From Balanoglossus misakiensis (Eukaryota; Animalia; Hemichordata): 64,000 bases of DNA. Positions 1-64,000 of this stretch are shown one piece after another (positions within the stretch are counted from its first letter, which is position 1; each line of letters begins with the position of its first letter). The DNA is taken from assembly GCA_040954595.2 (NCBI GenBank), contig CM082580.2, positions 4,082,783 to 4,146,782 of the forward strand. Reading direction: 5' to 3'. The notes beneath the pieces were generated by a model. It made no database searches and had not been told where the DNA came from. It saw nothing but the letters and a program-made list of their open reading frames with translations. The translations under genes were made by a program, and so were the position numbers.

Positions 1-572
1 TGCATGCATAAAAAGCTTACAAGACAAATATAAAGTACAGTGTTCCATTGATATAAGGCTTTGCCATAATGTTGGAGGAATAGTAAACTGTAAACAGGCA
101 AAAAATTAATTTTGTTTAAATTGTTATTGCTATTAACATTAATGTAATCATTAATTTATAACTTTGCACTGATATAATATGTATATCCGTATATAATAGA
201 AAATAATATTTGATAAATAATTTTAAGTAAATGTTGTAGACGTTTTATCTTTGGATGTTACCATAGTAATTTGATGATGATGTCATAGCACTCACATACA
301 TAACCACCACATAATATGTGTCTTACAAGTATACATACCCCATCCCAATAACAAACCCTACCCTACCCCAGCACAGTTAACATTACTCAGGACTAACACA
401 TCACCGGGTTTTGGGAAAGACAAAAGTTGTTCATTCAGTTAAATATTTGTGGTATTCCCATTCGGGTTTGTTGATCGTTTTTCTAAAAAACAACTGCTGA
501 AATACAATTTCCATCAAGCTTTTACCAAAAGTGATTTATGAAATTTGATACTATTGTGATTTCACTTTTTAA

Positions 573-789
573 AGGGACAAAGTCTCTCTCTCGCTGCCCT
601 TATACAAGACACCGTTTATGTTATTCTACGTGTGGATATATAGTGAATCAGCGTTTGGTTCGACCACACACAACTTCCATCCAACTTGTAGACACGAGAG
701 TGAAAAACTCACCATATAAATGAATAATCGGTCTCTACCGTTTATTCATTTTGACGAGAAAATGGCAGCGAGAGAGGGACTTTGTCCCT
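573..789. mobile_element. Non-autonomous TIR element, family A (TTAA target site, Kolobok-like)
   Basis: TTAA|AGGGACAAAGTCTCTCTCTCGCTGCC ... GGCAGCGAGAGAGGGACTTTGTCCCT|TTAA. Related copies at ~2960-3200 and ~21600-21832 (partial) and 45545-45898 (complete). TTAA TSD with RR..YY ends fits Kolobok. Confidence 0.75.
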
Positions 790-1234
790 TTAATGGTAAT
801 AGCACTGTCGTAGAAAGTTGGAATCACCACATCTTGAATGTCTATAGAGTGGGGAAATCTGCACCATAGATTGTCTAACATCCTTACACAATACTCACCA
901 GTTACAACACAACATGAATTGTGACAAAGCTTTATCACAGAATGGTTTGCTGTTTTTTTCTTCTGATTTCACGAGTGGAGTGAGTTGGTGTGCTTCATCT
1001 ACCGAGTCTGCACTCACAAGTTCTGACTGAAATCCTCTCAAAAAAGTTCTCGCGATTCTTTTGTTGAACTTGTGTTGTGGACCCAGTAGCAAGTGTTCTG
1101 ACTAACCGTACACTTTACTCCTGATATCAGAATTCACAGACTGACACACTTCCACACAGATACAGCAATATTGCTAGAGAGAATCATCATCTAACCACAC
1201 ACGTCTCTGATTTTTGCTCCCGACCAAAATGTAG

Positions 1235-4200
1235 CGTGAGGCAAACCCCGCTGTTACTAGCAGCTAGCAGCGGTGCCCTTGACAGTGTTAAGGTTCTGAT
1301 TGAACTCGGAGCGCAGATCAAGAAACGGGATTTGGAGGGCAATAACATGATCCACTTGGCCGCTCTGAGATTCAACACCAATGTGCTGGAGTTCTTCATA
1401 GAGTGGAACCACCCTGATGTACCAGTGTGGAGAACTTTAGTAGGTGAGTCTGCAACACAGAGAATGTCCTCCCATACCAGCGCGAACCCCACTGCAGTTG
1501 CCACAACCTACTAGGATCTTCAGTTGCTGTCATGCCCAGTCTACGCTACAGTTAGCTGCTTCGCTCATTCTGAGAATTATCTAATTTCAGGAATTTGTGG
1601 ATAAATTGTAATGTTTATAAACAAACAAACGCGGCGCGACGACCTCTTCATGTTAATATCCTGAAGTCTGTTGCTTCATATTCGTAGCAGAGAAAGTGTT
1701 AACAATGATGACTTGTGGGTGATGTTTTGCATTGAGAGGTTTCGAACATCTTGACTTACATAGGCCAGCATATACTTTTTGAGTAGTCCCCACCTCAAAT
1801 TGATTGAGTGTTCCCACATGTGAGAATCATTGGTTCAGAAGTTTGAAATATTGTTTATCTTCGCAGAAATGATGACATCAAACGATCTGCACAAAATTGA
1901 CAGTGCGGTCAGATCACTAGAGATCCTCTCAACTTCCAAGGCTGGACACTGGAAAGCTATCCTTACTGCAGGTCAGTATGGCAGATGGCATGACAGTACA
2001 TGTACAATTGAACCAGATGCTCAACACAACCTTAGTACATACAATTTATGCCATGTGCAGCACAGTGCACTGTCATACAAAACAATACAATTCTTGACCG
2101 AGATACAGGACAGTACTTACAGGGTACTGCAGCACAGTTTTGCTTAGATACACTGAAAGCAGTGAAGTGTGATCTGGTAAACCATAGAATGGCATTGTAC
2201 ATGTTAGTAAACAAAGTGCTGGATAAAGAAGTTGATGAAATTACTCCAGAGAAAGGACAAATGACATTCGTAGCGTGAAGTGAACACCTCATAGCCAACC
2301 AACCATCAAAAAACAAACAAAAGCCATGACAACCTTTCAAAGAAACAAAGAAAATGTTTGGAGTTGTTTTCAAAAAGACATTTGAACTTTTGTGATTGTT
2401 GCAAATCCTTCATTTATGAAACGGAATTTCCAGTTTGAGATATCTGTAGCCTAGGTAAATTTACTTGCAAATCAATAAGTCAATTACTTTGCATGAGTAT
2501 TAACAGTTATTCAAAGTCATTAAAACGTCTGCGGACAAAATGCCATTCTCAAATCAATAACATCGATCAATGGATACCAAAGGTTCACACAAAGAATGTC
2601 TGTCCAAATATTTGATAGTCCAGTTAATGTGTTTGGCTCTTCCAGTATTGTTCACTTTACCGGAGGATAATATAGTGTCAGGGTAATAGAGAGGTCACTT
2701 CATTGTCAGAAAACTGCTTTTTTTGTTAGAAGTACTGCACATGATAATGGCTGAAGTCTTGGTGGTAGTACGATAGTATTGCTTAAGTGTTATGCTTTGT
2801 GGTTCAACACAAAACTGATTTAAAGGGCTTTTATCATATCTGTTTATGACCCTTTCATGCCCCAGTATTCTGGCTGCAGTGCTGATGGGGACTAGATTGA
2901 ACTGCGTAGCCACTTCAGTGTTTTGTCCGTGAGACCAGCCTTCTTCCTCTTATCCAGGATTTTCGCTGCATCCCGCTTGTAGACATGAGAGTGAAAAAAC
3001 TCGGCAAAATGAATAATTGGTCTCTGCCATTTATTCATTTTGGGCGAATTTTACTGTCATATCATACAAGTGGGATGGAAGTTTTGTGTCGTTGATCATT
3101 GATTCACTATATATCCACATGTACATTAACATAAACAGTGTCTTGTATCAAACACAATTGATGGGAAAAGGGCAGCGAGAGAGAGACTTTGTCCTTTAAA
3201 TTGAATGAAACTTTATAACAAACACATTTAACCCCTTTCACCACCAAGGTTCAGTCCAGACCCATTGTTTTCTATGGCTAGGTTGGACCTCTAAAGAGGG
3301 AACTGGGGGTGAAAGGGTTAATATCTGCCGGGTATCATATCTTCTCTGGTTCAAATGATGAATGGCAGTCGTACATGTATTGGCCATTCTTGTGAGGGAA
3401 AATCACAAGAAAAGCGTCAATTGTAGAAAGATCGCTGTCATCCATTTTCAACTTTGATAGGTCAGAGGTCAGAAAAAAAAACATGACATCTTGGTCGGCT
3501 TTTTTTCAGATTCAAGCAAGTGTGGACATGAACCAAATCTATTCCTCAAGCAGAAAAGTACGACATTGACAGCAGAGTCACCAAGTGGTTTTTTGTTGTA
3601 CAGATATCTATAGTCTAGTATCTAGCCGTATTTTGTCCGCTTTGCTGTAGTTTTGGAAGCAAAGTGGACAAAATGCGGCTAGATACTAGACAATCTGATT
3701 AAAATCAGATGTAAGGAACGGCAATGTCTTTTACTTACGTGGTACGGTTTTCTTATGCTGTCACCGTACCGTAAAAGTAAGTAAAAGACGTTGCTGTTCC
3801 TTACATCTGATTTTAATCAGATTGGATACTAGACTATTAAAGATATCCAGATGTTAAAGCCACTGTTTCAAGTTTTCTGTCACATATGAAATCACACGTT
3901 AAGTTTGAAATACAAAGTTTCTGTCACAGGTTAAGTTTGGAATACAATCTACATTTCTTTTGCAGGTGGAATCCCGGCCCTTGTGAATATTCTGAAACTA
4001 GAAAACGAAGAGCTGCAGTCGCTAGCTGCGTCGGTGCTTTGCAACATTTCGGAGAGAAAGGAAATTCGTCTGGCGTTGTCAGAGGCCAATGCCATCAAGA
4101 TCCTCATCCAGTTGTTAGGATCCCCACTGGACGACATCCAGTCGAGGGCGTCCATCATACTCTCCGATCTGGCCTGTGTGTTGGAGAACCAATCGGAGAT

Positions 4201-7200
4201 ATCCTCTCAAGGTGGCATTTCTCCGTTGATCAATCTCTTGGATTCCGAGCTGGAAGATGTCTTGGTCAATGCAGTCAATGCCATCCGTGTGATGTGCACC
4301 AATCATGATGGTAATCAGAGTCTGGTGGCTGACAATGGCGGTATCGAACCACTGATTGAATTCCTGACAGTCAATTCAGGTAAGATTATCATTGTCATGT
4401 AGAAAGTGGATTTTTTATTCTCTATATACACCAAACTAAGTATTGGCAAAAACAAATTACTAAATTTTGCATAATTTAGCTTCATCTAATATGCTTTTGA
4501 AATATTCCCAATTTTTTTAAGATTTCCTCTGTGAAAGTTCTACTAGAAAATTACAAACACTTGGCTTGCCATATCTGACTGTTTGTTCTTTATTCTGAAG
4601 AAACTTCCAAAAATGAACACTATTTGACATGCAAGCTGTAGTTTCATATTTAAGTCTAATTATAATTGGAAACAATAAGAAAGTACATTTTGTGTGTATA
4701 ATTTTTCACATGAATACAATGGCATTGAAAAGCAACAAAACCAGTTTTTCACAGTTTCAAAGATTGGTTATTTTTTGTTTGCCTTGATGTTCTGGTAATT
4801 GATGTTGTTTTGCTGTAAATACTAAAATGCTGTACATGCAGCTTTTAGTAGTTTGCAGAAGAAGAAAGTTTATTGCATGAAGGAAAATAACCAATTTAAT
4901 AGTAAAACATAACTTTGTATCTGTAGTTGGGAATGTAAATGCTTGAATTTAAATTTTTTCCCCGATTGTGTGAAAAATAATTACAAGTTTATTGGTAACC
5001 ATCTTCCTGTAGCTAAGACAGTGTATTTTAAATACTCCTCCTGACATTTGCCATTTAGGTATTAAAGGTGATGGTTTGTAATGTAGTTATGGTCATATAG
5101 CTGTCAATGTGAAAAAAATCTAATGGAACCTCTGGTAATCATTTGTTTAAATTGGGGAAAATATATATAAATGGTTTAAAGCCTCCAGATTTGCCAAATT
5201 TCACATATTTTATCCACAATAAAATATTTCCCTATCCTTTAGAATCCTCACCATTTTAAGCCATTTTACTTGTATTTGCATCAGTTTGTCATCTCTTGGC
5301 AAGTAACTTGTTTTGATGTACCAATCTAAGTTTTAAAAAAAGATCCAAAAAATATTATGCAAAAAGTGGCAGCTCTGAAGGCTTTAAGAACTATGGCAAT
5401 ATCCCTGCTGTGCCCCCCTCCCATTATGAGTGCATTGATTGATAGATTCCAAGGTGAATCCTGTTAAACTTAAATGCCCTTAACAATTATATACTTAATA
5501 CGTAATACAATCAAGACTGTCTTGTAAAGATTCGACCATCAAGCATGTGATAAGACAGTCTAGAAAAGAATAAATAATTTAAAATGCTTCTGAAAGGATT
5601 CTGTACCATAATACCATTAGTTTGTCAAAATAGGATATTATTGTGGGAGTGAATAATTGCCCCCAGCATATAGGCGCTAAAGTGCTTGCTTTAATATCTG
5701 GTGTCAACTAGATCATTTCACTTTTTGTATTTATTCTGAAATATGATTTTAAGTTACTAAATTAAACTCCTAACTTTTGAACTAATGTAATAGAAGAACG
5801 TTATTTTTAGGTCCCATTGGTATAGGCATATATACCATGGGACCTTATGGGATCGGTTGCGTCTGTATGTATGTATGGATGTATGTATGGATGTATGGAT
5901 GGATGTATGTCTGTATGTCCGTCCACATCAAAAACTTGAAAACCGCTGCGCGTATCACCTCAATATTTGGTGTGTAGGTGCAGGCTGGGCTGTAGATGGG
6001 AGTTTGTCCAAACGAAGTTGCCAGGCCCAAAAATATGCAAATTAGCTGGAAAAATGTGAAATTTATCAAAACTCTGAAAGTCAACAACTACTTGTCAGAT
6101 TGCTTTCAAAATTGGTATGCATGTACCTTATGTCAACCTCACATCGACCTGTAAGTGTTAAGTTAATATCATTGATGTTTTATTTTTTATGAATTTTTTA
6201 GTCTTTTTATTAAATGTATACCTTTACTTATACCTCTATGGTTAAGCTATGTCCACGTCTTATTGTGGAATTCTGGTCTGTGCAATAGTCCTGTACAGTG
6301 ACTGTCTATTGGTCAGTGAGCACAATGGGGCCAAAATAAAAGGCAAAATTTTGGGCTCACCTGTAACACCTGCTTAACACATTAATTATGTGCATACCTA
6401 ATTCCGGGCTAACTAATAGGGCTAGAGGTTTCGTTCTTGTGGGACATGGACCAGTATAGGGTCAAAATTTCTTGCCCAAATTTTGGGTGACCTCAGGTGA
6501 CCTTTGACCTACTTTCCTATATCTCGGCATCCAGAGCAGGTACAGACTTGGCGTTTGGAGGGTTGGGACTAAAATTGAAAAGCCAAAATATTGGTCACCT
6601 GTGACACCTGCATATCTCATTTATTATGTGCATATCTAATTCCAGGCTAACCAATAGGGCTATAGGTTTGGTTTTTGTTGAACATGGACCAGTATAGGGT
6701 CTAAATTTCTTGCCCAAATTTTGCATGACTTCAGGTGACCTTTGACCTACTTTACCATTTCTTGGCATCCAGAGCAGGTACAGACTTGGCGTTCGGAGGG
6801 TTGGGACTAAAATTGAAAAGCCAAAATTGGGGGGGTCACCTGTGACACCTGCATATCTCATTAATTATGTGCATACCTAATTCCAGGCTAACCAATAGGG
6901 CAATAGGTTTGGTTTTTGTTGAACATGGACCAGTATAAGGTCAAAATTTCTTGCCCAAATTTTGCATGACCTCAGGTGACCTTTGACCTACTTTACCATT
7001 TCTTGGCATCCAGAGCAGGTACAGACTTGGCGTTTGGAGGGTTGGGACTAAAATTGAAAAGCCAAAATTGGGGGTCACCTGTGACACCTGCATTTCTCAT
7101 TAATTATGTGCATACCTAATTCCAGGCTAACCAATATGGCTATAGGTTTGGTTTTTGTTGAACCTGGACCAGTATAGGGTCAAAATTTCTTGCCCAAATT

Positions 7201-10200
7201 TATGACCTCAGGTGACCTTTGACTTACTTTATCATATCTTGGCATCCAGAGCAGGTACAGACTTGGCGTTTGGAGGGTTGGGACTAAAATTGAAAAGCCA
7301 AAATTTGGGGTCATCTGTGACACCTGCATATCTCATTTATTATGTGCATACCTAATTCCAGGCTAACCAATAGGGCTATAGGTTTGGTTTTTGTTGAACA
7401 TGGACCAGTATAGGGTCAAAATTTCTTGCCCAAATTTTGCATAACCTCAGGTGACCTTTGACATACTTTTCCATATCTTGGCATCCAGAGCAGATATGCT
7501 TATTGCTATATTGCTATGTGCTATGTTGGCTTGGGCCCGATATTGCTGCTTGCAGATCTGCTTGCAATGTCACCTGTAATTTTTATTCTGGTGTGTCACT
7601 GTTTCCGCATAATCCTCAAATGGGACCACAGTGTCCTTGACGCTATTTTTTCATGTACGTTTTGGTTTGATTAATATTTTTACTTTTATTTTTTCACTCG
7701 ATACTTTTTTCATATGTTGCCTATGGATGGATGTTTACGTTTTTCCCTTTCATCCAACTAGATGCTGAAGATTATCCAGGTATATTGCTGTTGCCCCTGA
7801 TAACAACATTTCTCCCACTGCGTGTGACAGTTTTTCACAATTTGCTGTGAAGTTTGTTGGATGACACACCAAAGAATCTAACAAGTCTTTAGCATAAAAT
7901 TGATTCTAATATCATTATTGAAATCTCATGAAAGATGTAAAAGTGGGCGAGGTTTGGGTTGGTTTAGTGTGCAGGGACTTACAGCTTGTACTTCAAGCTT
8001 GGTGCAGTGATAACACATATACGTATTCTTCGATATCAACTGACGTCTGATGCGCTCAGGCGCAGTTACGTTGGCGTTCAAATTTCCAGTTGACGGGCAA
8101 CTTCAGCAAAGTGGTGCAGACAAAGACTGTGCAGACGAAATGCAATGAGGCTGATGAGGCACCATACCTGATACATGTTACGTGTCTGGCGGTTCTAAAG
8201 TAAAAACATACTCGGAAAAAACTTTTACTGGATGCCGAAATATTGCTTGCCCGTCATCTGGAAATGACTGCGCCATGGGACACATTGCCAGATCATGTGA
8301 TTGATAGTAAAGAATAGAAACTGAAATGATTATCATAATGATGCAAAATAGCCACCTTTTTCTTTTCTGATTGAGCCATAAGAACAGATATCTTTAAAAC
8401 CTGGTCATCAAGACAGTACAATAAATATGTGTGATTGAAGACCCTATCAAACTCTGTCTTAACATTTTTGATAAAACAAGGTTGATTACCTTGAAAACAG
8501 TTTGGTGTACAATTTTTGCTTTCTTGTCACTTTTCTGAAACTCTAACCCGAGGTTTGTTCTGTCTGTCTTCTAAGGCAACTTAACAATAGTTTTAATCAT
8601 ACTGTCACAATAACTATCATTTTTGAATTGGTTGTGAATTGTTGGATCATGGATCTTGCTAACTCATCATTACTCATGGGAGTGTTTTCATAAGTTCAAC
8701 ATCCATTCTAAACAGCTCGAGTGGAGGTAAGCTGAAGTTTTGTGTTTGTTTGTGTGTGTGAGGGTGCCCTAATTGACTCAAATATCTTGACTGTATTTCT
8801 GAGCGTTGTGATGTACTTTGTTGTTGCCACAGATATTCTACAGGCAGCCGCAGCATCTGGATTGGCTGCATTGTGTGCCGGACATCGCAAGAACCAGGAC
8901 AAGATTGTCATGTATGGGGCTGTCAAACCACTGGTCGATCTCTTGAAATGTCGCAATGTGACAGTGCAAGTGAAAGCTGCCAGTGCGTTAGAAGCCTTGG
9001 CAGAGAACAACCCAGGCAGTCAAGCTGCCATATTACAACTCAATGCTCCGAAACCATTGATCAAATTACTCAAGGTATTAAAGAGTTATTTTTCTCACAC
9101 TCCTGGCATGCTGAGAGTGTGGGATCAGAGTATGAGAACAAATCGATCCCATACTCTCACAGAATCAAAAGCTGTATATGATGCGAGCACTGATTGGATG
9201 ACAAAGCGTTCTTTAATTAAGACGCGCTTAAGTGTTATCCAATGGCGCGATGTGTATTACACGGGCAGACACTACAACATGCCAGACGTCAGTTCCAGAG
9301 TCAAATATTCAACGTTTCCAATACGATCAGGGATATTTTGTCTCACACTCGCCTGCGGCTTGTGTGGGACAAGAATTTTCCAACTCGTATGAGAAATATC
9401 CCAGGTCCTTGGGAGTGTGAGATTCTATTATTCTTATTTTTGCTTGTTACAACAAAAACCTCCTACATTGCAGACACACCAGGCAAATTGTAGTCGAGAC
9501 ATGTACTGGGGTGTAATCAGACATTGACTTTTGTTGATCTGTAGGTATGGACCCAGGAGGTCAAAGAGCAGGGAGCGTGCACACTGTGGGCACTAGCAGG
9601 ACACACCACGCGACAACAGAAGATGATTGCAGAGAGAATTGGTATCAATCAATTGATTGATATGCTACTGTTGATGAAATCGGAAAAATTACAGTATGTT
9701 GGTGAGTTGTGTTTCACTGAATAGAGTGCAGCAGAAGGTTACACACACAGTGTCAGGATTTAAAGATTGTCTGAGTGTCTGTGGTGTTGTGTTGTGTTGT
9801 GTTCGTATGAGGCCTGCCCTCATAGGTTACAACATTCATGCATCCGACTTGACAAATGGAATTGACCAATCAGAAACAACCCTTGGCAGCTGCGCACAAT
9901 TACACATCAAAAAATTGTGTCAAACATTGTCAGTTTTCAAAATTGAGAATGTATCGGTGGATAACATATTTTTGTTGCCATGGAGCTTCAGATTTGTCGC
10001 CTTTCTGGTATAGCAAACAAAAGCCCGGCATTTTGTGGAGATTTCCTTTGTATTACTGGTTTAGCTTCAGTTTGCATAATGAGCATGCTTTCCGGCTTTT
10101 AATCTCCTGTAAGTATCCAATACCAGGGCAGCTTTAAACCAGATTAGTGGCTTTATTGTAGAGGGGGCTACTGATATCAGGACAGTATTATATTATTCGT

Positions 10201-13200
10201 AGGTTTTTGTGGACAAGTCCTGTATTAAAGTGTGTAGAAGTGTGCCCTCTAACAAACATAAAATTTAATTGAGTCAATTTGAGAATTTCTTAAAATTTCT
10301 GAGTCAGCCCAATACCTTTGCATGTAGTGTAGATAATTTTCTTGGGTCACCTGTGAGTTTGTTGAGTCAGTGGCGCATCATATGGGCTTTAGAGGGCGCA
10401 CTGATGTGTAGTGAATCAAACTCTATAACCTGTATGACTAGAGTTACATGCCAGCTATCACAAAGTCAGTTTTATGCGAAGAAATCACACATAGAAGAGA
10501 TTCTCTCACTATTCGTGCCATGAATTCTTGTATTTTGATGAGTGTTCTGTTTTTGCATCCTCCTAGGTGGTATGGCAATGATTGCACTGTGCAGAACCAA
10601 CATTGAGAATCAGATCAGAATCAAGGAAGAGAATGGTATCCTTCCAATAATACGCGTGTTGAGATCTCACAAGACGTCAGAGAGAGTCTTACTCACAGTC
10701 ATCAGATGTCTTGGAACTCTCTGTGTTGGTAAGTACATGAAGTACAATGTACTGGATATCAAAAGAGGCAACTGTTACTCGACTATTAATTTTTGCGTTG
10801 TGGTATTTCACTGCATCGTTATCTCTGAAAAACATTTTTACGCAACTTTTTTTATTTTTCGCGTTTTTTTGCTCTTGCGTAGTTCGCGGAAATTTATCGT
10901 TCGCGAAAATTTCCCGTTTTACAGAATGCCTTGATAAGTGACACCATGTGTTGGTAATCAGCCAAGTGGTCATTTTGTTATGAAATTTCATATACATGTA
11001 TTACAATTGCTCAGAGATTTTGTTCTCGAGGATGTTTTTTTTCACCAGCAATGCTTGAAACCTGATAAGCTGATATAATTATTCTTTTCTGATTTAGGTG
11101 TAGCTCACCGTTCCAACAAAGTGACACAGGACAAGATAGCTGAGGAGAACGCGATCTCTACACTGGTGCAGTTACTGGTAACTACAGACAATGAAATGGT
11201 GAAAGTCGAGGTGGCCATTACGCTGGCGTGTATTATACTCTGCAACAAAGAAAACCAAACTATCCTGGCTGAGGAACCGTCCTTTAGTTTTGCGGTTCTG
11301 CTGCAGTTGTTCAAATCGAAGGATGAGGTCAGTGTGAATTTCTCTGTATTCTTTCCAAGTTTAGGATGATATTATTCAGCAATGTGCATAATAGTTTCAT
11401 TTGTTCACTTGCGATAAGTTACAGCTAGTAACCTTTAATTCAGGATTGTAAATATTGGTTTATGAGACTGGAAGAAAGATGTACATGTATAAAAAATGTT
11501 TTTTAAATCATCTTAAAGTGAAGGGGTCGTCGCACCACGTTTGTTTGTTTATAAACATTACAATTCATCCACAAATCCCTGAAATTAGATCATTCTTAGA
11601 ATGAACGAAGCAGCCAACATCAGCATAGACTAGGCATGACAGCAACTGAAGATCCTAGTAGGTCGTGGCGACTGCAGTGGGGTTTGCTCTGGTATGGGAG
11701 GACATATTCTCATCAGGGGGGACACCCATGTGGCGCAACAACCCCTTCCCTTTAAAATACTTACAGTGTCTGCGAATAACATCAAGGGAAGTAAATGCAC
11801 TTGTCTATCATACTGATTTGAAACCTGTCTTTCAGATTGTACGACTGAAAGCTGGCACTGCATTGGCAACCTTTGCATTCAACAACACATCACAGCAGTA
11901 CTGCATCCGAGAGGCTGGTGGTATTCGTATGTCAGCATTTGAACCCTTCCTCAATTCGGAGATTGAGTCTTATCAAGCTAATACTGCTTTCCAGGTGAGG
12001 TTCTTTGTCAGGTGTATCAAGATTCAACAAATAGTGTACTGTAAAATAGGAAATTTTCGTGAAAGATAAATTTTCGCAATCTACGGGAGAGCCAGAAAAA
12101 CACAAAAAAATAGAATCCCGTAAAAAACATTTTTCAGAGATACTGATGCAGTGAAATACAATAACAAATAAATTGTTGTGTAACATACAGTTGCCTCTTT
12201 TAATATCGTGAAAATTTCCTGTCATGAACATTTCCTGTTCTACAGTATAAGGTACATGAATATTTGGGATAGAAACATCTAGGTACCTAAAAAAATTTTT
12301 TAAGGTAGTGTATGCACTTTAAGGACAGTTAATATCAGAAAAGTGATAGTACGTTGTACTCCAAACCATTTTATTCTTTGCTAAAATAAGTGTATGGGAA
12401 GTCTTTTTGAAAACAAAGGAGACAAGGTGTTCACTATCTCACTATTCATGGTACTTGACTGTTTGATAGAAAGCAGCTGAAGAACCCAGTCTTCTAAAAC
12501 TGCAGAATTTTTGAACCATTTTTTCCCCAGATTGTTGTCTTGGCACGAGTTATTGTCGACCGAGATCAGGTGACGTTATCCGCAGAGGGTGTGACTAGGC
12601 TGGTTATGTTGCTACAGTCACAGGATGAAAACACTGTCATACTTGCAGGTAAAGTGTGATGAACTTTTTTTTAGTTCACATCAAAATAACTGTACTTTGG
12701 AATCAATTTAACATTTAAAACATGTTATCAAAGGATTTTATTAGATGGCAGGTGGTAGCAAAATTTTGAATTAAGTAATTGTCATCTGATATACTTGATT
12801 TTAAATCATTTGTTTGGTGCCGTTATTCACTGGTTACATGACAGCAGTCAATCAGTAGAATGCAATTTGAGTTATATTTGGGAATTGTCTTGTGTGCTTG
12901 GGGATGTATTGATACCCGCGTCTTGGAGTCTCATTAGTTTTCGTTTGTCCAACTTTGCAGGGCGACTAATGTCCAGTCTCGCTCACACCAGAGCCGGTAT
13001 TCCAGACGCCATGGTCACAACAGGAGCGGTCGAGGTTCTGCTGAAACACTTGGAGTGTGACAATGAGACGGTGCAGTCGGCCGCAGCTGTAGCCCTGGGC
13101 TATCTCTCATTCAACCGCACTGCAGCTCGACTCATGTTGCAGGCGTGTCGGGCACAGCCACAGCTCTATCAGCTGCTCATCGAGAGTCTGGAGTCGGACG

Positions 13201-14519
13201 CCAAGATCTGTAAAGACTTCACGGAAAATTTCAGAAGGCAGAAAATTATTGGTTTGCCATCACGAAGGTCAGTTGTGTCAAGCTCATGTCTGACTTGGTC
13301 TAAATGTAATTGTGGTGATTCCTTACACTTGACAGGTCAACCAGAAAAAAAAAACCTGCATGGTTCCAATAGCATATCCCACCCTAATTTTCATCAGCCT
13401 AGTTTATGTGAGAATTGGAACAATTGCAAAATCACACTTGATCTAGTGAGTGAGATGTATAGTAATGATACTGTCATCTTTGATACCTGGTTTCATGAAG
13501 GAAAATAATGATCACTGCAACAGTGTAATAAGTTTTTTTTGACAAATTGTAAAAATTTTAAACTGGGGTTGCCAATCACTGGGGTTCTTCTCATTGATTT
13601 ATTTAAATAATGACAAAATTAACAAAATCTAATAGACCTGGTAAATCTGGTTTGTCTTTGAAAGTTTATCATTTGTGACCAAATATGCCAGTGCCAATTA
13701 TTTCAATGTAGTTTTGTTCTATTATTCTAATATATCTGCAATGTTTTACTGCTTCTTAACTGTACACTTTTATGTTTCTAAATGTTTCAGTCTTGAAATT
13801 AACGGTGGTCCACCTGTCATCCCACCCAAACCAGAACGTGGATTCTCAAGATGTGAGTAAACACTTATTATTGCATATGTCTTGTTTCACATGCCGATGT
13901 TATTCTATGGGCTTTCATTCTAATACACCTACGTGTATAATGACTACTAGAAATACTGTAAAACACTTAATTTTCGCGAGCAATAAATTTTCGCGAAATA
14001 CGCGAAAGGCAAAATAGCGTGAAGACTAAAAGTTGCGTAATTTTTTTTTTAAGATAACGATGCAGTGAATGAAATCAGAGCACGCGAAAATTAATACTCG
14101 CGAAACAGTGGCCTCTCTCGATATGGTGAAAATTTCAACTCGCGAAAACAAAGTGTTTTACAGTACATGTAAATGAAAGTCGTCATGGGAGAGTAGTCTG
14201 AGGGTCAGCAAAATGAACTTGGCCTGCTGTGTGTAATCAGGGAAACCATTTTGATAGTTGTTCTGTTTGTTCCCTTGCAGTGGGTAGACGTCCCAAGACG
14301 TCCATGAGTGTCCAGGAGCACGGCATCAGAAGGGAAGAAGTGAACAGAGCGCAGTCAGCTCCGGCCATCAGCCAGACGCTGCGCGCCCTCACCGTCAAAT
14401 CCATCCTGGAGAAACACAGCAGCAAGTACGCGCACCAGAGCAGCACGCCGGCTCTCAACACGGACGGCAAAAAAGTGATCCACAGAAAATCAGCGGCGGC
14501 TAAACAGTCGTGGAGCTGA
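1235..14519 (+). CDS. ANKAR: Ankyrin and armadillo repeat-containing protein, 5'-partial. Exons 1235-1443, 1867-1971, 3966-4379, 8833-9074, 9545-9701, 10567-10728, 11098-11327, 11836-11994, 12531-12648, 12961-13267, 13791-13852, 14281-14519
   Basis: Ankyrin repeats (QTPLLLAASSGALDSVKVLIELGA; NNMIHLAA) followed by many ARM repeats (GGIPALVNIL, GGISPLINLL, GAVKPLVDLL). GT-AG introns, reading frame continuous to TGA at 14517-14519. Confidence 0.88.
1447..1645 (-). mobile_element. Partial reverse copy of family B element in an ANKAR intron
   Basis: Reverse complement of the 11517-11751 repeat (shared GATCCTAGTAGG..GCAGTGGGGTT..GCTGGTATGGGAGGACA). Confidence 0.65.
3232..3317. mobile_element. Small piggyBac-like MITE
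   Basis: TTAA|CCCCTTTCACC...GGTGAAAGGG|TTAA. Partial related copy at ~16360-16445. Another TTAA|CCC..GGG|TTAA element at ~49345-49625. Confidence 0.6.
3611..3836. repeat. Compound palindromic (foldback) element with TAGTCT...AGACTA ends
   Basis: Two adjacent hairpins: 3611-3691 (TAGTATCTAGCCG/CGGCTAGATACTA) and 3692-3824 (AATCTGATTAAAATCAGATGTAAGGAAC / GTTCCTTACATCTGATTTTAATCAGATT). Confidence 0.7.
5809..7645 (+). mobile_element. Helentron-associated non-autonomous element (HINE/DINE-1-like) carrying a central tandem array
   Basis: T-run insertion site; 5' subTIR AGGTCCCAT (5809) with nearby inverted copy ATGGGACCT (5837); (GTAT/GGAT)n microsatellite; ~240-bp tandem repeats; 3' subTIR ATGGGACC (7620) plus hairpin AGTGTC-CTT-GACGCT, then a T-run. 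Confidence 0.7.
6340..7495. repeat. Tandem array of about 5 units, period ~240 bp
   Basis: CA(C/T)CTGT(A/G)ACACCTGC recurs at ~6358, 6596, 6837, 7076 and 7312; units are highly similar. Confidence 0.9.
9095..9423. repeat. Interspersed hairpin-forming repeat
   Basis: TCTCACACTCC ... GGAGTGTGAGA terminal inverted match; its 3' half recurs at ~45220-45312. Confidence 0.55.
11517..11751 (+). mobile_element. Non-autonomous TIR element, family B (TTAA TSD, Kolobok-like)
   Basis: TTAA|AGTGAAGGGGTCGTCGC ... GCAACAACCCCTTCCCT|TTAA. Other copies at ~1447-1645 (reverse) and ~50780-50961. Confidence 0.7.
13956..14163. mobile_element. MITE family C (TA-flanked, Tc1/mariner-like)
   Basis: TA|CTGTAAAACACTT ... 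AAGTGTTTTACAG|TA. Related copies at ~10750-10924, 12039-12245 and 41261-41469. Confidence 0.7.
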
Positions 14520-16509
14520 TCACGCCCCGGCCGGGTGAAGCTACGACTTTAGTCACTTGAGGGACATTATTTACAAATGACCATGCCAAATCATCAAACC
14601 GGAGTTTTTACGATTAGAAACCCTGGGTGTACTTTCCACACACCTTGGCATTGAATACGTCATTACTACAAGTGCCAATAAAGGGCTGAGTTGATTTGAG
14701 ATATTTGCACTTTCAAGATTTCATGTCACAAAGTACAATAAATTTGATCAAAATTTAGTGAAAACTTACTGTTTGGATGTAGGTAGAGACAAGACAAGAC
14801 TCTGTAATTCATTGATCTCAGTTATTTGTTATCTTGCAGTCTGTCCTCTTGTGCATTTGATGTAATTTTCAGACATATCAGACATGCAATGTGATACTAA
14901 TTACCTTGACGAGGAATCAATGCTGTAAATAAGGCAGGTGTAATAGGTAGGAAAAACGTACACTTCTCTCATATACTCATCAATTTACTGGCCACTTTCT
15001 GCATTTCTCCGCAAATTAAAAGTTGTATGTTTAAATTGTCTACCATGCATATTTAACATTTCCACCTACATTGTACATGTACATGTATATACATGTATAA
15101 CATGGTAGATTCCATTATTTCAAACAGGGGTGATAGGGGACTGATAGAATGAATCTGCAATAATGATTTGTTATCTTTTGAGAGAAAGACATGACACTTT
15201 GTATTGTATGAACCTTAGAACGAAAAACTATTTAATTAATAAGTGAAAACAAAGATAGATTTTACAAATGGAAACATAAGAGACAGTGGAAGGTGGGGTT
15301 TCAAGTTTCCATAGCAAACCTGGATTGCCCAAACACTTCCATCCGCTATATGGAAGCATGCCTGTGCAAATAATGGGTTGATTCCAAATTGTGACGATAA
15401 AAGGAATAAAGAATGATAAACATTCCTACCTCTAGGTTTTTTGGACAAGTACTAAATGGGTTCCACACCATATGACAAAATATTTCAAATCAGAAAATTA
15501 ATTTTGATAATAATTTTCAAAATTATGACTAATTTATAGTGTTGTATTAAATGTCCCCACACTCAATTGTGAATGAAACAAAATAGTTACCATGGAGGGA
15601 TTTGAAATCTGAAAGATTGTTTTATCATCAGAGTGCTCTGCAATATTTGAACTGCAGTAGTCACATGACTGGTGATGTAATTTGAAGGAGGCTATTTTTT
15701 TTCTGGTTACAGTAGTCAAAAAAGGATGATCCCTATAAGTTTGCATAGGAGGTTAGCAACTAGAAATATTTCATTTAATATTGAAGGGAGAATGGATGTG
15801 CCTGGCCAAATGAGCAATGCCCAGTGAATGATTTGAATCAGTCTTGTAATGATTTAGTAGATGACTTACAAATCATGATGCTAAAGTGAGGGATTGGTAT
15901 AAAAAAGATAATACATGTACTTAACAGCGTAGGATAATTCTTATCATTTTGACATTTCTGTACATAATAATAGTGTTGAAATCTTTTAAGTGATCCCTCC
16001 TGTCTGAAGAAAATATACAATTTGACAAAGTACTGTACATATTTGATAAAAAGAGTTTTATTGCTTGGGACATTTTGAATGATACTTGATTTATATTTAT
16101 TTTTTAGACTGCGCTTGCTGGGAAATATTTGTGCTGATTCTCAACAAAGAATCCAACATATTCTGTAAATATCAGCCATGTCTAGAGTATATCATTAAAA
16201 TGGTGCAAATTTTTACTGTATTCTACTTTTGTAACCTAACTGTCATTTCTGTAATAAAGTTAAGATTTCTTCTGCACTGAATTGAACTCTTGGTGTTCTC
16301 ATATTAATCTTTTGAACCCAGCTGGGATGTAAACATCCGCAGGAGTCAGGGTGCAAAGGTTTAACCCTTTCACCACTATGGTTTGGTCCACATCCATTGT
16401 TTTCTATGCTAAAGTTGGACCTCTATAGAGGTAACTGGGGGTGGTTTGTGATGTAATACAAGAGGAGGTAGGAAGCTGTCCCTTGCCCCTCTGAAAAGTG
16501 GAAAATGTC

Positions 16510-16613
16510 TAGTCTGGTCCCCTGCCCCAATCCCACCGCTGGCTGCGCCCTTTAGCTTTAGCGCAGCCAGCGGTGGGATAAATGCGATGGGATTGGGGCA
16601 GGGGACCAGACTA
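16510..16613. repeat. GC-rich hairpin element TAGTCTGGTCCCCTGCCCC...GGGGCAGGGGACCAGACTA
   Basis: Near-perfect palindrome; the right arm recurs at ~39328-39365. Confidence 0.7.
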
Positions 16614-17124
16614 CAATGCCTAGTACAAACATCGTCATCGGCAGCGTGATGACGAGTGTATTTTAGAAAGGTCAAATGAAAAGGCACGATGTTCCTGACC
16701 AACAGATGATTTAACGCTCATTGCGAGAACTCGCGAGACTTGGTTTATTGCCGTAACAAGTAGTTGCTGGTCAGGTAATGCAAGTGAAGCTTTGTATGAA
16801 TATTAGTGCAGAGTTTAACACAAATGTAAATTGTCCTGTTTAAGAATGCCGTAGTGTGAACAATACCTCTGGAATATTACTGTGGAAATCTTTGTTAATG
16901 ACTGAATGAATTTGACATTGGTCACGATAGTTACTATAGAGATATTTGCAGTGGGTATTTGAATCCTTCTTTGAACCATGCCACCCCGCGGCATGGTGGT
17001 AGCAACCAGAAAGTGTCGCAGCTGCTGGTAACAATCGCTTGTGCCAGCTTGCCACCCATGCAGTTCACTTCATACCGAATGTACATTCCCCCACTCTACA
17101 GCTGAAATCGATCGCTAATAAAAT

Positions 17125-18603
17125 ATGAAGCTGGATTGTGCGTGGTTGGTCCCACCAAAATCGGTAAAAGTTTTCTTATTCGTATCGGTTTTGATTTTCG
17201 TGTTGTTGTTCTTTAATATTGAATCCATCATTTCTGATCAACTGAAAATTGGGACAGGAATAACCTTTACCCGCCTGCCGGCAAGCGAAGTTCCCATGCG
17301 TTTCAACACCACTGCATCTAACCGAGAACATCAAAGAAACAAGACAGGTAATTAGAATTCATATTTTTATTAAGAAAACACTTCAATCTTTGTCGTTTTC
17401 CAATGTAATACTAGTAGTTCTACTCTTGGAAAACCTACGACCTTCTTAAATTATATCTAGCGTTCTAATGTATAATTCATACAACATAAAACACAAACTT
17501 ACTCTGTGGTAATGTTCCCCATACCATCATTGCATGTAAGAATTCTACGTGTCAAACTCAAATTATTATACTTATGTAAATATGAGGTAAATGAATAGAA
17601 CACAGTCGATGGGTTGGATGAGTCTGTTGTATTAAATTATTTCTGTTCCGGGTTGACAGAAATGGTTACTCGTTTAGTGTCCCGTCCAAGCGCCATTGCC
17701 AAAATACGCCTTTTGTGTGTTGTAACAACATCGCCCAAAACAGCTCGCAGCAGGCTGCAGGCAGTGCAAGATACCTGGGGGAAACGCTGTGATATCACTT
17801 TATACGTCAGCAGTGTGTCAAATCCCAACATGTCAATTGTTGGCCTTAATGTCACCGAAGGTTATGAGGAGCTGTGGGGAAAGTCAAAAGCGGCATTTCA
17901 ACATATTTACAATCACTATTTGGATGACGCTGATTGGTTCCTGAAAGCTGACGACGACACCTATGTTGTAGTGGAGAATTTGAAATATATGTTGTCAGAA
18001 TTCACACCAAAAGAGCCTGTATACTTTGGACATCGATTACATCTGCCTAAGACTAACCAAAGTTACATGAGTGGAGGTGGCGGCTACGTTATGAGCAAAG
18101 CGGGACTATCACGTTTTGTGGAACACGGGCTTCATAAAGAGAAACTTTGTGATGAGGGAGAGAAGGGATTCGAGGATGTGCTGATGGGAGAATGCTTAGA
18201 ATTGGTTGGAGTAACTCACGGAGACTCTAGAGACGAATATGGAAAACAGCGCTTCCTGCCACTCAGTCTGGAGTCTTTTGTGATAGGACCATTACGTGGA
18301 TGGATCGTCAGATACGAATACTATCCAACATCTTCGGTCAGTATTGTACATTGGTTTTTGTATTTTGGTTTCAACATTACGAGCAATATTGTTGCCAGTT
18401 TCATGGGCATAGTGCACAACTATTGCAAACTTTTGATACCGTTCGTGTGTAACACAGTCAATAATGACCGCTAAAGTAGCTTGAATGTTTCTGTTTTTCA
18501 GGGCAAAGAGTGTTGTTCCGACTACCTGGTAAGCGCTCATTACATCAAACCGAATGACATGCACATCCTTGATTATCTCATCTACAATGTGAAAGTAGCA
18601 TGA
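17125..18603 (+). CDS. Core 1 beta-1,3-galactosyltransferase (GT31, C1GALT1-family) paralog, ~333 aa. Exons 17125-17347, 17660-18336, 18502-18603
   Basis: Type II TM anchor; TWGKRC, WFLKADDDTY, YMSGGGGY, EDVLMGECL, GKECCS motifs; exon phases consistent. Confidence 0.9.
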
Positions 18604-19592
18604 AATACTGTCGCAGAGAACAACCAAGCTGTACTTTATATGTAGTCTGAAGGGTGTTGTGTTGCTCTCACGTTCCGAGTTAGATGTTACCATTGAAAAT
18701 GGTTAATATTAAATGAAGGATTTGGTACAGGTGTGTCGGCTAGCTGTATGCTTTGCACATTGTAGATAAGTTTGATATCATTAGTATAAGCGGACATTAT
18801 CCCAACACATGTAGAAGTTTATTTTAATTTGGTATTACAACAATCGCCTATTTCAAGACAGGGTATTTCTGATACGAACGATGTAATTTATGAAATTGTT
18901 TGATGGTCCATGTATTTTAATTTCATGATAGTTATAACAATTTACTAGCTCTTTGAATAAAATGGGCGATCGGCTCTACAGTATATTTCGATACCAGCTT
19001 CAATACCATGAATTTGCATTTTGTAAAGTGTAGCATCTGTTGTTTGTAATCGAATGCGCGAATCAGCTTAGTTTGACATGGCCTGTAACACACGTGAACA
19101 TCTCCACGTGTGTTTTTTGAGATATTGCTTCCCAACCAGCCAGTTGACTGCGTGTATCACGTCTACAAGTTAAAGTTGTCAGCTTCTGCATCGCCGACTG
19201 TCAGTGTACTTGCTTCGTGGTCATTCTGCCCGGAACTGTAGACAATATTTCCGTGAGTTTATGTTTTTTATTGTGTATATCAGTGCAACACTGCCACAAA
19301 TACATGGTCGAGATTGGACGTAGAAAAGAAATGGCGGGTCTCGAGCCTAGGGTTAGGGTTAGCACGTAGGCCTAACTCCACAATTTGATATCAGACATTG
19401 TGTTGTGGTGCACTATACTGCCAAGGTTGCCATGCTTCTGCCGGCATAAAACTCGACAGGCGTTGTTTATGACGCATGCGCTAATAAAACAAGCCCCGTG
19501 TCTGTGTATTGCGAAGTCGTGTTGTAGAGAAACTTATCGAACCTGACGTTGAACAAGAACAACATTTAACAAATCCAACCGTTCGATAAAGA

Positions 19593-21304
19593 ATGACAGT
19601 GGTCTTAGTAGCACTGGCACTGCTTTGCGGAGTCGCTCACGGTAACGTTGACTGCGAAAACCTTAACAAAACCTTAACACTGGTACGTACGCGGGAAAAG
19701 CGACATTTTTCGATGCAGACTTTGCAGTCACTTCAGACGATAACATGGTGGCGGGCATCGCGCAAGTCAGCTTCCAAAACTCACAGGTAAGAAGCTTTAA
19801 GTACTAACGTCAAGCACTGCCGTTTCTTGACGAATATACATCTAGTTCGGGAAAGTAATCAATGTGGCTTTTATGTGAATTTTTTGGTGTACAAACAAAT
19901 ATGAAAATCGAACATTTGATAGGTAAGAAATGTGAGTCACAGAATACATTGAACTGAGCAGGTGGGTGATATGCCCGATCATATACTTGTTTCACTACAC
20001 ACAAGTTAGACGTCGCGTTTAGGTGAAATTAGTCGTATTGGAGGTATTTTAAAAATCTTATAATTATTTTGTAAACTATTTGAACATATGTTTTAATATA
20101 AATGTACTTATATATCTCTCTCTCTTTGAAAGCATTAATTTCTCCAAGGCAACCTCACATCTGTCGCGCCTTTGTCGGTTCGACCAGTGCAACAATTTGA
20201 GACTGACATACCTAGTTTTACCATTTGTACTACCAGCCGAAATCTCTTCTGCGAACACTCAACTTCCCAAACCACTTCGTCAAAAAAACACAATTATTTT
20301 TTTGCCCAAAGCCCAGTCGTATCTGGTGGTGGTGGGGGTGGTGGTTCGGGGGGGGGGTGACCGCTTCGCGCTTATGCGTAGAGTCAGCACTAAGTTCCCT
20401 TCTCGAATCGATGTGACGCATGCAAAAAATCAAGGCACGCACGAATTGTTGTCTACGAATTATACCGTTTGTAGTTCTAGGGGTAGCACTATGGGCTCAC
20501 TTCAACTTATGGAAAGCAGTGGTTCTGGTAAAAGTAGGAATGGGGCAAGATTTCGTATGGCGACTTCGGTTAGGGACGAAATCACGTCACTGTCACGATG
20601 ACTTGCACTTGATCCACTTGAGACAACAAAACTTATTTAGTTTCTAACTGCTTTCCCTGTGAACATATCATAAACGCATATCCACATTTAAATCAAACCC
20701 GTAAACGTAATCTACCTAGTACATAAATACCCAATTGTGATATAATCGCGGATGATGTGCTGAATCCATGCGGAATGCACGTCACATGTTGCAGTATTGC
20801 CTAGAATGTTGAGGTTATTGTGGTCTGCAAGGAGAGTATTATGACACGCTATGTAGACTGCGATGCCATATGGCACATATCACCGTATGATAACATATAT
20901 ATACATATATCGCGGATCACTCGCGTTTCAAAACTTTATATAGAACATCACGCCGGGGTGGATAATGACGCCGATGGTAAAAGAAAACACAAAACGCTTG
21001 CATCGATACATCACGCACACAGGTGATAGAATGAGCGACGATGATCTTTATGTGTTATCGTTCTATTTGGCCACAGGTACCGGTGACGTCATCTGATAGT
21101 GAAGAGTTCGGCGAAATAAACAACGGATCCGGAAATGTTTGTTACGTAGATATAAACGAAGTCCACAGTGGCTCAGGAACTTATTACTTGGGGGCGCCCA
21201 AGGCCGCAGGCACGGGTACAGAGGGTACATGTCTGATGAACACTGGTGGCAATCTTATGGTGGGCGCTAATGGATCATGGGAACATGGGAACAATCTATT
21301 AAAG
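19593..21304 (+). pseudogene. Decayed paralog of the triple-expansin gene (exon remnants 19593-19786 and 21077-21304)
   Basis: Signal peptide MTVVLVALALLCGVAHG. An 11-bp tandem duplication (AAAACCTTAAC, 19657-19678) shifts the frame; removing it gives ...GKATFFDADFAVTSDDNMVAGIAQVSFQNSQ|GT, homologous to exon 1 of the intact gene. The second remnant (GSGTYY..CLMNTGGNLMVGA) matches the linker/DPBB-start exons. Confidence 0.75.
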
Positions 21305-21973
21305 GTAATATTTCGTAAAATTTATTATCAGGACTCGGCTTGAGCTGCTTCATCTTTCAACTACATACATGTATATGCATATGGAAATCTGTGATTTAGT
21401 GCGAACAGACTGTCTCAAACCCAGCATTGACGCACCATACATTTGGCATTAGGATGACGTCACACAAGCACGTCACCAGATCGCCATTCCTAACGTCACC
21501 GCAACATAGCATGTGTAAAGTTGAGCTCGAGGGGAATTGTCATAATTTCAAGACAAGTTGCCAGGATTCACTTGTTTGGAACAGTCAAACAAAGATGTTT
21601 GACTTCCATCCCACTTGTATGATATGAGAGTAAAAACTCGCCCAAAATGAATAAAAGAACGATTATTCATTTTGGCGAGTTTTTTCACTCTCCTGTCTAT
21701 AAGAGGGATGGAAGTTGTGTGTGGTTGAACGTTGATTCACTATATATCCACATGTAGAATAACAAACGGTGTCTTGTATCAAATATAATTAATGGAAAAA
21801 AGGGCAGCGAGAGAGAGACTTTGTCCCTTTAATACCATTGTTTTTTTTCGGTTGGCGCATGCGTTCATTCTGCAGAGGGTCTGCATAAAAGTCCGGTGTC
21901 TAATACACTGGCTGGGTATCTAGTCTCCTTGGTCCGCGTACATGTTCTGGTGAAAACTTCACGACGGCGAGTC

Positions 21974-24900
21974 ATGAAGTCACCCACTTTGTCCTTTTTG
22001 TTGTTTATGGTCGCTGTGAGCAAAGCGGCTGCTGTTTGCGAGTCACTCGGCGATATTGTCAGTAGTGAGGCCCGTCATTTCGATGCCAGAGACGCAGTCG
22101 CCGGCTCCGGGGCATGTATGTTGACCTCAGATGATATGATGGTGGCTGGTATTGGAACAAGGAGTTTTCAAAGAGCAAAAGTAGGTCTCTTATGGTACTA
22201 TATATATCGCTTAAGATTTATCACATTCCGTTTCTTTGAACTGAGCAATGGAAACAGGTCGTGGAACTGCACACCCAGACTCCTGGAAGTGCCAAACCTA
22301 AGCGACCTCAACCAGGACAGGTCATGATTAGACACACCGTTTACCCTCCCCCCCCTCCTCTTCTTACCCGGGTTCTTCGATCCTTTCATCTCCAGTTTTC
22401 TTTCCGATTTCTATCAATATAACTTATAGCATTGAATCCCCGAAATGAAAAAAAAAATAGCCTGACGCCTTTGGCCCTGAAACGTTTATGTGACAAACAG
22501 TTTGCTCTGGCATTTTGTAACATCTAACACGGCAAGCCCAAGAGAATTCGCGGCAATTCACCATCTCAAGGTGCACAGCCTACGTCAATTCATTCGTGAC
22601 TAATTCGAACCCCAAGGACACTTTCTACCGTTAAGGAATTTCGACTTGTGTACATGAAGCAACTCTGTTCCTCGGGAAAGAATCGCTGAAGTTACGATCA
22701 GATCAAAGTGGTGTCGCTCGCGTTTGCTTCCTTGAGCAAAGGCAATGTAACCAAGTTTCTAAGGCTATTTGATGGAGCTACGACAGCTACTGGTACACCT
22801 TGTGTTTGAGTGTGATTCTCGAAGATAATTAACGAGCGCTATTGCATACGTCATACGTGTGTTGTGTCATGCAAACTATCTCTGCATCGAGACCATGCCT
22901 TTTATGTAAGCGCTGGAGTCTATTTCTATATTCGCTGAAGTATGTCGTGATGCCCTTTATTGGGCTTGCATATCTTGTCGGGGCACAGAAATCTCCCTGG
23001 TATATCCCTTTGACCAACCCTTTATGTACAGAAAGTCGGAGAATGACTGGCTTGCGATTGTGGTGTGCTCAGAAACAGGACAAAAGAATTCCTTTGTGAA
23101 TTACATCAACGTCTCGATGACGTAAACACATGCACTGCTAACATATGCGTTACAAGCCTCACTAATGACAGACGGAACACAGAGTACATACGACTGACGT
23201 AGCCGTAACTTGTAAATTAAGACACGTAAAACCGATGTCAAAAATATGGTATTTCCTATTGGTACAGTATTGAGTAATTCTTCAGTAAAACTATATAACT
23301 GACGCAAATGTGTTTATAGACGTTGTTCAGATTTTGCCTCCTCATTGGTCACATCATTTTTTGTCTTATATAGGCTTGTGGTGAGTGCTTAGAGGTATCG
23401 GGGCCAAATGGACGCTCCATTACCGTGAAGATCATCGACAAGTGTAATGGATGTGACAGAAATGGTCTTAATCTTAGTGAGGAAGCATTTGAACTTCTTG
23501 AAAGCAACTTTGCTGTCGGTATTATTGATGTCACGTGGAAAGTCGTTCCATGTGCTGTTTCCGGCAATATCAACTACAGGGTATTTATTAATTTATTAAT
23601 TTTATAGAAATTACAGACGGCAAAGTAAATTATAAAAAAAATCTATAAACATAAAAGCTATATATACGAAATATATGTCATGTTCCTTTGTCGGTATTGT
23701 TGATGTCACTGGCTCTTCATACTGTAAACACAGCGTCAACGGCGACTTTGTTCCCTCGCATGAGTTCCGACACACTGGCCAGTTGACCGCAAGTGTCGCT
23801 TTGAGAGTTTTTTTTATTTAAAGTAAAAGTATAACTGTAAATGTTGTTATTCCTGTATTAACAATTTAGTTCAAGGAGGGGAGCTCCAAGTGGTGGTTTG
23901 GTATCCAAGCATGGAATTACCGCTACCCAATCAGGCGAATGCAACTCCAAAGACCAGGGCGTAGTGCATGGATCAACCTGAGGCGGACCAACTACAATTA
24001 CTTCCTGAAACCAGAAAATGTAAGCCGTCTGGACGCGCCGTTTAAGCTGAGATTGACCTCGACCAACGGCCGGGTGGCGGAACAAACGGTTGAGGTCATT
24101 TATGCCAGTCACCTGCAGACGTTGGAAGGAACATCGCAGTTTGCATTGTGCGGGGATGAAGTGGGACCTCCTGAAGGCGATGGCGGTGGTGAAGATAGCG
24201 AGGAGCCTGCAGGCGATGATGGAGATAATGAAGGGAATGAAGATGGGCAAGACGAATCAGAAAATGCTTGCATTGTTGATGAACACATGCAAGCTGGTGA
24301 AGGCACTTACTACACTGGAGCGCCACAGGCGGCCGCCGGAAGTGGCAAGTGCAATTTAAACACTGGAGGAGATCTTATGGTGGGAGCCATGGCAGCAGGA
24401 TTGTGGGAAAAGTCGCAGGTACCATCTAGTTGTATTCATTTCCTTTTCATGATGTTCAACTCAGTCATCGCAGAGACAGGTGAAATAACGAGAGGCGAGG
24501 ACAGCTGAGACGTGACCCTCTACTTTTTCTTTATTTCCAGGTATGTGGCGAGTGTGTTGAAGTGACTGGTCCATATGGAGATAGAATCCATATCAAGATC
24601 ATAGACAAGTGTCCGTCTTGCGCTGCCGGCGATATTGATCTGAGCCCAGATGCATTCCAACAGCTAGCCCTTCTTGCAGAGGGAAGGATAGATATCAGCT
24701 GGCGAGTGGTAGAATGTCCGGTCAGAGGCAACTTCAGGTACAAGTTCAAGGACGGCAGTAGTCAGTGGTGGTTTGGAATTCAGGTGAATAATCATCGCTA
24801 CCCAGTCAGCCGAGTGCAAATGAAGAAATCGGGAGAAGACAGATGGATTGAGATGGAACGGACTAATTACAATTTCTTCCTGAAGCCTAACTCGGCGGGT

Positions 24901-26536
24901 GTCGTCGATGCTCCTTTTGAGATCAAAGTCACGTCAACCAATGGGATGGAAGTGCTGGATAGGATCAGTGCAATTCTTGGCAGTGAGTCACAGTTGCAAG
25001 AAGGGGCGGTTCAATTTCCGCACTGCGACGCCATTGATGACGAGGAGGAGGAGGATGAAGGTAAGGCATCTTTAGAAATATAAACAAAGATGGAAATAGC
25101 GGTGTTGCCAGAGTGGTAGTGACGATGAAACAGGAATCTTGGGAAATAGAAATAGCTTTACCGTTTAAAACTTGTCTACACATCTTTCTAGACTCCTCTG
25201 AAACCGACGGAGAGGACGGTGGCGATTCCGACGTTGGTGGCGTGTGCCTTGTTGAACAACGCGTGCACCATGGAGAAGGAACCTTCTACGGCGCCTCTGG
25301 TGCTGCCGCTGGGGGCGGCATGTGTATGATTAACACTGGCGGCGATCTCATGGTTGGAGCAATGGCCAAACCATATTACAACGATGCTCGAGTAAGAACA
25401 TTTGCTTTATGTTCAGCGTCTTGCTTATAGGCCACATTCATAAAAAGGGGGGTTGGAGGAATCGAGAGTTAGCTAAGGGGGCTTGAAATTTTTGTGGTGG
25501 TAGCTGGAGGTAGGGAATTTCGAAAATTGGTAACTACTGCAAGATAGCATTCCATGGCGTTTCCGTAAGAACCACCAGTACGTAAGTGGTGGTTGTCACA
25601 AAACCACTAATCACGAGCTTACTGTGTGGCTGTATGCTAGATATATAACTCTTACAACACCACGTGACCTATATCCTTGCTACAACAATATTTAAGCAAT
25701 TTTATCCTGGAAAGGAAAACATACCACTGAATTTATGATAATACAACAGGCAGCGTACGTACATAAATTGTCCGAGACCATAATGGAGTGATTAAATGGA
25801 TTTTTGACACATTCTCTTTCAAACGAATATTAATCATGCCCTAATAGGTGCACTGCCCTCCAGTACCTAAAACCAGATTATCAACACATTCTTCGTATGC
25901 TTAGGCAGTATTTACAAATGTACATCCTCTTCTCAACAAAAGCAAATGATTCATACAACGCAGGCTATATTGAAATGACACTGGGGTAGTAATACTTAGC
26001 AGATAAAAAATACTGAAAACTTTAGAAGAGTTATTTGATTTCCCCCCTAGGTATGTGGTGAATGTATTGAAGTAACTGGGCCTTATGGTGATGTGATACA
26101 CATTCAGATTGTAGACCAGTGCCCGGAGTGTGCAGCCGGAGATATCGATCTGAGCGAAGAAGCGTTTATAAACCTCGCTGAGCGTCAAGAAGGGAGGATC
26201 GAAATAAGCTGGCGATTGATCGAATGCCCAGTCTCCGGCGCCTTCAAGTACACATTTAAAAGTGGCAGCACAAAATGGTGGTTTGGTATCCAGGTCGTCA
26301 ACCACCGAGTTCCTGTCGCGTCCCTTGCCGTCAAACCTGACAACCACAACTGGTGGATCGCTCTCCCGAGGAAACCGTACAATTTCTTCGTCAACGAACA
26401 GGGGGTGGTCGACGTGCCCTTTTCAGTACGAATTACCTCAACCACGGGAGAGGTGCTTGAAGACAGAATCACGTATTTTCCAGAAAGCCCTTCCGATTTG
26501 CACGATGGTAACGTGCAGTTTTCCTCTGACTGTTAA
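21974..26536 (+). CDS. Secreted protein with three tandem expansin-like (DPBB + CBM63) modules, ~722 aa. Exons 21974-22180, 23374-23580, 23870-24418, 24541-25060, 25192-25391, 26051-26536
   Basis: Signal peptide; three copies of CGECxEVxGP..I(I/V)DxC..(D/N)LS..AF..G.I...W...CxVxG...Y.FKxGSxxWWFGIQ...YNxF...QF, closely resembling Bacillus EXLX1/YoaJ (recalled, not searched). Acidic linkers between modules; all GT-AG introns in phase. Confidence 0.9.
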
Positions 26537-26957
26537 AGTAGCGACATAAAGTTGACAAAAGTGGTACTACAAATGATACTAAAATTCGGGTTATTCTATT
26601 ATTTTGTCATTTTAGTTAGTTTTATTCACTTTTTAACCAGCTGATAAAATGAAATATTACATCTGATTCGTGTGTTGGAAAACCCACATCATTGTGTCAT
26701 GCAAGTCGACACCAAGATCAAGTCCCCATCCTTCCCCACGGGGAAGTGCTGTCATTCCACCTGTCTTGGCCCTAACACCGTGTCGTATAAAGTGACGCCC
26801 ATGAATATATCGAAATTAAGACTGGTAAATTGTGGCAACACTCCTCTACTATCAGTAATTAAATATTCTAAAATGTTGCCATGATATATTGCACATTATT
26901 CCAAAGGTGCATTTGTAATCATGCACATTTTTGATAAATGAAACTACATGGAGTCCT

Positions 26958-27115
26958 TCACATCGCGATGTCGATTCCTGCAATCCGCCCGTACCCATTC
27001 CTCCTGTAGTAACCATGGCGACCCTTCTGAACCAGAAGTAGATGTCCAATCAGAAATACGGCAGTGCCAACTATTGACATGATAACTATTGATGCGATTT
27101 GACCACTTCCTAAAC
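26958..27115 (-). CDS. Terminal exon encoding a TM helix plus short cytoplasmic tail; parent gene unresolved
   Basis: Acceptor TTTACAG, then GLGSGQIASIVIMSIVGTAVFLIGHLLLV-QKGRHGYYRRNGY...stop. Upstream exons not confidently found. Confidence 0.45.
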
Positions 27116-28280
27116 CTGTAAACATTGAAAGGTAACTAATTGTATATCTTAAGAACAAATGTATTGATCGCTAATGGCGCTAATATCGACATTAAACTTG
27201 GATTAGTGAGTTGTTGAAGGCTATTAATGTACTGGCATGACGTGGAACTTCAATCTTCAGGTTCTATATCTACAGAGTAAACAAGGTTGATAACCCAAAA
27301 GAAGTTCCAATATAATGTATAACCAGAATAAAGGTTGAATATCAGCGTGGTGACTTTGAATGTGATGGTCTTGAAACTGTGGGGATCTCACCTTGTCCAA
27401 TGGCCCGGATGTTGAGTGAAGAATGCGGATCATTACATCATATTGATTTATGTCATGCGCACCCTTGTTACCTTGCCAATGCTTATACATGTACGCAGAT
27501 CGTAAGTTTTCAAAAACATAAGGAACCTATATATCGAATACATTGATCTTCATTTGGTCTCCTCCATTACATACATGTATATACAGTTGACCATTCGTCA
27601 ATATTATTTCTACGTTTCCATCGATCTTTTTAGTTCGGAAGTGAAGCATTGCAATGGTAATGAATTATCTGTTGCTATTTTTGAGTCACAAACAAAAAGT
27701 CAAATCGACGATTCTTTCATCTTTGTAAGCAGAAATTAAGTAATTGCGTTTCTATCAATACCACCGATGAGATTAATGTTTGCAACATGTTTCTGTTTGC
27801 TTTAAATCACGTGATGGTTTGGTTTGCAGTATAGAAAACATCATTCATTTTAATCAGTTATGTACATTTTCTATATATATCGCCATGATTATGCAAATGT
27901 ATGTCTCTTATCGGTGATACCTTAGGACATCTACTCTTCCGATAAGCTTCTTCTAAGTGTTGTCGCATGCAATCCGAGTAATTTGTCATATTGACTCACT
28001 TCCCCGCCGGCACGACCTCAACTCTACCTAAGTGAGCAGAGGGTGAAGCAATAACACAAACAGCTTCACTGTTTTGGAGAACTGTCTACTCCATACTTGT
28101 GGGTAGCGCTCTTTTTTGCTTGCGTGTGACCGCGAAGAGGAATATTACGCTCTGTGGCGGGGACCGAGGTGTCCGACCGGAGAATCTGCTCCCGGAAGTG
28201 AACAGCAACGATTGAAGATGACGTCTGCCGCAAACAAGGTTTGATGACAAATTCTAACGGATACGTGTCTTGCCGGCGAC

Positions 28281-31001
28281 ATGGAGTCTCATAACTTCAG
28301 CTTGAATTGTTCGGAATGGCAGAAAGCGGTGAACGGTTGCGAAGACTCTGGTCATCATCATGATGATGATCGCGATGGTCATGATCACAGCATCATTCGT
28401 GAGTTTAGCAATTGGCTAACGGTGTCATGCATGATTGTTTTATTGGCCGTTTTCTCAGTTGGCATTATTGTCAATGTTTTGGTAATAACGTCAGTTAAAT
28501 ACCAACGCAAACAACAGACTGGGTTATATCTAACAGCTATTCTCTCGTTCGCCTACCTTGTAACCTGTACAACGTGTGTACCCATGGCCGTTGCTGGCAT
28601 ATTAAATCCAGACATCGTGGTCTTCGAATTCTGCCTGGTCCATGAAGCATTGTCATTTTCGACTCTACTATTGACAATATTCGTTACAACTATCATTAGC
28701 GTTGATAGACATGATCTCATCAAGAGGTACCCCAAAAGACTGCTGAATACGGAAAGGATCTTTGGGATCACATCAATGTTTGGCGTTGTGTCTGTTGCTC
28801 TGAGCGTAGGGCCAACCCTGGGACACCTGGTGCGCCAAGGAAAGAATAACCATGGGTGTCATCTGTGGACTAGTCGCGTTGATGACTTTGTTTGGTATTT
28901 GGCATATTGTGTTGGGGTTGTCACTCTGATCTCGCTTATTACCATGTGCATCTGCTATTACGACATCGTTCAAAGAACCATCAAGCACGTGGAACAAACC
29001 CGCTTGACCCTGGGCAGAGAAATCCCGGGGAAAGTGGGAAAACTGAAGGCGAAACACAACAAGGTAGTGCCCTCAGCAGATCTCAATCTGCCTTCATCTT
29101 CTAGTGAAGCACACAATACACCAAGTGCGAATATCAAAGATATGTGTGGGGAGTTCACTCAAGGCAACATATCGACCATAGTTACCGACCCGAGGCCAAG
29201 CCTGGCTGTTCAAGGGAGTGGACACTGCGGCGGAAGAGTGGCGGGGAGCACATCAAAAACACAGGACGTTCATCAACCAGAGGGAAAGCAAACAGGAATT
29301 CGTGCGCGCAACCCTGGCAGGTCACTTGCTGCAAAAACGCATCGTGATCGATTGCACAGAAAGGTTATGAAGACATCTTTCATCATTATATGTACCACGT
29401 TTGCTTTTCTTCTGCAGTGGCTGGTTGTCAACGTCCTGGTTGCTCTGGATCTACCCCCAGGTGAGGAATAATAAATAGTTAATCAGACTGAAATGATTAT
29501 TAATGCATCAGTGTCCGAGCACTCTGCTAATTTATTTTCATCATCCACGGTGATATATTTGAAAGAAACGCACCAAACTAAAAAAAAACTATCAATCGCT
29601 GTAAAAATCGTTATCTCAAGGCCATCAATTTTTCACATAATGAATCAAACTGAAAATAATATCCCAAATGCCGATTTTTGATGGTTTTACGCGCCTACGT
29701 AAAATTTACAAACTTTCATTTGTGATTGTGATATTTAATTCTCAACGGATTTGCCATACACTGTCACCGACGTCATAATCATTCCCAGTAGAATAGGCCT
29801 AAGAAGGGATGACAGCATATGTCGCTGATCTGACAGAGCATCATTCTTCAGTTGGCGTAATTATTTCGTCTGCATTGCAAAGACTGCAAATACACATTAA
29901 TTACGGCTATTAGCACAATGTATTTAGATATCATATTACTGATGAAATCTATACACAGCTGGAAACAACGCCTCGAAGGACAGCGTACCTGCAGAACAAT
30001 AATTACATTAGCGTTTAATTACTGTGATGGCTCGTTTTATAAGCTATTAAAAGTTTCCGCTATACAGATTTGTTAAAAAGCTATGTGTAACGATTCAGTT
30101 GACACTTATAATTATGTAATCAATGTAGTGATGCATTAACGATTGATTAATTCAAGTCGCTTAAAACATGCCAATTAACTAAAGCTCATTTAAAATGTCT
30201 TAGCCATTAAACTGCAGTCGAGCTATTAAAGGCACGCGTAAGCTGTAACTTTTGGGATAATTTTCATAATTTTTGTTTCACACTGCACTACCATTAGTCC
30301 ATGCAGATGAAGGCAGTGAACTATACACAAGCATTATAAACCCTAAATATGAGTGCATATGCAAGTTTTAACCAGATAAATAATAAAGCTTTGCCGCAAG
30401 CGATTATGGCCGCCACCGTGGGAAAATGAAAGAAACAATGAAAATGTCGCATTTCCGGTTGTGAAACTTCATAAACAAAACATGATCTCATCCACTTGAG
30501 CTCATGGAAGTAAATGTACACCACTGAGACATCAGATTTTCATTTTTCATTGCAATATTGCACTTTTTTAAAAATGTCAGGAATTTTCGTTTTTCTTTAA
30601 TTTTTGGCCATTTTGTCATCAATAAGTGTTGAGCTTGATATATTATCATGAAATAGCATTTAATAGATATAATTAAAAGCATATATGAGATTATTTAAAA
30701 CATTGATTTTTTATCCAGTTGCAGCTTACGTGCCTTTAACGACCCGTGCGACGACGACGATGACGATGATGGGTATTATTATTACCATTATTATTGTTAT
30801 TTTTTTCTTTCAGGAATACCGCCTGAACTGCGAGTTTTTGCCATGGTACTCTCATACATACCTGCAGCGCTTGATCCAATTATATGCATATCTGCAGTTC
30901 CAGCCATCCAACGGCACACGAAGGATACCCTTTCGAGAGTCTTCGGAGGGAAACTTTGTAAGTGCGTCAGTAAAGTCGACAAGCCTGATGAAGTTACTTG
31001 A
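28281..31001 (+). CDS. Rhodopsin-class orphan GPCR, GPR22-like, ~455 aa. Exons 28281-29460 and 30814-31001
   Basis: Seven hydrophobic segments; CLVHEA..ISVDRHD (cf. GPR22 CCFHEA..LDRYD); long ICL3. Exon 2 supplies TM7 (ALDPIIC) and a helix-8/Cys tail. Confidence 0.8.
30230..30735. mobile_element. Non-autonomous TIR element in the GPCR intron (TTAA TSD, Kolobok-like)
   Basis: TTAA|AGGCACGCGTAAGCTGTAACT ... AGTTGCAGCTTACGTGCCT|TTAA. Confidence 0.7.
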
Positions 31002-31378
31002 AAATCAAATCGACACTTTATTATTGCACTTGCTAGGTGTTTTAACTGTGTGTTTCAATATTTATATCCGATTAAAATATGTGCAGGTAGGAATTACATC
31101 TTCAGGCCCTTGTGTGGGTTATTGCTATCATATTATATCAGCAATTGTTTTTGTGGCATATCAGTGTCATTTTCTTACCGAAACGGCGTCAGAAAGAGAA
31201 ATTACGATCGTGAACCAACATGGCGACGATGAATGTAAACACGAGCAGCCGGGATCCAGCCTGTAAGGTACCTTGGTACTAGTGGTAGAGTCGTGTGCGC
31301 GTGTGTGAAATGACCGTGCATATACACATTAATTGATTCTTGGGTTTTCATCATTTAAAAAACCTTCCCTTCACATGC

Positions 31379-31501
31379 TGACGTCATGCCATGAAACACT
31401 GATTTTAATATCAATAGCACCCATTAACACCTGTGGATTCATTGCCTCCTCGGTCAATACGTTGCTGCAACGTTTTTTCATGCCACCGTTGTTAAAGTGA
31501 G
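31379..31501 (+). promoter_or_regulatory. Putative U1 snRNA promoter: PSE-like element (31483-31501) and upstream CRE (31379-31386)
   Basis: CCACCGTTGTTAAAGTGAG lies at -61 to -43 from U1 +1 and resembles the TCACC....TNAAAG PSE consensus in sequence and position. Perfect TGACGTCA at -165. Confidence 0.6.
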
Positions 31502-31543
31502 TATGCTCGCACTCTATAAGGCCAGGGAAGACTGTCTTCGGGT

Positions 31544-31572
31544 ATACTTACCTGGCACAGGGGTTAACCGTG
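31544..31572 (+). ncRNA. RNU1: U1 snRNA gene, 5' fragment (nt 1-29), interrupted
   Basis: ATACTTACCTGGCACAGGGGTTAACCGTG is the canonical U1 5' end (5'-splice-site recognition sequence) plus the 5' arm of stem-loop I. Confidence 0.92.
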
Positions 31573-31787
31573 TGCTGAGGTGTTCTCATACTCGCTACCT
31601 GTGAAGCGACATCGACATTTAAAGAAGAAAAGTTGGAAGACGTCCGTAGTGCTTTTGTATCTTGGATTGTTCCATTTATAGATCCTTGATTGGGACTTTC
31701 CCACTTGGAACAGGCCGCAGGGCCTGGTGAAGGTAAATCCTTCGTTAGTTTCTTTTTTTCGTTTATTTTTCAGTGGTGGAAGGTGCC

Positions 31788-33248
31788 ATGACCACCCCCC
31801 GACCTTCCCCACGTAAAGTTCGCACGCTTTTACTTTCTTTTGATACCGTTGTTGAGACTAGAGAGGTTTTTAAGGTTCTTCAGGATGCCGGCATTACAGT
31901 CGACAGTCACTTAGAAGCTGTGCAGCGTTTGATAGGAAATAAGTTTGATGTTACCTTTAGACAAGTGGCACAGAAACGCATTTATGAACAGAAATTGCGA
32001 GAAGTTGAGAAATTGTCAGTTCATTCATATGATGACACGGTCATTGTTACGGCGGTCTATGTCGATAATGAATTGGACGACAATTATGTCCAGTACATTT
32101 TGAAACAGTATGGGGAGGTCTTAGCCTCGCGAAAATGTGTCTACCAGGAGCACCCCAGCGTGTATAACGGAATTAGGCAGTACCGTATGAAAATAAAAAG
32201 CAACATCCCCTCTGTTCTACGAATAGCAAATAGAAATGTTAGTATTTATTACTCAGGGCAAACAAGAACTTGCTTCAAATGTGGTAAAAACGGCCACATA
32301 AGTAAAGAATGTAAAGATCTCAGATGCTACAAATGTTTGGAAAACGGGCACACAGCGGACGTGTGTGAAAGTCCAGTTAAGTGCACTATCTGTGGAGAGC
32401 AGGGGCACGTTTTCCGTGCATGTTCACTTTCTTTTGCGAAAAAAGTTTCGCTCACGCATACGTGGCAAGCGGCATCACCTGCTGAGACAGAAATAGACAA
32501 GGCCAGTAGTGAGGTCACCCCGTCTGCCGAGCAACATCATAGCGAACCAATCACCGACACTCTGTCTGACATGGAGATCACACCAGCTCAACGCGAACGT
32601 GAACACTCGGTTGATAGCGACACGTCACCATCTGAAGCGGCAGTGGGCAATGATGACGTGGCACATAAAAAGAAACGCTCCGCGCCATCTTCTATCGATT
32701 CGGAGTTAGATAATAAAGTTTTTAAAGCGCAGGAATCGACGCACAGCGACATGGCTAGTGATAGACTAGTTATTGACGAGGGGGAGGGGACCCTTTCCCC
32801 TGCGTCTGCAAATTCAGATAGGTCAGAGTCCGCTCATGAGTCTAGTTCCCCTGTGGAGGATCCCGTTCCTGATGCTGCGTCTCCGCCAGTATCCACCACT
32901 AAAGAACCTACTACCACCCCTGCATCTAGCGGCAAATCTGACCAGTCAAAGGTTCGCCGCGCTCAGAATTTGATGCGTAATTGTTCACTGCACAATTTAC
33001 AGTCAGTCAACATTCCATGCAGCTCAATGTCCAATCTAAATTGCGATACGCAGCGCGTGGGTTGGCAATCCCTTACAAGTCACTGTAGGGATAAACATAA
33101 GATCAAGGCCATCAAAATCCCTTGCATTGTCAGCCACAAGTGTGGAACTTTGAACAATCCCTCTGTTTGGGTGGACCATCTCTGCAAGATGCATCCCACG
33201 TTTGTTTTGAAGAAGGGGCTTAATTTCTTTGATAGTTATTTCTTGTAA
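31788..33248 (+). CDS. Retrotransposon ORF1 (Tx1/ZCCHC3-like nucleic-acid-binding protein)
   Basis: GCCATGA start at 31788. NGIRQYRM..IPS motif, three CCHC knuckles (CFKCGKNGHISKEC, CYKCLENGHTADVC, CTICGEQGHVFRAC), disordered Ser-rich region, Cys/His-rich C terminus. Confidence 0.9.
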   Translation: MTTPRPSPRKVRTLLLSFDTVVETREVFKVLQDAGITVDSHLEAVQRLIGNKFDVTFRQVAQKRIYEQKLREVEKLSVHSYDDTVIVTAVYVDNELDDNYVQYILKQYGEVLASRKCVYQEHPSVYNGIRQYRMKIKSNIPSVLRIANRNVSIYYSGQTRTCFKCGKNGHISKECKDLRCYKCLENGHTADVCESPVKCTICGEQGHVFRACSLSFAKKVSLTHTWQAASPAETEIDKASSEVTPSAEQHHSEPITDTLSDMEITPAQREREHSVDSDTSPSEAAVGNDDVAHKKKRSAPSSIDSELDNKVFKAQESTHSDMASDRLVIDEGEGTLSPASANSDRSESAHESSSPVEDPVPDAASPPVSTTKEPTTTPASSGKSDQSKVRRAQNLMRNCSLHNLQSVNIPCSSMSNLNCDTQRVGWQSLTSHCRDKHKIKAIKIPCIVSHKCGTLNNPSVWVDHLCKMHPTFVLKKGLNFFDSYFL

Positions 33249-33251
33249 TTT

Positions 33252-36200
33252 ATGGTCACTTCTAGATCTTTATTTCTCATTATGTTTCTGTCTTTTTGTT
33301 CATTAAATGTTAACGGTTTACAAGATGGGAGAAAACGTAACACACTTTTTCAGTATTTGAGGGATTCGGGGCACGATATTATTTTTTTGCAGGAGACTCA
33401 TGTCTCATCGAATAAAGATATTGATTTATGGAATAGAGAGTGGGGAGGTTCGGGTTATTGGGGGCTTGGCACAAGTGTTAGTTGTGGGGTGGGAATCCTT
33501 TTCAAGAAAGGGGTTGATTTTCATTTTCAAAATATCAGGACAGAGGAAAATGGACGTGTCATTGCTGGTACCATAGAAAAAGAGGGCAAACGTTTTCATT
33601 TATGCAATGTGTATGCCCCCAATGTTAGCAGTTTGAGACGCCAGTTCTTTAATAATTTGCCTAATTATCTTTCGAGTTCTCTGCCTATTATTTTGGGAGG
33701 GGATTTCAACTGTGTTGAAAATCCGTCGGACGTGTTTGGTGGTTCAATTCCGAATACTTCCCGTTTTATTGGGGGAAAAGAGTTGCTTTCTATTTGCAAA
33801 GATTTTGATATTCATGATTGTTGGAGAGCATCCAACCCAACTGAACAGTCTTTTACGTGGCGAGATCGAAGTAATAGTGTTGGTAGTAGAATTGATAGAT
33901 TTTATACTCCTACTTCTTTGAAATGTATTTCTAGTATTTCCTCATGTGCTCTTTCTGACCATGACGCCGTTTCTATTTCTATTCAAATGTCGAATTCCAG
34001 GGTAAAGGGTCCTGGCTATTGGAAATGTAACGTGAGTCTTCTAGATGACGACTTGGTCTCTTGTATTGAGCATCACTTCAAAAATTGGCTTACTTTGCAG
34101 CCTGGCTTTTCGTCGAAGAGCGCATGGTGGGACATGGTAAAATCTCGGGTAAAGTCCATCATTAAGAATAGAGCAAGAGCAACAGCGCTCAAGCGTAAAC
34201 AGAAAATTGAAAATTTACAGGCCGAATTATCCCGTCTCACTTCTCTTTTGAATGAGGGCGACAAGTCCAAACAAGTGCTAGTTGAGTACCATGCAACCAG
34301 GGATAAATTGAGGGATTGCATTACTCAAAAGACCCTTGGTACCAAAATTCGCTCTAGGGCTAAACTCTTGGACGAGGATGAAAAATGTTCGCACTACTTC
34401 TTTCAAAAGGAGAAACAGCGTGGTAAGCGCAAATTAATTTCAAAAGTCATCGACAGCAGTGGTAATGAGCATACTGACCAGCGTGATATGTCACATTGCC
34501 TACGTGACTTTTTCGGCAAGCTATACAGTAGTGAAGGTCACCTTGATACAGAGGAGCAAACGTTCTTCCTTTCCCAGGTGAAGTCTAAACTGTCTTCAGA
34601 TTCCAGGCAGAGTTTAGAAGCCCCTCTGACTTTGGATGAGCTTACAATGGCTCTTAAAAATATGCCCAATAACAAAACACCGGGTAGCGATGGGTTACAG
34701 AAAGAGTTTTATATTGCTTGCTGGCATTTTATTGGTCCGTCTTTTCTTGATGTGTGCAATGAAATTCTTGATCAGGGTTATCTTAGTGACACTCAACGTC
34801 ACGGAGTCATCACCTTATTGAGCAAGTCTGTTAACTCTACGGACGACCGCGCCCAATATTTTCCAGAAAACAAACGGCCGATTTCCCTACTCAATGTCGA
34901 CTATAAGATCATAGCAAAAGTCCTCAGTCACAGGTTAGGTTCTGTCATGCCTGGTATTGTCAATACTTTTCAAACATGTGGGGTGAAAAACCGGTCAATT
35001 CATGACAATCTTACAACTTTGCGAGACATCTGCCATTTTGTTAACCAAAGGAATTTACCTTGTGCATTTGTGTCTTTAGATCAAAGCAAAGCTTTTGACA
35101 GAGTCGAATGGGATTTTCTTTTCAAAACTTTAGAAAGAATGGATTTTGGGCCAATTTTTACAAAGTGGTTACGCATTTTGTACACTGATATATCTAGCTC
35201 TCTGCTTGTTAATGGTTTTCTTTCTGATAAATTTACTTTATCCAGAGGAGTAAGACAAGGTTGTCCTTTGTCCCCGTTGTTGTTTGTTTTATTTATGGAG
35301 CCTTTCGCTGCAGCTGTCCAGAATGATAATTTAATTAAGGGTTTTTCTATTCCAGGGAGAGGCTCTAATGAGTGTAAGCTTTTTCAGTATGCTGATGACA
35401 CAACTGCAGTTATTACTAATGACAAGTCATTCAACCGGTTAACTACTTTGTGCCAAAGATTTGGGTTGGCTTCTGGAGCAAGGTTGAATTTATCGAAGTG
35501 TAAAGGGCTCTGGCTAGGGAAATGGAAGGGTCGCCAGGACACCCCTATGGATATAAAGTGGTCTTCCGAAAAACTGAAAATCAACGGGATTTGGTTTGGA
35601 AATATCAATATGGGAGTGGTGAACTGGAAAGAACGTATTTCTAAATTTTGTGATCTTGTTACTAAATGGCATTCCAGGCGTTTGTCTATAATTGGCCGGG
35701 TGTTATTAATTAATACGGTGGCTGCCCCGATTTTGTATTATGTAGCTTCATTATTCCCTTTGCCTCTCTGTCTTCTGAAAAAAATCAATCTGTCCCTTTT
35801 TGGGTTTCTTTGGGGTCCCGGAAAGTGGCAGTGTGTCGCCAGGAAAACTATGTACCTTCCGACTGAAAAGGGTGGGTTGGGTCTCGTTAACATTGCTAAC
35901 AAAGTTAAGTCTTTACTGTTGCATAATATTCTGCGTAATTCTGTAGAGATGGCCAAGCCGTGTGGGTCTCTATTAAGAGCGTATCTTTCCACCAGTCTAC
36001 GTTCGTTCATCCCAGAAGTTTATGATAATTTTACCCCCCATTTTCAATCTGCTCCTAAATGGTATACTAGCTTTTTGTTTGACCTTCGTCGTCTTCAAAA
36101 GATTGCTACCCCTGGAACAATATGGCAGATTCTCACGTCCGCTCAAATCTATGATTTATTGCAATCAGTGGAAGTAATCCTCCCCAGGGTGGTTCATCTT

Positions 36201-36761
36201 GACCCCCAAAGAAATTGGATTTCAGTTTGGTATAATGTCCACTTGGACTGTCTTGATAACAAATTGAAAGAACTGTCATGGAAGTGTGCTCATGACGTCA
36301 TCAAGACAAATTCTAAATTAAGCGGGTGGGCCTTTATGAATATTTCGGCTAAGTGTCCTAGGAAAAATTGTAGTGGGAGAGAGACCCCCCGACATTTGTT
36401 TTTGGACTGTCCCCTTGCACGTTTTTTGTGGGCCTGGGTAGATTCCCAATTGTTCAGGTTGTTTGGCCCGTTGGTACAGTCTACTTGGGATTTAATTTAT
36501 TACAGTCTGCTACCAATAGTCACAGACACCCAGAAAAAGAAACTGGCTCTGCTGCTTGTTAATCTAACGAAGCACTTCATTTGGTATACTAGGTGTATGG
36601 CTGCATATGAGTCCGTTAATTATACGCCAGACTCGGCTCTCTTGCAGCTAAAAAATATTATTACATACAGAATTCAGACAGACCTGCAAAGAAAAGATTC
36701 AGAGACCTTGAAAAATGTTTGGGCCCTTCTGTTCGTGAAGAATGACAAGATCCGGCTGTAA
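33252..36761 (+). CDS. Retrotransposon ORF2: APE endonuclease + reverse transcriptase + C-terminal Zn motif
   Basis: SLNVNGL, LQETH, NVYAP, GGDFN, SDH (APE); KTPGSDG, RPISLLNVDYKI, KAFDRV, GVRQGCPLSP, YADD (RT); CPRKNC..ETPRHLFLDC. Confidence 0.96.
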   Translation: MVTSRSLFLIMFLSFCSLNVNGLQDGRKRNTLFQYLRDSGHDIIFLQETHVSSNKDIDLWNREWGGSGYWGLGTSVSCGVGILFKKGVDFHFQNIRTEENGRVIAGTIEKEGKRFHLCNVYAPNVSSLRRQFFNNLPNYLSSSLPIILGGDFNCVENPSDVFGGSIPNTSRFIGGKELLSICKDFDIHDCWRASNPTEQSFTWRDRSNSVGSRIDRFYTPTSLKCISSISSCALSDHDAVSISIQMSNSRVKGPGYWKCNVSLLDDDLVSCIEHHFKNWLTLQPGFSSKSAWWDMVKSRVKSIIKNRARATALKRKQKIENLQAELSRLTSLLNEGDKSKQVLVEYHATRDKLRDCITQKTLGTKIRSRAKLLDEDEKCSHYFFQKEKQRGKRKLISKVIDSSGNEHTDQRDMSHCLRDFFGKLYSSEGHLDTEEQTFFLSQVKSKLSSDSRQSLEAPLTLDELTMALKNMPNNKTPGSDGLQKEFYIACWHFIGPSFLDVCNEILDQGYLSDTQRHGVITLLSKSVNSTDDRAQYFPENKRPISLLNVDYKIIAKVLSHRLGSVMPGIVNTFQTCGVKNRSIHDNLTTLRDICHFVNQRNLPCAFVSLDQSKAFDRVEWDFLFKTLERMDFGPIFTKWLRILYTDISSSLLVNGFLSDKFTLSRGVRQGCPLSPLLFVLFMEPFAAAVQNDNLIKGFSIPGRGSNECKLFQYADDTTAVITNDKSFNRLTTLCQRFGLASGARLNLSKCKGLWLGKWKGRQDTPMDIKWSSEKLKINGIWFGNINMGVVNWKERISKFCDLVTKWHSRRLSIIGRVLLINTVAAPILYYVASLFPLPLCLLKKINLSLFGFLWGPGKWQCVARKTMYLPTEKGGLGLVNIANKVKSLLLHNILRNSVEMAKPCGSLLRAYLSTSLRSFIPEVYDNFTPHFQSAPKWYTSFLFDLRRLQKIATPGTIWQILTSAQIYDLLQSVEVILPRVVHLDPQRNWISVWYNVHLDCLDNKLKELSWKCAHDVIKTNSKLSGWAFMNISAKCPRKNCSGRETPRHLFLDCPLARFLWAWVDSQLFRLFGPLVQSTWDLIYYSLLPIVTDTQKKKLALLLVNLTKHFIWYTRCMAAYESVNYTPDSALLQLKNIITYRIQTDLQRKDSETLKNVWALLFVKNDKIRL

Positions 36762-36886
36762 CGTATGCTCTGGGCACCATACTCCTTGGGGCTGTAATGG
36801 CCAGCAGCGTCACAATAAAGTTTTTGTTGTCCTTCATGACAGAAGTGTTCCCACACCACCGCAATATTCATCATTATGCCAGTTTC

Positions 36887-37000
36887 AAAAAAAAAAAAGG
36901 CGGGAAAAAAAGGAAAAAAAAGAATGGAAAAAGAGGGGAAAAAAAGGAAAAAAAAAAAAAGGAAAAAAAAAAAAGGGAAAAAAGAAAAGAAAAAAGAAAA
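36887..37000 (+). repeat. A/G-rich purine tract in the retrotransposon 3' region
   Basis: About 114 nt of An runs punctuated by G, followed by a T-rich stretch. Confidence 0.85.
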
Positions 37001-37335
37001 CAGTCTTTGCTCTAATAATTTGTTGTACGCAAATCAGTTGTAGTTCTGTTTTTATGTTTCCTACGTTGATATTTGTATTATTTAGTTATCTTTCCTTAAC
37101 GTTTTATTTACTTTTCGCATTAAACTTTTATTTGGAGATGGCAGGGGGAATCGTACTCCCTTGAGCCTCGAACCAGCGTGGTCTGGCCTGCCTGAGGACT
37201 CCAGTTGAATAATTTTAGTTCCTTTATTTTTTAGATTAGAATTTTCATGTTTCCAAAATGAAAAGAGCATGAAATGTTGAAAATGTAATTAGGGTTTTTG
37301 ATTTGATTTAGTTTTTATTTCCTCAAACCAAAAAG

Positions 37336-37463
37336 AGGCGGTTCTTCCAAGGCGAGGCCCGCGCATTGCACTCCGCGCGGGTTGACCTTTGCGATCACCC
37401 CAAATGTGGGTGACTCGGGTGCAGAATTTATGGTAGTGGGGGACTGCGTTCGCGCTATCCCCT
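37336..37463 (+). ncRNA. RNU1: U1 snRNA gene, 3' fragment
   Basis: AGGCGGTTCTTCC (SL-I 3' arm), CATTGCACTCC (U1A loop), CCCCAAATGTGGG (SL-III), Sm site AATTTATGG, terminal stem GGGGGACTGCGTTCGCGCTATCCCCT. An A-rich 3'-box-like AAAGAACAGA follows. Confidence 0.95.
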
Positions 37464-37846
37464 TTACATCGAAACAAAGAACAGAACAACTATTTCAATT
37501 CTTCATTGGGAATCTAAATTACTTTGTGCTCATTTAATTAATAAAAGTTGGTTGTGAACAGTATATATACTGTAAATGTCTACCTATTAGGAGAATTTAT
37601 CAAATTTAGGCCTACGCGACATTTTAATCAGAAGTCATGTTTTCATTTCTACTCAATCATTTTTAGATCAACCATAAAATGCAGTCTGAACACTCTGGAA
37701 TTCGCAATAACAATTTTTTATTAACAAAAAAAAATCAAAGTAACACAGACAATTGATGACAATTGTCGTATTGTTGTACTTGTACATAGGATCATTTTCA
37801 CAGAGTTTATGTTCACAGAACAGTTTACTCCAATGCAGCTCAGAGA

Positions 37847-38742
37847 TCACTTCCGAGTGAAAAACCATCTTTTGGCTGCTGACAGTCCGGGAATCATGTA
37901 AAAGCTTGAGTGGCGCTGTGTAGCATTTCTCCGCGGGCCTACATGCATGTGTAGGGGTTCGCCAGCATCGCCTTCAGAGTTGTTGTCATGGTCACTGGTG
38001 GATCCTGCGCGTTTTCCGATTCTTTCCATTTTGTCGGCCATTTGCTTCACTTTTTCTGTCATTCTTGTGACGTCAGTCTTAGTTGTTATTTGAAGGTAGC
38101 GAAAGTCCATTCTGACTTTGTTCATCGCTTGTCCGAGTTGCCGGCACCGAGATTCGGCGCGGTCAAGGTGATATCTCTACGTTGTTTGGCCACATCGTCT
38201 TGAATCTCGGCAACTTTCACGGAACAGTCCGCCGCGTAAGATTCTAATTCGAGGAGTCTAGCGTCGAAACCTTCGATTTTCATTATGAAAGCGCTTGGAT
38301 TGAGAAGAATTCCTAGGAGCACTCTCGCAACATGTAGAGAATGTACAGTCGCAGTTCCTACTGACGCAATTATTGGTCCAACCACGGGTAAAGTGGAGAT
38401 AAAGCATCTCAGCGCGGATGTGACGCGACTGATGAGAGTTGTACTACCAGGCGCATTGTCCGCGTCCGCGGTTTCTCCCCTCAGAAAAAGTTTTCGTAGA
38501 ACCCAAACTGGGATACAAATCGGCCAAAAAACTATAAACAGGATTACTTTCACCGTGGTTAAATAGAATCCAAATACAGTCTTCAAGGCATGACGAACGC
38601 GATGTGGGAAATAAAATTGACGCAAGAAGAACTCGCCCAACGTGCTGAAATAAGTTCCCAGGATCGGTACATGATGCAGCCAACCGTAGACTTTATAAGC
38701 AAAGTTGGTTGCTAGAAGGATTATTACAGATAGCAGTCCCAT
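37847..38742 (-). CDS. Uncharacterised membrane + coiled-coil protein, apparently split by a frameshift (ORFs 38122-38742 and 37847-38125)
   Basis: Hydrophobic N-terminal segments, then heptad-like sequence that continues in a second frame (HLDRAESRCRQLGQAMNKVRMDFRYLQ...). No family recognised. Confidence 0.5.
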
Positions 38743-41260
38743 TGTGGTTACTTTTCAGTGACACTTGTAGAATGTCTGCCGTCGAAGAACAGAATGAAGA
38801 CTGCTTGATGTCGACAATAGCGACAATGAGAGTATATGGAATACCGTTGTCATGACAAAGAACAATCAGGCAAGCATCACGTGACACGTGTCGGAGATGT
38901 GCGTACACCGATCCAGCGTTCTGACTAACTTTAGTTTTCAACACGAAACGAGCATTTTTAAAAAAGTACATCGTTTTCGAGAGCAATTTTTGTTGTCGTT
39001 TTAGGCCTATTCCAAAATTTCATATTCAATGCTGGTATTTCCTTCATTTGCATGATTTATATCAGCTATGGTGGCCATGTTTGTGTGAATTGTCGTCTGA
39101 TTTTCGTACAATTATGTTTTCGTTCCAGAAATAATTTTTGTGTCCATGGAAAGGATTTACGTTCACACATTTTTTTAAACATAAGGTAGAGCTCCCCGCC
39201 CTCGCACCACGAAACGCCGAATCGGGCCTTCGGCCCTTGCACGAAACGCCGAATCGATACACATTAGGCGCGAGGGACTGTCGACAGTCTACCGGTGCCC
39301 GCTACTTTGACTTTCAGCGTAGCGTAGCGCATCCAGCGGTGGGAATGGGGCAGGGGACCAGACTATTAAAAAGACGTCATCACCTGAAGTACTTCCGCGT
39401 TCCGCGGTAGAATTACTGCGTTCGTTCACATATTTGCAAGTCCGGCTGTTGCACATGCGTTTTGTCAAACGGAAAGGTGGGTTTTGATGAAAACGTGGCG
39501 CAAAAGCCGGTAGGCGTTCCGTGAGCGCAGTTCTCGTTCACGAAAACCCGAAATATCTTATTCTGTGTTCGTTGAGGGCGTCACATTCATTCAAGTTATC
39601 CATACACTTTCAACTGTTTACGCTCGTAATATTTGATTGCAAAAATCTTAATGAACAATTAGGAATTCCAAGTTATCTACTGCCGGTTTCCTTCATTGGT
39701 TTCATGGACAACAATATAATCTTATAACTGACTGATATATTCGCTAAAGTAATGAAACGGTTAGCTATAAATATATTGATTTTTATTTGTCACTTAGGTG
39801 GTTGAAATGTAGTTGAAAGGTCACATAGTAGTTGAACTTGAAAGGTCAATCTCAGGCCTGTGTCGATATCTTACAATCATGGTGATGTGCGATGGTGGCT
39901 GTTGATCTTTCTGACTTTCAGTTTCAATGTGGTAAGCTGACTTTATATTATTCCGAATCACGCGTGTCCTATATTTACCGGACACAGTGACGTCGACACT
40001 AGTCATGCTTGCAGGGCAAGTGCATATAGCTAGCTGCGGTTTGTACTATGTTTGTCCGCAGAAGCCTAGCTAGTAGCTGCAGGTCAGTTAGAGTAGCTCT
40101 AGTTTTTGGTGTTTACGATGGCAAACACAAAAAAATCCTAGAGCTACTGAACTTCACCTGCAGTTCAGTAAATCGAGGTTTTGCCAAACACAAAACCTCG
40201 AGCTAATGAACTGCAGCTGTACCTCAAGCCTATATACAACTACAATTATTCACTGCAAAATTGTTAGCGAATGCAGGATGGATACAGACCCGCAAGTGCA
40301 CGCTTAGCTGTGTAAACTACCAACATACCCCCTCCTCACCAAATAGCTGCAAAAGGTAACCAATAAACCCACATGTTGGAGCACTGGTGTAATTCGTCAA
40401 TCCTGTCAGAGTGACCCCCAATATTCTGGCAAAACGCACAATCCTGTTGATGCCACTGACACTTGGATAGAACCATAGACAGAAATCTGTCTATGATAGA
40501 ACACTGTGTGCAGTTTACACACTGTTTGGATTCGCAAACAAACAGATGACAGAATTGCATAAATAGTATACCAGCATTTTTATTGAAGCCATAATTTATT
40601 CCATATTCAGTGAACAACAATTTTAGCAGGATCATACCAGGCATGTTGACAAAACCAAATAATCAAATTCATGATACAGAAAACTGATAATGTGACTAAG
40701 ATGACAAGGATTAAGAATAAACAATACAGTAGGCAGTTCATTCGACCCTCATCAAAACAGAGGTTTTTAGTTTATATATTGCTTTGCTATGTCATCAAAT
40801 TGCATCAGCGACCATCATTTTTTCTTGACTGTTGCTATACTTGACAAGTTCTCACTCTGATTTACGTAATAACAAATTTTATTAACGCTTTGTTTGCATG
40901 TTATACCCACACATGCATCCATAAAATTTTATTGTACACAAAGATACAGATATACAGATCACCCAGGAATTTCTGATATAGTGTATAATGGCTATTTTGC
41001 ATTATTGTGTTACTGAACTTCTACTGTTTTGCCAAGACTAAATTTTTATTGTACACACACATATATATAGTCACTATAGTGTCACCAATTTTGGACATGA
41101 CCTTGACCGCTTATAAATGTCATATTTAAATTTCTCTGCTCATGTTCTTTTCTGTAATTTCACATTTGGATGCGGAAAAATAAATTGTGACTTTTGGTTT
41201 TCGAGTCAGTAATGGCATACTAAAAAAAACCCCTAATTATGTCATGTACATAATAATGTA

Positions 41261-41469
41261 CTGTAAAACACTTTATTTTTCGCGAGTTGAATTTTTCGCG
41301 ATATCGAGAGAGGCCACTGTTATGTGAGTATTAATTTTCGCGTTCTCTTACTTCATTCACTGCATCGTTATCTTCAAAAAGATTTTACACGACTTTTTAT
41401 TTTCACGCTATTTTGGCTCTCGCGTATTTCGCGAAAATTTATTGGTCGCGAAAATAAAGTGTTTTACAG
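41261..41469. mobile_element. MITE family C copy
   Basis: TA|CTGTAAAACACTTTATTTT ... AAAATAAAGTGTTTTACAG|TA; inverted relative to 13956-14163. Confidence 0.75.
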
Positions 41470-41675
41470 TACATAGTGAATGTAACACTAATGTACCTCA
41501 GTGAACACTGGATAATTTACAGGTGTTGGGTTACATGTTTTAAAGCTCACTGACATGCTTCATCCCACAGTCTGTGATGTCTCTCTTCGTGCTTGACAAT
41601 ATTGAAATAATTTTATTGTGTTTTGTTATCCACAGAAATTATACATGGAAGAGGTTTGATTGACGTGAAAGGATC

Positions 41676-43060
41676 ATGGACAAATTTGGATACTTCACGT
41701 TTGTCTTGGGCCTGGCAGCTGGCGTCTTATTCACTCTTCTTGTCAATCAGAGTGAACATGTCATCTCGTACAGGAAAACCTTTCTATCCGGAATGATACC
41801 GGTGTTGTGGAACCCCCCGGAACAGACCCAACCCGGCAAATACGAACACAGTTACTTCTACAGACTGAACGGAACACAGTTCGAACTTGTGGAAACGGAA
41901 CTGTCCAAGAGGCTGGAGAGGGAAAATTTCGACCCCAGGAGTCAGGCGGATCTTCTGTACGACGAAGTGAAAGTGTTGTGCCAAGTCTACGTGGACAAGG
42001 GCCAGCTGGCGAAACTGGGCAAGGCAATACAGGAGACGTGGGGGTCGCATTGCAACAAAGTTGTTATAGTCAGCGGTGGGGTCGATCGCAGTCTGAAAGA
42101 TTCCTACCACATAGACATTGCGGACAAGCCCGATCGGGTGTGGGAGAAAAGTAAGCAAGGCTTCCGGCAGGCGTACGAGCGATATCGAAACGACTATCAT
42201 TACTTTCTGAAAGCTGACGCGAGTATGGTCGTCGTGGTGGAAAATCTACGATATCTTTTGTTTGTCCACAACACCAGCGTTCCGGGCTACATTGGCCACG
42301 TTTTCCTGGGAAAGAAGGATGCATCCAGCATAGTGATCAGCCGGAAGGGACTGGAGAAGCTTCATCCCAAACTGGACGAGTGTCCGAATGAAGTTGGGGG
42401 CAACGATGATGCCTCTGAACTGACGAGGTGCATGGAGAAAGTTGGGATCGTATCAAGCGTGGATGGACGGGACTACAGAGGTCACCTGAGATTTGTCATG
42501 AAACAGCCGGATCATAAACTCCCATTCAATACAGCAACTGCCTTATCATTCACCAGTTTGTATTGGAGGTTCATCAAGTACCCAGAACAAAAGGTAAGTT
42601 TCACCCATAAAGTTGTTTCTTTTTTATCATAAATAAAATTCAGAATTATGTATTATAAGATATTATTTAAAAAATCACTGTTTTAAATGGCTTGCTGAAC
42701 TCCTCAAAAACTTTGATATTTATTTCATGTACATTTTTCAAATACCAAATTATGTTATGTATATCACAGCATAACTCTATCGACTGCTGGGTCGCTTGTC
42801 GGATCTCTCAGATAGGGTGTGCCCTGGGACAGAGACCTGTAGGAATTCGTTCTTTACATGAATCAGTGTATCAAGCACATCGTAATTGTAGACTTTTCTG
42901 TATTTTTATTTTACAGGATCCTGAATGCTGCTATGAGTATGCAATTTTGTTCAGCAACGTCAATCATCACACGTTGTACACACTGGAACATATGGTGTAT
43001 CACTTGAGACCGTACGGGGTTGGTGAATTCAAATGTTCGAGCGAGATCGGCCAGAAGTAG
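41676..43060 (+). CDS. C1GALT1-family paralog lacking the DDD/DxD motif (Cosmc/C1GALT1C1-like), ~353 aa. Exons 41676-42593, 42917-43060
   Basis: Type II TM; ETWGSHCNK; YFLKADASMVVVVENLRYLL in place of KADDDTY; no YMSGG motif; ECC and YHLRPYG tail. An acceptor at 41635 implies an upstream non-coding exon. Confidence 0.8.
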
Positions 43061-43590
43061 GAAAGAATAGTCACAACAAAAGAAACACAAAGCTGAAAAG
43101 TAAAGTTTTGTGTTTGGTATGCAATCTTTCTCTCGTCTTATAACATGCTCTTTTAAAGAAAATGTGTTTTAAAAAAAATCTGTTCAGCCAGCCATCCTAG
43201 ATTTCATTGCACAAAGACATTACCCCTGGTTGGCCATTTTGTTATGCTTTTTTACAATATCCAGAGCAATTATTCATTTGATATAAGAACAGTGTACATT
43301 ATGTACTTAATTCTAACATAGTTCACGAAAGATTTTACCATGGTAACCTTCCCCTTTAAAATGTATGGTACAGACTCTTTTGAATGTTTTGCATGATTTT
43401 ACATTCAGACGAAAAGTATTTCATACATTTGTATGGCAATGAGACATTGACAGAGAGTACATGGAAGAAATAAATAATTATAGATGAACATATGGTAATT
43501 GCATTTGCTTCAATTTTTGTGTGCAGTCTATTGCCAGTGAAAGTTGTGTTAGTCATTCTGTCCACCAAAATGGCTCAATAGAGGGATACT

Positions 43591-43662
43591 AAGGAATATT
43601 GATGATTGGAAAATAAGGAATATTGATGATTGGAAAATAAGGAATATTGATGATTGGAAAAT
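43591..43662. repeat. 24-bp minisatellite x3
   Basis: AAGGAATATTGATGATTGGAAAAT repeated three times exactly. Confidence 0.9.
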
Positions 43663-44149
43663 GTAGTGAGCTAAACATAAGTGTGAAAAGTTGCTACCAT
43701 GGGGCTTGAAATCATTCTATTTTAAAATATAAAATAAGAAAGAAAAACTATTGAATCATCAGCTGTAACAAGAACATACTTTGATAATAAAACAATTTTT
43801 TTTTTTAACAATACAGAGGCAGTGACAATTGTGGTTGTTTTGCCACCCAGATGATTAAATGTAATTTTATAAGATAATAAATGCCAAATAAAAATCTTTC
43901 TATTATTATATGCAGCATATTGTAGCGGCGGTGTAGACTTTCACAAAGTGCCTTTGTGTGTAAATTAGAATGGCGTTTTTATAAGCGTGCCATCGTCATT
44001 GAGATATACAATGTGACAATTTTTTAAAATGCGAAGAAAATAGATGTGGTGATGCAAAGAAAATATTCTACCAGTTGTGTTATTTACATAAGTACAATGT
44101 AAATGTGCAATATGGTTCTACTCGCTCAAAGACTGGGACTTTGATTTAA

Positions 44150-45135
44150 GGTAGTTGGAAAGGCTAGGGCGTCAGTTAAAATTTCATTTAAAAACACTGA
44201 ATTTATATCTAGAAATGTATTAGAGAAAAATTAAACTCATGAAAAATTCGGGGCAATAAACGTGTAACAAGATATGGCTGGTTTTATTATACCTAATTTC
44301 ATACATCTGGCAAGGAAGCTAGGGAGCCTTATTTGAGCGCCCTCTAGGGGAAGACTTCTCCTAGGCTATGCGCACAAGGACGGGTTCCCCTAGCCAAGGG
44401 CATTTAAATGTAACTTGCAAACACTGATTCTTGCAATTTTCAACGATAGATAACCTTGCTTGTTTATTAAAGGCTGCCAAATTATGGACATTTTTGCATT
44501 TCTAGGGAACCCGAAAAGCCAGCGGAAAAGCGTTTGACCCAGATAAATGCGATCCTTCGCCGTGAACTGCCGCTAAACTTTGCGTATTTCGCTACTTTTC
44601 TGCCCTTCGCCATAATGTAATGGTTTTTATTTGTGATTGAATTGGTATGCCAGATAATTTTTTTATCATGAAACTTCCAGGAAAGGCTCGGGACATCCCA
44701 AAGAACAATTTTACGGGACAGTTTTTTCATAAGTTTTCCCGTTGTGTTTTGGCAGCACGTTAAAGTTGTATACAAAATATCAACAAAAACTGTGTTTTCC
44801 TGAGTGATAACTTTGAAAAAAATAAGTTTATGCTGAAAGTGTCCCGTACATTGCTGGAGGGGTTGCTTAATATTAAAATGAATACAAATTATTCAATAAT
44901 TTGTGAAAACATGTCAAGATTCAATCAATATTTTGTAAAATTATGAATATTTATATTTAGGCGTATCAAATTTCATAATTTTAGCAGATATTTTTACAGT
45001 CATATTTTTCCCTCACTTTTGAGTTTGTTAAGAATACATGCTGCAAATTTCAAGTCATTATCTTTATTCTAACTTGTGAAAATAAATTCACAAACATTGA
45101 GAGAATTTGCTTCAAAAATAGCCTTTCCAACTACC
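44150..45135. mobile_element. ~1-kb non-autonomous TIR element (TTAA TSD, Kolobok-like)
   Basis: TTAA|GGTAGTTGGAAAGGCTA ... TAGCCTTTCCAACTACC|TTAA; perfect 17-bp TIR. Confidence 0.8.
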
Positions 45136-45544
45136 TTAACTGGAAATGGGCCCATATGTCACCAGATTCACTTCATTAAATCAATATTGCTCATCAAAGA
45201 CAATATGGAACTCCTACATTCTCACACTGGGCGGGAATTTTTTGTCCTCCACTAGACTGTGGCTCGTGTGGGACAAATATGATCCCAGGTCCTCGGGAGT
45301 GTGAGATTCTATAAAAGCATATATTTCCCCAAAAGTCAAATATCCGAACTTTACTTTGATGTGTTTCATTTACTTGTAACAAAATTATTTTTTGAATGAT
45401 ATACTTTAACCAGATATGGGCTGAATATACTTGAAGATGTGCGAATTTCCAATAAAATCGTCATGAAACTCGTCACTGTCTATTAGTGAATCTAAATCTG
45501 GTACACTATCCTCATACTGATGCTAGAGTGATATAATTCATTAA

Positions 45545-45898
45545 AGGGACAAAGTCTCTCTCTCGCTGCCCCTTTTCCATTAATTATATTTGATAAAAGA
45601 CACTGTTTATGTTATTCTTCATGTGGATATACAGTGAATCAACGTTCAACCACACACACCTTGCACCCCGCTTGTAGACACGAGAGTGAAAAAACTCGCC
45701 AAAATGAATAATTGGTCTTTACCATTTATTCATTTTGGAGAGATTTTTTCTCTCATATCCTACAAACGGTATGGACGTTGTGTGAGGTCGAACGTTGATT
45801 CACTATATATTCACATGTAGAATAACATAAACAGTGTCTTGTATCAAACTTAATTAATGGAAAAAGGGCAGAGAGAGAGAGAGAGAGACTTTGTCCCT
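45545..45898. mobile_element. Complete family A element with internal direct duplication
   Basis: TTAA|AGGGACAAAGTCTCTCTCTC ... GAGAGAGAGACTTTGTCCCT|TTAA with long inverted arms. Confidence 0.8.
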
Positions 45899-46552
45899 TT
45901 AATGTAGGCAAACAAGCTGTTTATTAACATGCTATAAATAAAATGTCTCACCTATTCAGGTGATTCTGTGAAATCTATAACATCTTTTCATCATTATAAA
46001 GTTCATTAAATGTGCAAATTTTCAGTTTATTGATTCTTAGTAATTAATATCTCAAGCAAGTTCATCAAATCCGGTGCAGGAACTCTGGAGTTAGTGCTAA
46101 TTGCATAAGTTTATGAGGTATACATTATAGCCATTATATCCACCAAAATGCAACCAGTTCTTGCCATATTAGAAGCCAATTGCAATCCAAATTTGACACG
46201 AATTTGTCCAGAGGGACCGACTCAGATTGTCGTATAAAGTCAAATAAATTTTGAAACTAGAAAAGTCACGTGCAGAGTGTTGGTAAAATATTTCCAAGAA
46301 AAAAAAAATAGTAAATTTCATCAAGAGTTAAACTACTGTAGGTTGCTTTAAAATAATATCATGGAGAGAACACATGATCACCAGATCATACACCTTATTG
46401 GAATGCAAAATTATTCGTGCAGGGGAGGGTTTCTTGATTTGATCAGGGGGGAGGTCAATATTTATTTGCAACCAATCAGGGAGGGGGGGGGGGTCATTGT
46501 TTTTCATCCAGTTTTTTAAATAGCTCCCCCCCCCCCCACGTCCGGACCCTTA

Positions 46553-46960
46553 ACGAGCGTGAAGTTGGCCTCATCCTCATCCTCAGCTTCGCCAGCCTCA
46601 TCCTCATCCTCATCCTCAGCTTCGTGACCCAGCCTCAGCTTCGTGACCCTTCGTGACCCCAGCCTCAGCTTCGTGACCCCAGGAAGTAAACATCAAAATT
46701 ATCCAAACGATCGGTAAAAAGAACAAATGGAGTCAAAAGAAGAAATTCAATCAATTATTTAGACTATCCCATGTAAATTATTTTACCTACATCGCTTTCG
46801 CTTCTTTTAGATCACATCAGATATACGAAATTCACGATAATTTTGAAATCTTCCTGAAGTCACGAAGCTGAGTCTGAGGTCACGAAGCTGAGGATGAGGA
46901 TGAGGATGAGGCTGGCGAAGCTGAGGATGAGGATGAGGATGAGGCCAACTTCACGCTCGT
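46553..46960. mobile_element. Mutator/Foldback-like non-autonomous element with modular TIRs and 9-bp TSD
   Basis: GGACCCTTA duplicated at 46544-46552 and 46961-46969. TIR ACGAGCGTGAAGTTGGCCTCATCC built from CTCATC and CTCAGCTTCG subrepeats. Confidence 0.85.
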
Positions 46961-47092
46961 GGACCCTTACTGTTTGCCTTTTACGTGTAACATGTGTAAA
47001 AATGAAGGAGTTAAAGGGCCTTACAAAGGTCAAGCGTGGGTCACGCACACAACGCAGCTCTGGGACGGGGTGTGGGGCATAACACGGATAAA

Positions 47093-49277
47093 ATGGCTGT
47101 GAAAGCCACAGTTGTTGCGACTACATTTGTCGTTGGGCTCGCGTTTGGTGCGACATTCGCGACTCTCTTTTTCAGATTCACTTATGACACGCCGGGTGCG
47201 AGATCGAAAGGTCCTACGCGGAAGTTTGCGGTATCAAAAATTCTGGACGACGATCCATATGGACATGTTTTGGTCGACGAAACAAACGAGGTGTCTACTC
47301 AAGAATCGGACCGCTTTCAAGAACACACAGATGATGGAGTGTCTTACAGAGGTAAATACCATGATTTGACGGCATGTCAGCGCTCTGTTCGAATGCACAT
47401 TGCGTATGAGCCCGGGTGTACGGTAGGGGTTAAATGTATACGGTCACCTCCAATTTATACGCCCGTATATGTCAGAAATAGCGTTTGAGTGTTCTAAAGA
47501 ATTTTTGGTGGCGCTCTTTTTGTCGCGTGTGCCACCCATTGAAAATCTGTGATTGGCTAGATCTAAATTTACCATGGTTATGCTGTAGCTATATTTGCAT
47601 AGGTGACCATGTACCTTTAATGGTTGGGGTCGGCTTGACCCTGGGGCATTTCAAGTCGATTCCTAACCCTACCCCACGGCCCTGGGCTACAACTATTGCA
47701 GTTAGGGTGTATGGCAATCTGGGCTGACGATTTAGTGAAAAATGCGGGTACTACAGTCTGCACTGTAATTCACAAAATCAGGCATGTTGACCATAACATG
47801 TGTAGACTCTCTCAGAGCTCCTCTCGCTGCCTATGCCAGCGAGAGGTGCTTCTCTGAACGGTTGAGGGCACGTCAGTGTGCAGCATGTAAAGAGCCCTGT
47901 AGCGAACCGTGGGCTGTGAGAGAGTCTAGTTGACCATGCAACCTCGAGCAACCAGTTCATATACATACTTTGATCACTTCAAGCTGATTCAATGTAACTT
48001 TTCTTCTTCCCATCTTTGCACAGGAGAAAATGCGGTTGCAGCAGAATTAAAAAGTAAGGTCAGAATTCTGATCTGGGTCGCGACGCATCCCACAAACAAA
48101 GACACTAAGTTGAAGCACGTGAAAGCCACGTGGGCCAAACACTTCGACCCAGACCAGGTCATTTACATCAGCTCCCAAGAGGACAAAACCTTCCCCATCG
48201 TCGGAGTGAAGTTGGGAGTCCCCGAGGGGAGAAACGCGCTGTGGGCCAAAACTCGGGCGGCGTTCACGTACCTGTACGACAATCACTTGGAGGATGCCGA
48301 CTGGTTCATGAAGGCGGACGACGACACCTACGTCGTCGCGGAAAACCTCCTGTATTTCCTGTCGGACAAGGACCCCAGTGAACCCCACTATTACGGACGG
48401 AGGTTCAAACCGTACGTCAAGCAAGGCTACATGAGCGGCGGCTCGGGCTACGTCATCAGCAAAGAGGCGCTGAAACGAGTCGTGACGCAGGCCTTCCCGG
48501 AAAAGACCCAGTGTAGGGAGGCAACTTATGCCGGGGCCGAGGACGTCGAAATGGGCAGATGTTTGGACAGCGTCGGCGTCTATGCCGGCGACAGCAGAGA
48601 CTCTTTGGGACGGGAAAGATTCCATCCGTTTGTACCGGACCAACTTCTGGTGCCGAACACTTTACCAACGAATTTCTGGTACTGGCAATACATCTATTAC
48701 AAGACTCCACAGGTAAGTTGCAACTCGCTCAAGATCTACATTTCAAGTAATTCTAATATACTTACACAGTGGGGGGGGGGGGGATTCACCCCCTGTTGAC
48801 AAGTTGGCACCCCCTAGCAATTTGTCAAGGGGGGAAAAACCCAGACCTTCTGTACCAATGCCTGTAGCAGGCAAGTTCATGCAACCAAACACTCATAACC
48901 ACATTCTGCAATTTGAAGAAAATAGTAAATTTTGTATAAATGTGTAAATTTTGGACACAAGCAGTTTTTTTCAGTAAGAAATTTACTAGGTACATTATAG
49001 TCAGTGCAACAACATAAAAACAAAAAATACTTGTTCAGAAGAAAACTCTGTTGAGTATGGATATCTGGGCGTTTGCCTTACGCCAACTTACAATCAAAAT
49101 GATATTTTCCTTTTTTTGTTGTTTCAGGGGATAGAATGCTGCTCTGACCATACAATCACATATCACTATGTTGGACCGAATTTGATGTATTCATTAGAGT
49201 ACATGATATACCACATGCGACCATTTAGTGTCGAGATAGGAGATACTTGCCCTGCAGTGCAACAAGCAAAGTCATAA
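47093..49277 (+). CDS. C1GALT1: Core 1 beta-1,3-galactosyltransferase (T-synthase), ~365 aa. Exons 47093-47351, 48024-48712, 49128-49277
   Basis: KVRILIWV, HVKATWAK, LWAKTRAAF, DADWFMKADDDTYV, GRRFKPYVKQGYMSGGSGY, AEDVEMGRCL, GDSRD..RFHPF, ECCSD, YHMRP. Confidence 0.92.
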
Positions 49278-52200
49278 TATGGGAAATGAGAGAGACATGC
49301 AAACTGGTACGCCATATCTCACAGCTGGCAGAATCTGCCTTTAACCCTAATGCTACTGGGTGTCATACCCGTTGAGAGTGTAAATACGTATGTGCCATTT
49401 TTCTTCTTAAACATATTTTGACTGTCTTGACATGGCTCTCGTACGTACTTAGACACACTTGGCAGTCTGAGCCCCCTGTAAATTGTACCAAATCACACTG
49501 GTTTGCACTGTATTGGTCTGAGGTCTTGTTATAGGCCCTACTGATTAAGTCTAATGGGCCTGGGAGCCAGGATTCTAGACACCCTGGAAATCAAACCAGT
49601 TTTAACTGACTTGGCAGCGTTGGGGTTAATGAGTTTACATTGAAAATCCCTTCAGATAGAATTTGTCTTGAAACCGAAGTTTTTCTGTTCATTTTGAAAC
49701 TAAAAGAAGATGGTGACAGGTCTGAGATTGTTATTTGTGGGGGTGTGATTGGCTAGATCTCAATTTTACCATGGTAACTATATCTAAATTTGCATAGGTG
49801 ACTGTATACCTTTAAGGTATGGTTTACCAGTAATTCGAATTCTATCCTCGTCATGCCAGTATTAAACATGTATAAATACTTGAATATCCTAATTTTTGAT
49901 ATGTACCCAAAATTGTTTGTGGATATTGATGTGTTATTGAATATTATACATGGGATATGAGAAGTGCTGGTATGACTGACAATGCAGCACATTTCATTGC
50001 CAATGAATTATGAAGTGATTTCTCACACAACACAAATAACAGAAATGTTAATATTGTTATTATTGTCTTGCTACTTAATTTCTCGAGGTGTGGGGTCACT
50101 TCAATATTGAGATCATCCGTCCATGTGTCTGTCGTGTTAGAGACATTAACACAAGGGCCTTTAAAAGTCTTCCTTTGATTATTTTGGACAATCCAGCTCT
50201 TACCACGTTTTAATTCTTGCCTCACCAGAGGGCGCTGTCAATGACAATCCAAAGGTCATCGACGGCGCCCTCTGGAGAGGCAAGTTTTAATTCCTGTTGC
50301 TGTTTATCATCGTCATAGCCATCACCGTTGTCATCAAATGTCTAGATCATGTAGGGAACTTGCATAGGCATAGATGAACATGTAAAATTTGGGGGAACTC
50401 TCAGACTGAAGAAAGGGAATTTTTTTATTCATTGACGCCTAAAAGTAATTGATGTAAAAATCTAAAAAATGTAGACAAACCTGAATATTTCCATCTTCCT
50501 GTAATATGCTAGGTACCGGTATTTCAATTGTATATTTCATCCATAAGGAGAAGGTCATAGTTAAGATGAGCTGGGGCTCTTAATACAAGGATATAGCATC
50601 ATTTGTAAACATTCATTATAAATGGGGGTTTGGCTGGGCCTCTTACGCTTGGCCCAACAATTCAGCATAATTTGCATGAAACAATTTTTTTTTAAAGAAG
50701 CATAATCTTGCCAAAAATGTACAGTTTGCATGTGACTTTTATAAGCATATTTCAAATGTCTTTCAATCAAGCGAGGGAAACAAATCCCTGAAATTAGATA
50801 AATCTTATAATGAACGAAGCAGCCAACCGTAGCATAGACTGGGCATGACAGCAACTGAAGATCCTAGTAGGTCATGGCGACTGCAATGGGGGTTTGCGCT
50901 GGTATGGGAGGACATATTCTCATCAAGGGGGACACCCATGCGGCGCGACGACCCCTTCCCTGTAAATATGCTAGTACTCTCTGTTCTTACCAATAAAAAG
51001 GTGAAATGCTTTTTCAGAATGATTGATTGCGATGTATTTTGACTTTACCCTTTTTTATGATTATTGTAAATTTAATCTTTTCTACAGCTGTCATAATTGG
51101 TAATGAAATTTGGGACATTTTTCTGAAAAAGATGTGTAAAATGAGAATTTTACTGTGTTTTTACAAATGTTTATGCCAACAATGTTGGTAATTTTTAAAT
51201 AAATAATAAAGAGATTACACTTCTCAAATTTTATTGCTGTTTTTAGGTCCCATTTTGTCCATGCCAGTGAAGTCTTAAATGTTATGAAAACGAAAGAAAC
51301 TCTGGAAACGCAAATTGTAATCGCACTCTGGAGCTATCATAAATACAATAATTATTTATTCAGGTATCCTCTATTACATGGATTTGTGAGGAAAACATTT
51401 ATCTTCGATCGCGTAATGGCAACGTAGGTTTTACGTGGTATTCGCCATGTCTCGTTGATATTTCTTCCAGTATCTGGTTCTTTGTTTAATGAAATATGTT
51501 CAAAAGAGGGAACCTCTTCATGCAGTCCGCCGATTTCATTGCCGAATCGTGTGGACTTCTGTTCAACTGTTCAGGTATGTGTTTTGATCTCTGTGTTGAT
51601 TGATATACAGATCTGTTATTCACTTCCTGGTTCTTTACCCAGACAAAGTGGACTGACTGACCTTGTTGCGACGACAGTCTCGTCAATGGGGCTAGATAGG
51701 TTGGCTGAATGTTAGAAAATATGATATTGAGCTCAACCCTACCGCTGTGGCCTGTGTAAAATGAATGACTGGTCATATGCCCGCTGCGTCTCATTTTCCA
51801 GTACAATGACACATTTATTGTGTACAATTACCGCTCCGGCAGTAAAATGACACGTATATTCTTGAGCTCGTGGAATTTTTGGTGGACATTTAGAACTACT
51901 CGTGCCAATTTTATCAATAAACTTTTCATACAACTCCGTCAACGTCACCGGGTGGTGATGGATGGAAGGAGGATGGACTCAAGAATGTAGAGTTTGATGG
52001 AAGGATGGCTGGACAGATAGGCACTCAAATAGATATTTTATTAGATACATAATACATGTATATACATATATAATACATACATGCATACATCCGTCTTCTA
52101 AGATCATCACCATTGCATCGGAGGGTGTGTGTGCAAAGGGAGTGGTCGGTCCTGGCTCACCAAGTAGACTCGACAAAACTCTGAAAGAAACCAGAATAGC

Positions 52201-52894
52201 AGAAAAAAATATCTCCTTTAATAATACCAAAATTTATAAAGTTTTATTACTTTTATTGGTTGTTCGTGGGCACCCGGAGAGTGATTTATTCACATTCATG
52301 TTGTCAACCGGAATATATGACATTTGAAAGGAAATGCAATTACCTTTTACAAACACAGTACCCGAATGCGGCATTTGTCTAACGGTCCCTAACTGACAAC
52401 GTAATAGCTTCAGAAGCCAATACGTTAAAACAGACCCGCAATAAAATTATTATTTTTGACAAATGCATTAAATCCTTACCTGAATACAGTTTTGAACAAT
52501 ACCAATTATAGCTATATAGAAAAAATAAATTTTAGACATGTAATCCTGCTTTAGGGAACCGGAAGGAAACCAAGGTTAAACCACAGGGTCGATGGCTGTT
52601 TGTTGCAGGCATGACATATATTTAAACAATTACTCATGCCCTGATAATTCGGGTTTATCTGTTTACTCTCTCTATGCTCCGGCTAAACTGAACAAACTCA
52701 GTTTAAAAAGTAAACACAGAAATGTTGATTTCCCCTATAAATTTTTAAAATTATTTTACTTTATTTCTGTCATTAAAACGTTTGCATTGCCATAAAGGCT
52801 CTGCTGAGTACCGAGTTGGTCTGTACGCTGTGTCAAAGTCTTTGCAGACGGTCAGCAATCGTGGTTTACGTTTGTAAATTATCATACCAGAGTG

Positions 52895-55800
52895 ATGGCA
52901 ATGCTCCAAAGAAAACTGATCGCAGTAATTCTATTGTCCGCGCTTTCATTGTTAACGTTTCCAAAATGTGAAAGCCAATACCAGCAGCACCGTAAGTATT
53001 GAGATCGAGATTTTTTGTCTCGCATTTGAAATATTCCCCACTTTAAATCGTTCATACTGTCATAAGTTCTCAATAAATATCGCGCTTATACTTGAATTTT
53101 TCTGTATCTTTCACTGTGTGTTCTTCTTCTGTGCTTCATGTCAACTTTACAGGTTGTGAAGATAAATGGGACCATTACAAAGGCAAGTGTTACTACGTGT
53201 TCCGAGAAGAAATGTACGCTTACCAAGAGGCACGAGCGGTTTGTGAGGGTCTTGGTGGAATGTTGGTAAAGATAAGCAACAGCCAAGAGCAACTGTATTT
53301 GAGAGGTAAGATATTTCACACCTTTAAACCTCGTTAGTCCACGCGTACATTGTTTTACTTGTCTGTCTGTCTGTGCGTGCGTGCGTGCGTGCGTGCGTGT
53401 GCGTGCGCGCGCGTGTGTGTGTATGTATGTATGTATGTATGTATGTATGTATGTATGTATGTATGTATGTATGTATGTATGTATGTATGTATGTATGTAT
53501 GTATGTATGTATGTATGTATGTATGTATGTATGTATGTATGTATGTATGTATGTATGTATGTATGTATGTATGTATGTATGTATGTATGTATGTATGTAT
53601 GTATGTATGTATGTATGTATGTATGTATGTATGTATGTATGTATGTATGTATGTATGTATGTATGTATGCATGTATGTATGTATGTATGTACCTGTGTGT
53701 ATATTTCTCATCCACACCCACGTACACATTTCTGTGTTTGCCACACTCACCGTCTTTGAGTTAAGAAAAGAACACGTACGACCAATATTTGTTTCATACA
53801 AAATCCTGAATAGATTGCAGACTAAAGTAAGTTTCCTGTGACGATTTCCCATTTTCAGGGTACACACTATTTAACAGACGTCTGTGGATTGGAGCAACCG
53901 ACCTTGAACATGAGGGAATATGGAAGTGGGAAGACGGAACACTGGTACGTTTTTTTGTATTAATAGCTGATTATCCTCTTGCTGCGAGCTCTCGCGAGAC
54001 TTGGTTAATAACCGTAGCTGCAACTGGTTGCTTGCCAAGTCAAGCTTCGTATGAAACTAGAATAAGTTTAACAAAAAGTGTATTTTTTGTGTTGTACGTA
54101 TTCTGTCACGTGAGATTGTCCCCTCCACTTATGGTGCCTACATAGCCTCGCGAGATCTCGCATGTTCTCCTTGAGTATGGAAATTGATCTTTTGAACGAG
54201 CATAGATAATATGGTCGAAAATGTACTTGCGTCAGCAATAAATGTAAAACTGTACCGAAGCAATAAGATTGACGTTTAGTAGCCGGTCGAAGACTCGCAG
54301 TTACAGTCATTGGTTTTCGCGCCGGAAGCCAACGTTTTAAAATCACATTGTATATAAGAAACTGTGGTTGAGTTTAGTTTACACTCTTACGAGCATTAAA
54401 CGCTTTTCCCGATGTTACTTGTCTCTGTTCCCAACAGTTATCATTCTCTTATTGGTATCCCGGGCAACCCGATAATAGCCAAAATAATGAACACTGTGCC
54501 CATTTGCGCAAAGGTTTGAACGCAAATTGGAATGACAGTCCTTGTGCAACTCGCATGGGATTCATTTGTGAAAAGAATACAGGTAAGCACGTCTTTGAAT
54601 GGTGCTTTCTGAGTCATTCGAGAAACGTGTTTGGTTTTCGGTGAGGTTTTTATAGCTAGACGGGCTCTTGTATGATTATACTTCAGCTTCATGTACATTC
54701 CGATGAAAAGAAAGTGACATAGAACGGGCAGATGATGCCTGAATATTACCCCCACATTCCGGGCACCTACCAAACCCATCTCTTACCCAATTGTGGCAGG
54801 TGGATGAGAAATATCCGGACGTTGTTTTTCCAGCTACAGGGAGTAATAACTGGAGAAATTTGAGACTTAACCCGTACCCACATTTCTAATGAAACTGATG
54901 TCTTTTTTTCTGTGCAGTGTGTAAAGTTACTGACGTCGGTGTAGAGAGTGGTGCCATTCCAAACTCACAGATGACTGCGAGTAGCTATGCCTCTGCAAAA
55001 CGCAGGCCTTGCCAAGGAAGACTAAATTATCATGAAATCGGGGTTTACCATGCTTGGTGTTCAGGAGCTAACACAGTCGGACAGTGGTTACAAATAGACC
55101 TCGGTCGTACAAGGAAGGTTGTCAAAGTGGCAACGCAGGTAACGTTCTCTACCGCCTCCAATGCTTTAATTGCTTTCAGATAAATTTGGAAGTCCGCGTC
55201 GACCACTTTTATGCCTTAGAGTATCCCACGTCAACCACCGTCTAATATAACTGATTGTGTGCTTTGCTATCATTGGAGTATATGTTATTTTAAGGGTTCT
55301 ATAATCATGTTTTACCTAGGGACGTGGTGATGCGGATGAGTGGGTAAAATCCTACAAGTTACGATACATCGACGACTATACTTGGAAATATGTGACTGAT
55401 TCTACGGGAAACGAAAAGGTGCGTTTAAAAAAAGATAATGATAAACCACATCATCTACGATGACATACTCAGTGATCAATCACGTCACGCAATGGATGCA
55501 TTTGGATCGTCTTATGGCATACAAATATCTGCCTTAATTCCTTCCATATTTCATGCGCACCGTATAAGTAGACTTCAGTTTTGTCTGTTCTTAGTTTTCA
55601 TCCAATTTTCTGCTTTTCCCGATCTCCGACACACTGAGACTATGGTCGCCGCCATCTTGTCGGTTGTCAGGACAGCACACTACCATACGGCATTGACCGA
55701 ATACAATTCTGGTAAAAGGTTTAGCACATGCTCATATACAGGATGTGTATTACACTGTACACAATCGTCAAGCAATGTCCAATGTCGCAAACATGCGAGA

Positions 55801-56180
55801 GAGAAAAATGGAAAACACATTTAAAACATTACGAGCAATTGCCAGCTAGCATAGTATTAACTGTGCTGATCACCCGACAGCTATCTGTTCACAATGGAGT
55901 GAGACGTTTTCATGAATATGTGTCAAATATGCCACAATTTCTGTTTCTCTTGAAAGAAAATATGCAAATGCGCTTTGGCTTCCTTATCACTTTGCAGCCA
56001 TCCAGTCGTAAATGAAAATCTTTTTCTTCGTTGCAGTTGTTTTCTGGGAACTATAACAGGAACACAATTGTCTACCACGATTTCTTCAGGAACGCCTTCA
56101 TCGCTCAGTACGTTAGATTTTACCCGATGGCGTGGCACAATTGGATATCCATGCGAGTTGAAGTCTACGCATGTGAATAA
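52895..56180 (+). CDS. Secreted C-type lectin + F5/8 type C (discoidin) domain protein, ~314 aa. Exons 52895-52991, 53153-53305, 53859-53944, 54438-54582, 54918-55138, 55320-55418, 56037-56180
   Basis: Signal peptide; CTLD with WIGA, QPD and WND; F5/8 domain with QWLQIDLG, ATQGR, WVKSY, MRVEVYAC. Exon phases consistent. Confidence 0.88.
53363..53690. repeat. Compound microsatellite (CTGT)n(GCGT)n(GTAT)n
   Basis: About 270 bp of near-perfect GTAT repeat in a lectin intron. Confidence 0.97.
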
Positions 56181-56247
56181 TGTATAGTTGAAAACGAAAA
56201 TAGAATTAGGAATAAAATATGATCATCATCAAAAATTTTAGTCGACT

Positions 56248-56304
56248 ATGTATGTATGTATGTATGTATGTATGTATGTATGTATGTATGTATGTATGTA
56301 TGTA

Positions 56305-56400
<96 letters not shown>
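56248..56400. repeat. Compound microsatellite (ATGT)n(GT)n
   Basis: Direct reading. Confidence 0.97.
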
Positions 56401-57990
56401 CGTGCGTTCGTAGAAATAGCGATCAAATATGATCCTCCATCAAAAATTTTAGTCGACTTGATTTGTTCATCCGCAATCCCCAGGTGAAATAAACTGCGGC
56501 ACGCACTTCGTTACAATTGATCCATGAGGGCGCTGTCTGTTTTCGTCTCGTCATGATGAAGACCTTGTCGGAAAGACGGTTGCCATAACATCGGCTACAA
56601 AAAAGTCATAAATATCCGTACGGGCTTACAGTGATATATTAGATATATGTAAATATAACATAAAGCAATTCAAACACAAATAATTTCTTTTGAGAGATTG
56701 ACAATGACAATAAATGAAGATAAATATGATGTTCCCCGACAGTCAGCTTTCAGCTAGCAACTAAGCTTTATATATGTATACCCGTCACGGCTTCTTCAAT
56801 AGTTTTATTCGAAATGTAAGTTCGAGCGAGGTATGGCGCGTGAGACTCTGTTTATACGGTCTAATGAATTTAAAAACGGAAAGAACATTAAAATTAACCA
56901 TAACTAAGTTGAATTCTTTTATTTTGTTTTTAATGACATTAGTATATTTTTATTAGTAAGATTATCACGGAAAACAATGAAAGGACCATTATTTCGCGAA
57001 TTTGTTATTTGTTATTAGTAATATATGGACGACGCAGTTTTAATGGCGCTTTTTACAAAATTTCGCATTTAGATAAATTACTTTGTCTCACACTAATATT
57101 GTGGTGATTAGTCAAACGATTCGTGCAAAGGCGTCGAAAACGAGTCGACGGCGCCTGAACACAATGCTACAACTATTGAAAACAGACTGCATTTCATATC
57201 GTGCCGATATGACTACTGTCGCTTACATCTGCGCTCGTTGTCCGAGCAACTATTGAAAAAAAGTTACTTTGATATGCCGAAGAATTTCCTTCTACTTGTC
57301 TGTGGACTAAAATATGCAAATGAGCATCTAATTAATAAGTCATACCCACCAAAATCTAATCAGATCTAGATCTCATTTTAATAATGCTATACTAAGTTTC
57401 ATATTATTGGACTCAACGGTTCTTAAGTTATTAGCCTAATTACAAAACATCATTAAATATGCAAATAAGCATTTAATTAATAAGTCAAACCCACCAATAT
57501 CTCACCAGACCTAGATCTCATCATAACAATGCTACATACCAAATTTCATAACATTGGACTCGACGGTTCTCAAGTTATCAGTGGAACAAATTCTGTCTAC
57601 AGACAGACGAACGGACACACACACGGACGACATAGGACACCTTTTGGCGTGTTGCTTCAGGTTCTCCAAAAATCATAGGAAAATACCCATTGTGCTTTGC
57701 GATGCGCACCACATCGCCTGCCACTGCGCTGTGCTGGGGTAACATTTGCAAATAGTTGTGTCATTTTGGACTGTCAAAACAGCAACTCACTTTAGAGTTC
57801 ACATCTACTTATTGCTGTGGGCCACAAGCGCTGCGCACACGTCGAATTGGTTGAGGTAAGCAAGGTAGATATTAACTATATTTATTATTGATTGATAGCA
57901 CTTTACGAACAAATACAAGGGGACGTTTACTTTCGAGACCTTGGTCACTACCCTTGTCCCTGAGTGATATTGCCGATGTTTCTCATATTA

Positions 57991-58276
57991 GGCCAAATAA
58001 CAAAAATGCGCTGTTCCGATTACATGTTTTTCAAAAATAGGATTGGTAGGTAGGGAGATTTTGTTTATTTTGTAATTTTTTTATATCTTTGGCCGCCGTA
58101 GTGCAGAAGAATGACGTCATAGTTCTTGCGTGATTCTCGCAATTTTCTTAAATTTTGTATATTTGATAACGTTATTCGTACCTACGGTTTACGAAGCTCT
58201 AAAATGTTCAGGGTCGGCTGGCTAAAATAAGGATAGGTCGGGTAATCGGAACAGCACATATTTTTTTTATTTGGCC
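57991..58276. mobile_element. PIF/Harbinger-like MITE
   Basis: TTA|GGCCAAATAA ... TTATTTGGCC|TTA; 3-bp TTA TSD; subterminal CTGTTCCGATTAC / GTAATCGGAACAG. Confidence 0.75.
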
Positions 58277-59214
58277 TTAGATCCGTCTTCGCCACACTCT
58301 GATCAGCTTTATGTTGTGGCTAAGACCTACATGAGTGTGAACAAGGTGTACAGTAGACCTACATCCAATTTCAACATTTCAAGCGAAAAAATCATGTGAG
58401 TAAGTGGTTGAGTGGGGTTACCGTCAAAGGCGACAGATTATTGCGATGCGGTAAGGCTGAAACTCGAAGGAAGAACCAGAATTCTTTTTATAGACATGAA
58501 ATTCTGTTGAATAGAAGGGTTTAAGACAAAATTCACAAACGTGAGGATGGGACTTGGAAAATTTGACTCAAGGGGACCCGGGGGGGGGGGGCTTAAAAAT
58601 ATAATGAAATTCAAAAATATATGCCGTTTTTTAACATTCTTTAGAAGAAAAAAAAAACATTTAAGGGGAGAAAATTCCAAGTCCTAATCGCGAAAAATGA
58701 AGTGATGTGTGCTTCTTGGTAGTACTCACCTTAAAATCAAATGCTTTATAACCCTTTCCTTTTATTTTGCTTAAGTTTACGTTCGGTTATTCCATTTTAA
58801 AATGACAGTCTAAAAGACTCATCACACACTTCAATATATTACAGAATGGAATGGTTCTTAAATAAAGACTATCGTTTTTCTTGAAACCTGTTCACAGGAT
58901 GTGCACAAATGTTACAGGGATTAGTTGGTACACAGAACAAAAGAATGGAGAAAGTATTAAATTTAAGTATTGCAGTTTAATTTTAAGCATGTTGCATCAC
59001 TTAGCAACGGGATTAGCACACAACCAGCGCCTCACCTAAGCTTACATCGCACACTTATAACCATAGTACTAGCACGTTCAAATTCGGCCACTCTGCAACA
59101 GCTTAAAGCGCCTAGCTCGTCTCACACGCATGTTCCAGCTGTAGCCGCTGGTTACAGACGTTTAGTGAACAGTCAATCCTATAAGGCAGTGCTCTGTCCT
59201 AGATCCTAACAACA

Positions 59215-59400
59215 GAATAGATGGCGGCGACCATAATCTGTGTCGGAGATCGTGAAAAGACACTAGCTTGGGTGAAAAGGAGGGACAAAACCAGAATCTA
59301 CTTATACGGTGCGCATGAAATATGGAAGGAAGCGAATGCAGTCCACTATTTGAATGCATCGAACGGAAAATTTGCTGAACATTTGCTGGCTATACACAGG
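59215..59400 (+). mobile_element. Dispersed repeat encoding a KTRIYL..W...FAEHLL peptide (probable DNA-transposon remnant)
   Basis: An inverted diverged copy lies at ~55530-55660 (AGATGGCGGCGACCATA..GTGTCGGAGATCG..TCTACTTATACGGTGCGCATGAAATATGGAAGGAA). Confidence 0.5.
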
Positions 59401-60457
59401 GAAAACTGTCATGAAGGGAAGTGTGAGACGAGCTATAGGCGCAGCTGTGTACCCAATAAGTGCCGCATGCAACTTTTAGTCCAAATTTGACAAAAACATG
59501 TTGCAAAGTTTTACTCTGCAGAATAGCGTATTCAAGGCAGCAATTCAGAATCAGACATACACCCATTTTCAACTCGCGACCTCCAATTTTTGACTCAAAG
59601 TTGCGTTTGCAAATTTCGAAGTCGCATCACCAACATGCACATACACGTACTAGTATTCAGAATAACCCTACAGTCAGCCTTTTCAACATGTACCCTACGT
59701 GTCCTCGAATTCACAACTCTGGAAGTCCCAATTTCAACGCGCGCACTAACTTATGACAACTTTCAAATCCGCATACTAGTATATTTTCAACACTCACATC
59801 CACAGTTCACAACTTTCTGGACAAACTCGAGCCAGATTTCCATTCCGAAAACCCCAAAGTTTTAAACGTGTACACTTTGACTAGAAAAGGCCTCAGACAC
59901 CTTAATATGCTGTCCGGCAGCCGTGGTGGGATATCCGACTGCGGTAGAGCTCAAAGTGGCGTGGAGCTGGTCATGTTGGGAGCGGTGCAGCCGGCCGGTG
60001 GATCGACGTCTTACGCTTTCATACCCGCCGGCGTGTGGCAATCGGCAAGAACCCATCAGGAGGAACCCAGTCCGTTCAAGTGCAAATGTCCCGGTCAAAA
60101 GATAACTGCGAGCTTCGTAGAGCAGCATTCGACACTCTAAACAACTCTCGTCGTCCTTGTTCGAGTCGAGTCTCCTACCCCTTTCTGTTCACGTCTCTCT
60201 CTCAACACGCACTGCTTCAACTGCGCAATTGGGATGGGGGCGCCTCTTTGTCTACTAAATTGTGACATTGTTACACATTCAGAGATAACGTGTCGCTGGA
60301 ATCAAAGAAATACGGTGTTGCTAGTGTGGCGGTTGTTGCAGCTATTTTGAATTCTGTAGTAATGTGTTCCGTTGTTGTTTTTTTGCAGCTTGGTGTGAAG
60401 TGAAGGGGTCTATTCACCGTAATAACACTGAGTCAAGGCTTTTGTATTGGTGGAAGA

Positions 60458-63015
60458 ATGGTGAATATGCGGAGTTTTGCTTTCATCATTATATTATGTT
60501 TCATGTCGGTATTAGTTCTACGAGTTTTGCTAGGTATGTACATTATAATTATATATGATTTTATACATTACCACAGTTAACGCAAGATTGACCACAATGA
60601 CAGCCGCTGTTTTTTTTCTGAACAGATTTTTTAGTATTATCGACAAAGTTAACGTTTCATGAAAGTTAACGGAGCTTCTGTTAATTTGAAAGTAAGCTTA
60701 CAAATTGTAACATAAAATAAATATGATTGGAAATACATGTATTTTGGGATAATTGCATACCGATAACATGCATACAAAACGTTTAGTATTCGTTGTACTT
60801 GGGGGGAGGATGTGGTATTTCTGTTATTGTTTGACCAAAACAAAACAAAATGATAAATATGTCGAGTGTGTAGGCTACTGAGAGTTTTACAGAGTTTATT
60901 ATGGTGCAATTATCCCAAAATAGTTCCAATCGTGTTAATATTACAAATATTGTCATGTGTATGATTCCAACCATACGAAAGGCATTTTTTACAGTTTATA
61001 CGTTGACCCAATCCGTGGCTACCTGCGGCCAAGTGAGATTTTTTATCTATTTCGAGACCAAAGAATCCTGCCAACGCTGGATGAGCTATTTGATACCGGA
61101 AGGGGAGGGGGGGAATTGAAATGAAATATGTTATATTAGGGGGTGGATCGGTTCCAGACCCAGGTAAAAAGAAGGACAAAGAAATCAAAGTAGCATGACA
61201 AGCAAACAACTAAAATTTAAAACATATCTACCCATGTGTTTTGTCAAAACAGACCCATTGTTTGGTACAAAAACGAAGCACAATGCACTAGAAGAATTTC
61301 GGGTGAAAAGACAACCCTAGCTTTTGGATTTTCCCGTGGAAAGGTTATCCTTCTTGGTGGCACCTACCCGTACACCTCCAAGGGGAGTAAGCCCCCCCCC
61401 CTCCCGGCCACAGATATTTATCAGTGTTTATTTGTGGAACTTTATTTCGCTTCGCTGTTTATACTGACAGCCCTGTTCCACGCCTTCCTGTCATTCGAAT
61501 TCAACACAGTTTCTTGCCAAGAAAAACAGATTCAAAACAATTCGCATATTTAATGAACCTCTGCAAATAGCTATATGCTGTACATCCACAGTTACTGATC
61601 AAATTTGGTAAAAGCTTATTACAGATATTGAACTGAGCAAGGTTCTTATATATAATTCCCCGTATTTCGAACGAGTGTGCCTGCGTCGCGGACGAGTGAT
61701 TCCCCGTATAGCGGCCGTATCCCTCCGAGCCGCAGGGGAGGCGGGATACGGCTATACGGGGAATCACGAGTTCGCGACGCAGGTACACGAGTGAGGAATA
61801 CGGGGGAATTATACATTGAATACGGCGGGTTAAATTTGTGTAAAGACTCTACACATAACATCTGGTATTTCGTTTGCAGGCTGTTCTAAACAACGGAGGT
61901 CATAAACTGTATCGGAAGGTGCGACAAGTTTTGATTTCAAGGATGCTACGGTAAGGGCCAACACTAGTGCAGTTGACATGTCCACAGAAAAATTTGGCAC
62001 CAAGTCTCTGGCATTTCCTTTGGTACACAGTGTAATGATTCCGTGTCAAACCTTATAAAAACCCAATCAATTACTAAATTTTAAAACGCGAATATTGCTG
62101 ATAAAATATCCCTATCTATATAAACATAGTCCTCTTGCATAAATTTACCCATTAGGCACATTAGGACTATTTACCAAGAATGTGTTTCTTTTGTAGACAA
62201 TCTTTCCAACGCTCCATTCCGCAGTGCCCAGCCGCTCCGATTTGAGCGAGATCCACCATCAAAGAAAACACCAAATGGAACTCGGTTGCAAATATTTAAT
62301 GAGCGAGAAGAAAACAGAACAAAGCCCAAACCCGCATGGAAAAGTAATCATAATTGACGATAAGTATAACATTGTGTTCTGCGCCATTGCGAAGGTTGGC
62401 ACAAGCCAATGGAAATATATGTTTTTGAAACTTGCCGGAACTTGGAATCCAAACAAAGGAATACATATGCAAAAATTCAGAAGACTCAAAAGTTATACGC
62501 CGAGATACAAAAACTACACCAAGATCATGTTTGTACGACATCCATTTGAACGGCTGCTGTCCGCTTTCTTGGATAAATTTATAGAAAAGCCAGCAGCCAT
62601 TTTCCTAAAGAGGTATGGGGAGGCCATACGACACGTCCCTAACCAGAACGGATCTTTCGACGATAGTCTAACCTTCGACAAATTTGTTACTTTTTTACTG
62701 AAAACAAAACCTGACGACATCCACTGGAATTCATATGTAGAATCGTGTGATCCTTGCAAAATAAGCTATGATTATAATGGAAAATTCGACAGTCTTTATG
62801 TCGATGCTCAATACATTTTCAATGCAACAAATGTCACCTTCGAGACTAGCGACGCTGCTCGAGGCCACGCGACGAATAGTTCGCACAAAATCGAGAGGTT
62901 CTATAGCCTATTGAGCAAGCAACAGGTGCTTGGGCTGTATGAGATGTTTTACGCGGACTTTATACTGTTCGGGTATCCATATCCACGTTTTTATCTGGAT
63001 TTGGCTACAGGCTGA
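60458..63015 (+). CDS. Carbohydrate sulfotransferase (CHST8-14/HNK-1ST family). Catalytic exon 62197-63015; probable TM exon 60458-60533; possible exon 61880-61950
   Basis: FCAIAKVGTSQWK (5'-PSB), FVRHPFERLLSAF (3'-PB), DIHW..CDPC..YD, Y.ADF.LFGY. The 5' exon structure is uncertain. Confidence 0.8.
61651..61813. repeat. Long palindromic element with two tandem GA/GA mismatches
   Basis: TATAATTCCCCGTATT ... AATACGGGGGAATTATA arms; CGAG faces CGAG at two positions. Confidence 0.8.
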
Positions 63016-63267
63016 ACATTCACGTTGTTATAGAAGTGGACTATTACGGACACTAAATATGCTGTAAAGGGTAATGTATCAACTGACTTATAAGGGGAGT
63101 TCTGCTTTTCGCCTTTTCTTCTGATGTATCTTGGTGAAAGTCGAAAAATATGGATAACGAACATGGTTTTGTGTCTTAGGTGTTTTAACTGTTATAAACA
63201 TTATACTAAGAATGTGTTGACATTAGTGTGAATTGGGTTAAAGCACTAGCGCATATGAAGACTATGA

Positions 63268-63910
63268 TTATATTTTTTGCCTGACTGCATAATCGGTTTC
63301 CAAAACTGTCTCTAGATCTAACCATTCGTACGCCCGATCGCTGCTTTCACCAAAGTTTGTGTTGTCGGGTATCGATTCGTACGCTGCACTGTCGGCCAAT
63401 CCTTGATCAACATCACCATTATCACCATTTGCATGAGAAGTGGGGTCCGTTAATTCGTGGGTATCATTTTGAACCACGCCACGGCCTCTACCTCTTGCCA
63501 CATCATTAATTTCTTCGTAGGCCTCATCGTTTTCTTCGGCAGGTCCTGCACCAGTTGACTCGTGCGCAGTATGACCTGATGTGGGGTCTGCGTATATATA
63601 CATGGAATCCCGTTTTAACGTTGATCTCCTGCAGCAATACAAAAAAGGTACGAAGACATCTTAGGCAATACCATTACATCTAATTCAAACACATATTATT
63701 TGCCTTGATAAATGCCGGGCCTATTATCCAAAACAGTTTGACATATTTGCCTTTTTTCAGTCGCATTCTTCTCCCAATTAAACGCCAGGCATATACTGAG
63801 TAATATTAAGACGAAAACTACTAAAGCGTACCTTCTGAAAATGACAACCGTTGTTACTACGCCAAAAAGGATCACCACCACAACTGCAGCAACCATACCT
63901 GCTATCGCAC
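63268..63910 (-). CDS. 3' end of a single-pass receptor: TM exon 63832-63910 and cytoplasmic exon 63268-63628
   Basis: GAIAGMVAAVVVVILFGVVTTVVIFRR TM, then a tail with YEEI, YESI, YEWL, YAV; splice phases match. The rest of the gene lies outside the window. Confidence 0.7.
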
Positions 63911-64000
63911 CTACAGGAAATATTTGCAATCCATTCACTTATCTTGGTTTTGCTCATTTGAATAAAAATGCTAATGATTTACCTTACTTTACTTTGGGTT

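Follow-up and report, generated by a model that had tools for sequence, protein, structure and literature searches.

A Tx1-Type Retrotransposon Divides a U1 snRNA Gene of Balanoglossus misakiensis at Loop I and May Be Transcribed from the U1 Promoter

RESULTS

A LINE lies within loop I of a U1 gene

The window, a 64-kb (64,000-nucleotide) stretch of DNA from Balanoglossus misakiensis, contains a U1 snRNA gene divided by a non-LTR retrotransposon (LINE) (Table 1). Position +1 of U1 falls at 31544, similarity to U1 stops at +29 (31572), and the gene restarts at about 37336, where Rfam gives a U1 match (37325-37464, 89.2 bits). The 5,763 nt between the two halves are inserted in sense to U1, and the halves still pair with each other across the insert (6/6 and 4/4 pairs in stem I, 4/4 in helix H). 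In five intact animal U1 genes, loop I is 10 nt long and reads GATCAxxx(A/T)G; in the window, the left half retains the initial G and the right half the final AG, and 3 to 7 bases are missing. Compared with these five genes, the junctions between U1 and the element have no target duplication but a loss of target instead. The end of U1 similarity and the loop comparison bear out the original prediction that the element begins 29 nt after the U1 start. Because the PSE core is correctly positioned and both a TATA-like hexamer and a 3'-box-like motif are present, the locus very likely once functioned as a U1 gene, and its core promoter very likely remains intact.

A GPCR gene ends upstream on the same strand; its single match at an E value of ≤1e-20 comes from the acorn worm Ptychodera flava (57% identity). 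A perfect 6-bp inverted repeat occupies -17 to -5 (31527-31539), directly before U1 +1. Elsewhere, the window holds an expansin-like ORF, here in an animal genome, that matches the DPBB and expansin C-terminal families of Pfam (24484-25080), two Fringe-like/galactosyltransferase ORFs (17599-18474 and 47930-48799), Armadillo-repeat exons (8736-9392 and 12759-13508), five copies of a 240-nt tandem repeat (6355-7549), and a long tetranucleotide microsatellite (53308-53760).

Table 1. Features of the split U1 locus, in window coordinates
Feature	Positions	Strand	Description	Basis
GPCR gene, last exon	30814..31001	+	Stop codon ends at 31001; ATTAAA at 31071; about 540 nt upstream of U1 +1	tblastn with Ptychodera flava homologue P0121; translation
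CRE octamer	31379..31386	.	TGACGTCA, at -165	
PSE-like element	31483..31501	+	-61 to -43, reads CCACCGTTGTTAAAGTGAG; ACC core at -59	Positional match to other animal snRNA promoters
TATA-like hexamer	31515..31520	+	At -29	
U1 snRNA, nt 1-29	31544..31572	+	5' splice-site-binding end, 5' strands of helix H and stem I, first G of loop I	
Junction bases	31571..31582	+	Predicted pairing with U1 nt 6-16, covering the ACCU core	Folding
Tx1-type (L1 group) LINE	31573..37335	+	5,763 nt (5.76 kb), sense to U1	
Splice-like signals	31733..31773	+	Donor-like GT at 31733, T7 at 31753-31759, pyrimidine tract and AG; would-be 41-nt intron	
ORF1	31788..33248	+	486 aa, three CCHC zinc knuckles	
ORF2	33282..36761	+	1,159 aa: AP-type endonuclease, reverse transcriptase (YADD), C-terminal zinc motif	
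A/G run	36814..37000	+	AATAAA at 36814; 114-nt A/G run at 36887-37000, A12 first, then GGCGG	
T-rich segment	37001..37335	+	335 nt; rest of 3' UTR or short second insert	
U1 snRNA, remainder	37336..37464	+	End of loop I to 3' end: stem-loops II-IV, Sm site	Rfam RF00003
3'-box-like CAAAGAA	37475..37481	+	About 12 nt past the U1 end; shared with 2/5 other U1 loci (L099, L100) at similar distance	

The inserted element is intact

The domain layout of the element is that of the Tx1 clade (L1 group), with CCHC knuckles in ORF1 and an AP endonuclease, a reverse transcriptase, and a zinc motif in ORF2. Both frames are open, and the catalytic motifs of ORF2 are intact. The element occurs once within the 64-kb window. 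Its closest protein relative is 44% identical, and an exact-sequence look-up of ORF1 and ORF2 in a sequence collection returned no match. Near the 3' end, the GGCGG that follows A12 repeats the letters found where U1 resumes and holds the only C of the 114-nt A/G run. This stretch (36887-36905) may mark the true 3' end of the element together with a short target duplication, in which case 36906-37335 would be an older tandem insert; a long 3' UTR is an equally possible alternative, and the U2-inserted relative L029 also has an internal A-rich run. The T-rich segment has no Rfam match near the gathering score and no repeat of ≥40 nt elsewhere in the window. Neither the 5' UTR (z = -0.38) nor the GC-rich 3' island (z = -0.44) shows unusual RNA structure.

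The 215-nt 5' UTR contains no TATA box, GC box, YY1 site, or Inr-DPE pair, although missing motifs are weak evidence. Rfam detects no 5' self-cleaving ribozyme, nor do our own HDV-like and hammerhead descriptors, which were run without a positive control. A GAAGACG motif in the 5' UTR was considered as a family feature and rejected, as it is absent upstream of ORF1 in relatives.

Splice-like signals are present before ORF1. The acceptor-like AG ends 14 nt upstream of the ORF1 ATG and has the top acceptor score among 23 elements on our own crude scale. The working mRNA might then be spliced at this acceptor from an upstream start, by read-through from the GPCR gene and a donor at -47, and lack the U1 leader altogether. 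The acceptor tract has 18 pyrimidines in 20 positions; no other site of this kind occurs in the element, and it is one of about three on the plus strand of the window. A donor-like GTGAGT occurs at 31497, downstream of the GPCR stop (31001) on the same strand. Yet such a route would be specific to this locus, the GPCR RNA could stop at the ATTAAA at 31071, and good acceptors are no clear family trait (crude scores of at least 16 in 4/23 elements in sense versus 1/23 in antisense). We consider splicing of this kind highly improbable. The same counts give no support to a conserved 5'-UTR intron across the family, and 41 nt would be short for an intron.

A probable U1 promoter is retained upstream of the element

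We compared the sequence upstream of U1 with nine species-level upstream regions from other animals, five from U1 and four from U2 genes. Three copies of L103 were counted once, L002 and L029 were dropped as too short, and L004 was dropped since its +1 could not be placed. The U1 loci were found by scanning genome contigs with the U1 3' motif, which returned 10 stretches from 5 contigs with 11 U1 sites; these contigs are animal DNA within bacterial bins. In one such bin, U1 genes lie in a 2,716-nt tandem repeat (L100/L101), the unit of which also has a 219-aa ORF on the opposite strand that is histone H1-like by eye.

The PSE of Pol II snRNA promoters is centered about 50 to 55 nt upstream of the start (PMC1761439). 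An ACC trinucleotide occurs at -60 to -55 in 8/9 independent U1 and U2 upstream regions (the exception, L006, has it at -66) and at -59 in the window; this range was picked post hoc, yet it agrees with the published PSE position (PMC1761439). On a profile built from the eight regions, the score of the window is reached by 2.2% of 10,663 six-base blocks (P of about 0.02). The PSE-like motif that had been predicted at -61 to -43 is therefore present at a position common to most of the other animal promoters, and we are moderately confident that it reflects more than chance. The human PSE consensus (PMC5493778) matches the window at 8/12 positions, as do 33% of 30-base blocks; we rejected it as proof of a PSE when taken alone, this being a chance-level match.

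The same comparison was less kind to the CRE at -165. The predicted octamer does remain upstream of U1, but there are six copies in the window, with a chance of about 3% per 300 nt, and none lies within 250 nt of +1 in the nine other snRNA upstream regions, three of which are shorter than 250 nt. Thus, of the motifs proposed earlier, the PSE core recurs in other animals whereas the CRE does not, and a role of the CRE in the U1 promoter is unsupported. The TATA-like hexamer at -29 was not part of the original prediction; a TATA motif at -38 to -20 is found in 3/9 of the other species-level regions. The distal elements of vertebrate snRNA genes include octamer, Sp1, and Staf sites (PMC5493778); no octamer or GC box was found in the 400 nt upstream of the window U1. 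Promoters of snRNA genes are external to the gene (PMC4494074 and PMC5493778), and the PSE position and profile fit the original view that such a promoter would outlast the insertion.

Relatives of the element adjoin U2 and 5S genes

Searching metagenome contigs with an alignment of ORF2 turned up 333 relatives; we retained the best 80 and examined them with Rfam and motif scans. Among these best 80 of 333, a U2 gene adjoins the end of the element in eight cases, all eight in sense; two more lie beside 5S genes, two have other U2 matches (L022 on the opposite strand, L048 far upstream), and none is inserted in U1. Searches of viral contigs gave 0 matches and then 3 and 14 chance matches, none of them to U1, and no ORF2 relative.

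In Keno-like U2-inserted relatives, the distance from the U2 junction to the ORF1 ATG is often short (28 nt in L001 and L002, 24 nt in L006, 10 nt in L016, and about 31 nt in L004), and two U2-inserted relatives have long UTRs (344 nt in L029 and about 920 nt in L013). The join falls at U2 position +29 in L016, +26 in L029, and about +46 in the others, and L013 has a target duplication of 7 to 10 nt. The 5' UTR of L029 contains a perfect 5' splice-site consensus, located about 140 nt upstream of the ATG of ORF1. One relative inside a 5S gene (L064:179-272) has about 27 nt before its ATG. Promoters of 5S genes are internal and hence cut by an insertion within the gene; since L064 is equally short although its host promoter is broken, a short UTR is no proof of promoter borrowing.

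We built two trees that include U2- and 5S-inserted relatives at 31 to 35% identity and are without named Repbase families. In both, the window element falls outside the U2-inserted elements, which are scattered over several branches, and its nearest rows are P0001, P0002, and P0003. One tree, though not the smaller of the two, places the window element on a supported branch with a Tx1-type element that adjoins a 5S rRNA gene (L007:1-110), whose ORF1 is 30% identical to that of the window.

A second Tx1-type element occupies the same position in U1

A second intact, two-ORF Tx1-type element ends in U1 loop I (L105, minus strand, from about 7153 down to 50; also L106). It comes from animal DNA within a bacterial bin, and its ORFs, of 504 and about 1,160 aa, are both open. 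Its AATAAA and A tail lead into the 3' side of loop I, about 2 nt from the junction position in the window. On the 5' side there is a complete U1 with 73 nt of flank, and 158 nt are repeated on both sides of the element; in this one copy, the repeat could stem from a long duplication or from a read-through leader that was carried over. The ORF2 of L105 is 33.6% identical to that of the window and is nested among the U2-inserted elements in the tree, and L008 is a close relative (88% DNA identity). A single clade for the two U1 elements was rejected by the AU test (p-AU of 9e-54; 14 rows and 781 columns under a simple model).

The recurrence of the same loop I spot, in 1 of the 11 U1 sites found, probably reflects targeting, with each of the two families known here from one copy. 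Alternatively, a nonspecific or otherwise targeted Tx1 copy might have landed in U1 by chance and become a silent dead end. This would suit a single-copy element whose best relative is 44% identical and the absence of U1 insertions among the best 80 of 333 relatives. It accords less well with the undamaged ORFs, with a target of only 164 nt, and with an unrelated Tx1 element at the same position in another animal. We regard a chance insertion as improbable.

Transcription could proceed from U1 into the element

The original prediction also held that a transcript begun at U1 must escape Integrator-dependent termination over about 5.8 kb. That hurdle was overstated, because the insertion has shifted the U1 3' end and its 3'-box-like motif about 5.8 to 5.9 kb downstream; promoter-proximal attenuation and T tracts do remain as obstacles. 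No match to the vertebrate-type 3' box consensus lies inside the element. Integrator cleavage in human cells is directed by the 3' box, which is active only behind an snRNA promoter (PMC5493778). Also in human cells, a U7 reporter that lacks its 3' box yields GFP mRNA and protein at high levels, while snRNA transcription is still shortened by T-rich tracts and by attenuation through Integrator (PMC11610936). A T7 run is located at +210 (31753-31759), inside the acceptor-like tract before ORF1. In sea urchins, 3'-end formation on U1 RNA is not known to require coupling to the promoter. Our literature search for mRNAs made from U1 promoters found no paper. A search of RNA sequencing runs with positions 31200-37600 listed no run containing them, which speaks neither for nor against transcription.

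Elements of the L1 group commonly have an internal Pol II promoter. Were this true here, U1 would be a safe multicopy landing site, and transcripts from its promoter would mostly end early and be degraded. A 215-nt 5' UTR could house such a promoter, L064 copes with a short UTR in a Pol III gene whose internal promoter is broken, and both the T7 run at +210 and the attenuation of snRNA transcription by Integrator (PMC11610936) agree with early termination. On the other hand, the 5' UTR has no core-promoter motif pair, L016 has only 10 nt before its ATG, and the clean join with target loss suits a leader carried over from U1. We view an internal promoter as possible but rather unlikely.

The comparative evidence leans toward use of the U1 promoter. 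We favor this reading because the element is full length, in sense, and open in both ORFs behind a PSE core at the expected position; because five U2-inserted relatives have only 10 to 31 nt before ORF1, and all eight U2-adjoining relatives among the best 80 of 333 are in sense; because the 215-nt 5' UTR has neither core-promoter motifs nor a 5' ribozyme match; and because L105 adjoins the same loop I position. Counting against it are the short gap of L064, the long UTRs of L013 and L029, the T7 run, a 5' UTR roomy enough for a promoter of its own, and the lack of U1 insertions among the best 80 of 333 relatives.

The U1 leader is unlikely to read splice sites

A transcript from U1 +1 would carry the splice-site-binding sequence ACUUACCUG, which lies within U1 nt 1-29, as had been proposed. 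A leader of this kind is nevertheless unlikely to read splice sites, because loop I is lost, the Sm site is far away, and the first bases of the element are predicted to pair with the leader. In the predicted fold, U1 nt 6-16 pair with nt 28-39. With 15 nt of the element included, this fold-back is equaled by 1% of window segments and 0.5% of shuffles (600 of each; a post hoc comparison); with 60 nt, 13 to 22% of controls pair as well, and the effect fades with context. In 3/4 intact U1s this folding method hides the 5' end in error, so masking of the leader is a lead only. A fold-back copy arising during insertion could produce the same pattern.

A model for the U1-inserted element

The simplest reading of the layout is a transcript that joins U1(1-29) to the element. 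On balance, we think it somewhat probable that the U1 promoter drives transcription of this intact LINE, yielding a capped U1(1-29)-element RNA that would act as both message and template. Given that snRNA promoters are external, the PSE would set the Pol II start at U1 +1. Transcription would meet the first 3' box only after 5.9 kb, and the RNA would end either at the AATAAA (36814) or where the U1 3' end now lies. Since the leader has neither an AUG nor a nearby Sm site, this RNA would retain an ordinary cap and undergo translation; the first in-frame AUG is that of ORF1, with no short upstream frame before 31788. At a new target, the endonuclease would nick near the 3' side of loop I, and cDNA copied from the U1 leader would then pair with the upstream target half. 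The outcome would be a clean join at +29 with deleted loop bases, as seen in the window; we infer, by analogy with R2 (PMC4494074), that a carried-over U1 leader accounts neatly for both. Finally, the splice-site-binding end would be masked by the first ten bases of the element, folded back onto U1 nt 6-14.

A broader proposal, which we put forward as speculation and consider doubtful, is that Tx1 LINEs have taken U1 loop I at least twice and live there as promoterless “maxi-U1” messages. SNAPc would set the start at U1 +1, the fold-back would silence the splice-site-binding end, the leader would template the 5' join, and the displaced U1 3' end would act as terminator; such messages would also have supplied the U1 heads of crocodile Tx1 elements and SINEU.

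DISCUSSION

If our reading is correct, a natural snRNA promoter makes a 5.5-kb coding RNA, and U1 loop I joins the sites within reach of Tx1 endonucleases. Our literature search found no U1-inserting LINE; Repbase and Kojima's supplementary target figures, which lay outside that search, could list one. The snRNA-targeting elements named by Kojima and Jurka (2015) are only Keno and Utopia in U2, Dada-U1, and Dada-U6 (PMC4640811). A family is regarded as target specific when >20% of its copies lie at one target (PMC4494074). How retroelements inserted in or headed by snRNA sequences are transcribed is described as open, with dependence on flanking promoters named (PMC4494074).

The closest parallel is Keno, a Tx1-clade family with an AP endonuclease that targets U2 snRNA genes; a Tx1 family is also listed at U5 (PMC4494074 and PMC4640811). 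Like Keno, the window element has two ORFs with CCHC knuckles, an AP endonuclease, and a reverse transcriptase, and it is inserted in sense near the 5' end of a Pol II snRNA gene with an external promoter. In contrast to Keno, its target is loop I of U1, it lies outside the U2-inserted elements in both trees, and it has lost target bases where the Keno-like L013 has a duplication. We rejected its assignment to Keno, as its flanks are U1 rather than the specific U2 site and it does not group with U2-inserted elements.

Two other kinds of element are associated with U1. Crocodile Tx1 families have U1 or U2 heads; the U1-headed crocodilian Tx1-Mar families are Tx1-2_Crp, Tx1-2B_Crp, and Tx1-4_AMi, and SINEU has such a head as well (PMC4494074). 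The U1-headed elements are inserted in Mariner or LTR elements, and their heads are ascribed to template switching. These share with the window element U1 5' sequence at the element start, but the U1 piece of the window is still part of its own gene, with the PSE on one side and the 3' part of U1 on the other. Dada-U1A/B, in turn, are DNA transposons with a DDE transposase, found in U1 genes in one orientation; their site, with the duplication GCGAAT/GCGAAC, is in a later part of U1 and not in loop I (PMC3706591; Dada elements are also treated in PMC8869645).

A further precedent is R2, which inserts in 28S rRNA genes and is known to be cotranscribed with its host gene (PMC4494074). If our preferred reading holds, the two share a host-gene promoter that drives cotranscription. 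R2 differs in its restriction-like endonuclease, Pol I host, and self-cleaving ribozyme (PMC4494074), none of which applies to or was found in the window element. Judged by its sequence, U1 is likely a new target variant among the known snRNA-gene-inserting Tx1 elements, and a borrowed promoter is somewhat likely; the idea of such borrowing extends Keno and R2 and introduces no new principle.

Follow-up and report, generated by a model that had tools for sequence, protein, structure and literature searches.

An intact non-LTR retrotransposon of the L1 group was found inside a U1 snRNA gene of Balanoglossus, and its relatives from other genomes are inserted at a near-equal distance from the start in U1, U2 and probably U5 genes. 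On balance, we lean towards the reading that Keno-like elements target a position about 35–41 nt behind snRNA and histone transcription starts, likely borrowing the promoter found there, rather than a sequence confined to U1.

A retrotransposon inside a U1 snRNA gene

All positions given here refer to the window (the whole 64-kb stretch of DNA that was analysed), and all features lie on its forward strand. U1 nt 1–29 (31544..31572) and the rest of U1 from nt 37 to its end (37336..37463; nt 37 of this copy corresponds to nt 36 at the other loci, which are numbered by a 164-nt U1) flank an insertion of 5,763 bp, the element and both U1 parts having the same orientation. The 5′ part was recognized from its sequence and the 3′ part was also matched to U1 by Rfam (89.2 bits, E 7.9e-21); the coordinates that an earlier note on this DNA had assigned to them proved correct. 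The region directly upstream (31464..31543), likely the promoter, is common to other U1 loci of the same organism: it is covered at a level of at least 88% by at least two other contigs per run, with fixed differences at 31494–31520, and contigs join it to the 3′ part of U1 without the element. Downstream of U1 lies a short A-rich, 3′-box-like sequence (37464..37485), which resembles the sequence past the intact U1 gene of another locus (L013). Since the upstream region is shared with other U1 loci and the downstream DNA is like that following another intact U1, the split U1 is considered a real gene. It is solitary in the window, where a motif search detected the U1 5′ motif only once, and its neighbours are ARM-repeat, galactosyltransferase, expansin-like, GPCR and sulfotransferase exons. 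Having lost loop I, the binding site of U1-70K, this copy is likely dead, a loss that its paralogues would buffer.

The junctions were examined using contigs from three runs, all of one sample that is possibly the source of the assembly; two of these runs (X1 and X2) contain the stretch. Contigs were compared over 30800–37420, a range that includes U1 up to its last 43 nt; of the loose ends, 17 out of 89 were available for the comparison, and of the piece rows, 24 out of 502. The 5′ junction is bridged by an X1 contig (31464–32130, depth 28.1) and the 3′ junction by one X1 contig of 4,606 nt (32778–37383, depth 27.8), each with 0 differences; an X2 contig also spans the 3′ junction (37006–37383). 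These contigs argue against a join error, and since they come from the same sample, they are not independent biological support. X2 contains a U1 paralogue without an insertion, which has GTG-ATCATGA-CGGCGG across the site, and comparison with it indicates that about 7 nt (U1 nt 30–36; range 6–8), all belonging to loop I, are missing from the split copy and that the insertion generated no target-site duplication. None was present among the 20 largest direct-repeat families shown, and none was visible by eye at the junctions. Beyond the site, the hit U1 copy reads GGTTCTT where an unhit paralogue reads GGTTCCC.

Three element-free joints cross the site, one in X2 (depth 140) and two in X1 (depths 48.8 and 38). 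Flank-linked and internal contigs of the element are of equal depth, which, with contig depth being a rough guide only, suggests one full copy, i.e. that the element is single-copy in the sample. A second related sequence in the same sample, approximately 89–99% alike, spans only 31681–32791: it shares 31681–32319 with the element and has 554 different letters on one side, read as upstream. No joint of this sister sequence to a U1 head was found among the 17 of 89 loose ends listed, an observation of little weight.

The element contains two open reading frames, neither of which has an internal stop. ORF1 (31788..33248) encodes a protein of 486 aa, in which three CCHC zinc knuckles (32271, 32325 and 32382) precede a low-complexity C-terminal half; a Pfam search at E 10 found no RRM family in it. 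ORF2 (33252..36761), in the ORF1 frame and 3 nt past the ORF1 stop, encodes 1169 aa, or 1159 aa from a likely start at 33282. Its product comprises an AP-type endonuclease (Exo_endo_phos, 33297–33962, Pfam E 9e-19), a reverse transcriptase (RT; RVT_1, 34866–35513, E 1e-37) and a C-terminal CCHC (zf-RVT, 36354–36410, E 3e-6), and contains the motifs NVNG, QET, YAP, GDFN, RID, SDH, QG..LSP and YADD. The best PDB match of ORF2 is human L1 ORF2p (E 2e-77, residues 4–869), with R2 at 4e-20. With an N-terminal AP endonuclease, RT, a C-terminal CCHC and a separate ORF1, this is a non-LTR retrotransposon of the L1 group. Membership of the Tx1 clade was examined by proxy: on a tree without named Tx1 references, a root or an outgroup from other L1 clades, the element falls among elements situated in U2 (at the Keno site), 5S and tRNA flanks. 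The earlier description as a Tx1-type element is supported at the level of the L1/Tx1 group, and the reading frames, described at that time as uninterrupted, are indeed so, with their catalytic motifs kept.

Insertion sites and phylogeny of the relatives

A search for protein relatives gave 233 matches among 7,989 candidates. Among the 120 listed, the closest are P0001 (44% identical), P0002 (39%) and a third protein (38%), for which no flanking DNA accompanied the proteins. Loci were not selected by target: the query was an alignment of ORF2 with 24 relatives, applied as RT peptide patterns and not as U1 sequence. It yielded 60 loci from genome contigs (from the best 80 of 111 confirmed stretches; by content, animal contigs inside MAG records) and 80 from metagenome contigs (the best 80 of 544 confirmed), while none of 158 pattern matches in viral contigs was confirmed. 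Flanks were labelled by Rfam for 34 of the first 60 loci and by BLAST of all 140 against U1, U2 and 5S genes (28 of the first 60 listed), and junctions were read by eye and by script. ARAGORN detected no tRNA genes in 60 of the 80 metagenome loci.

Among the 140 loci listed, 3′ junctions in U1 occur at nt 36–37 (L002), nt 35–37 (L013) and nt 41 (L016). The Balanoglossus element resumes at the same U1 A as L002, and L002 and L013 both lie within about 1 nt of it; at the other end, L111 breaks U1 at nt 29–30, like the Balanoglossus element, and has nearly the same U1 head. Since two other elements, fetched by their RT, end at the same U1 base and one more ends at nt 41, the insertion site is not a matter of chance, and the non-random landing in U1 proposed earlier is borne out by independent loci that use the same base. 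In U2, junctions were found at nt 35–36 (L006, L073 and L094) and at nt 38–39 (L003, L014, L072, L080 and L081), the latter being the site given for Keno and Utopia in PMC4640811. One element (L097) ends before a sequence that matches the U5 model over its 3′ two thirds, though only weakly (19.9 bits, E 0.97; cut-off 40). L008 was left out of the counts because its U2 junction belongs to another element. Other related groups use U1 nt 3–4 (at least 9 junctions) or U1 nt 19–22 (L098), so the +35–41 position is not group-wide.

The related FastTree clade (see below) comprises 19 loci, 8 of which have an snRNA 3′ junction (3 in U1, 4 in U2 and 1 U5-like); 6 have only a 5′ head, and nothing was recognized at the remaining 5, where in most cases the contig appears to end first. 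Apparent 3′ ends without a recognized target were seen in L075 and L139, and no target was recognized beside L083, the only other locus of the Balanoglossus clade with DNA. A search of 12 unlabelled or partly labelled relatives with Rfam at E 0.5 identified the U2 head in L075 and otherwise nothing but chance matches. In the L013 family, one of three 3′ ends abuts U1, in the record that contains L013.

Several of the 5′ heads resemble histone genes. L013 has two heads, an H4-type start and, behind it, an H3 start. At L082, a TATA/initiator of H4/H2A type lies 34 nt upstream of the element, which also has a second head of 47 nt, and L139 sits behind an H2B-type start. The heads were sought with motifs of histone starts; real histone genes that were fetched show the same starts and promoter layout as the heads. 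Histone genes were found in one of five MAG records, which is not the record with L013, and none of the loci showed a 3′ junction within a histone gene. The stacking of heads suggests that such elements formerly resided in other genes and were transcribed by read-through from the promoters there.

Trees were calculated with FastTree from 202 RT rows and with IQ-TREE (LG+G4; unrooted, no mixture model) from the endonuclease and RT of 43 rows, picked for their labels and closeness. The Balanoglossus element groups with P0001, P0002, P0042, P0030 and L083 (99/97), and this 6-row clade is sister, at 94/95, to a 19-row clade of mixed targets (support 100/99). Within the U1-inserted elements, L013 pairs with L073, found in U2 (100/100, 68% RT identity), and L002 and L016 group with L006 in U2 and the U5-like L097 (100/99, 55–68% RT identity); U1-inserted elements have U2-inserted, U5-like-inserted and histone-headed sisters at 55–68% RT identity. 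A single clade of the five elements at U1 nt 29–41 was rejected by 782 log units (p-AU 3.7e-49; 5 rows versus 38). The proxies for the Keno site split into two groups, to one of which the Balanoglossus clade is sister at 94/95; moving this clade beside the second U2 nt 38–39 group was not rejected (p-AU 0.066). Elements at the Keno site of U2 show 41–44% RT identity to the Balanoglossus element and adjoin its clade, which supports kinship with them. The U1-specific lineage with a U1-reading endonuclease that the earlier note had proposed is not supported in that form, given the rejection of a U1 clade, the mixed sisters and the single L013-family end at U1.

Position or sequence as the guide to the site

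Under the favoured reading, ORF2p would be brought to snRNA-type and histone promoters by the promoter complex or a paused polymerase, and its AP endonuclease would nick near +36, requiring little of the sequence except an A to prime the A-rich tail. Target-primed reverse transcription, established for the group, would come next. The second-strand step would remove U1 nt 30–36, and transcription of the copy from the U1 promoter might then yield an RNA with a U1 head. When 20-nt windows at the U1 sites (nt 35–41) were compared with those at the U2 sites, only 3–5 of 20 letters agreed in register, which is chance level. Most junctions begin with A, a bias to be expected if an A-rich tail takes part in priming. 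The endonuclease hairpin loop, a specificity element, is not common to the U1-inserted elements. Position-based targeting through host proteins is described for TRE5-A and Tf1 in PMC3706591. Several observations speak against the positional reading: no target was recognized beside L083, the second placement of the Balanoglossus clade was not rejected, the U5 match of L097 is weak, none of the 3′ junctions read lies in a histone gene, the apparent 3′ ends of L075 and L139 have no recognized target, and other related groups enter U1 at nt 3–4 or 19–22. A broader form of this reading is tentatively put forward as a plausible extension, about which we are rather evenly divided: Keno-like elements, long filed as specific for the U2 sequence, may be promoter-guided, entering short multicopy polymerase II genes (U1, U2, U5 and histones) about 36 nt in, riding their promoters and hopping between gene classes at a kept distance, with a leader folded over the captured head.

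It is possible, though we doubt it, that the family is instead specific for the U1 sequence, its endonuclease reading U1 around loop I, and that separate lineages converged on one base, just as Keno and Utopia have in U2, where such convergence on a single site is documented (PMC4640811). The Balanoglossus clade contains no second locus with a labelled target, the sole full copy seen does lie in U1, and the ends of the Balanoglossus element, L002 and L013 coincide within about 1 nt. GTTCT is present at nt 41–43 in both U1 and U2, 0–7 nt past the junctions, so a model in which a motif is read survives and could explain the sharing of U1 and U2. The difference between the hit and unhit U1 copies (GGTTCTT versus GGTTCCC) falls on the same side, as does the predicted pairing of the leader with the U1 head (ddG p 0.015), which would suit long residence in U1. 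However, the AU test does not allow a U1 clade, and where targets switch between U1, U2 and U5-like genes, at 55–68% RT identity, the distance to the start is preserved. Nested histone heads on the U1-inserted L013, the presence of only one of three L013-family 3′ ends in U1 and the variation of the endonuclease hairpin loop among U1-inserted elements also speak against it, as does, to a small extent, the sister sequence with its 554 other letters (read as upstream) and no U1-head joint among the loose ends listed.

The structure of the 3′ UTR (574 nt, 36762..37335) raises the question of a composite insert. It contains AATAAA at 36814, an A/G tract at 36887–37000 and then 335 nt; the coding element might end at the tract, with 37001–37335 representing either flank that was carried along or an earlier insertion, responsible for the U1 3′ junction, in or beside which the coding element landed. 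The AATAAA at 36814 is the only one in the 3′ UTR and precedes the tract, and the last 335 nt lack this signal, their short A-rich tail having only 5 A; in most relatives at snRNA sites, by contrast, AATAAA stands just ahead of the tail. On the other hand, contigs place 36988–37208 at single-copy depth, so it is not a common repeat, the AATAAA is 67 nt from the tract, and both junctions are like those of simple relatives (5′ as in L111, 3′ as in L002). A composite origin is accordingly regarded as improbable.

Still less probable is a chance hit of U1 by a randomly inserting element that was then picked out for its oddity. Only one copy was seen, the nearest relatives have no known target and the first-stage selection favours oddities; but a 7-nt window of this kind would be hit about 4 times in 10 million (if the genome is given the size of the contigs, 339 Mb, and 20 U1 genes are assumed), and independent loci fetched by RT use the same base. 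Finally, a U1 head gained by template switching onto U1 RNA, as proposed for the U1/U2 heads of SINEU and recalling the U1-headed Tx1-Mar families of crocodilians (PMC4494074), or an assembly error, is hardly credible here, where the DNA before the head is common to other U1 loci, the element is followed by the remainder of U1 and by 3′-box-like sequence, and contigs span both junctions with 0 differences.

Known systems and the leader of the element

The literature search found no non-LTR element targeting U1, and the targets that the literature searched gives for non-LTR retrotransposons do not include U1; Repbase, Dfam and Fell et al. 2025, according to a review a screen of 4,464 animal genomes (PMC13586686), were outside its reach. 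A Tx1 tree legend in PMC4494074 names U2, U5 and 5S as RNA-gene targets.

The closest known system is Keno, described in PMC4494074 and PMC4640811 (after Kojima and Fujiwara 2004) as a Tx1-clade element of AP-endonuclease type in U2 snRNA genes. The Balanoglossus element works like Keno, being an AP-endonuclease non-LTR element in a spliceosomal snRNA gene whose 3′ junction falls precisely inside the first 40 nt, yet it does not share the target by which Keno is recognized: it lies at U1 nt 36/37, whereas the flank of Keno is U2 without its first 38 nt. Moreover, the Balanoglossus relatives mix U1, U2, U5-like and histone sites; in this comparison Keno was represented by site proxies and not by its named sequence. 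Utopia, as portrayed in PMC4640811, shares an snRNA target, low copy number, a fixed 3′ and variable 5′ junction and, in some families, the lack of target duplication, but it has a restriction-like endonuclease, generally one protein, and inserts in U2 only, in contrast to the AP endonuclease and U1 target found here. Dada-U1 likewise inserts in U1 snRNA genes (PMC3706591, PMC8869645), and PMC4640811 gives it as the sole U1-targeting element reported by 2015. It is, however, a DDE DNA transposon that generates a 6–7 bp duplication at another U1 site (PMC3706591, PMC8869645), unlike the RT element with a target deletion in Balanoglossus.

The crocodilian Tx1-Mar families (Tx1-2_Crp, Tx1-2B_Crp, Tx1-4_AMi and Tx1-11_Crp) and SINEU are similar in being Keno-related Tx1 sequences that start with U1 or U2 sequence, but they are mostly found in Mariner-N4_AMi or LTR elements and their heads are ascribed to template switching (PMC4494074). 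Read-through from a flanking promoter is discussed for them in the same source, and residence in a U1 gene, as in Balanoglossus, would yield such heads directly. TRE5-A and Tf1 share the proposed principle, a host-protein tether that sets the distance from the promoter, while differing in what they target, namely tRNA genes or polymerase II promoters in general, and in landing near the gene rather than inside it (PMC3706591); for Balanoglossus the tether is a proposal only.

If position does set the site, the usual view, in which the target is chosen by the sequence preference of the endonuclease, would fail for this branch, the U1/U2 heads on crocodilian Tx1 and SINEU would have a simple origin, and a host factor common to snRNA and histone promoters would be indicated. 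The intact two-ORF copy makes the choice between sequence and position testable and would be a ready reagent for a tether search. Elements that aim at multicopy genes are also sought as gene-insertion tools.

The 5′ UTR comprises 215 nt (31573..31787), the first 11 of which are predicted to pair with U1 nt 6–16. No ribozyme or other Rfam family was detected in 31400–37340 at E 5. Fold-back of the leader onto the U1 head was compared with control 20-mers taken from the same element and was significant by energy (p 0.015) and not by expected pairs (p 0.14) or in a duplex test (p 0.32). By expected pairs, fold-back reached p <0.1 in 5 of 8 deletion-type loci versus 1 of 11 others; here, head ends were judged by eye, and loci were sorted into deletion-type and others post hoc, after the results. 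Folding of the leader on a captured snRNA head may thus be treated as a post hoc lead only. The predicted fold of 31544–31620 has a z-score of −2.25, and that of 31690–31790 is stable (z −3.96), with none of 200 shuffles as good.

Predicted leader fold of the window element and a second related sequence

Directly upstream of ORF1 of the retrotransposon that splits the U1 snRNA gene in the window, positions 31690-31790 are predicted to fold stably (z -3.96). Within this region lie GTAAAT, which resembles a splice donor, and a pyrimidine tract whose CAG is 14 nt upstream of the ATG. The three-run sample of the window organism also yielded a second sequence related to the element, which covers only the 5' half of ORF1 (31681-32791) and continues on one side into 554 nt of other sequence.

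Relatives at other U1 sites and histone-gene heads

Among the relatives retrieved by RT similarity, a separate clade (L001, L004, L005, L009, L010, L015, L067, L069, L091, L130 and L132) is inserted at U1 nt 2/3, within a 5S-U2-U1 tandem array. Approximately the first 11-17 nt are duplicated, and nearly the whole U1 remains behind the element. The 3' UTRs inspected in this clade contain one or two CATTGCAC boxes, which resemble the loop of U1 stem-loop II, the site bound by U1A. In L098 (23-6204) and L104 the element occupies a third U1 site: its 3' junction falls at nt 19-22, and the insertion is accompanied by a duplication of 12-15 bp. In the tree this element is not near the window element.

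The relative L013, whose 3' junction lies at U1 nt 35-37, carries stacked histone-gene heads (sequences of gene starts; H4-type and H3) at its 5' end (L013:3199-3365), and its 5' side is preceded by a whole U1 gene with ~75 nt of the downstream spacer. Stacked heads (H4/H2A-type and a second head) are also found at the 5' end of L082 (1-135).

Distant and 5S- or tRNA-associated relatives

In one MAG record (L024, L029-L060), a distant relative is present ~30 times in nearly identical form, arranged in head-to-tail arrays with a period of ~6.5-6.8 kb; the copies checked gave no U1, U2, 5S or Rfam matches. Other relatives (L027:4448-4530, L019, L021) adjoin 5S rRNA (~nt 33) and are Mutsu-like, or lie within tRNA clusters and are Dewa-like.

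Repeats and host genes of the window

A short, very high-copy repeat (31116-31260), whose contig depths add up to tens of thousands, is located ~280 nt 5' of U1. No Pfam family matched the 193-aa ORF over this region (30685-31266), which is probably spurious. The window also contains a tandem array with 4.8 copies of a 241-bp unit (6338-7493). A MITE-like palindromic repeat lies at 45539-45904 and recurs in part at 546-759, 2967-3206 and 21602-21833. The host genes include three C1GALT1/Fringe-like galactosyltransferase open frames (17599-18471, 41664-42629 and 47930-48796) and, in this animal genome, two expansin-like genes (23870-26533; DPBB_1 and a weak Expansin_C match).
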